NCBI GenBank assembly: GCA_963698035.1 | Contig: OY969114.1 | Span: 660,001 to 692,000, forward strand | Reading direction: 5' to 3' | DNA: 32,000 nucleotides | Source of the DNA: Candidatus Saccharimonadota bacterium | GTDB lineage: Archaea; Micrarchaeota; Micrarchaeia; Micrarchaeales; Micrarchaeaceae | Shown: piece after piece, positions 1 through 32,000 of the stretch | How positions within the stretch are numbered: position 1 is the stretch's first letter | Layout of the letters: every line of letters begins with the position of its first letter | The notes under the pieces: model-generated | What the model saw: only the letters and a program-made list of their open reading frames with translations | The model's database searches: none | Told to the model about the DNA's origin: nothing | Made by a program: the position numbers and the translations under genes

Positions 1-1334
1 CCATAGAGGCAAAATACGCAGCAAAGTATCCCGTTGGTGCCCTCCGCCTCGGGCTTGGCGATGCGACAATGCTGGAGGCGCTATCGCTCGCATACTGTGG
101 CAGCAGGGAGAAGAAGGCTGCACTAGAGAATGCTTACAACCTCTGCAGCGACCTTGGAATGGTTGCAGAGACAATCGCCACAAAAGGGATAGCTGCCATA
201 GAGCGGTTCAAGGTGACCCTCTTCAAGCCGATAAGGCCGGCTCTCGCGGAGAGGCTGCCTACCGCTGAGCAGATACTTGAGAAGATGCACGGCAAGGCCG
301 CGGTGGAACAGAAGTATGACGGATTCAGGTGCCAGATACACAAGGATGGGAAGAAGGTCAAGATATTCTCAAGGAGGCTTGAGGACACAACAGAGATGTT
401 CCCGGATCTTGTCAAGGCTGTGATAGGAGAACTGAAAGCAGACCGCCTTATACTCGATGGTGAGGCGCTCGCTTACAGCGAGACCACAGGAGAGTTCCTG
501 CCATTCCAGGAGACGATACAGAGGAAGAGAAAGCACGGGATAGAGCAGAAGGTGCTCGAGCTGCCGCTCCACCTCTTCGCGTTTGACATAATGATGCTCA
601 ATGGTGAGGAGCTGATGAGCGAGCCCTACCACAAGAGAAGGGAGGTCCTGGAGAAGATCCTCAAGAGCACCACGGTCATAAGGCCCTCCACTAGGATAAT
701 CGCGACGGAGCCAAAGCAATTGGAGGAGTTCTTCGAGAAATCGGTAGAGAACGGCTTAGAGGGAATAGTGGCGAAGGAACTTGACTCAAAGTATATAGCA
801 GGAGCAAGAAAATTCTCCTGGATAAAGCTGAAGAGGAGCTACAGAGGAGAATTGAACGACACCCTCGACCTCGTAATAGTCGGCTATTATCTCGGAAAGG
901 GGATGAGGAGCGAGTTCAAGTTCGGCGGGCTGCTCTGCGCGGCGTACAATCAGAAGAGGGACCTCTTCGAGACCGTGTCAAGACTGGGCACAGGGTTCAG
1001 CGAGAAGCAGATGGTGGAGCTGGAGAAGACGCTGAAGAAGCAGGTTGTGAAGACGAAGCCTGCGAGGGTTGACTCGGTAGTCGAGCCAGACTTTTGGGTG
1101 TATCCAAAATATGTGGTAATGGTAAGAGCAGATGAGATAACAGTGTCACCAATGCACACCTGCGGGCGTAAGCAGCAGAAAGACGGCACAGAAGCAGGAT
1201 TCGCACTGAGGTTCCCCAGACTGGCAAGCGACGAGGCGATAAGAAGCGACAAGAGCCCAGAAGAAGCTACCACAAGCAAGGAAGTAGAGGAAATGTACAA
1301 CAATCAGAAGAGGGTCAGGGTGGAGGATAGCTGA
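1..1334 (+). CDS. lig: ATP-dependent DNA ligase, 5'-truncated by the window edge (frame opens at nt 3)
   Basis: The frame is open from the window edge (IEAKYAAKYPVGALRLGLGDATMLEAL... precedes the Met at 69). Adenylation motif I is EQKYDGFRCQIHK (KxDG), followed by LDGEAL, EGIVAK and SWIKLK ligase motifs and an OB-fold-like C-terminus. Stop at 1332-1334. Confidence 0.9.
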   Translation, partial: IEAKYAAKYPVGALRLGLGDATMLEALSLAYCGSREKKAALENAYNLCSDLGMVAETIATKGIAAIERFKVTLFKPIRPALAERLPTAEQILEKMHGKAAVEQKYDGFRCQIHKDGKKVKIFSRRLEDTTEMFPDLVKAVIGELKADRLILDGEALAYSETTGEFLPFQETIQRKRKHGIEQKVLELPLHLFAFDIMMLNGEELMSEPYHKRREVLEKILKSTTVIRPSTRIIATEPKQLEEFFEKSVENGLEGIVAKELDSKYIAGARKFSWIKLKRSYRGELNDTLDLVIVGYYLGKGMRSEFKFGGLLCAAYNQKRDLFETVSRLGTGFSEKQMVELEKTLKKQVVKTKPARVDSVVEPDFWVYPKYVVMVRADEITVSPMHTCGRKQQKDGTEAGFALRFPRLASDEAIRSDKSPEEATTSKEVEEMYNNQKRVRVEDS

Positions 1335-1345
1335 ACATCCTATAA

Positions 1346-1672
1346 CTATTCCTGTATTACCGACTCTATTATGCCGGCGAGCCTCTGTACGCTCTTAACA
1401 ACATCCTTCATCTTTGGATTGAGCCTGTAGCCAAGCCCGTATCCTTTCTCTGTTCTTATATGGGTGGGCTGTATCACGTTGAAATCCAGTGAGAGCTCCC
1501 TGAGTGTTATTATGAGCGTCTTCCTGGTGAAGCGCTTCTCGAGCACCGAGTAGAGTTCTCTTGTTGTCCTTGGCGACTTCTTCAGGAGGAGTTCCATGAC
1601 TGCGTAGTTCGGGCGCGTTATCGCCTTCCTGAGCGCCCAGATTTCATCCTTCGGTTTCTCCCCCTTCGCCAT
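1346..1672 (-). CDS. Small winged-helix-type DNA-binding protein (putative transcription regulator)
   Basis: 108-aa ORF from ATG 1672 (MAKGEKPKDEIWALRKAITRPNYAVMELLLKKSPRTTRELYSVLEKRF...). It has an HTH-like RTTRELYSVLEK and a wing-like EKGYGLGYRLNP. A TATA-like tttataaa (minus sense, 1695-1702) lies about 26 nt upstream of this ATG, so I prefer it over the track's start at 1756. The gene is divergent from the 2026 operon. Confidence 0.55.
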   Translation of the reverse strand: MAKGEKPKDEIWALRKAITRPNYAVMELLLKKSPRTTRELYSVLEKRFTRKTLIITLRELSLDFNVIQPTHIRTEKGYGLGYRLNPKMKDVVKSVQRLAGIIESVIQE

Positions 1673-1964
1673 ATCTGAATCTTCATAATAAAGGTTTATA
1701 AACATTTGTAGTAAAGCCAGTTTCTTGCCCCAATATACACAAACTGATAATTCCATACAATGCTGGTGGCATGCTTAAAAAGCCCATCTTATTTACACAT
1801 GTGGATTTATGTATACCAAGATATAAATATATTTACCGTAATAAATATATTACACGGATAGTATATAGACTGGCATTCGGAAACTGCACAATCTCGCTCA
1901 GCCTTCTTGAAAAGCTGCGCAGGAGGCAACAGCGTGACAAACTGCGGTATCCATCCCATACAGG

Positions 1965-2022
1965 AAGCCTTTTATATCTAATTATACATAGTTACACTAA
2001 TTATATGTAATTAATAGGTGGT
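1965..2022 (+). promoter_or_regulatory. Promoter/operator of the 2026 operon: TATA-like ttttatat, three TAATTA hexamers and a GGTGGTG Shine-Dalgarno
   Basis: aagccttttatatctaattatacata (1965-1990) matches 19210-19235 with one mismatch. Palindromic TAATTA hexamers sit at 1979-1984, 1998-2003 and 2008-2013. aggtggtg at 2016-2023 lies just upstream of ATG 2026. Confidence 0.6.
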
Positions 2023-2025
2023 GTA

Positions 2026-2838
2026 ATGGAGATAAAAGAATTGACCATAATGGGAGGACGCGGGAAGTCTGGCGATCGCGAGCCCGTCACGAAAGTGAAG
2101 ATGAAGATGGGGCAGATAATCAGCATAGTGGGTCCTACTGGCTCAGGCAAGACCGAACTGATAAACGACATTGAGAGGTTCGCCAACAAGAACACACCCT
2201 CCATGCGCCAGGTGCTGATAGATGGTGACGTCGCTCCTGACGATTTCATCGGCGACCCATCAAAGAATCCAGTCGCACTGATAACCCAGCATACCAACTT
2301 CCTCTCCGACCTGCCTGTCAACAAATTCCTTGAGACGCATGCTAGAATAAGGCAGAACCTATCGGGCCAGGAATTGGAGGCGCTTGTTACTAACACTATC
2401 GACTTTGCGAACAAGCTGACTGGAGAATCGATAATCCTCGAGAGCGCTATGACGGAGCTCTCGGGCGGTCAGACCCGCGCGCTGCTCATAGCTGATGCCG
2501 TAGTGATAGGCAATTCACCGATAATACTGCTTGACGAGATAGAGAATGCGGGCATTCACAGGACAAAGGCGCTCGAGCTTCTGAAGGGTTACAGGAAGAT
2601 ATTTATCTTCGTGACTCACGACCCAAGGATAGCGTTGCTGTCCGACTTCAGGATTGCGATGAGTAGCGGTTCGATGCAGAAGGTGATTATGAGAGAGGAC
2701 AAGGAGAAGCGTGTTGAGGACGAACTGAGGAAGATGGACGACCTCCTCTCAGATTACAGGATGAAGATAAGAGCCGGTGAACAACTTGACGAGGAGGAGA
2801 TTAAGAAGAAGCTGAAGGCGATTGGATACATTTCTTAG
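2026..2838 (+). CDS. ABC-type ATPase without an associated permease (orphan ABC ATP-binding protein)
   Basis: Walker A GPTGSGKT, ABC signature LSGGQ, Walker B/D-loop ILLDEIENAG and H-loop VTHDP. The C-terminal tail is charged and coiled-coil-like. There are no TM segments. Confidence 0.8.
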   Translation: MEIKELTIMGGRGKSGDREPVTKVKMKMGQIISIVGPTGSGKTELINDIERFANKNTPSMRQVLIDGDVAPDDFIGDPSKNPVALITQHTNFLSDLPVNKFLETHARIRQNLSGQELEALVTNTIDFANKLTGESIILESAMTELSGGQTRALLIADAVVIGNSPIILLDEIENAGIHRTKALELLKGYRKIFIFVTHDPRIALLSDFRIAMSSGSMQKVIMREDKEKRVEDELRKMDDLLSDYRMKIRAGEQLDEEEIKKKLKAIGYIS

Positions 2839-2848
2839 AAGGGATACA

Positions 2849-3547
2849 ATGAAAACTATAATCTGTGCCGGACCGCCATCAAGCGGAAAGACTACCGTAC
2901 TGAAGCAGGCAGCAAGGAGGCTCAAAGAGAAGAAGCTCAAGCTGGCATACCTAAAGATAGACGTCCAGTTTACTGAGGAGGACGAAATATTCAGGCGCGA
3001 ATTTGGGATACCGGCGAAGAAGGTCTACTCTGGCGAGATATGCCCGGACCACTGCAATGTAATGGTCCTGGGGGACGCCGTGAAGTGGGCGGAAGAGCTT
3101 GGTTCAGATATACTATTTGTCGAGACCGCGGGTCTCTGCCTGCGCTGCTCACCTTACATGGAGGGCTCGCTGGGCATAGCCGTGCTTGAGGCTACGAGCG
3201 GAATGAACCTGCCGCGCAAGATAGGCCCGCTGCTCTCACTCGCGGACATCGTTATGATAACAAAGATAGACATGGTCTCCCAGGCGGAACGCGAGGTGTT
3301 CAGGGCCAACGTTGCCTTATCTGCCAAGGCGTACATAATCGAGACAGACGCGCTTCACGGGATCAACATCGACAGACTTGTGAAGAAGATAGAGGCTGCC
3401 CCTGAGACAAAGAGCCCGATGTTCCTGAGGGGCAATCCGCCGGTCGGCGTATGCACCATATGTGTGGGAAAGAAAGAGATTGGGTGGCAGCAACACTTCG
3501 GCGTGGTGAGACCACTCGAGGGTGATATGTTCTACCGAGGCGAGTGA
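2849..3547 (+). CDS. G3E-family (HypB/UreG-like) P-loop NTPase
   Basis: Starts MKTIICAGPPSSGKTTVL (P-loop). ICPDH, VETAGLCLRCSP and ADIVMITKIDM parallel the HypB/UreG CPH, ENVGNLVCP and NKxD segments. C-terminal CTIC. ATG 2849 lies 10 nt after the upstream stop; the track's start at 2822 overlaps the previous gene and seems less likely. Confidence 0.65.
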   Translation: MKTIICAGPPSSGKTTVLKQAARRLKEKKLKLAYLKIDVQFTEEDEIFRREFGIPAKKVYSGEICPDHCNVMVLGDAVKWAEELGSDILFVETAGLCLRCSPYMEGSLGIAVLEATSGMNLPRKIGPLLSLADIVMITKIDMVSQAEREVFRANVALSAKAYIIETDALHGINIDRLVKKIEAAPETKSPMFLRGNPPVGVCTICVGKKEIGWQQHFGVVRPLEGDMFYRGE

Positions 3548-3551
3548 TTCC

Positions 3552-4730
3552 ATGCTGCACAAGATATATTTAGACAATGGTGCGACTACAAGGGTCGACC
3601 CCAGGGTGCTTGAGGAGATGCTTCCATACTTTAGCGAGCGATTCGGCAACGCTTCCAGCATGCACTCGTACGGCGAGGAAGCGAAGGAGGCGCTTGCCTC
3701 ATCTAGGGAGAGGATCGCAAGCTCGATAGGGGCCAAACCAGAGGAGATAGTCTTCACCTCTGGCGGTACAGAATCAAATAATCTTGCTATAAAAGGAATA
3801 GCTTATGCGAATTCAGACAAAGGCAAGCACATAGTCGTCTCCTCGATTGAGCACGATTGCATCCTCAATTCCTGCGAATGGCTCAGGTCGCAGGGGTTCG
3901 AGGTCACATACCTCCCCGTCGACCACGACGGGCTTGTAAATGTTGAGATGATAGAATCTGCGATAAAGCCGAGTACCATCCTTATTTCTGTGATGCATGC
4001 GAACAATGAGATAGGCACAATAGAACCAATAGATGAGATAGGTAAACTTTGCAGGGAGCATAGCATTTACTTCCATACCGATGCATGCCAGTCATTCGGG
4101 AAGATACCGTTCAACGTGAACAGCCTCAATATCGATCTGGCAACCATAAACGCGCACAAGATGTACGGGCCGAAAGGAGTCGGCGCGCTCTTCATAAAGG
4201 ATGGCACAAGGATATCGCCGTGGCAGCATGGCGGCGGCCACGAGCACGGGATGAGGTCTTCCACCGAGAACATCGCAGGCATAGTGGGATTTGCGAAGGC
4301 TGCGGAGCTGTGTGCATCAGAGCTGGATACTGAGGCAAAACGGCAGTCGGGCTTAAGAGACAAGATAATAAATAAGATTATGGAGAAACTGCCTGCGGCA
4401 TACCTGAACGGTCACAGGACAAAGCGCTTGCCGAACAACGTCAACTTCTGCTTCCACGGTCTCGAAGGCGAGGCGATAAGGGTACTCCTCGATCTCGACT
4501 CAAAGGGCATAGCGGTTTCTACAGGATCCGCGTGCTCAGCAAACCAGCCGAGAGGGAAACCCTCTCATGTTTTGCTTGCGATAGGGTTGAATCCAGTCGA
4601 GGCAAGAGGTCAGCTGAGGGTCACCCTCGGGCGATTCAACACAGAGGAAGAGGCGGACTATTTCGTTGACACATTGTCGGACGTCGTCAGTTCGCTTAGG
4701 CCTCTTTCGTCTACTAGATTAGGTGTATAA
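3552..4730 (+). CDS. nifS: Cysteine desulfurase, NifS/IscS type (class V aminotransferase fold)
   Basis: MLHKIYLDNGATTRVDP start. Motifs GGTESNN, HANNEIG, HTDACQSFGK, PLP-lysine context NAHKMYGPKGVGALF, and catalytic Cys loop STGSACS. ATG 3552 lies 4 nt after the previous stop. Confidence 0.9.
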   Translation: MLHKIYLDNGATTRVDPRVLEEMLPYFSERFGNASSMHSYGEEAKEALASSRERIASSIGAKPEEIVFTSGGTESNNLAIKGIAYANSDKGKHIVVSSIEHDCILNSCEWLRSQGFEVTYLPVDHDGLVNVEMIESAIKPSTILISVMHANNEIGTIEPIDEIGKLCREHSIYFHTDACQSFGKIPFNVNSLNIDLATINAHKMYGPKGVGALFIKDGTRISPWQHGGGHEHGMRSSTENIAGIVGFAKAAELCASELDTEAKRQSGLRDKIINKIMEKLPAAYLNGHRTKRLPNNVNFCFHGLEGEAIRVLLDLDSKGIAVSTGSACSANQPRGKPSHVLLAIGLNPVEARGQLRVTLGRFNTEEEADYFVDTLSDVVSSLRPLSSTRLGV

Positions 4731-4731
4731 A

Positions 4732-5460
4732 ATGGATGACAAAGAAATTAAGAGGCAGAGGATTTTGGAGCAGCTACCCGGACTCAACTGCGGCGCCTGC
4801 CGCTTCGGCGGCTGTGCTGGTCTTGCCGCTGCGATAGCGGACAACTCCGCTGGGCTCGAGGACTGCGTAGTGATAAAGAGGGGCGGGGCTCAACCATCGG
4901 GCGCAACCACGCAGAAAATTTCTTCCAGCATTTCTTCGCAGCAAAGCGCATGCGTCGGCTGCGCCGTCTATCCTGGTTCGCAGGAGGGAAGGACGTGGAA
5001 GGACTTCCTCGGCCGAGAGTACGATTTCGTTCTTGAGATATTTCCAGGCGAGCCCGGGCCCAGGGAAACGATACTCCCCCACAACCCGGCGCTCACCAAG
5101 GAGCTTGACATACAGAAGGGCGACATACTTGTGGGCAGGCCCCTTGGAATGTCGTGCGGTTGCCCGATAACCCATTCCGGCATAGTGATGGACGTTGACC
5201 ACAGGACTGGCGTAATAGTCTGGTGCGTCACAGGTCCGCTGCAGCCAAGGTCAAAGGGCTTCAAGGACATGGGCTACTACGTAGCGGAGGCGTACGAAGG
5301 CATAATCAAGGAGTCGAAGAAGGAGCTCAAGATCGGGATGAGGTACTGGTTCCAGCCCCAGCTGTGCATGCTGCAGTGGAGGCACAGCGGGCTGATCAAC
5401 TTCCTTACCAAGATGAAGGGAGGCACGCAGGTAAGAATAGAGGGGCTGTACATAGGCTAG
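4732..5460 (+). CDS. Fe-S cluster domain protein (RnfB-type N-terminal 4-Cys domain) with an uncharacterised Cys-containing C-terminal domain
   Basis: LPGLNCGACRFGGCAGLAAAIADNSAGLEDC matches the 4-Cys 'putative Fe-S cluster' domain found at the N-termini of RnfB and CODH/ACS subunits. A Ser/Gln-rich linker follows, then CVGC and CGCP motifs in a ~170-aa domain I cannot assign. ATG 4732 lies 1 nt after the nifS stop (an alternative GTG at 4723 overlaps it). Confidence 0.6.
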   Translation: MDDKEIKRQRILEQLPGLNCGACRFGGCAGLAAAIADNSAGLEDCVVIKRGGAQPSGATTQKISSSISSQQSACVGCAVYPGSQEGRTWKDFLGREYDFVLEIFPGEPGPRETILPHNPALTKELDIQKGDILVGRPLGMSCGCPITHSGIVMDVDHRTGVIVWCVTGPLQPRSKGFKDMGYYVAEAYEGIIKESKKELKIGMRYWFQPQLCMLQWRHSGLINFLTKMKGGTQVRIEGLYIG

Positions 5461-5555
5461 ATCGCAATGGTTATAGATCACATGCAAATGCCTTGTATAC
5501 GATAGTAGCCGCGATAAGGATTGGAGGTTCTGGGAACCGAAAAGGCCGGCAAAAG

Positions 5556-5565
5556 CTTATAAATA
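5556..5565 (+). promoter_or_regulatory. TATA-box-like element upstream of tRNA-His
   Basis: cttataaata is centred about 32 nt upstream of the tRNA 5' end. Confidence 0.4.
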
Positions 5566-5592
5566 GCTGAACAACAGTTATTTCTACATCGT

Positions 5593-5665
5593 GGCCTTAG
5601 TGGTGTAACGGCTCGCACGGAAGGCTGTGGACCTTCAAGACCGGGTCCGACCCCCGGCTAAGGCC
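5593..5665 (+). tRNA. tRNA-His (anticodon GTG) with a genome-encoded G-1
   Basis: Folded by hand. G-1 (5593) pairs with C73 (5665). Acceptor GCCTTAG/CTAAGGC. Anticodon stem GAAGG/CCTTC with loop CTGTGGA. T arm CCGGG-TCCGACC-CCCGG. No encoded CCA and no intron; a T-run follows. Confidence 0.9.
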
Positions 5666-5712
5666 TTTAATTTCTTACATGTCTCTTAATTTTATAATGG
5701 CAGCGATTGCCG

Positions 5713-6546
5713 ATGATCAAAATGCAGGGGAAAATGAAGGTCAGGGATGACCAGAACATAATGATAGACGATGCGCTTCTTGATGCTATCGCAGGACTGG
5801 CCACCCTCAACAAAAAGGATTCCGTTCTTGAGATAGGCGGCGGTCCCGGCAACCTGGCGAAGCGGCTCGCAAAACAGTGCGGCAAATTGACTATAGTAGA
5901 AAAAGACGAGAGATACGCCAAATTGCTTGAGGATAAATTCAATGGTGTCGGTGCAGTGACCGTCATACACGGCGATATTCTGAAAGTTGGCCTGCCGCGC
6001 TTCAACAAAATAGTATCCAATACCCCATATTCGATACTGCAGCAATTCTTCGTCAGGCTCGTAAAGGAGAGGAGATACAACTTCGAGTGCGCGGTGCTTG
6101 TAGTGCCCCATGGCTTTACTGCGAAGATCACCGCCCAGCCCAGTTCCCGCAACTTTGGCGCGCTCTCCGCGCTTTTCAGCGGGTTCTACAGGGTAGAGGT
6201 CTTGATGGAGATAGGGAAGGGCAGCTTCTCCCCCCCGCCAAGGGTAAAATCCGAATGCGTCAGGATTACGTTAGCCGATGGCGCGCCCAAGGACATAACC
6301 GGCTATCTCTTCAGGAAGCTCTTCCTAAACGAAGATAAAAAGGTAAAGAACCTGCTTACCGAACTATTCTGGAACGATGGCAAACTGCTCTTCGATAGAA
6401 GGTTCACGAAGACCGAGTCCCAAGAACTGGCCCATAAGGCTCTCGGAGCCAGGTTCGCCTCTATCGGCGACAAAAAGGCAGCCGAGCTAAGCAATGCAGA
6501 GTTCAGGTGCCTCGCTAACTCGGTCAGGCAACCGCAACCGACATAG
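5713..6546 (+). CDS. ksgA: 16S rRNA (adenine-N6,N6)-dimethyltransferase KsgA/Dim1
   Basis: SAM-binding VLEIGGGPGNLA, and catalytic-region IVSNTPYSI (NxPY). Length and order are typical of KsgA. ATG 5713 is preferred over TTG 5707 because ttaattttataa (~5685-5696) lies about 25 nt upstream. Confidence 0.85.
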   Translation: MIKMQGKMKVRDDQNIMIDDALLDAIAGLATLNKKDSVLEIGGGPGNLAKRLAKQCGKLTIVEKDERYAKLLEDKFNGVGAVTVIHGDILKVGLPRFNKIVSNTPYSILQQFFVRLVKERRYNFECAVLVVPHGFTAKITAQPSSRNFGALSALFSGFYRVEVLMEIGKGSFSPPPRVKSECVRITLADGAPKDITGYLFRKLFLNEDKKVKNLLTELFWNDGKLLFDRRFTKTESQELAHKALGARFASIGDKKAAELSNAEFRCLANSVRQPQPT

Positions 6547-7827
6547 CGGGCTTGCGCTTCGCCTTCGAGAATATATACCCGCTCACCAGTATGAGTGCCC
6601 CTCCAAGGACGAAGGTGACCCAGTAGCCGAGATAGAATGCGGTGTAGCCTGAAGCGAGCGCGCCTATCAACGTGCCTATGCCCATCAGCGCTGTGTAGGC
6701 GCCCAAGGCGCTGCCCCTCTCTGGCCCCTTCAACGAGTTGAAGACCAGGGTGTTCGACGCAGTGTAGTAGAATGCGTACGCGATCCCGGATGCTATCGGA
6801 TAGAAGATCAGTCCTCCAATGAAGGCCCCTATCCTGCTGTAGAGCAGGAAGGCCACGCCTATCATTATGTAGGAGCCGGCCCTCAGCACGAGCGAGCTCG
6901 TTATCGTTGATATCTTCGCCCCCCCTTTGAATGAGTTGCCGAGCAGGTAGAAGGCCGCGACCTGCACCGCCATGCCCACAAGCAGCACAAGGAAGATGCT
7001 CGACTCGGCGAGCCCCACCCCCTTCAACCCCGCCGGATACATGGTGTTGAAGACACCAGAGCCCAGCGAGAAGACGAATATAGCAGCGTATATTATGGTT
7101 ATCTTCCTGTACCCGTCGACCGGATTTGACAACCTGTGCCAGAGCCTCTTGATGGTCGATATACTGGGGTTCTCATTATCATGACCGGGCTGACGAATAT
7201 CCTGGACATGAATGCGAAGAGGTTCCTCGAGAAGTTGAGCTTGGAGAACCTCTCCTTGGGCTGATAGACGAATATGACTGTCAGCACGGCAGAGGCGATA
7301 GCGAGTGCGAAGAAGACGAGCATCAGCTCCTTTAGCGAGAGGAGCCCTGCCACTATGACCGCCACTACGAATCCTATGGTGGTGCCTAGGCTCCCCACGG
7401 TCTGCAGCTTGGAGAACGATGCGGCCCACTTCTGCCTTGGGCTTGTCCCCATCACCAGCAGGTTCAGGGGCGTGGCGTTGGCAGCCGTCACGAATGCGTA
7501 TAGCCCATATGTTAGTATCACCCCCAGTACGCTCCCGAGCAGCATGAACGCGAGGAGCAGGACGGCCAGGCCCAGATAGGAGAGCACTATCTGCGCCCTC
7601 ATCTTCTGGAAGGTGTCGCTGATAGAGCCCCAGAAGAACGCAGCGGGTATGGCTAGCGCGCTCGCAAGCGCTATGGCGTACGAGACATCTATCACCGTGC
7701 CACCCAACTGCAGTATGTAGAGCGTTATCACGCTCGAAAGCGGCCCTACGGCTATGCTGGCAGGCAGCGTGGTGTATATCCATCGTGTGCTTCGCCTAAG
7801 CTTGTAATCTTTGCTTCGGTTCTCCAT
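6524..7827 (-). pseudogene. MFS-type transporter split across two reading frames (N-half 7099-7827, C-half 6524 to ~7190)
   Basis: The 7099-7827 ORF encodes about 6 TM helices (MENRSKDYKLRRSTRWIYTTLPASIAVGPL...). The 3' part of the 6524-7783 ORF encodes about 6 more (KITIIYAAIFVFSLGSGVFN...GYWVTFVLGGALILV). The join falls in the central cytoplasmic loop, and the frames are offset by one nucleotide. Confidence 0.6.
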
Positions 7828-8030
7828 GGCCGCACCAAGGGGTTAGAGTAGTGTAGTAGGATGTTAAGGAAAGCCTTTTAAATGTTAGTAGAGAGATTTT
7901 GATTAGTGATTTACGTGGGAGGAACTTCGCAGCCATCGCCCGATGGTAAACATCCAGCCACATAGGCATACGCTAGGGTCTACTCTTCAAGTTAGTTATT
8001 GCGTAGCAGTCCTTGTGCTGCTTCATCGCG

Positions 8031-9347
8031 TCAGTCCGTTGCCGCCCTATTGCTTTCAAATCTTCTCAATCCCAAATAGCCAACAAGCTGCTCTGTCACT
8101 ACCGCCGTCTCAACCTCGATCCCCCGCAAGCGTGCGCCCAGCCTCTCCACTATTGACTCTACACTGCCTTCGAACACCGGAGGTATGAAAATAATCCCGT
8201 ATGGCGACGACACATCCGCAACAAGCGCATATCCGTTTGCAGGCGTGTCATTTTCCTCTATCATCTCCATGAGCTGCTCCTTACCGACAATGTTGAAAGC
8301 GTTTATGTCGGTCTGCTTCATGTAGATGAAGCCGCAGTACTTGATGGGCAGCCTCTGCATGTTTATCGTAGACCTCTCTATGATCCTCTTCTCGAGCAGC
8401 TTATGGTAGGTGTACTGCGCGCTTCCCTTGTGGAGCCCGTACTTCTCGTCTATCTTAACGAAATCGATCCCTGCATCTAAGTTCAACTCCTTCATGGTCG
8501 CATACTCGCTCGGCAGCAGCTGGCCGACTCCCTTTCTGGGCGAATCGCGGCTCTTGCTCCATATCTTCTCCTCGAGAAGGTCGAAGAACCTACTCCTCAG
8601 CGGCACGAAGCCATACGATTCTATCATGTAGCCTACCTGCCAAACAGACTCGGCGCCCGCGAAGAGCCTGTCCGACCTGAACCCGTATATCACATCGTCG
8701 AGCTTCTTTGTGTCCTCCGCTATTACGTAGATAAACATATCGTAATCGCCGCGCATTAGCAGCACCAACTGGATCCTTGGCTCACCCTCAAAAAGCGCCC
8801 TCATCGCAGGGATGTCTGGCCTTCCTTTCAAGAACTTCACCGTCACCATGTAGCGGGTAAAGCCGAACCTCTCCGGCAGGAGCTCAATCGTCTTCCTTAT
8901 GCCATAGCCCCTCTCGAGCTTCTCAAGCCTGTACGATGCCGCGCTCCTGCTTATCCCCACCTTTTTGGCGATCTCCGGGGCGGATATCCTCGAGTCCATG
9001 CTGATTTCGGTGAGTATGCGCCTGTCTGTGCTGTCCGGATGTATCGCTGCGTGGGCGCCGCCCCCCTCGCTCTTTGAGGAGGCCTCAATGTACTGTTCAA
9101 TCCCGCTCACCCTGGTCCTGTCCGACCTGTGGAGGGCCTGGGTCATCATCCCGTCCTTGTCGATCCAGCCTATGTAGAACTGGCGCTTCCTCCTCGCGCC
9201 GCTGCGCCAGTCGAGTATGTAGATGTATTCATAGACGCAGTACCTTCCCCTTATCACAGAGATGGAGAGCTTGCTCTTCCTGCTCCTCCTCAGCTCCTCC
9301 AGCGTTCTCGATATAGCCTCGGGATAGCCCCCTGCTCGCCTCGCCAT
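8031..9347 (-). CDS. Tandem (duplicated) Lrp/AsnC-type transcription regulator with an N-terminal extension
   Basis: There are two HTH+RAM-like units. Unit 1 is RRILTEISMDSRISAPEIAKKVGISRSAASYRLEKLE...YMVTVKF...DYDMFIYVIAEDTKKLDD. Unit 2 is EYATMKELNLDAGIDFVKIDEKYGLHKGSAQYTYHKLLEKRIIE...GFIYMKQ...YGIIFIPPVFEG. They are preceded by about 100 aa of unknown function. Confidence 0.7.
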   Translation of the reverse strand: MARRAGGYPEAISRTLEELRRSRKSKLSISVIRGRYCVYEYIYILDWRSGARRKRQFYIGWIDKDGMMTQALHRSDRTRVSGIEQYIEASSKSEGGGAHAAIHPDSTDRRILTEISMDSRISAPEIAKKVGISRSAASYRLEKLERGYGIRKTIELLPERFGFTRYMVTVKFLKGRPDIPAMRALFEGEPRIQLVLLMRGDYDMFIYVIAEDTKKLDDVIYGFRSDRLFAGAESVWQVGYMIESYGFVPLRSRFFDLLEEKIWSKSRDSPRKGVGQLLPSEYATMKELNLDAGIDFVKIDEKYGLHKGSAQYTYHKLLEKRIIERSTINMQRLPIKYCGFIYMKQTDINAFNIVGKEQLMEMIEENDTPANGYALVADVSSPYGIIFIPPVFEGSVESIVERLGARLRGIEVETAVVTEQLVGYLGLRRFESNRAATD

Positions 9348-9846
9348 AGTAATATAGCGTATATATAAATATAAATGTCTTTCTATATCTTATCCATTTA
9401 AGCTCATTTATATACTACTTTAGCTTATATACGATATTAATGAGCTTATCACCGATAGCTACTGCACATTATAGCACTTCCATACAAGAATAGTATATAT
9501 ATGAGTTCTGCCATAATAGTATGCAGGTATGAAGCAGGCGTATAGCGCCGTTATAGATTGACGCTGATTTCTTAACATCTAAGAAGTCCCAAACCCATCC
9601 GGGCGTGTGGCGCAATGCCATACGCCTTCCCCATAAACCAAGTGGCATACATGATAAAGACCTACATTGCAAGGATTATCAAGAAGAGGTCTGTGTCTGA
9701 ATCGAACGACGACCGTCCGATCAAGACCATAAGAACGGGCTACAATTCCTGGCGCATAATATACGCTGATGAACAGCTAGCGCCCGAGAATTAAGCATTA
9801 TTTTCGCTTGAAAAACAGCCCGTTCTACTAATTAAATAATAAATAA

Positions 9847-11274
9847 TCAGAATACGTGAATCGCCCACCACCGCGTCATTTTCTTTGTCTCAATGCGGAA
9901 GCCGCTCGTGTTCTTCTTTATGTCCTTCACCATCTTCTTGTAGAGCACCTTCTCCTGCGCGTCAAGCTTGCCCTCCTTGACTATCTCCTGCTTCTTCCCG
10001 TCTACTATCTGCGTCTCTGTCTTGCTTATGACGTCCTTCTTCACCATCGAGTACCATTCATCTAGCGTGCTGCCGCTCTCATCCTTGTCCCTCAGTACGG
10101 CGAGCACATCACCCATGTCGAGCTTCCTCTCGATCTTGTGCGCGTACTCATGAAGCAGGGGCCTCATCGCCGCCTTGTCCACAATCCTCTTTATGTCAGC
10201 AGGCGAGTATCCAGCAGTTGCACGGGAGAGCCTTCCCCAGTTCATGAAGCCCCTGGGCTTGTTCCTCATCTCAAACTTGAACATCCCGATCCTGGCCCCG
10301 TAGTTGCCCGGGCTCATGTAGACGCTATCGCCGAATCTCCCAGATCTCTTAAGCGCGGGATCGATGTCCCATGGTTGGTTGGTAGTGCCTATTACGTAGA
10401 TGCCTTCGGGATTCTCTTCAAGGCCGTTCATCTCGACAAGGAACTGGTTGACAGCGATCCTCATCGCAGAGCTCTCCCCGCCCCCGCCTGGTCCATCCCC
10501 GCCCCTCTTGGTGCCCATAGCATCAAGCTCGTCGAACATTATTATGCAGGGGGTGTTCTTCCTTGCCTGCTCGAAGACCGCGTGCAGGTTCTTCTCTGTG
10601 TTTCCGGTATACATGTCAACTATCTGGTTTATCTGCGCGATTATGACGTTCGCGTTCGCCTCGCCCGCAACTGCGTTAACTATGTGTGTCTTGCCGCAGC
10701 CAGGCGGACCATATAGGATCAGGCCTACGCCCCTCCTCTTTCCATACTTCTCAAAGAGGTCGGGCCTCTGTATCGCAAGCACAATGTTCTCATGAAGGTA
10801 CTTCTTCACGGCGTCAAGCCCTATGACGCTGTCGAACCTCATCTTCGATTTGTAGAAAGCAAGCTTCTTTATCTGCCCCTCCTCTATGACGGTGCCCTCC
10901 TGCTCCTGCATGGACCTGCCCCCGGGCTTGGCAACCTTCTTTCCTACGTCGCTAGTTGGCACGTTCTCGATGTGTATCAGCGAATCTATGTGCTCCAGCC
11001 TGTTCTTCGCCTCCACATAGTTCGGGTCTATCGCAATCGACTTCTCATACCAGAAGCGCGCGCCGAGGAAGTCATTATTGCTCTCGGCCATGTCCCCCAT
11101 CAACAGCGGCGCGTCGGGGATCTTGGGCTGCAGCTTCATTACCGCCTCAAGGTCCTTCTGCGCGAGGTCATAGTTGTGCAGTATCCTATAAGTCAGGGCG
11201 CGGTTGAAATATGCATCCGCATAATTCGGATTTAGCTTTATTGCCTCGCTATACTCGTTCACCGCCTCCTGCAT
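9847..11274 (-). CDS. TPR-repeat AAA ATPase (single classical AAA module); 5' end uncertain
   Basis: TPR signatures AIKLNPNYADAYFNRALTY and SIAIDPNYVEAKNRL. Walker A GPPGCGKT, Walker B IIMFDELD, and second region of homology TNQPWDIDPALKRSGRFGD. A ~100-aa Lys-rich C-terminal extension follows. ATG 11274 falls inside a TPR helix (see findings). Confidence 0.8.
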   Translation of the reverse strand: MQEAVNEYSEAIKLNPNYADAYFNRALTYRILHNYDLAQKDLEAVMKLQPKIPDAPLLMGDMAESNNDFLGARFWYEKSIAIDPNYVEAKNRLEHIDSLIHIENVPTSDVGKKVAKPGGRSMQEQEGTVIEEGQIKKLAFYKSKMRFDSVIGLDAVKKYLHENIVLAIQRPDLFEKYGKRRGVGLILYGPPGCGKTHIVNAVAGEANANVIIAQINQIVDMYTGNTEKNLHAVFEQARKNTPCIIMFDELDAMGTKRGGDGPGGGGESSAMRIAVNQFLVEMNGLEENPEGIYVIGTTNQPWDIDPALKRSGRFGDSVYMSPGNYGARIGMFKFEMRNKPRGFMNWGRLSRATAGYSPADIKRIVDKAAMRPLLHEYAHKIERKLDMGDVLAVLRDKDESGSTLDEWYSMVKKDVISKTETQIVDGKKQEIVKEGKLDAQEKVLYKKMVKDIKKNTSGFRIETKKMTRWWAIHVF

Positions 11275-11510
11275 CTGACTTGCCTCGAAGAGCTGCCCCC
11301 TTCTTCCAGTGCTCTACAGCCGCGTCGCTCGGCTTCGCAGGCGACGGTGTGGCCACCCCATTTACATTTGCCCCTGAGCTCTCTGCCACCTATATCACTG
11401 ATAGATTATACGTTAATTTTAATAAGTCAGCAGATATTTATTGCTTCTCTGCCGACTGTCGGCTGGGTCGTCATCTTCTCTCTAACTCCATTTTCCTGCC
11501 GAAAACAGAG

Positions 11511-11585
11511 TGGGCCCGAGGAGATTTGAACTCCTGACCTTCCGATTATCAGTCGGATGCTCAAACCAGGCTAAGCTACGAGCCC
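11511..11585 (-). tRNA. tRNA-Ile (anticodon GAT)
   Basis: Minus-strand sequence is GGGCTCGTAGCTTAGCCTGGTTTGAGCATCCGACTGATAATCGGAAGGTCAGGAGTTCAAATCTCCTCGGGCCCA. Acceptor GGGCTCG/CGGGCCC has one G-U pair. Anticodon stem TCCGA/TCGGA with loop CTGATAA. T arm CAGGA-GTTCAAATC-TCCTG. No CCA and no intron. Confidence 0.9.
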
Positions 11586-11610
11586 CTTTTATTTATTAGT
11601 GTAACCCATT

Positions 11611-11620
11611 TAATATATAA
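11611..11620 (-). promoter_or_regulatory. TATA-box-like element upstream of tRNA-Ile
   Basis: ttatatatta (minus sense) is centred about 30 nt upstream of the tRNA 5' end, directly after the AMMECR1 stop codon. Confidence 0.4.
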
Positions 11621-11624
11621 GAAT

Positions 11625-12233
11625 TCACATCTTTATTTCAGAAACCCGCCCGTCGGGCCTCTCCTCCTTGAAGATCTGCGTCTGGAACCTATACATCTTC
11701 ACGTCTTGCTGCGTCCACGAATTTGGAGATATGCCCGCCTTGATGCAGCTCTCCTCAATGAAGCGCCTCTCGTCCCATTTCTGCTCGACTGCAACGATGG
11801 GGAGGAGCAGGCCCTCATAGAATCCATACTTTGCGATAAGGCCATCCCTTCCGACCTTTATTTTCTTGTATCTCTGCGAAGCAGCGCCGGTTATCTCCTC
11901 AGGGGAGGTGAGCACGCTCACCTCTATAGTTATCCTATCGAGCTCCTTGTCTGAGATCGGCGCAAATCTTGGGTCCTCGAATGCTGCTGCGTGTGCCGCC
12001 TCCACAACCGCCTCTCCCACGGGGGCTACCCCCCTCATGAATCCTATGCAGCCCCGAAGCGCGCCCGTAGGATAGCTCTCGACCGTTACGAATATCCCGT
12101 CGTACTCCTTAAGCCCTTTGACCGAATCTGCCACAAGCTCTATCTTGAATCGCGGGCTCCCCACCGAGAGCTCTATTGTGCGCCTTGCAGCTTTGACAAG
12201 CCTCTCTCCTTCATCAGCAGAATAGACATGCAT
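11625..12233 (-). CDS. AMMECR1 domain protein
   Basis: The ~200-aa length and the characteristic LRGCIGF motif, followed by AAFEDPRFAP, are typical of the AMMECR1 family. Confidence 0.8.
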   Translation of the reverse strand: MHVYSADEGERLVKAARRTIELSVGSPRFKIELVADSVKGLKEYDGIFVTVESYPTGALRGCIGFMRGVAPVGEAVVEAAHAAAFEDPRFAPISDKELDRITIEVSVLTSPEEITGAASQRYKKIKVGRDGLIAKYGFYEGLLLPIVAVEQKWDERRFIEESCIKAGISPNSWTQQDVKMYRFQTQIFKEERPDGRVSEIKM

Positions 12234-12295
12234 AAAAATACCTGCGTATATCCTAATTAAAGGATAAATGCCCAGTTTAATATCAGTTGCGTTTT

Positions 12296-12724
12296 ATGGA
12301 CCACATAACTATATACACGGATGGCGCGGCGCGTGGCAACCCGGGCAGCAGCGCCTCCGGTTTTATTGTCTACTTCAATGGCAGGCAGGTTGCCAAAGAG
12401 GGCGTATACAACGGCAAGGCGACGAACAACGTCGCAGAATACAATGCAGTGGTACTCTCGCTTAAATGGTGCACAGAGAACATACCCTCGCACAAGGGCT
12501 GCGCCGTGATGCTCTACTCGGATAGTGAGCTCGTAGTCATGCAGCTCAACAACCTGTACAAGATAAAGGCGAAGAGGATGCGGGAGCTCCATGCCGAGGT
12601 CCTCAAGCTCTCAACGAATTTCGCGGCGACCGCCTTCTCGAATCTGCCGCGCAGCGAGAGGCACATAGTGGCGGTCGACAGGCACCTCAACCTCCTTCTT
12701 GACAGCATAGGAAAAGGGCAATGA
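12296..12724 (+). CDS. rnhA: Ribonuclease HI (type 1 RNase H)
   Basis: IYTDGAARGNPG (first catalytic Asp), NNVAEYNAVVLSL (catalytic Glu) and LYSDSELVV (catalytic Asp). Its ~142 aa resembles the small archaeal RNase HI proteins. The track's start at 12287 is a TTG; ATG 12296 is preferred. Confidence 0.8.
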   Translation: MDHITIYTDGAARGNPGSSASGFIVYFNGRQVAKEGVYNGKATNNVAEYNAVVLSLKWCTENIPSHKGCAVMLYSDSELVVMQLNNLYKIKAKRMRELHAEVLKLSTNFAATAFSNLPRSERHIVAVDRHLNLLLDSIGKGQ

Positions 12725-13699
12725 CTAAACTTGGCTTCCCTGCATGAGCCTGTACTGGAGGCCGATTTCGTTCCTGAAGGGCTCTGCGTTGTATCCTCGC
12801 CTGGCGAGGTTGCTGGCGAACACTGCAGCATTGGATCCGTACGTGAGTATCCTCTTCGGATTCGCCGCTTCTATATAGTAGATGCTCTGCCCGAAGTCCG
12901 CGTGGTCGCTCAGCGGGAACTGAACATCTGTGTTGAACCTGAACATTTTTGCGAACCCAGTCGCTACTGCCCTGAAGACCCTCTTGCCGTGCACCCTGCT
13001 TAGCGTCATCGCAAGGTCGTCCAGCTTGTGGCTCTCGAAAACCCCGACAAAGTTGTGCCCCAGTAGCGACTCGTAGCCGCTTGCCTCATCATACGCGGAG
13101 GCATACTGCAGGTCTATGCCGCTCGACGCGTAGACCTTGTTTATCGCGCTTATCTTCCTGCTCGTTATCGGGACTATCCCAGCGTTGTTGAGTATCCTTA
13201 TTATCTCCTGCGCCTTCCCGAGCGCGTACACACCGAAGAGTATTATGCCCTGCCCCTGCTTCCTGCGCGCCCACAGCTCTATCGCCCCCTCGACCTCCTT
13301 TCTGTCGTCGAACTTTATCTCCGGGCTAGAATAGGTTGAATCTATTATGAGCGTATCCGTCTCGAGAATCTCTATCGGCTTGCAGGTGAGCGATTTCTGC
13401 AGCATGAAGTCTCCCGTATATGTTATGACGCCGTCCTGTTGGCTCTCTATACGTATCTGCTTCGAACCGAGCACATGGCCTGCATCCATCAGCGCAACGC
13501 CCTCCATGGAGCTCCTGAACCCTTTCAGCTCTATGCCGTTTGCCGCCTTAAGCAGTTCTGCGGTCTCTTTGCTCGTAATAACGCTCTTAGACGACTTCGC
13601 GGCGGAGGTATGATCGCTGTGCGCGTGAGATATGAAATCCATATCCGAATTACGCTCCTTCCTGTCAAGTGATACTGCATAATCGTCGAGATATATCAT
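12725..13699 (-). CDS. Metallo-beta-lactamase / beta-CASP-family nuclease (short form)
   Basis: HxHxDH motif FISHAHSDH, AGHVLGS, IIDSTY, and beta-CASP-type motif C PLSDHAD. About 324 aa. Its 3' end directly abuts the rnhA stop (12724/12725). Confidence 0.7.
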   Translation of the reverse strand: MIYLDDYAVSLDRKERNSDMDFISHAHSDHTSAAKSSKSVITSKETAELLKAANGIELKGFRSSMEGVALMDAGHVLGSKQIRIESQQDGVITYTGDFMLQKSLTCKPIEILETDTLIIDSTYSSPEIKFDDRKEVEGAIELWARRKQGQGIILFGVYALGKAQEIIRILNNAGIVPITSRKISAINKVYASSGIDLQYASAYDEASGYESLLGHNFVGVFESHKLDDLAMTLSRVHGKRVFRAVATGFAKMFRFNTDVQFPLSDHADFGQSIYYIEAANPKRILTYGSNAAVFASNLARRGYNAEPFRNEIGLQYRLMQGSQV

Positions 13700-13813
13700 T
13701 CAGTCGCCGCACAGATACTCAATCACAAGCTTAATATATGCTATGCATGTAGTCGGCATTCCGCACCGCAGCGAAAGAATAAAATAGGCAGAAGGCAATT
13801 GCATCCTGATAAT

Positions 13814-14131
13814 ATGGATGTGCTGACCCCAAAGACGCTTGGCAGTTTCGTTTCCGGAAAGGAGCCGACGCTGGTGCTCTTCCATGCAGATTGGTGCCCC
13901 TTCTGCAGGAAGTTCAAGCCCGTTTTCTACTCATACGTGGGAAAGACAAAGGCGAAGATGGCCGAGGCCAAGCTGAACGAGGAGGAAAACCCGCTCTGGG
14001 ACCAGTTCCACATAGAGGTAATACCGACTGTAATGCTCTTCATGGGCGGCAAGGTTATTGCGAGGAAGGACGGCCGCGCAGGTATAGGCCTGGATGAAAG
14101 TGACCTAAAGCAGATACTTAAGGGCGTATGA
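13814..14131 (+). CDS. Thioredoxin-fold protein (CPFC active site)
   Basis: VLFHADWCPFCRKFKPVF has a CxxC in thioredoxin context, and the cis-Pro region is IEVIPTVMLF. ATG 13814 is preferred over TTG 13799. AT-rich aaagaataaaatagg lies about 30 nt upstream. Confidence 0.75.
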   Translation: MDVLTPKTLGSFVSGKEPTLVLFHADWCPFCRKFKPVFYSYVGKTKAKMAEAKLNEEENPLWDQFHIEVIPTVMLFMGGKVIARKDGRAGIGLDESDLKQILKGV

Positions 14132-14196
14132 AGCCTCGCCACGCCTTCCGTTTTTAAGCTTTGCTATTTATAGTATAATCACTAAAGAGTGACCCA

Positions 14197-14937
14197 TTGG
14201 CGCGACCAATTACACCGAGAAGGTACAGGAACCACATGATACTCGCATTCATAATAGCCGTCATAGTTGTCATAGCCGTCTACTCCGGCGCCACATACTA
14301 CTCCTCTGCAAGGGCCGCCTCGCTGGAATCGCAGGTGAACGCCCTCCGGGCGAACAATACCGCGCTCGCCCAGAACTATAAGTCGCTCGAGACGCAGTAT
14401 ACGGTGCTCCAGGTGAGCTTCAACAACACCTACACGGCATACATAACCCTGAGAGGCGCGCTTGCCATCTCCGGACCAATGGTCATATACCAGAGCAAGA
14501 GCCTGGTTCTGCAGTCGATACTCTATCCATCATTCGTAGACAAGGGGTACAACGTGAGCTACCTTGCGTTCTTCGAGCCTACGCAGACGTACATATACTA
14601 CAATTCGTTCAAGTACCCGCCTTATTCGCCGCTAGAGTACATCAACGCCTCTTATTCTTACTACAACTTCAACCTCACCGAGCCCGAATCGGGCTATCTG
14701 GTGATAAACTACACCTCAAATTCGCCGAACGGCCTCCAGGTCTTGAGCAATAATTGCTCATCGCAGTCCTCAAGCCCATATGCGGTGTCAGAATACTCTG
14801 TGGCCAACCCGAACGCCGACGGTTCGATACAGTTGCCGATAAACAAAGGGACCAACTGCGTTTACATAGAGAACCCAAGCAATGGCGCAATCGGAGTCAA
14901 GTTCAGCGCAACCCTCTACGGTTACGCCGGCAGCTGA
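14197..14937 (+). CDS. Single-pass (N-terminal anchor) membrane protein with a coiled-coil and an Asn/Tyr/Ser-rich extracellular domain; probable glycoprotein
   Basis: A basic N-terminus is followed by the TM segment MILAFIIAVIVVIAVY, a heptad-like segment (LESQVNALRANNTALAQNYKSLETQYTVLQ), and a beta-rich region with many N-x-S/T sequons. The start is TTG 14197 or ATG 14236. No family was recognised. Confidence 0.5.
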   Translation: MARPITPRRYRNHMILAFIIAVIVVIAVYSGATYYSSARAASLESQVNALRANNTALAQNYKSLETQYTVLQVSFNNTYTAYITLRGALAISGPMVIYQSKSLVLQSILYPSFVDKGYNVSYLAFFEPTQTYIYYNSFKYPPYSPLEYINASYSYYNFNLTEPESGYLVINYTSNSPNGLQVLSNNCSSQSSSPYAVSEYSVANPNADGSIQLPINKGTNCVYIENPSNGAIGVKFSATLYGYAGS

Positions 14938-14987
14938 GCCCATACACACTGCTTATAAAAGTTAATTTGCATATCTAGGATATAGAT

Positions 14988-16544
14988 TTGGCCGATGGCC
15001 CATGCTCTGGTGAACTATTGCACGACAAGACATATCACTGGGTTGACAAGCTTGCCGATACTGTAGAAAAGCAGAAGAAGCCTCCCTTTATCATAACCGG
15101 CGGCCTCACAACAAGCGGTCCGACGCACCTCGGCACAGTCTGCGAGTTTCTCTACCCCGCGACCCTGAAGCAGAGGCTGGTTGGGCGCAGACATAAGGCC
15201 GACTTCTATTTCATAGCGGACATAATGGATGCATTCGACAGCATACCCTTAGAGATGCAGAAGTATGCTGACAGATTGACAGGCGACCTTGGGAAGCCCC
15301 TTGTGGAGACTATCGATCCGTTGGGCTGCCACAAATCTTTTGGGGAGCACTACCTTGCAGATGCATGCTCCGTGATGGAAAGGTTGGAGCTGCAGATAGA
15401 GGTCCTGAAGGTCAATGACATTTACTCGCAGGGAAAGTTTGATCCCTATGCAATAATCTTCCTGGCGAAAGAAGAGAAGGTGAAGAGACTTCTAGCAGAC
15501 ATATCCGGCAGGGACATAAAGGAGTTTGCAAACTGGAGTCCGATAATGCCGATATGCGAGGAATGCGGCAGGATTGCAACGGTGAGGGTGACCTCGCATG
15601 ACAGTGAAAACTACACGTATGCCGACGACATGGATGTTGGATATGTAAAAGGATGCGGCTACACGGGGCAGGGAAAGCTTAGTCAGCATAGGTACAAGCT
15701 CCAGTGGAGGCTGCACTGGCCCGCATGGCAGGCAATATTCAATACATCCGCAGAGGGCGCTGGTATGGACCACTTCACAAAAGGGGGCAGCTGGGACACG
15801 GCGGTCGCGATACATAAACAGATCCTGAAGAGGGAGCCCCCGGTCGGATTCAAGTACGGGTTCGTGCTTTTCGAGGGAGGGAAGTACTCCAAGTCAAAAG
15901 GAAAAGGCATGAGCGTCTTAGACATAGTGAAGCTGATCCCGCCAGAAGTTGTAAAGTATATGCTGTTCGAGCCTAACCTTCCGGACTTCAAGGACATAAA
16001 CCCGAATGGCGAGAAGTTCTTGAGGCTGATAGGGGATCTGGAGCGCTTGTCTGAGCTGGAGAACCCAGAAAACGACGCAGACAGGAAGAAGCTCGCTGCC
16101 TACAGGATAGCGATTGGAAAGCTCAAGTGGCATGTCAAGTTCACCGACATCCTCCTCTACTACCAGATATACAGGAACTGGGGCAGGGTCGGAGAGATGC
16201 TGAGCGACGCTGATGGAGTGAACCATCTTGCGCCATATATAACAGAATGGCTTAAGGTGGGATTTGCTCCGGATAGGTACAGCTTCTCCCTTAAGCCGTC
16301 CAAGGTGGACCGCAAGGACTTCATAAAGCTCTTCATCCCAGAGCTAAAGAGCGGCATGAGCGACCTTGATGTGCACAACCTAGTGTACAGCGTGGCCAGG
16401 TCCAATGGCATAGAGGTAAGCGACGCATTCAAGGACGTTTACAGCGCGCTGATAGGGAAGAGCGACGGCCCAAGGATTGGAAAGCTGATCACCGCGATAG
16501 GTATCAACAGGGTGAAGGAACTCTTAAAATCTGCAATCTCGTAG
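14988..16544 (+). CDS. lysS: Lysyl-tRNA synthetase, class I
   Basis: YHWVDKLAD N-terminus, TSGPTHLGTVCEF (HIGH-type motif) and GGKYSKSKGKG (KMSKS-type motif). The ~518 aa length is typical of archaeal class I LysRS. The start is TTG 14988, with cttataaaa at 14952-14960 about 30 nt upstream. Confidence 0.85.
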   Translation: MADGPCSGELLHDKTYHWVDKLADTVEKQKKPPFIITGGLTTSGPTHLGTVCEFLYPATLKQRLVGRRHKADFYFIADIMDAFDSIPLEMQKYADRLTGDLGKPLVETIDPLGCHKSFGEHYLADACSVMERLELQIEVLKVNDIYSQGKFDPYAIIFLAKEEKVKRLLADISGRDIKEFANWSPIMPICEECGRIATVRVTSHDSENYTYADDMDVGYVKGCGYTGQGKLSQHRYKLQWRLHWPAWQAIFNTSAEGAGMDHFTKGGSWDTAVAIHKQILKREPPVGFKYGFVLFEGGKYSKSKGKGMSVLDIVKLIPPEVVKYMLFEPNLPDFKDINPNGEKFLRLIGDLERLSELENPENDADRKKLAAYRIAIGKLKWHVKFTDILLYYQIYRNWGRVGEMLSDADGVNHLAPYITEWLKVGFAPDRYSFSLKPSKVDRKDFIKLFIPELKSGMSDLDVHNLVYSVARSNGIEVSDAFKDVYSALIGKSDGPRIGKLITAIGINRVKELLKSAIS

Positions 16545-16605
16545 GTCAATTAGCATATAAAAGCCTATTTGGCATAGATATTTCAGACAATCATTCGGTG
16601 TGGCA

Positions 16606-17199
16606 ATGGATCAAGAGAGATTCCTTAGGGACATAGAGGAGTATATAGAGAGAAGCTCTGAGGTAACGAAGGAATTCAAGGGAATGGCCAATACGATAAA
16701 GGAAATAGCAGTAGCCATGGATACAGCAAGGGAGAATGGCAGCAACATCTACATAATGGGAAATGGTGGAAGCGCATCCACGGCATCGCATATTGCAAAC
16801 GATCTTAACAAGTCCGCTATACCGGACCCTATGAAAAGATTCAAGGTGATATGCCTGAACGACAATGTTCCGGTTATGATGGCTTGGGCCAATGATGTGT
16901 CGTATGATGTCGTTTTCGTGGAACAGCTGAAGAATTTCCTAACAAAGGGCGACATTGTAATAGGGCTCAGTGGCAGCGGCAACTCCCCAAACGTCATAAA
17001 GGCGATAGAGTACGCAAACGAGCACGGTAATACAACCATAGGGATAACGGGCGCGATGAATCCCAATGGAGGTAAGCTTGGAAAGATGGCCAAGATAGCG
17101 CTCATAATACCAGATAGTTCCATGGGGAGGATTGAGGACTTCCATCTTATGCTCAATCATTCTATACTTTGGGCATTCGTGCACAATTATAAAAAATAG
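16606..17199 (+). CDS. gmhA: SIS-domain sugar-phosphate isomerase, GmhA (phosphoheptose isomerase)-like
   Basis: IYIMGNGGSASTASHIANDL, VFVEQL, GLSGSGNSPNVIKAIEYA, GITG and RIEDFHLMLNH follow the GmhA/DiaA pattern. A GGTG Shine-Dalgarno at 16597-16600 precedes ATG 16606; GTG 16600 is an alternative start. Confidence 0.75.
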   Translation: MDQERFLRDIEEYIERSSEVTKEFKGMANTIKEIAVAMDTARENGSNIYIMGNGGSASTASHIANDLNKSAIPDPMKRFKVICLNDNVPVMMAWANDVSYDVVFVEQLKNFLTKGDIVIGLSGSGNSPNVIKAIEYANEHGNTTIGITGAMNPNGGKLGKMAKIALIIPDSSMGRIEDFHLMLNHSILWAFVHNYKK

Positions 17200-17237
17200 A
17201 CAGGCTTGGAGGAAACCTAGGGCTTTAGCCGAGGAGG

Positions 17238-19088
17238 ATGTCACTGAAATTATACACAGTACTTGGTCTATCCATTACAATAATTCTCCTTTCATTTTTG
17301 ATAATAAGTGCATTTGGGAACTCCATAGGATATATAATAACAGGAGCATGTGCGATAGCATTGGCTGCCTTCGCCATCTCCATGTTATTTGCAGGAAGAG
17401 ACATAAAGCAGGTGCTTTCCAGGAACCTAAACCAGTATTCCTTGATTTTGCTGTTTTTGATAGTTATATTTTTCCTACTTTTCACAATTTTTCTTCTTCC
17501 GAAAACAATTCTGGTCTATTTTGACGAAAACATATACCAGGGCGTTGCGCTGAACATACTGCACAACGGAAATGCGCTTCAGTGCTGGTATGGTACACCA
17601 TACGTGCAAAAATGCTTCTTAAATCAGCTTGGCTTTGACCCTTCCGGGTGGCCATTTCTTATTTCCATAGCGTTTGGCCTCTTCGGGACTAGCAACGCCG
17701 CATCATATAATCTCGAGCTGTTCTTGGGAGCCATTTCAATAGTGTCTGTATTCATGATTGCCAGCCTTCTAATCGAGAGGAAAGAGTTTGCTCCAATGTG
17801 CGCCATTATATTCTCGCTTGTACCGGAACTGTTCATTTGGTCCAAGACACTCGCAAACCCCGACCTGCCATTCATGGCATTTGCTGCACTTACCACGCTA
17901 TTGTTCTTAATATTCATAAAAAAGAGCAACAAAAAGACGCTTCTGCTATTCGCATTCTGCCTTACATTCACAATATACTTGCGGGTGGAGGCAATCCTCC
18001 TTGTGCCCCTTTTCCTCCTAGTGTTCCTCACACTAAGTGATGACAGCGCAAGAAAAACTTTCAAGGTCAGGATAAAAATATTGTCCACAAAATTATTTTC
18101 CGAAACGAATGTTTTGCTCCTCATCTTGATATCAGTAATCCTCATTGAGCCGCAGATCTATACCACGATTGCAACTACAGCCGAACTCCAGGCAAACGCT
18201 GCATTTTATTTATATCCAAATACTCCAATTTTCTCTTCGTCTTACATCCTGCCCAATCTATCGGCAAATCTATCCTTTTTGGCTGGATTGCTAAAGGATT
18301 ATCCAATCATCTTTTTGCCTAATATAACAGTACTCGCAGCACTCGGCGTGTTCTTTTTATTATTTAACAGGAAATACAAAAATAACCTGGCAACACTTCT
18401 GCTGCTTCTGGGCTTCTTTTTCATTTATTTCATATTCTACCTGTTTTATTTTGCAGGGTCAGTATTAGTTGCGGATGACGTGAGATATTTCCTTATTTTA
18501 TACCCCGCGCTCTCCATGTTGGCGGCATTCGGGGTTTTGGGCTTGGGCGACTGGCTATTGAGCCTTACCTATAGAAGCAGGCGTCATGAAAGGAAAAGGA
18601 CAGGATATCTGATATATGCGGTGCTTATATCGCTGATTTTCGTGGTACCATTCGTGTATGTTGCGCCCTTTTTGACCAATCCCTCATTCAACTACTACGG
18701 TTTCCCGGTGAACAATGTAACCGGTAAGCTTCAGGGCCTAAACCCTTATACAACCCAGTATGCCAAAATGTCAGCAGATTTTATCCAAAGCAACTACCAG
18801 TTAGTGCCGCCAGGTTGCTTAGTGCTGTCCGGGGTGCCTTCGATGTGGTTTATGCTAAACAGGAGTTCCTCACTCTGGCCCGAAACTGACGTATTTACAA
18901 ATGCAAGTTACAGCAGCTACGGCTGCTATTATCTTGACTATGACTCCTGGTGCACAGTGAGCCCGTACAATACTACTGTATGCAAATTTTACACCACAAA
19001 TTACAGCCTGGAAGTAGTAGCAATGGAAAACAGCGGCAGGCAATCTAACTTCTCGCTTTACAAGATACTAAATTATACGCCGAAATAA
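17238..19088 (+). CDS. GT-C-fold polytopic membrane glycosyltransferase (ArnT/PMT, GT39/GT83-like)
   Basis: 616 aa with more than 10 predicted TM helices. A first-loop DE motif (VYFDENIYQG) is followed by a soluble C-terminal domain. No WWDYG motif is present, so it is not an obvious AglB/STT3. Confidence 0.6.
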   Translation: MSLKLYTVLGLSITIILLSFLIISAFGNSIGYIITGACAIALAAFAISMLFAGRDIKQVLSRNLNQYSLILLFLIVIFFLLFTIFLLPKTILVYFDENIYQGVALNILHNGNALQCWYGTPYVQKCFLNQLGFDPSGWPFLISIAFGLFGTSNAASYNLELFLGAISIVSVFMIASLLIERKEFAPMCAIIFSLVPELFIWSKTLANPDLPFMAFAALTTLLFLIFIKKSNKKTLLLFAFCLTFTIYLRVEAILLVPLFLLVFLTLSDDSARKTFKVRIKILSTKLFSETNVLLLILISVILIEPQIYTTIATTAELQANAAFYLYPNTPIFSSSYILPNLSANLSFLAGLLKDYPIIFLPNITVLAALGVFFLLFNRKYKNNLATLLLLLGFFFIYFIFYLFYFAGSVLVADDVRYFLILYPALSMLAAFGVLGLGDWLLSLTYRSRRHERKRTGYLIYAVLISLIFVVPFVYVAPFLTNPSFNYYGFPVNNVTGKLQGLNPYTTQYAKMSADFIQSNYQLVPPGCLVLSGVPSMWFMLNRSSSLWPETDVFTNASYSSYGCYYLDYDSWCTVSPYNTTVCKFYTTNYSLEVVAMENSGRQSNFSLYKILNYTPK

Positions 19089-19209
19089 CCCGCTCCAGCG
19101 GCCATTTACGATTGGGTATACTTTGCTAGAGATAAAGCCCGAAGAGATAGAAGCGGTATGCAATCTTGTTCCCTCGTTTTACCAGCATACAAATCTTATA
19201 TTAAACCAG

Positions 19210-19255
19210 AAGCTTTTTATATCTAATTATACATAATTTTAACTATGTATAATTA
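19210..19255 (+). promoter_or_regulatory. Promoter/operator of the TauE-like gene: TATA-like ttttatat plus a perfect 12-bp inverted repeat
   Basis: aagctttttatatctaattatacata (19210-19235) matches 1965-1990. Inverted-repeat arms taattatacata (19224-19235) and tatgtataatta (19244-19255) are separated by 8 nt. The element ends 5 nt before ATG 19261. Confidence 0.6.
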
Positions 19256-19260
19256 ATCTG

Positions 19261-20121
19261 ATGGTATTGATGGCAAAATCAAAATTGAGTTTTAACAAGG
19301 GGCTGACAATCGGGCTTACAATAGTGATGCTCATCATCGCATATTTGTTGTATGTGTTTACAGATAATATAGCTGTCTCCCTTTTGGTGGTGTTTGGCTT
19401 TCTGCTGTCAATACTTGACACGTCTATGGGTATGGGATATGGAACAATAGGCACACCCGTACTGCTGATAGCTGGTATCTCTTCTGTAATAGCAGTGCCT
19501 GCAATCCTCATCTCGCAGTTTGTCTCGTCGTCGCTGGGAAGCATAGCACATAGGAAACTCAAGAATGCCGATGTTCTTAACATAAAGCACAGTGATGGAA
19601 AGATAACGATGGTGATTGTGGGGATGGGGCTCCTGGGTGCAATAGTTGGGGTCCTACTTGGAATAAGCTTACCAAAAGTATATCTCAATTCATATATAGG
19701 CTTGCTCGTTGTAGCAATGGGGGTATTGCTTATACTGGCGCCAAAATGGAAATTCTCGTGGCGCAAACTCTTCCCAATAGGCCTGATAAGCGGCTTTAAC
19801 AAAGCGATAAGCGGCGGGGGGTATGGGCCTGTTGTTACCTCTGGCTTGCTCATCTCGGGCAAACCTATAAAGAATTCCGTAGGAATTGCTGTCTTCTCTG
19901 TGGCTGTGATCACTCTTTTCTCATTTGCTCTCTATCTCCTTTCAGGAAAGATAAGCTCATATGCACCCGTGATTGGGATACTTGTTGGGGCAGCGATGGG
20001 TTCGCAGCTAGGGCCAAGGGTAACCCATAAGATGGTGCTGAAAAGGAATATTAAGATAATTGGGATAGTGGTTATCCTGCTCGGGCTTCTTACCCTTATA
20101 ACAACCTTTGTGAAACTCTGA
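19261..20121 (+). CDS. TauE/SafE-family (sulfite/organosulfonate exporter-like) membrane permease
   Basis: About 8 TM helices with an internal duplication. The Gly-rich family motifs are DTSMGMGYGTIGTPVLL and AISGGGYGPVVTSGLL. Confidence 0.7.
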   Translation: MVLMAKSKLSFNKGLTIGLTIVMLIIAYLLYVFTDNIAVSLLVVFGFLLSILDTSMGMGYGTIGTPVLLIAGISSVIAVPAILISQFVSSSLGSIAHRKLKNADVLNIKHSDGKITMVIVGMGLLGAIVGVLLGISLPKVYLNSYIGLLVVAMGVLLILAPKWKFSWRKLFPIGLISGFNKAISGGGYGPVVTSGLLISGKPIKNSVGIAVFSVAVITLFSFALYLLSGKISSYAPVIGILVGAAMGSQLGPRVTHKMVLKRNIKIIGIVVILLGLLTLITTFVKL

Positions 20122-20156
20122 GGTGTGGAGACTACCAAAAGCCAAGGTGCCCGTTC

Positions 20157-21038
20157 TCACAATGTATTATGGAATGCGTATCCCAGGACCAAATATATCA
20201 GCTTCGCAACGAGGAAGTTGGGGGCTGTGATCCCCGGAATGGGACACATCTCATTAAAGTCGATTCCTATCAGCTTCCTCTCTTTTAGGACTCCCTTCAG
20301 TATGTCCTTTATGTCATTGTACATCATGCCCCCAGGCTCCGGCGTGCCGGTGCTGGGCATCTCGCTCGGGTCGAGGACGTCAAGGTCGACTGTTATGTAA
20401 AGGTTTTTCTTTGTGTTCTTGAGTATCCTGTCTACAACCTGCTTCGTGCTCATTCCCCCAATGTCCTTCATGTAAAGAGTGTTCTTCGAATACCTTTTGG
20501 CTGATTGCTCGTCGGTGCTGCGCACTCCGACGCTGTAGCAGCTCTTGCACAGCTCCCTCGCTCTTGACATTATGCAGGCGTGGCAGTACCTGCTTCCCAT
20601 GAATTCGTCTCTTGAATCGGAATGCGCGTCGAAGTGCAGCACGCTGAAATCCTTAAAACTTTTTGACACTGCAACTATCGCACCGACAGCGATGGTGTGT
20701 TCGCCCCCGAGAAGTAGCGGCATCTTCGAATCGTCCAGTATTATAGAGACCTCTTTCGCTATCCTGTCCACCGTCTTCCTCGGCGAATCCAGGTTCGGCT
20801 CCAGCTCCTCTAGGGTGTATATCCCTATCTTCTTGCTTATGTCCGCGCCTAGCTCCTCGCTGTAGAGCTCCATCTGCCTGCTCGCCTCGATTATCGCGTG
20901 TGGGCCATCCCTAGAGCCGGCCCTGTATGTTGATGTGGAATCGTACGGCACAGGGAGCACCACCACTTTCGCCTTCTCATAATCCTGATTCTCCAGACCG
21001 AAAAGGTTGTACGGCGGCATCGCATTCAGCACTCGCAT
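20157..21038 (-). CDS. speB: Agmatinase (arginase/ureohydrolase family)
   Basis: The Mn-binding motifs are GGEHTIAVG, HFDAHSDSRDE and ITVDLDVLDPS. The 293-aa length is typical of archaeal SpeB. Confidence 0.8.
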   Translation of the reverse strand: MRVLNAMPPYNLFGLENQDYEKAKVVVLPVPYDSTSTYRAGSRDGPHAIIEASRQMELYSEELGADISKKIGIYTLEELEPNLDSPRKTVDRIAKEVSIILDDSKMPLLLGGEHTIAVGAIVAVSKSFKDFSVLHFDAHSDSRDEFMGSRYCHACIMSRARELCKSCYSVGVRSTDEQSAKRYSKNTLYMKDIGGMSTKQVVDRILKNTKKNLYITVDLDVLDPSEMPSTGTPEPGGMMYNDIKDILKGVLKERKLIGIDFNEMCPIPGITAPNFLVAKLIYLVLGYAFHNTL

Positions 21039-21075
21039 TAAATCACGATAGTTTGAGCATAAGTTATAAACATAT

Positions 21076-21681
21076 TTGGGTGGAAGCTCTATATATTATA
21101 GTGGTGAGCCCATAAAAGTACAAAATAAAGAGTTCCGCATCTTCCTCGAACCCCTCTCTGCAGATGATGCGGATGCACTCTCCCGCAACGCGAACGATTA
21201 CGAGATCGCATACAATGCAGCGTCATTCGGCACCTTTCCGCACCCCTACAGCCGAGAGCATGCGCTTTCGTTCATAGAGGATGCCGAGTCCTCGATGAAG
21301 AACGGCATGGCTTACCACTTCGGAATACGCATGGCTGACGGTACCCTGATCGGCGCCGCAGGCGTGCTCAGGATAGACCCGGAAGATAGAAGCTGCCGGA
21401 TAGGCTACTGGCTTGGGAGGGAGCACTGGGGGAAGGGATATGCGCGGGAGGCTGTATCGCTACTCTCCTCGTTCTGCTTTGGCAGCCTCAGCATCGACAA
21501 GATATACGCGAATGTCCTCGGGTTCAACGCAAGGTCGATATCACTGCTCGAAGGGCTCGGGTTCCGCAAAGACGACGGGCCTGTGCGCCTTATCGCGCAT
21601 TACGACGGATATGTTGAAGAGCAGAGATACTGGATGGAAAAGAGGTCCTTTGATATTGAACCGCACAGGCATAATAGATGA
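21076..21681 (+). CDS. GNAT-family N-acetyltransferase (RimL/RimJ-like)
   Basis: IGYWLGREHWGKGYAREAVSLL is an acetyl-CoA-binding (Q/RxxGxG/A-type) region, and the N-terminal FRIFLEPLSADDADAL is typical of the RimL-like subgroup. The start codon is uncertain: TTG 21076 is the only standard start upstream of the conserved region. Confidence 0.7.
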   Translation: MGGSSIYYSGEPIKVQNKEFRIFLEPLSADDADALSRNANDYEIAYNAASFGTFPHPYSREHALSFIEDAESSMKNGMAYHFGIRMADGTLIGAAGVLRIDPEDRSCRIGYWLGREHWGKGYAREAVSLLSSFCFGSLSIDKIYANVLGFNARSISLLEGLGFRKDDGPVRLIAHYDGYVEEQRYWMEKRSFDIEPHRHNR

Positions 21682-24218
21682 GAGGCGATCAAATGGATGA
21701 AACCTCGCACGTTACGCTCGGCAGGAACGTCCTGCCCCTTAATTACAGGATAAGAATAGAGCCGAACACGTCGGGGCCCAAGTACGCTGGAGAGGAGACC
21801 ATAAGCGTAGAGATAAAGAGGCCCACCTCCCGCATCCGGCTCAATGCAAAGGAACTCGTCATCAAGGGAGCAGCAGTGACATCGAAGGGGAAGAAGCAGA
21901 AGGCTTCTGTCAGGGCCATAAGGGGCAGCGAGGAGATAGAGCTCAAAGTCGGCGAGGGAGTATCCGGAAAGGCATCAATATGGATAAGCTTCGGCGGGAT
22001 ACACAACGAAGGGCTCTACGGGTTCTACAGGAGCAGGTACAAGCACAACGGCAGGAAGGACCTTATACTCACCACCCAGTTCGAGCCAGCCGACGCGAGG
22101 GCGGCCTTCCCCTGCTTTGACGAACCGGAGTTCAAGGCGACCTTCGACCTCTCCCTCCTTATAGACAAAAAGCTAGATGCGGTATCAAATATGGAGATAA
22201 AGTCGACAAGGGGCGGCGGCTCAAAGAAGGTTGTTACGTTCGGGACTACTCCGAGGATGTCCACCTACCTTCTCTATATCGGCGTAGGCAGATACGACTT
22301 CCTGGAATCCAGGCTCGGAAAGCTGAAGATCCGGGTGATAACCGTGCCGGGCAAGAAGGCGCTTGCCGGGACCGCGATGGACTACGCAAAACGCTTCATA
22401 AGGTTCTACGAGCGCTATTTCGGGATAGCGTACCCGCTCCCGAAGCTAGACCTGCTTGCAATTCCCGACTTCGCAGCCGGCGCGATGGAGAACTGGGGGG
22501 CGCTCACATTCCGCGAGGCGGAACTTATCTGCGACCCGAAGAAGACCTCCACCTCTACCCTGCAGTGGATTGCGGGGACGGTCTCGCACGAATTGACCCA
22601 CCAGTGGTTCGGCGACCTTGTAACGATGAGGTGGTGGGATGACATGTGGCTAAACGAGAGTTTTGCTACCTACATGTCCTACAAGGCGCTGGATGCAGTC
22701 TTCCCAAAATGGAAGGCTATGGAGGATTATCTAAACCTCGAGCTGACACGCGCATACGCTGCGGATGGGTACAGAGCCACGCACCCGGTGAGCCAGCCGG
22801 TGAGGAATGTACACCAGATCGCCCAGATGTTCGACGACATCGGATACAGGAAAGGGGGCAGTGTGCTCCGCATGCTGGAGGATTACTTGGGCGGCGAGAT
22901 CTTCAGGAAGGGTCTTAACATCTATCTCAAGAAGCACAAGTATTCGAATGCGACGCGGCACAATCTGTGGGACGCGCTCGAGCAGGCTGCCAAGCCCTCA
23001 GGCAAGCACCTTGATGTAGACAAGATTGTGAGCTATTGGATAGACAAGCCCGGCTATCCAGTAATAGAGGTGTCAGGGAAAAGCGGTGGGCTAGTTCTTG
23101 CACAGAAAAAGTTTACCATATCCGGCATCACCGCGCCAGGAAGATGGCCCATCCCTATCAACTACTCTGTTGACGGGAAGCCCCAGAAGCTGCTTATGAT
23201 GAAGGGCGGCAGGGTGGGGCTTGGCGTGCGCTATAAGGAATGGATAAAACTCAACTCCGGGCAGTTCGGCTTCTACAGGGTAAGGTATCCTCAAAGCATG
23301 ATGGATTCACTTGGCATGGCGATAAAGGAAAAAAGGATCAGCGCTGTCGATGCTTGGGGCATAGAAAATGATCTAAGCATACTTGCGCGCTGCGGGGCTA
23401 TAGATCTGTCTGACTATCTAGGCTTCATAAGCTCCTACTGCATGAACCTTGGCAACCCGGCGGCCTCCGACATATCCTCGCACCTGGATGGGCTCAGGCT
23501 GATTTCATTCTATACAAAACGGCACGGCGAGGTCGAAAGGCTTGCGATAAAATACAACCTTGCGCTTCTCGACAGGCTTGGCTGGAGCGAAAGGAAAGGA
23601 GACAGCACGGCAGACAAGACGCTGAGGGGCGATGCGATGATGAGGCTGGGCTTGATGGGTCATCCCAGAGCCGTGAAGAGGGCCGGGAGGCTCTTCCAGC
23701 TCTACAAGAAGGGCGTACGCATAGACCCGAACCTCAAGAATGCGACATTCATGTCGATAGCTGCCTGGGGCGGAAAGAGGGAGTTCGACGAGCTTGCCGG
23801 GCTGTATAAGAAGGCATGGCTGCCGATGGATCAGAGGGCCCTGTTATGGTCGCTGAGTGAGTTTAAAGACGTTAAACTGCTGAAAAAGGTGCTCGCCTTC
23901 TCATTCTCCAAAAGCGTAAGGCTGGAGGACTCGCCCTACCTGCCGGAGCTCGTATCAAGAAATCCGGTTGCAGCCAAGCTGATGCTCGGGTGGATAACCG
24001 ACAACTGGAGCAGGCTGATGAAACTCTATCCGCCAAGCCTCGAGATGCTCGTAGGGATGGTGGAGGCCCTCGGCCTCCAGCATGACGATATGGCGAGGGC
24101 CAGAGTGGTGCGTCTCTTCTCCAAGAGCAGCAACAGGCGCCAAGACATCGAGCTGGCGATAAAGCAGGTAATAGAGACGATCGATGCAAACATCAGGTTT
24201 ATCAAAAGAAACGGCTAG
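21678..24218 (+). CDS. M1-family zinc aminopeptidase (tricorn-interacting factor F2/F3-like)
   Basis: GAMENWG exopeptidase motif and HELTHQWFGDLVT...WLNESFA (HExxH+E zinc site), with an ERAP1-like helical C-terminal domain. ATG 21678 overlaps the GNAT stop (ATGA); ATG 21693 is an alternative start. Confidence 0.9.
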   Translation: MRGDQMDETSHVTLGRNVLPLNYRIRIEPNTSGPKYAGEETISVEIKRPTSRIRLNAKELVIKGAAVTSKGKKQKASVRAIRGSEEIELKVGEGVSGKASIWISFGGIHNEGLYGFYRSRYKHNGRKDLILTTQFEPADARAAFPCFDEPEFKATFDLSLLIDKKLDAVSNMEIKSTRGGGSKKVVTFGTTPRMSTYLLYIGVGRYDFLESRLGKLKIRVITVPGKKALAGTAMDYAKRFIRFYERYFGIAYPLPKLDLLAIPDFAAGAMENWGALTFREAELICDPKKTSTSTLQWIAGTVSHELTHQWFGDLVTMRWWDDMWLNESFATYMSYKALDAVFPKWKAMEDYLNLELTRAYAADGYRATHPVSQPVRNVHQIAQMFDDIGYRKGGSVLRMLEDYLGGEIFRKGLNIYLKKHKYSNATRHNLWDALEQAAKPSGKHLDVDKIVSYWIDKPGYPVIEVSGKSGGLVLAQKKFTISGITAPGRWPIPINYSVDGKPQKLLMMKGGRVGLGVRYKEWIKLNSGQFGFYRVRYPQSMMDSLGMAIKEKRISAVDAWGIENDLSILARCGAIDLSDYLGFISSYCMNLGNPAASDISSHLDGLRLISFYTKRHGEVERLAIKYNLALLDRLGWSERKGDSTADKTLRGDAMMRLGLMGHPRAVKRAGRLFQLYKKGVRIDPNLKNATFMSIAAWGGKREFDELAGLYKKAWLPMDQRALLWSLSEFKDVKLLKKVLAFSFSKSVRLEDSPYLPELVSRNPVAAKLMLGWITDNWSRLMKLYPPSLEMLVGMVEALGLQHDDMARARVVRLFSKSSNRRQDIELAIKQVIETIDANIRFIKRNG

Positions 24219-24226
24219 GTATTCAA

Positions 24227-25309
24227 ATGGGCGTCGCTCTCTACTTCTTTGTCATATTTCTGTCGCTGGTCTGGCTGGGTATGATGCTGATAGCTCTTTC
24301 GCCGCTTTTCAGAAAGAAACAGAGAGAGTACGGCCCTGGCAAGCGGGAGGACAGGGTACTTGTGATTGTCCCCTGTAAAGGAGAGGACATCGAATTACAG
24401 AAGAACCTCGAATCGCTGAAAGATCAAGATTGCCCAAACTATGACCTAGTCGCAGTAGTCGACCGCGCCACCGACAGGTCGATTGGACTGATAAAGAGGG
24501 CGGGGATCAGGTACATACTTTCGTCAAAGAGGTACAGGAACTGCAGCGGCAAGGTGGCTGCGATCATCACTGCAATGAGGAAATACCCCACATACGACAT
24601 TTACGTCAACATAGATTCCGATGTACGCTGCAGAAAGGATCACATAAGGAAGCTCGTAGCCCCCCTCCAGGACGGCAAGGTGGGCGCCTCAACAGCATAC
24701 CCGTACTTCGTGCCAGTCTCTGGGTTCTGGTCATCGGTGAAGATGGTCTGGGGGTTTGTAGGCAACGGCATGATGGGATCCAGCATGACCCGCTTCATAT
24801 GGGGCGGTTCAATGGCATTCAGAAAGGGGCTCATCGGCAGGAAGGAATTTGATATCTTTGAGGGTGCCTTATCTGACGACATGGCAATATCGTACTTCAC
24901 GAAGAGGAAGGGCCTCTCAATAGCATACATAGACAGCAACTCCACGCAGGTCATGGCGAGTGACAGCTTCAGCTCCTTCTGGGAGTGGTCAAACAGGCAG
25001 ACTGCGCTCTCCATCCTCGGCAACCGCGGAGTGCTCTACTACGGTCTCGCATTCTATGGCGGGCAGATACTACTGCTCCTGTCTGGAATAGCACTTTTCC
25101 TCTTAATCTCCCCCCTATTCTTGGTGCTGCTGTTGCCTTTCGCCATCGGAGTATGGAAGAACTACAGAAGGGCCACGTCGAAAAGGATTGCTGCGATACC
25201 AATATCGATGGTCATAAATTTCGTATTCTTCGCCAACCTCGTCGCTGCGTCAAGGATGAGGCAGATAGAGTGGCGCGGCAGGAGGTACGAACTCTCCAAT
25301 CCTTTCTGA
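24227..25309 (+). CDS. Membrane-bound family-2 glycosyltransferase (GT2/GT21, ceramide-glucosyltransferase/HpnI-like)
   Basis: An N-terminal TM is followed by VIVPCKGED, VAVVD, NIDSDV (DxD-type) and GGSMAFRK, then C-terminal TM helices. It starts 8 nt after the aminopeptidase stop. Confidence 0.7.
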   Translation: MGVALYFFVIFLSLVWLGMMLIALSPLFRKKQREYGPGKREDRVLVIVPCKGEDIELQKNLESLKDQDCPNYDLVAVVDRATDRSIGLIKRAGIRYILSSKRYRNCSGKVAAIITAMRKYPTYDIYVNIDSDVRCRKDHIRKLVAPLQDGKVGASTAYPYFVPVSGFWSSVKMVWGFVGNGMMGSSMTRFIWGGSMAFRKGLIGRKEFDIFEGALSDDMAISYFTKRKGLSIAYIDSNSTQVMASDSFSSFWEWSNRQTALSILGNRGVLYYGLAFYGGQILLLLSGIALFLLISPLFLVLLLPFAIGVWKNYRRATSKRIAAIPISMVINFVFFANLVAASRMRQIEWRGRRYELSNPF

Positions 25310-25370
25310 TGATTGATGATTGAGGAAGGCATAAATATCTTAAAACCCATATAGTATAGCGCGTGATTCT

Positions 25371-25613
25371 GTGGCGAATAAAGTCGACAAGGTAGTGCTT
25401 AAGATATTCGACAAGAAATCCGGCGGCTTCGAGAAGAGGCCGCACAACTGCGATCTCTGCCAGGTATACAAGAGGGAGGCGGCGAAAGGGGATATAGACG
25501 CGCTCAGGTTCTACAAGGAACACATAAACCAGATGGTCAAGAAGTACAAGGGAGTCACCCTTGTCTTCGACGCAAAGCACCAGTTCTACGCGCTTTCCAA
25601 AGCGAAGAAGTGA
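25371..25613 (+). CDS. Hypothetical small basic protein (80 aa)
   Basis: GTG start. The stop TGA (25611-25613) overlaps the GTG start of the next gene (GTGA). It is Lys-rich and contains HNCDLC. No family was recognised. Confidence 0.45.
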   Translation: MANKVDKVVLKIFDKKSGGFEKRPHNCDLCQVYKREAAKGDIDALRFYKEHINQMVKKYKGVTLVFDAKHQFYALSKAKK

Positions 25614-26503
25614 GCTTGGTGGGGCACACCTTAATCTCCATACCGAACGACCAGGAGCTCGCTGCGAAGCTAGGCAAAAAGGGTTCAGCCAATGGCGTAA
25701 CATTCTACAACAGGAAGGTCGGGGAAAACGTATTTGTAATTATAACGCCCTCTAGCCCGGCGACGAAGTTCAATGCGGTTGCCGAGGTACTGACTCTGTC
25801 AGATGACATACTGATAAGCACAAGGAACATAGACCGCCTCTTCGGCGAGTCGATAATAGGGTGCGGCCTGCTCGGCAAGAGCGCGGTGCTGACCGCGGAC
25901 CAGGACGCATCAGCAATAATGCAGAAGTCGGGGGTCCAATCAAAGACGTTGAACGAATCGGAGCTATTCGACTACTTCGGTTCTGAGCAGAATGGCAGCG
26001 AGGGTGACCCCGTAATAGAGATAGATCACTCGTTCAGCGTAAAGGGGGTCGGCGCAGTCCTTCTGGGGATAGTGAAGAAAGGGACCGTCAGGGTGCATGA
26101 CGAGCTCCTTTCCAGTTCGGGCAAGAGCATAAGCATAAGGTCGATACAGAGCCAGGACCAGGATGTGAAGGAGGCAGGGGTAAACACCCGAGTGGGCTTG
26201 GCGATAAGGGGTGCAGAGCCTGAGGAGATAGAGAAGGGCGACATCCTCTCAAAGGCAGAGGTGAAAAGGAGGGCGAGCATCTCCGCCAAGATAAAAATAA
26301 GCGGGATGGTGAAGGAGAAAGGATTCGATTACAGCGAGCTCTGGCTGGTGAGCGGCTTCAGGTCGAGCATCTGCAAGGTCGCGCAATCCAACGGGTCTTA
26401 CGAGATAAGCCTGAGCGCGCCCCTCGCGCTCAATCCTGGAGAGAGCTTCCTGCTCGTGAGGAAGGAGGAGCCGCGCATATTCGCGGGTGGGAGCGTGCTC
26501 TAG
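25610..26503 (+). CDS. EF-Tu/SelB-like translation-GTPase paralogue with a degenerate G domain
   Basis: EIDHSFSVKGVGAVLLGIVKKGTVRVHDEL...IRSIQSQDQDVKEAGVNTRVGLAIRGAEPEEIEKGDILS is a clear EF-Tu domain-2 beta-barrel. The preceding ~130 aa occupy the G-domain position but lack a canonical GxxxxGK[ST], DxxG or NKxD (only TRNID). Confidence 0.65.
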   Translation: MSLVGHTLISIPNDQELAAKLGKKGSANGVTFYNRKVGENVFVIITPSSPATKFNAVAEVLTLSDDILISTRNIDRLFGESIIGCGLLGKSAVLTADQDASAIMQKSGVQSKTLNESELFDYFGSEQNGSEGDPVIEIDHSFSVKGVGAVLLGIVKKGTVRVHDELLSSSGKSISIRSIQSQDQDVKEAGVNTRVGLAIRGAEPEEIEKGDILSKAEVKRRASISAKIKISGMVKEKGFDYSELWLVSGFRSSICKVAQSNGSYEISLSAPLALNPGESFLLVRKEEPRIFAGGSVL

Positions 26504-26505
26504 CG

Positions 26506-27054
26506 CTATATGTGCGAGAGCAAGCTCTGCAGGAAGGATATTATCTGCTGGAATACGCTGCCTATTACGCCAAGAGATTGCGCTATCGTGGTCGTGGATG
26601 ATGCCGATGTGATTGTATTGGCCGGCAGCACAGTCGTGGTCGTTTCTATGCTGGTGGTGCTTATGGTCGGCACCGATGTCGTAGTGGTTGTCATAGGCAC
26701 AGGCTGCAGCTGGTATATGTTGAAATCAACGGTATGCAGCCTAGGTATATAGTTGACCTTTACCAGCACTATATAGCTACTGTTCTGGTCGTATAGCGGC
26801 ATCGGAGTGTTGAGGTTGAGATAGTAGCTGTGACCGTCCACCGTAACTCCGGATTCGTTAGGCGTTATATAGTTCTGAGTGAAGTTTTCCAGATATATCC
26901 CGATTACGACGCCGCTTGTGTCGTATGTGGATATGTTTATTATGTGGTAACCAACCTGTGTAGAGTTGCTATATGGGACAATCTGAGCGTGAGGAAGCGC
27001 GACAATTGCCAATAGCGCGAAAATAGAAACCAACACCGCAATCCTGCCGTTCAT
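26506..27054 (-). CDS. Secreted or N-terminally anchored protein with a stalk-like domain and a Thr-rich tail
   Basis: Signal/anchor MNGRIAVLVSIFALLAIVALPHA. The central domain is homologous to the membrane-proximal domain of the giant protein at 28235-28483. The C-terminal tract is Thr/Ser-rich (TTTTTSVPTISTTSIETTTTV). Confidence 0.6.
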   Translation of the reverse strand: MNGRIAVLVSIFALLAIVALPHAQIVPYSNSTQVGYHIINISTYDTSGVVIGIYLENFTQNYITPNESGVTVDGHSYYLNLNTPMPLYDQNSSYIVLVKVNYIPRLHTVDFNIYQLQPVPMTTTTTSVPTISTTSIETTTTVLPANTITSASSTTTIAQSLGVIGSVFQQIISFLQSLLSHI

Positions 27055-27075
27055 CAGATCTCTTCAGCCTTCCGG

Positions 27076-27819
27076 CTACTTTACACCTACCTCCTTCTCT
27101 ATGCCCTTCTCTAGCTTCTTCACCCCGCCCTCCAAATCGGCCCCCACGTCGCTCAGGTCCTTCTCAACATCCTTTTCAAGTACTTCTTCAAACCTGTCGA
27201 CCTTGGGCCTGACCCGGCGGGAAAGGTAAAATAAGTATATCGGTGCGAAGATTGCGCCGCCAAGTATATGTATATACCAGAACTCATTCCCGTTCAGGTA
27301 TACAAACAGTACCATTGATGCAGCTATGAGAATTAACACAAAGGCCAGGGATACTATCTCAATGGTCTTTCGCAGGTGCATCCTCTTCTCCGACATCCTC
27401 TTTATCAGCTCGGAGTCATAGGTCTCGAAGGCGAAGAAGAGCAGCACGTTGAATGCAAGGATAGAGCTGCCGCTTGATGGCATGCCTACCAGGAGCCAGA
27501 CTATGGCTGAAGCGGCGTAAGCCGACACAATGCTGAAGATCGCTGCGTTCCTGATCAGCGATTCCCTCCCTTTGAGGTCGGCTATGTTCCTGCTGTAGAG
27601 CTCCACAAAGAGGTAGATGAGTACGACAAGCACGTAGTTGTAGAATGCGCCGTTGTTGGACAGCTCGTAACTTATGTTGAAGGGGGATGTAGCCCACAGG
27701 GTATAGTTATTTTTAATTGATGCGGGCATATGCAAGTAGCCGTAGGTGACCGCCGCTATTAGCACCGCTATGTAGATTGTGGTCCACGGTATCTCAAAGT
27801 GGAACCGCCTGCCTTCCAT
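27076..27819 (-). CDS. Six-TM membrane protein, possibly a rhomboid-like intramembrane serine protease
   Basis: About six hydrophobic helices. VGMPSSGSSILAF resembles the rhomboid GxSG helix-4 motif, and YIHILGGAIFAP resembles the helix-6 HxxGxxxG motif. I could not find the helix-2 H/N motif. The tail is acidic/Lys-rich and repetitive. There are no Cys residues, so it is not an archaeosortase. Confidence 0.35.
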   Translation of the reverse strand: MEGRRFHFEIPWTTIYIAVLIAAVTYGYLHMPASIKNNYTLWATSPFNISYELSNNGAFYNYVLVVLIYLFVELYSRNIADLKGRESLIRNAAIFSIVSAYAASAIVWLLVGMPSSGSSILAFNVLLFFAFETYDSELIKRMSEKRMHLRKTIEIVSLAFVLILIAASMVLFVYLNGNEFWYIHILGGAIFAPIYLFYLSRRVRPKVDRFEEVLEKDVEKDLSDVGADLEGGVKKLEKGIEKEVGVK

Positions 27820-27976
27820 CCGATCGCCAATAAGGTTATCATGGGAAGTATTTTATCTCTATCAGATGGAAAAGAAAGTGACGGCATGCCCTGCTAGATA
27901 TCGAGCAGGCAAAGAGAAAGGGGATAGGTACGAGATACCAAACAGAAGGCTCAGTCCGTTTTATAAGCGGCCCGCA

Positions 27977-30900
27977 TCATCTTTTGTTTCTGCTGGCCCT
28001 CCTCCTAGTCATTCTGGTGTAGAGCAGGGCAACAACTATGGCCACTATAATAACAGCGACTATTGCCACTATCCCGATGGTGGATGCAATAAATGCGGAT
28101 GCAGCTGAAACTGGAGGAGATATCGTGGTTGTGGGCGCGACAGTTATAGGTGCTATTAGTATAGTTGTAGTGGCGGGTACCGGTGTAGTTACTGGAACTG
28201 TAGTGGTTGCTGGCACGGTTGTGGAGTTGCTTCCGCAGAGTAGTAGCGTCACTGTGTTAAGTATGGGCGTGTATGAAAGGCTTTGTAGATCAATTGTGTA
28301 GCTGGCGGTGTTGCTGCTTGGTAGGCTGACCTGCGTATTTAGGTACAATGTGTATGCAACGTTGTTGACGCTCACTCCGGTGTCGTTCGGGCTTATGAAG
28401 TTGTCCACTACATTGAACTGCGTCCCGTACAGCGTTATGGTTTCTTGGTTGTCCTGGGTGAAGTTGCTTATCTGGTAGCATGCGTTGTTGTTAATCTGCG
28501 TTACCGTTGGGCCTCCCGCTCCACCGCCTGCGGCACCGCTAACGCTGCCGCCTGTGTTGCTGTTGCTGTTTGAGGTACTGCTGGAGCTGCCTGTGGATAA
28601 TGTCGAATACGAGTATATTCCAAATATTGGATCAGCTGGTATGCTGAATAGTAGGCCGCATGTTGAAGCGTTAATCGTACTGTTGCTATGTGGTGTTATA
28701 GGTGTCCAGGTACCATTGACCAGCATGTAAGGCACAACATTGCTTCCACAGCTGTAGTACATTGTCACGCCCACCGTCACTACATTTGCCCCTCCGGTGA
28801 CATTTACCTGCAGGAGATAGAGTGCGGCGAAGTTGTCTGTCGAGTTTGATACCAACGGTGCGCCAGTATAATTCAAGACAGATACATGAAGTATCGTGTT
28901 GCTGTCGGACCTGAGGGAAAGGATGCCTATCGGGTCACCTATCGTTATGTTCCATGTGAAGTTAGCTGGTAGAGTAATGATAGTATTCTCTGATACATTA
29001 ATCGCAGAGTCTATAGTAACTGTAGTTATAGCATTAGCGAATTCATCTGCGTTATCTGTAACATTCTCAGAGACGCTAAACGTTCCTGGAACGTTGAACA
29101 TTATTGTGTTGTCACCAGTGTACAACCAGTAGCTCGCAGGTTTGTTTACGACGAACGGCTGGTTAAATGTATATGGCTGTGTGCCTTCGGATGCTGCACC
29201 TGTGAATATAATAGAGTTGCCCACCGTCGTAGATGTTGCGCTAGGCATGAGCGTCAGAGTAGGTCCATTGTTCACGCCTATATTATCAGTGCCTGTTCCT
29301 GTGCCTCCGAGCGAATCGATTACCTCAACGCAGTATGTTGACGGTGATGCGAGAGCAAGCGTTATAAATGTATTTGATGTTCCGCTCTGAACAGCTGCTG
29401 TGCCTGTGCAGCTGCTTCCTGAATACCAGTCATATGATGTATATGCACCGCTGCCTTCAGATGCTATTGCTGTAAGCGTTTCTGTTTGGCCTGAGTCAAT
29501 TACCGGGCTTGGCGGGTTAATCGTCACTGTTGGTGCCGCATTTACTATAATTGTGTTTGCTAGGGTTTCACAGCCATTCGCTGCAGTGCATGGACCTGAT
29601 AGGCCCCTGCTCGTGTCCCTTACCTGCACCTGCACGTTATATGTTTCCAGTATTGTATCTGGTGCCGCTATGTATGATACAGAGTTTGTTAGTGAGTTGA
29701 TTGGACCGTTTATCTGGCCGAATACATTGTTTATACCATTGAATATTGTAAAGTTGTATGTATACGCACCGGTTCCTCCAGCTATGCTGGCGGTTATAAG
29801 TGCAGCGCTTCCTCCTACATCAACTGCTGGCGGTACCACTGTCAAGAGCGACTCCAAAGCTGGGTAGACTGTCACGGTATTGGAGTTCGAATAGAATACA
29901 TACTGTGGGTTTGTTCCCTCGTCAGTTACCTGGGCGCTGTAGATGAAGTTGCCTATCGCATTTGCTACAATCGATATTCCACCTGAGCTTCCAGGGCTTA
30001 GTATTGTTGTGCTGTACGCTGTTGGGGTGTTGATTGTGTTTGTGTCATTGTAGAGGACCACATGGAACGGACCCGCCCCGCCATCTATGCCGATTAGGAA
30101 TGTCTCTACTTCTCCAGTGTCACTCACACTATACATTGGCGCGAATGTTGCTGTTGGTGCTGGCTCCACTACGACGTCTACAGAGCCTAACGAGCTGTTA
30201 ACTGCAGAATCCGTAACGCTGACAGAATATGGGAATGTTGTTGGATTAACCGCAGTAGGCGCTATATTGCACGTTACGGTTTTGCTGGATGTCGAAGTGG
30301 TGCAAGAGCCGGTGCCGCTGCCTGTCCATGTCAGTGTGTATGGAGCGACCCCTCCTGTTATTGTTGCCGTGAGTGTTTCTGTCTGGCCGCTGTCAATCGC
30401 AAGCGGATATGAGGAAGAACCAAGCGTTACGCCAAACTGCCCCACTGTGACCGTAGTAGTTTTAGAGTTAATTGTGTCTGGAACAGTTGTGCCAGTATCG
30501 GTTACCTGTACCATGAACTGCCAGTTACCCTGCTGGGTTCCAGGAGCAGTGACAAAGTTGTAGGTTTGGCAGTTTGTTGCACCGGAGATTGGCATGAATA
30601 TCGCGCTTCCCGGGCTCTCTTCATACCATTGACATTCGTTTGGAGAGTTGCCGCCTACTATGTTTACTGTAAGCACCGTGGTGTTGCCAGGCGAAATCTT
30701 CGTCGGGCTTGCAGATGCAGTAGCTGATAGCTGCAGATACACTGAAACGCCACTTAAAGTTGTCTTATTGACTGACTCTGGGGGTATTCCATTATCTGTT
30801 ATTAAAGCACTAAACTCCCAGTTGCCTATAGGTGTAGTGGCGTTGGTTACGAATATGTACTGGGAGGAGCCTGTTGCTCCAGATATTAGATTCCAAGCAT

Positions 30901-32000
30901 CTGTGTTTCCAGGCTGCTCAAACCACTGGTAGCTATATGGTGTTGTGCCTCCTCCCGCATCTGCAGTCAAGACCGATAGCTGGCCCTGATCCACGTTTGA
31001 GTGGCTTACTGTTATCGGCTTCACATACAGGGCTGGGTTTACTATAACTGATACGATTCCTGATGTTCCAGTGCCTTTGTTAGAGTCGGTCACTACAATA
31101 TAATAGTTGAATGTTCCTATCGCAACAGCGGTTGTTGAGTATGTTGGTGATGTTGCACCCAGAATTGCAACTGGCGTGGAACCCGAGTCGTTGTACCACT
31201 GATATGAATCACCACCCGAACCAATATTTGTCGTTGTTGAAGATAGGGATATTAACTGGGTTGTGTCGACTGCCGGAGTTGTTGTTGATGCGGTTATTGT
31301 TGGCAAATCAGATACTGTCACTAATGCAGTTCCTGATGTTCCAGTGCCTTTGTTAGAGTCGGTCACAACCGCATAATAGTCGAATGTCCCTGTTGTACCT
31401 GCCGTAAGTGTGAATGTACTTCCTGTCTGACCTGTAAGTACCGCACCAGATGTGTCATTGTACCATGTTATTGTGTCTGTTCCCGATCCTGCGTTGCCTA
31501 CTGTTGCTGTAAGTGTTACTGTCTGGCCGACATCCTCTGTCTGAGATGATGGAGATATTGATATTGTCGGTGTTGGTGATACTGCCACAGATCCTGTGTT
31601 GGACTGCCCTGTTCCGAGGTTTGAATCCGTCACTACTATGAAGTAGTTGAATGTTCCTGTTGCGCCCGCAGTAGTAGAGTATGTCAGTCCTGTCTGTCCT
31701 GATATCGGAGTTGATAATGATCCGTTGTACCACTGATATGAATCACCACCAGAACCTGTGTTTGTCACCGTTGCTGACAATGATACGGGTTGGCCTACGT
31801 CCTCAAATTGCGATGGTGGTGATACAGTTACTGTTGGTTTTTGTGTGACTGTCACGGATCCTGTGTTGGACTGTCCCATGCCACCGTTTGAATCGGTCAC
31901 AACCGCATAATAGTTGAATGTCCCTGTTGTTGCACCTGCGGTGAGTGTGAATGTGGATCCTGTCTGACCTGTAAGTACCGCACCAGATGTGTCATTGTAC
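27977..32000 (-). CDS. Giant cell-surface protein with tandem Ig/PKD-like repeats, a Thr/Pro-rich stalk and a C-terminal TM anchor; N-terminus lies beyond the window
   Basis: The frame stays open to nt 32000: codons 31901-31999 read YNDTSGAVLTGQTGSTFTLTAGATTGTFNYYAV, upstream of the GTG the track used as a start. Roughly ten to twelve ~90-100-aa beta-rich modules carry recurring SYQWY/ITWY and YxxVVTDSN motifs. Many N-x-S/T sequons are present. The C-terminus has a Thr/Pro linker, the TM segment AFIASTIGIVAIVAVIIVAIVVALLY and the basic tail RMTRRRASRNKR. Confidence 0.85.
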   Translation of the reverse strand, partial: YNDTSGAVLTGQTGSTFTLTAGATTGTFNYYAVVTDSNGGMGQSNTGSVTVTQKPTVTVSPPSQFEDVGQPVSLSATVTNTGSGGDSYQWYNGSLSTPISGQTGLTYSTTAGATGTFNYFIVVTDSNLGTGQSNTGSVAVSPTPTISISPSSQTEDVGQTVTLTATVGNAGSGTDTITWYNDTSGAVLTGQTGSTFTLTAGTTGTFDYYAVVTDSNKGTGTSGTALVTVSDLPTITASTTTPAVDTTQLISLSSTTTNIGSGGDSYQWYNDSGSTPVAILGATSPTYSTTAVAIGTFNYYIVVTDSNKGTGTSGIVSVIVNPALYVKPITVSHSNVDQGQLSVLTADAGGGTTPYSYQWFEQPGNTDAWNLISGATGSSQYIFVTNATTPIGNWEFSALITDNGIPPESVNKTTLSGVSVYLQLSATASASPTKISPGNTTVLTVNIVGGNSPNECQWYEESPGSAIFMPISGATNCQTYNFVTAPGTQQGNWQFMVQVTDTGTTVPDTINSKTTTVTVGQFGVTLGSSSYPLAIDSGQTETLTATITGGVAPYTLTWTGSGTGSCTTSTSSKTVTCNIAPTAVNPTTFPYSVSVTDSAVNSSLGSVDVVVEPAPTATFAPMYSVSDTGEVETFLIGIDGGAGPFHVVLYNDTNTINTPTAYSTTILSPGSSGGISIVANAIGNFIYSAQVTDEGTNPQYVFYSNSNTVTVYPALESLLTVVPPAVDVGGSAALITASIAGGTGAYTYNFTIFNGINNVFGQINGPINSLTNSVSYIAAPDTILETYNVQVQVRDTSRGLSGPCTAANGCETLANTIIVNAAPTVTINPPSPVIDSGQTETLTAIASEGSGAYTSYDWYSGSSCTGTAAVQSGTSNTFITLALASPSTYCVEVIDSLGGTGTGTDNIGVNNGPTLTLMPSATSTTVGNSIIFTGAASEGTQPYTFNQPFVVNKPASYWLYTGDNTIMFNVPGTFSVSENVTDNADEFANAITTVTIDSAINVSENTIITLPANFTWNITIGDPIGILSLRSDSNTILHVSVLNYTGAPLVSNSTDNFAALYLLQVNVTGGANVVTVGVTMYYSCGSNVVPYMLVNGTWTPITPHSNSTINASTCGLLFSIPADPIFGIYSYSTLSTGSSSSTSNSNSNTGGSVSGAAGGGAGGPTVTQINNNACYQISNFTQDNQETITLYGTQFNVVDNFISPNDTGVSVNNVAYTLYLNTQVSLPSSNTASYTIDLQSLSYTPILNTVTLLLCGSNSTTVPATTTVPVTTPVPATTTILIAPITVAPTTTISPPVSAASAFIASTIGIVAIVAVIIVAIVVALLYTRMTRRRASRNKR
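31057..32000. repeat. Intragenic tandem DNA repeats (units ~270 bp, super-repeat ~534-537 bp) within the giant surface-protein gene
   Basis: Exact matches were read directly. The 37 nt at 31057-31093 equal 31330-31366. The 28 nt at 31189-31216 equal 31723-31750. The 42 nt at 31422-31463 equal 31959-32000, and the flanks are highly similar. Confidence 0.85.

Follow-up and report, generated by a model that had tools for sequence, protein, structure and literature searches.

A tightly packed four-gene operon encoding an ABC-type ATPase, a UreG/HypB-like GTPase, a cysteine desulfurase and an Fe-S protein with a previously undescribed domain was identified in a 32 000-nucleotide stretch of archaeal DNA (contig OY969114.1, positions 660,001 to 692,000; hereafter the window). 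It occurs in hundreds of bacterial and archaeal species with its gene order retained. Its three-gene core is homologous to an uncharacterised trio found with coenzyme M (CoM) genes in methanogens, and on this basis we tentatively propose that the module handles inorganic sulfur in a way not yet described.

Gene organisation and conservation of the module

The four open reading frames lie on the forward strand at 2026-2838, 2849-3547, 3552-4730 and 4732-5460, separated by 10, 4 and 1 nt. The ATG starts at 2849, 3552 and 4732 selected in the initial annotation are supported by homologs that align from residue 1. A TATA-like sequence, CTTTTATATCT (1969-1979, forward strand), is located in the AT-rich intergenic region 1757-2025 (36% GC compared with 51% for the window) and is a putative single archaeal promoter of the operon, inferred from sequence alone. 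Shine-Dalgarno-like motifs, likewise of inferred function, precede the genes, including AGGTGGTG (2016-2023, forward strand) ending 2 nt before the ATG of gene 1, GAGG within the end of gene 2, and TAGGTG at 4720. No ABC permease or binding-protein gene was found within the window, the nearest membrane protein gene being an MFS gene on the opposite strand.

The conservation of this arrangement is far beyond chance. Of 64 related loci with at least 3 kb of sequence upstream of the gene 4 homolog, 48 contained all four genes in collinear order, 15 contained the ATPase, GTPase and Fe-S protein genes without the desulfurase gene, and one contained gene 4 alone. The order was thus conserved in 63 of 64 loci, over more than 15 phyla of both bacteria and archaea, and the conserved unit is a trio with a frequent but not obligatory cysteine desulfurase. 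The module is accessory, occurring in 451 of 185 579 species genomes; no match was found on plasmids. The closest homologs of the cassette were from Micrarchaeaceae MAGs, and not only from Thermoplasmata, a group named, with other archaea, for neighbourhood comparison in the initial annotation.

The observation made in the initial annotation, a compact four-gene same-strand module with the sequence motifs given below, was confirmed, and the domain assignments matched those made there. Its interpretation as a dedicated NTP-driven maturation or sulfur-trafficking machine was only partly supported. A single, evolutionarily conserved operon, an ATPase that is an orphan in almost all loci, a G3E-like GTPase, a group-I cysteine desulfurase and the absence of a nearby U-type scaffold were all borne out, and the genomic context is in line with sulfur trafficking, although a maturation machine and an enzyme both remain possible. 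Two outcomes named beforehand as contradicting this reading, placement of genes 1, 2 and 4 in a characterised pathway by profile searches and a lack of co-occurrence in related genomes, were not observed; none of genes 1, 2 or 4 reached the curated threshold of a characterised family. However, the quartet is a trio with an addition, as the desulfurase gene is absent from about a quarter of loci; the description of gene 4 as RnfB-type applies only to about 32 residues, the remainder being a separate domain without an assigned family; and the gene combination, which had been considered not to match known layouts, has a precedent in the methanogen trio.

Sequence features of the encoded proteins

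Gene 1 (2026-2838, forward strand) encodes a soluble ABC-type ATPase of 270 amino acids without a transmembrane domain and with a charged helical C-terminal tail. It contains GPTGSGKT, LSGGQ, ILLDEIE and VTHD motifs. PF00005 was the only Pfam domain identified (50.6 bits), and the scores were far below the cut-offs of all NCBIfam transporter models. Walker A K42, Q88, LSGGQ (residues 145-149), D170-E171 and H198 were at least 97% conserved in 99 homologs of both the window's clade and the methanogen-type clade. The protein was 56-74% identical to its counterparts in 63 related loci, where its gene was always directly upstream of that encoding the GTPase.

Gene 2 (2849-3547, forward strand) encodes a G3E-class P-loop GTPase of 232 amino acids that is related to UreG and HypB but is a member of neither family (PF02492, 47.5 bits; TIGR00073 HypB, 55 against a cut-off of 121; TIGR00101 UreG, 33 against 204). 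It contains Walker A (GPPSSGKT, 2870-2893), Cys65-Pro-Asp-His68 (3041-3052), ETAGLC97xRC100xP (ETAGLCLRCSP, 3122-3154), TK139xD141 (TKID, 3260-3271), C202xxC205 (CTIC, 3452-3463) and His216, residues that were at least 97% conserved in 121 homologs of both clades. A phmmer search against PDB sequences aligned the CPDH motif with the CPH metal motif of UreG (5xkt).

Gene 3 (3552-4730, forward strand) encodes a group-I (NifS/IscS-type) PLP-dependent cysteine desulfurase of 392 amino acids, with PLP Lys203 (HK203MYGPKG) and persulfide Cys328 (SAC328S). It was assigned to PF00266 (292 bits) and exceeded the cut-off of the IscS-subfamily model NF002806 (339 against 304), but just missed that of TIGR03402 NifS (512 against 530.75).

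Gene 4 (4732-5460, forward strand) encodes a two-domain Fe-S protein of 242 amino acids, the signature protein of the module. Its homologs formed more than 2198 protein clusters, all named only Fe-S cluster protein or uncharacterised. An AlphaFold2 model based on a 115-sequence alignment had a mean pLDDT of 86. The N-terminal four-Cys [4Fe-4S] domain (4774-4869; residues 15-46; Cys20, 23, 28 and 45) is of the type found in RnfB and the large subunit of the corrinoid Fe-S protein (CFeSP), as indicated by PF04060 (40.9 bits against a cut-off of 23), by profile hits to RnfB and CFeSP chains, and by a Foldseek match of the model to CFeSP 4djd_C (rmsd 0.8 Å over 38 residues, probability 1.00). The four cysteines were invariant in 115 sequences. 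A CxxC motif (CVGC; Cys74 and Cys77, 4951-4962) is located in a linker of low confidence (pLDDT below 50); it was invariant within the window's clade only and absent from most methanogen-type paralogs. The C-terminal domain (4987-5457), predicted to be beta-rich and about 155 residues long, had no Pfam or NCBIfam hit, and a Foldseek search of its model against PDB structures gave no hit at E ≤ 0.001. A phmmer search against 1.84 billion representative sequences returned only 148 hits. In the 115-sequence alignment the invariant residues were R111, E112, R136, P137, C144-P-x-x-H148 (the CGCPITHS stretch, residues 142-149, is encoded by 5155-5178), F207-x-P209, C212 and H218 (5365-5385).

Genomic context and possible function

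The genomic context links the module to sulfur metabolism. In bacteria, 28 of 47 loci had a gene encoding an Rrf2 regulator directly upstream, in most cases lacking the three cluster-binding cysteines (CymR-like). Eighteen loci carried genes for cysteine- or homocysteine-forming enzymes, including CysK and CBS (above the cut-offs of TIGR01139 and TIGR01137), CGS/CGL, CysE and MetY/X/W, which would supply the substrate of the desulfurase. Paralogous trios were found fused to ComA, cysteate synthase or whole CoM operons; they are co-transcribed with ComA in 34 loci and with cysteate synthase in at least eight loci, or lead complete CoM operons (trio-HcyBio-cysteate synthase-ComDE) in Methanomicrobiales. 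Many of these methanogen loci are syntenic copies from one lineage, so that independent events are fewer than the counts suggest. The same colocalisation was noted independently in a study that stated the role of the trio to be unknown and the sulfur species used in CoM thiol formation to be unclear (PMC12068725).

We tentatively favour a dedicated, NTPase-assisted sulfur-mobilising machine centred on the gene 4 protein, which builds or uses a metal-sulfur centre. Based on established family chemistry, the desulfurase would take sulfur from L-cysteine as a persulfide on Cys328. This sulfur may then pass to the cysteine-rich C-terminal domain of gene 4 (Cys142/144/165/212, with His148/His218, candidate residues identified from the sequence rather than from their arrangement in space), becoming part of a labile metal-sulfur centre or a protein-bound persulfide. 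The GTPase would load or hold the metal or cluster, using its UreG-like Cys-Pro-Asp-His site, two further invariant Cys pairs and His216, while a dimer of the ATPase would drive the conformational cycle, much as SufC does in SUF, and the [4Fe-4S] domain of gene 4 would move electrons to or from the bound sulfur. The product would be a reactive inorganic sulfur species handed to sulfur-incorporating enzymes. In the methanogen paralogs, sulfide would replace the desulfurase and the consumers would be CoM biosynthetic enzymes; in the window's clade the consumer is not encoded in the operon. The analysis establishes the conservation of the operon, its homology to the methanogen trio, the intact catalytic motifs of both NTPases together with conserved candidate metal ligands across both clades (five Cys and two His in gene 2; two Cys, two His and two Arg in the gene 4 C-terminal domain), and the sulfur-metabolism context, which is guilt by association; the nature of the metal, the sulfur species produced, the roles of the two NTPases and the function as a whole are inferred, without biochemical evidence. 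Several points speak against this view: persulfide relays such as TusA, SufE and rhodaneses need neither NTPases nor an Fe-S electron-transfer domain, no conserved acceptor enzyme is encoded with the window's clade, the flanks of the archaeal loci, including this window, are unrelated housekeeping genes, and the desulfurase is dispensable in 15 of 64 loci.

A less likely alternative is that the trio is a redox enzyme, with gene 4 as the catalytic subunit that changes the oxidation state of inorganic sulfur (cysteine-derived persulfide in this clade, sulfide in methanogens, or possibly activated sulfate) and releases sulfite, NTP hydrolysis paying for an otherwise unfavourable electron transfer through the low-potential [4Fe-4S] domain. 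This would be the missing sulfite source for ComA and cysteate synthase, two non-homologous sulfite-consuming enzymes encoded directly beside the paralogous trio (TIGR03849, 340 bits against a cut-off of 280; TIGR03844, 598-613 bits against 325) in gene orders that differ between lineages. Every other CoM step has an assigned enzyme, while the origin of sulfite is described as unclear (PMC6286981; PMC12068725). The invariant Arg111 and Arg136 could bind an oxyanion, the electron-transfer domain and two intact NTPases fit energy-coupled redox chemistry, a TauE/SafE family gene lies within the window and near the cassette in one related locus (L002), and genes encoding persulfide-dioxygenase-like MBL-rhodanese proteins are adjacent to the cassette in four loci. 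However, there is no siroheme, molybdopterin or other known sulfite-forming cofactor domain, a four- to six-electron oxidation on a 155-residue domain has no precedent, and no sulfite-consuming enzyme is recognisably linked to the window's clade. In bacteria the neighbours make cysteine, which would be wasteful to oxidise under a CymR-type sulfur-starvation regulon, and the adjacency to CoM genes fits a role in the thiol-forming last step equally well, as HcyBio/COG1900 is the immediate neighbour in Methanomicrobiales.

A general-purpose, alternative Fe-S cluster biogenesis system analogous to SUF is unlikely, although the parts parallel SufS-SufBC2D, with the desulfurase corresponding to SufS, the ATPase to SufC, the GTPase to a scaffold or carrier as in Nbp35/ApbC, and gene 4 to a carrier serving many apoproteins. 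The invariant CxxC and GLCxRCxP of the GTPase resemble the bridging-cluster motifs of Nbp35/ApbC, a few loci (L010 and L025) have a three-Cys, IscR-like Rrf2 upstream, and the cassette occurs in small Micrarchaeota-type genomes. Against this stand its restricted occurrence, the absence of SufC models from the 25 best NCBIfam hits of the ATPase, which is no closer to SufC than to transporter ATPases, the lack of an IscU/NifU partner (IscU by tblastn) or SufB/D partner (by inspection of open reading frame lists only), the Rrf2 regulators that mostly lack cluster ligands, and the paralogs embedded specifically in CoM operons, which a housekeeping system would not explain. More doubtful still is an assimilatory reductase converting an oxidised or zero-valent sulfur source (sulfite, thiosulfate, polysulfide, or sulfite released from sulfonates) to sulfide for CysK and MetY under sulfur limitation. 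The CymR-like regulators, the CysK, CysE and MetY neighbours, SsuA/SsuC-type transporter genes and an Ldh_2 gene (sulfolactate-dehydrogenase-like, below cut-off) adjoining the cassette in six loci, and source habitats that, judged from record titles, are mostly low-sulfate peat, lakes and groundwater would be consistent with it. Yet it explains neither the desulfurase, which consumes the end product, nor why methanogens living in sulfide keep the trio beside sulfite-consuming enzymes, and sulfite reduction is exergonic and needs no NTP. Three ordinary explanations, namely a HypB/UreG accessory protein for a Ni enzyme, the ATPase of a transporter encoded elsewhere, or a Dnd/Ssp-like DNA phosphorothioation system formed by genes 1, 3 and 4, are largely refuted and very unlikely. 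HypB and UreG similarity is weak, and no hydrogenase or urease genes were found in the window or the loci. In three Bacillota loci an SsuA/SsuC-like pair has no ATPase gene other than that of the cassette, but 63 loci keep the ATPase next to the GTPase without a permease. The evidence on DNA phosphorothioation is given below.

Comparison with known systems

The closest known system is the trio of an ATPase, a 'Ni2+-binding GTPase' and a COG2000-domain Fe-S protein of methanogens (Chadwick et al., PLoS Genet 2025, Fig. 2 legend; PMC12068725), which has the same three proteins in the same order. Identities to the Methanothermobacter trio were 46% (ATPase), 42% (GTPase) and 29% (Fe-S protein), and the invariant motifs are shared (CPDH, GLCxRCxP and CxxC in the GTPase; the four-Cys domain, GCPxxH, FxPxxC and HxG in the Fe-S protein). 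The window's clade is a separate and very tight sequence family, whose members share at least 50% identity with the window protein. It occurs in non-methanogens, usually carries a desulfurase gene between the GTPase and Fe-S protein genes, has additional cysteines (C74/C77, C142, C149 and C165), and is linked to Rrf2 regulators and cysteine biosynthesis rather than to ComA, cysteate synthase, ComDE or COG1900. Neither clade has a known function.

The SUF system (SufS-SufE/SufBC2D) similarly combines a cysteine desulfurase with a soluble ABC-type ATPase and a cysteine-rich acceptor protein, often under an Rrf2-family regulator, but the module has no SufB, SufD, SufE or SufU homolog (SufB and SufD judged from open reading frame lists only), its ATPase is not SufC-like above background, it has an extra G3E GTPase, and its acceptor has a different predicted fold without an assigned family. 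With UreG and HypB, which insert Ni into urease and [NiFe]-hydrogenase, the GTPase shares the SIMIBI/G3E signature, the Walker A, ExxG and [NT]KxD motifs and Cys-Pro-x-His at the UreG metal site; it differs in the additional invariant GLCxRCxP and C-terminal CxxC...H motifs, in the absence of UreE/F/D or HypA partners, and in being always paired with an ABC ATPase. With CFeSP (AcsC/CdhE) and RnfB, only the N-terminal module of roughly 32 residues is shared. In CFeSP this cluster is the entry point for electrons during ATP-dependent reductive activation. Gene 4 has no corrinoid-binding TIM barrel, RnfB ferredoxin repeats or membrane anchor, and scored 20.6 against a cut-off of 68.7 for TIGR01944 RnfB. 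The Dnd/Ssp systems also combine a cysteine desulfurase (DndA/SspA), an ABC/SMC-like ATPase (DndD/SspC) and an Fe-S protein (DndC), and gene 3 scored 512 bits on the PADLOC DndA and SspA models. These models capture generic IscS-like enzymes, however, and the curated cut-off of TIGR03235 DndA was missed (395 against 480). Genes 1, 2 and 4 hit no DndB-E or SspB-D model, and the genomic context of the module is sulfur amino-acid and CoM metabolism.

Gene organisation and conservation of the cassette

The window carries four plus-strand ORFs at 2026-2838 (gene 1), 2849-3547 (gene 2), 3552-4730 (gene 3) and 4732-5460 (gene 4), and with the ATG starts proposed in the initial annotation these are separated by gaps of 10, 4 and 1 nt. 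Those starts are supported by homologues from other genomes, which align from residue 1 of each protein, and every motif that the initial annotation had named was found to be present. The operon is preceded by an intergenic region of 36% GC containing a TATA-like CTTTTATATCT at 1969 and a Shine-Dalgarno-like element, AGGTGGTG, at 2016; GAGG and AGGTG-type elements are located in the 3' ends of genes 2 and 3. An ORF at 1346-1756 lies upstream. A search for a conserved archaeal regulator in this position showed that the upstream genes differ in every archaeal locus, and the ORF itself has no Pfam hit; it is probably not part of the module. Downstream, ARAGORN identified a tRNA-His (GTG) at 5593-5666 (+), 132 nt after the stop codon of gene 4, with a good archaeal TATA box, TTATAAATAG at 5557, about 30 nt upstream of it; the Rfam tRNA model did not report this gene at the gathering threshold, although it did report a tRNA-Ile at 11511-11585. 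The cassette therefore ends next to a tRNA gene, which is a common integration site. A tblastn search of plasmids with gene 4 gave no match.

The protein encoded by gene 4 defines a large but very tight family, with more than 2198 matching protein clusters, all annotated only as 'Fe-S cluster protein' or 'uncharacterized'. A scan of one genome per species identified it in 451 species. The best 79 loci (L001-L079) were from Micrarchaeota, Thermoplasmata, Planctomycetota, Omnitrophota, Chloroflexota, Bacillota, Acidobacteriota, Actinomycetota, Verrucomicrobiota, Nitrospirota, Bdellovibrionota, Myxococcota, Bacteroidota and others, nearly all of them MAGs from peat, lakes, groundwater and digesters. 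Of 64 loci with at least 3 kb of sequence upstream of gene 4, 48 had all four genes collinear, 15 had the ABC ATPase, G3E GTPase and Fe-S protein genes without the desulfurase, and one had gene 4 alone. Median identities to the window proteins were 59% (ABC), 65% (GTPase), 49% (NifS) and 55% (Fe-S protein), across the divide between bacteria and archaea. The observation made in the initial annotation is thus confirmed, the adjacency being a conserved functional unit, although this unit is a trio with a frequent insertion of a cysteine desulfurase. Relative to the window, the desulfurases of the cassettes in L001-L079 fall into two classes, with about 60-70% identity (archaea, some Omnitrophota, Phycisphaerae, Bacteroidales) and about 46-51% identity (Chloroflexota and most other bacteria), suggesting that the desulfurase was recruited or replaced more than once. 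One Micrarchaeota MAG locus (L005) contains the gene 4 homologue twice, at 1824-2615 and 7997-8788, with identical tblastn statistics and each followed by the same AsnC-HTH-type gene, representing either a recent duplication or an assembly repeat.

Predicted proteins and their family assignment

Profile searches agreed with the domain assignments of the initial annotation. Gene 1 encodes an ABC nucleotide-binding domain only (PF00005, 50.6 bits against a cut-off of 25), in which the catalytic residues (K42, Q88, LSGGQ, D170-E171 and H198) are conserved in 99 homologues. It is no closer than about 50 bits to any curated family, the best NCBIfam score being 53 bits against cut-offs of 245-867 for transporter families. 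The protein has no transmembrane domain, no ABC permease or binding-protein gene is present in the window, and in 63 of 64 loci the neighbouring gene is that of the G3E GTPase, so that it does not qualify as a transporter ATPase subunit. The nearest membrane-protein gene is an MFS gene on the opposite strand. At 6524-7827 (-), two overlapping ORFs in different frames look like the two halves of one MFS transporter, with ORF 7099-7827 carrying the N-terminal half (PF07690) and ORF 6524-7783 a membrane-like C-terminal half after a junk-like N-terminus; this suggests a frameshift near 7100-7200, due to either a pseudogene or an assembly error. No SufC model was among the 25 best NCBIfam hits of gene 1, and no SufB/D-like ORF was recognised by ORF and Pfam inspection in the window or among recurrent neighbours.

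Gene 2 encodes a protein with a CobW/HypB/UreG-class domain (PF02492, 47.5 bits against a cut-off of 20.7), placing it in the G3E superfamily, with conserved Walker A (G13-K14), E92-T-A-G95 and T138-K-x-D141 motifs. It also has five invariant cysteine and two invariant histidine residues, namely Cys65-Pro-Asp-His68, Cys97/Cys100 in GLCxRCxP, Cys202/Cys205 and His216. The CPDH stretch aligns with the CPH nickel site of UreG, but this motif is the only UreG criterion that is shared, as the protein scored 33.3 bits against 204.2 for UreG (TIGR00101) and no ure genes were found. Likewise, the score for HypB (TIGR00073) was 55.1 bits against 121.2, and no hyp or hydrogenase genes were present in the window or in the loci.

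Gene 3 encodes a class-V aminotransferase (PF00266, 292 bits) with the PLP lysine (K203) and the persulfide cysteine (C328). It passed the IscS-subfamily model NF002806 (339 against 304), just missed the NifS equivalog TIGR03402 (512 against 530.75) and fell below IscS TIGR02006 (430 against 643), and is therefore a group-I desulfurase that cannot be assigned to NifS or IscS proper. A tblastn search using E. coli IscU as the query gave no U-type scaffold hit in the window (best E 2.6) or in L001-L079 at E <= 0.001. The Dnd/Ssp DNA phosphorothioation model DndA (TIGR03235) was also missed (395 against 480), and PADLOC returned only generic DndA/SspA hits for gene 3, a weak ABC match for gene 1 and nothing for genes 2 and 4; a reading as a defence system was therefore rejected.

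In the gene 4 protein only residues 15-46 matched any profile (PF04060 'FeS', 40.9 bits against 23). The full-length RnfB model TIGR01944 scored 20.6 against 68.7, so that the protein shares with RnfB this domain only. A first AlphaFold2 model based on 18 close homologues was unusable (pLDDT 52), whereas a mixed-clade alignment of 115 sequences gave a confident model (pLDDT 86). In this model the N-terminal four-Cys domain superposes on the [4Fe-4S] domain of the corrinoid Fe-S protein (rmsd 0.8 A) and is followed by a disordered linker with a clade-specific CxxC and a predicted beta-rich domain of about 155 residues. This last domain has no Pfam or NCBIfam family and only 148 relatives among 1.84 billion representative proteins. 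Foldseek against PDB matched only the N-terminal FeS domain, with no hit to the C-domain at E <= 0.001, and a profile search of PDB sequences gave the same result. Long repetitive proteins that weakly hit the C-domain (designated P0247 and P0270) gave only a weak Bactofilin match or nothing, and were uninformative. Across the 115 sequences, from two clades, the invariant residues are R111, E112, R136, P137, C144, P145, H148, F207, P209, C212 and H218, a pattern which we infer would suit a Cys2His2 metal or cluster site with an oxyanion-binding pair of arginines. At residue 149 (window 5176-5178) the protein has Ser where at least 90% of members in an alignment of its own clade have Cys (GCPITHCG becomes GCPITHSG); the methanogen clades also lack this Cys, which is thus probably not essential.

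Related trios and genomic context

Divergent full-length relatives of gene 4 form two further clades, both of which occur in cultured methanogens, and in each clade the Fe-S protein is again preceded by an ABC ATPase and a G3E GTPase. These are homologous to the proteins of the window, with identities of 46, 42 and 29% (ABC ATPase, GTPase and Fe-S protein) in full-length alignments, the same gene order and shared invariant residues. In Methanobacteriales the trio directly follows the gene of phosphosulfolactate synthase ComA (TIGR03849, above its cut-off), in 34 metagenomic and genomic loci. In Methanotrichales-type loci it follows, or in two cases precedes, cysteate synthase (TIGR03844, above its cut-off), and ComD/ComE and COG1900 genes often lie nearby. 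In Methanospirillum and Methanoculleus the trio leads an operon of trio, HcyBio (COG1900), cysteate synthase and ComDE. In the Methanobacteriales-type loci (L080-L128), a PF01996 (F420-0:gamma-glutamyl ligase-like) gene follows the trio on the same strand in 37 loci, and further downstream many loci contain TfuA and a QueC/ThiI-like ATP pyrophosphatase gene, which are thioamidation or sulfur-transfer-type functions. A methanogen-type trio in the Bacteroidota genome of Mangrovibacterium marinum (locus L082, 4473-8249) follows a HisKA_3/GerE two-component pair and is followed by MobC-like, relaxase and Fic genes, so that it seems to sit at the edge of a mobilisable element; the same two-component pair precedes the trio in four other loci (L131, L132, L135 and L149). 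The same colocalisation of an ATPase, GTPase and COG2000 trio with coenzyme M genes is reported in a 2025 paper, without a role for the trio, and the sulfur species used for the thiol-forming step is stated there to be unclear (PMC12068725). The source of the sulfite needed for coenzyme M is likewise noted to be unclear (PMC6286981). Literature searches for a characterised system returned only PMC12068725, and no other literature on these proteins was found.

The clade represented by the window is not linked to coenzyme M genes, as no ComA, cysteate synthase, ComDE or COG1900/MMP16 gene was found in the window or among recurrent neighbours in L001-L079, and it is a distinct sister family rather than an orthologue of the coenzyme M-linked trio. 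In bacteria, 28 of 47 loci have an Rrf2-family regulator immediately upstream on the same strand, often duplicated. Most of these regulators lack the three cluster-binding cysteines and hence resemble CymR rather than IscR, while a few are IscR-like. Eighteen loci carry CysK, cystathionine beta-synthase, a cystathionine gamma-synthase/lyase-family enzyme (one checked above its cut-off), CysE, or MetY/MetX/MetW. Four loci have an MBL-rhodanese fusion. Six loci have SsuA/SsuC-like transporter genes, which in Bacillota come with an Ldh_2 gene. In three Bacillota loci (L046, L070 and L074) the order is a second class-V aminotransferase, an SsuA-like binding protein, an SsuC-like permease, Ldh_2 (270 bits on the L-sulfolactate-dehydrogenase model against a cut-off of 500) and then the cassette, with no ATPase gene other than that of the cassette; this is the only context in which gene 1 could double as a transporter ATPase.

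The archaeal loci, including that in the window, have unrelated housekeeping flanks, here a DNA ligase, an unassigned small ORF, the tRNA-His and KsgA. A membrane protein of the TauE/SafE 'sulfite exporter' family (PF01925, 92.5 bits) is encoded at 19261-20121 (+), 14 kb from the cassette, and its homologue with 56% identity lies only about 1.5 kb upstream of the cassette in the Micrarchaeaceae locus L002 (2443-3294). This is a weak hint of a link to sulfite, because the family is broad. Elsewhere in the window, the region 27977-31900 (-) encodes a Thr/Ser-rich protein of 1307 amino acids with many Ig/PKD-like repeats and a C-terminal membrane anchor, probably a surface (S-layer-like) protein, and the ORFs at 26506-27054 and 14197-14937 encode similarly Thr/Asn-rich secreted proteins.

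Possible function and relation to known systems

The neighbouring genes in bacteria make cysteine, the substrate of the desulfurase inside the cassette, whereas those in methanogens consume inorganic sulfur, in the form of sulfite at ComA and cysteate synthase and of an unknown sulfur donor at the COG1900 step. The common denominator is the supply or processing of an inorganic sulfur species. We therefore favour, tentatively and at somewhat less than even confidence, a dedicated sulfur-mobilising machine in which NifS would load sulfur onto the C-domain of the gene 4 protein, the GTPase and ATPase would assemble, insert or gate a metal-sulfur centre there, the N-terminal cluster would provide electrons, and the product would go to sulfur-incorporating enzymes. 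The analysis establishes the operon, its conservation, the domain assignments, the homology to the methanogen trios and the sulfur-related context, while the mechanism, including the GTP specificity and metal binding of gene 2 and the metal or cluster site of gene 4, is inferred from sequence and context. The initial annotation had interpreted the genes as an NTP-driven maturation or sulfur-trafficking machine matching no familiar layout, and this is partly supported: the operon, the domain calls and the lack of membership in characterised families were right and sulfur trafficking is favoured by context, but the mechanism is unproven, NifS is optional and a published precedent exists.

The most interesting alternative, which we regard as unlikely on present evidence, is that the trio is an NTP-driven redox enzyme that makes sulfite. 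In its strongest form, which is slightly less likely again, the ABC ATPase, G3E GTPase and COG2000-like Fe-S protein would be a previously unknown, siroheme-independent enzyme converting reduced sulfur (cysteine persulfide here, sulfide in methanogens) into sulfite, using a new protein fold with a Cys2His2/Arg2 active site, and would be the long-missing source of sulfite for coenzyme M and other sulfonates in strict anaerobes. This would explain the ComA and cysteate synthase fusions and the two NTPases, but it lacks any known cofactor for such chemistry and has no sulfite consumer in the clade of the window. A general SUF-like role in Fe-S biogenesis appears improbable, being weakened by the rarity of the module, the Cys-less regulators and the coenzyme M-specific embedding of the paralogues, and a role as an assimilatory reductase is more doubtful still since it does not explain the desulfurase. 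The readings as a HypB/UreG accessory protein, a transporter ATPase or a Dnd/Ssp system fail on the family comparisons described here.

These data turn a one-line observation in the methanogen literature into a superfamily with at least three clades that is present in hundreds of bacterial and archaeal species, and whose signature domain has no Pfam family and no detectable relative among solved structures. The module is conserved at 50% identity or more between bacteria and archaea. The clade of the window supplies the missing functional clues, namely a built-in cysteine desulfurase, CymR-like regulators and cysteine-forming neighbours, which make the sulfur-donor hypothesis amenable to direct testing in vitro. 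Two steps of coenzyme M biosynthesis, a target for methane mitigation, remain unexplained, that is, where the sulfite comes from and which sulfur species forms the thiol, and a trio embedded in coenzyme M operons is the obvious candidate for one of them. The module is not categorically new, since its parts belong to known superfamilies, a sister trio has already been noticed, and the general logic of a desulfurase, P-loop NTPases and a cysteine-rich acceptor resembles that of known metal-sulfur assembly systems. If it proves to be a self-contained sulfur or metal-sulfur assembly machine, it would stand beside ISC, SUF, NIF, SMS and MIS as a further way in which anaerobes mobilise sulfur.
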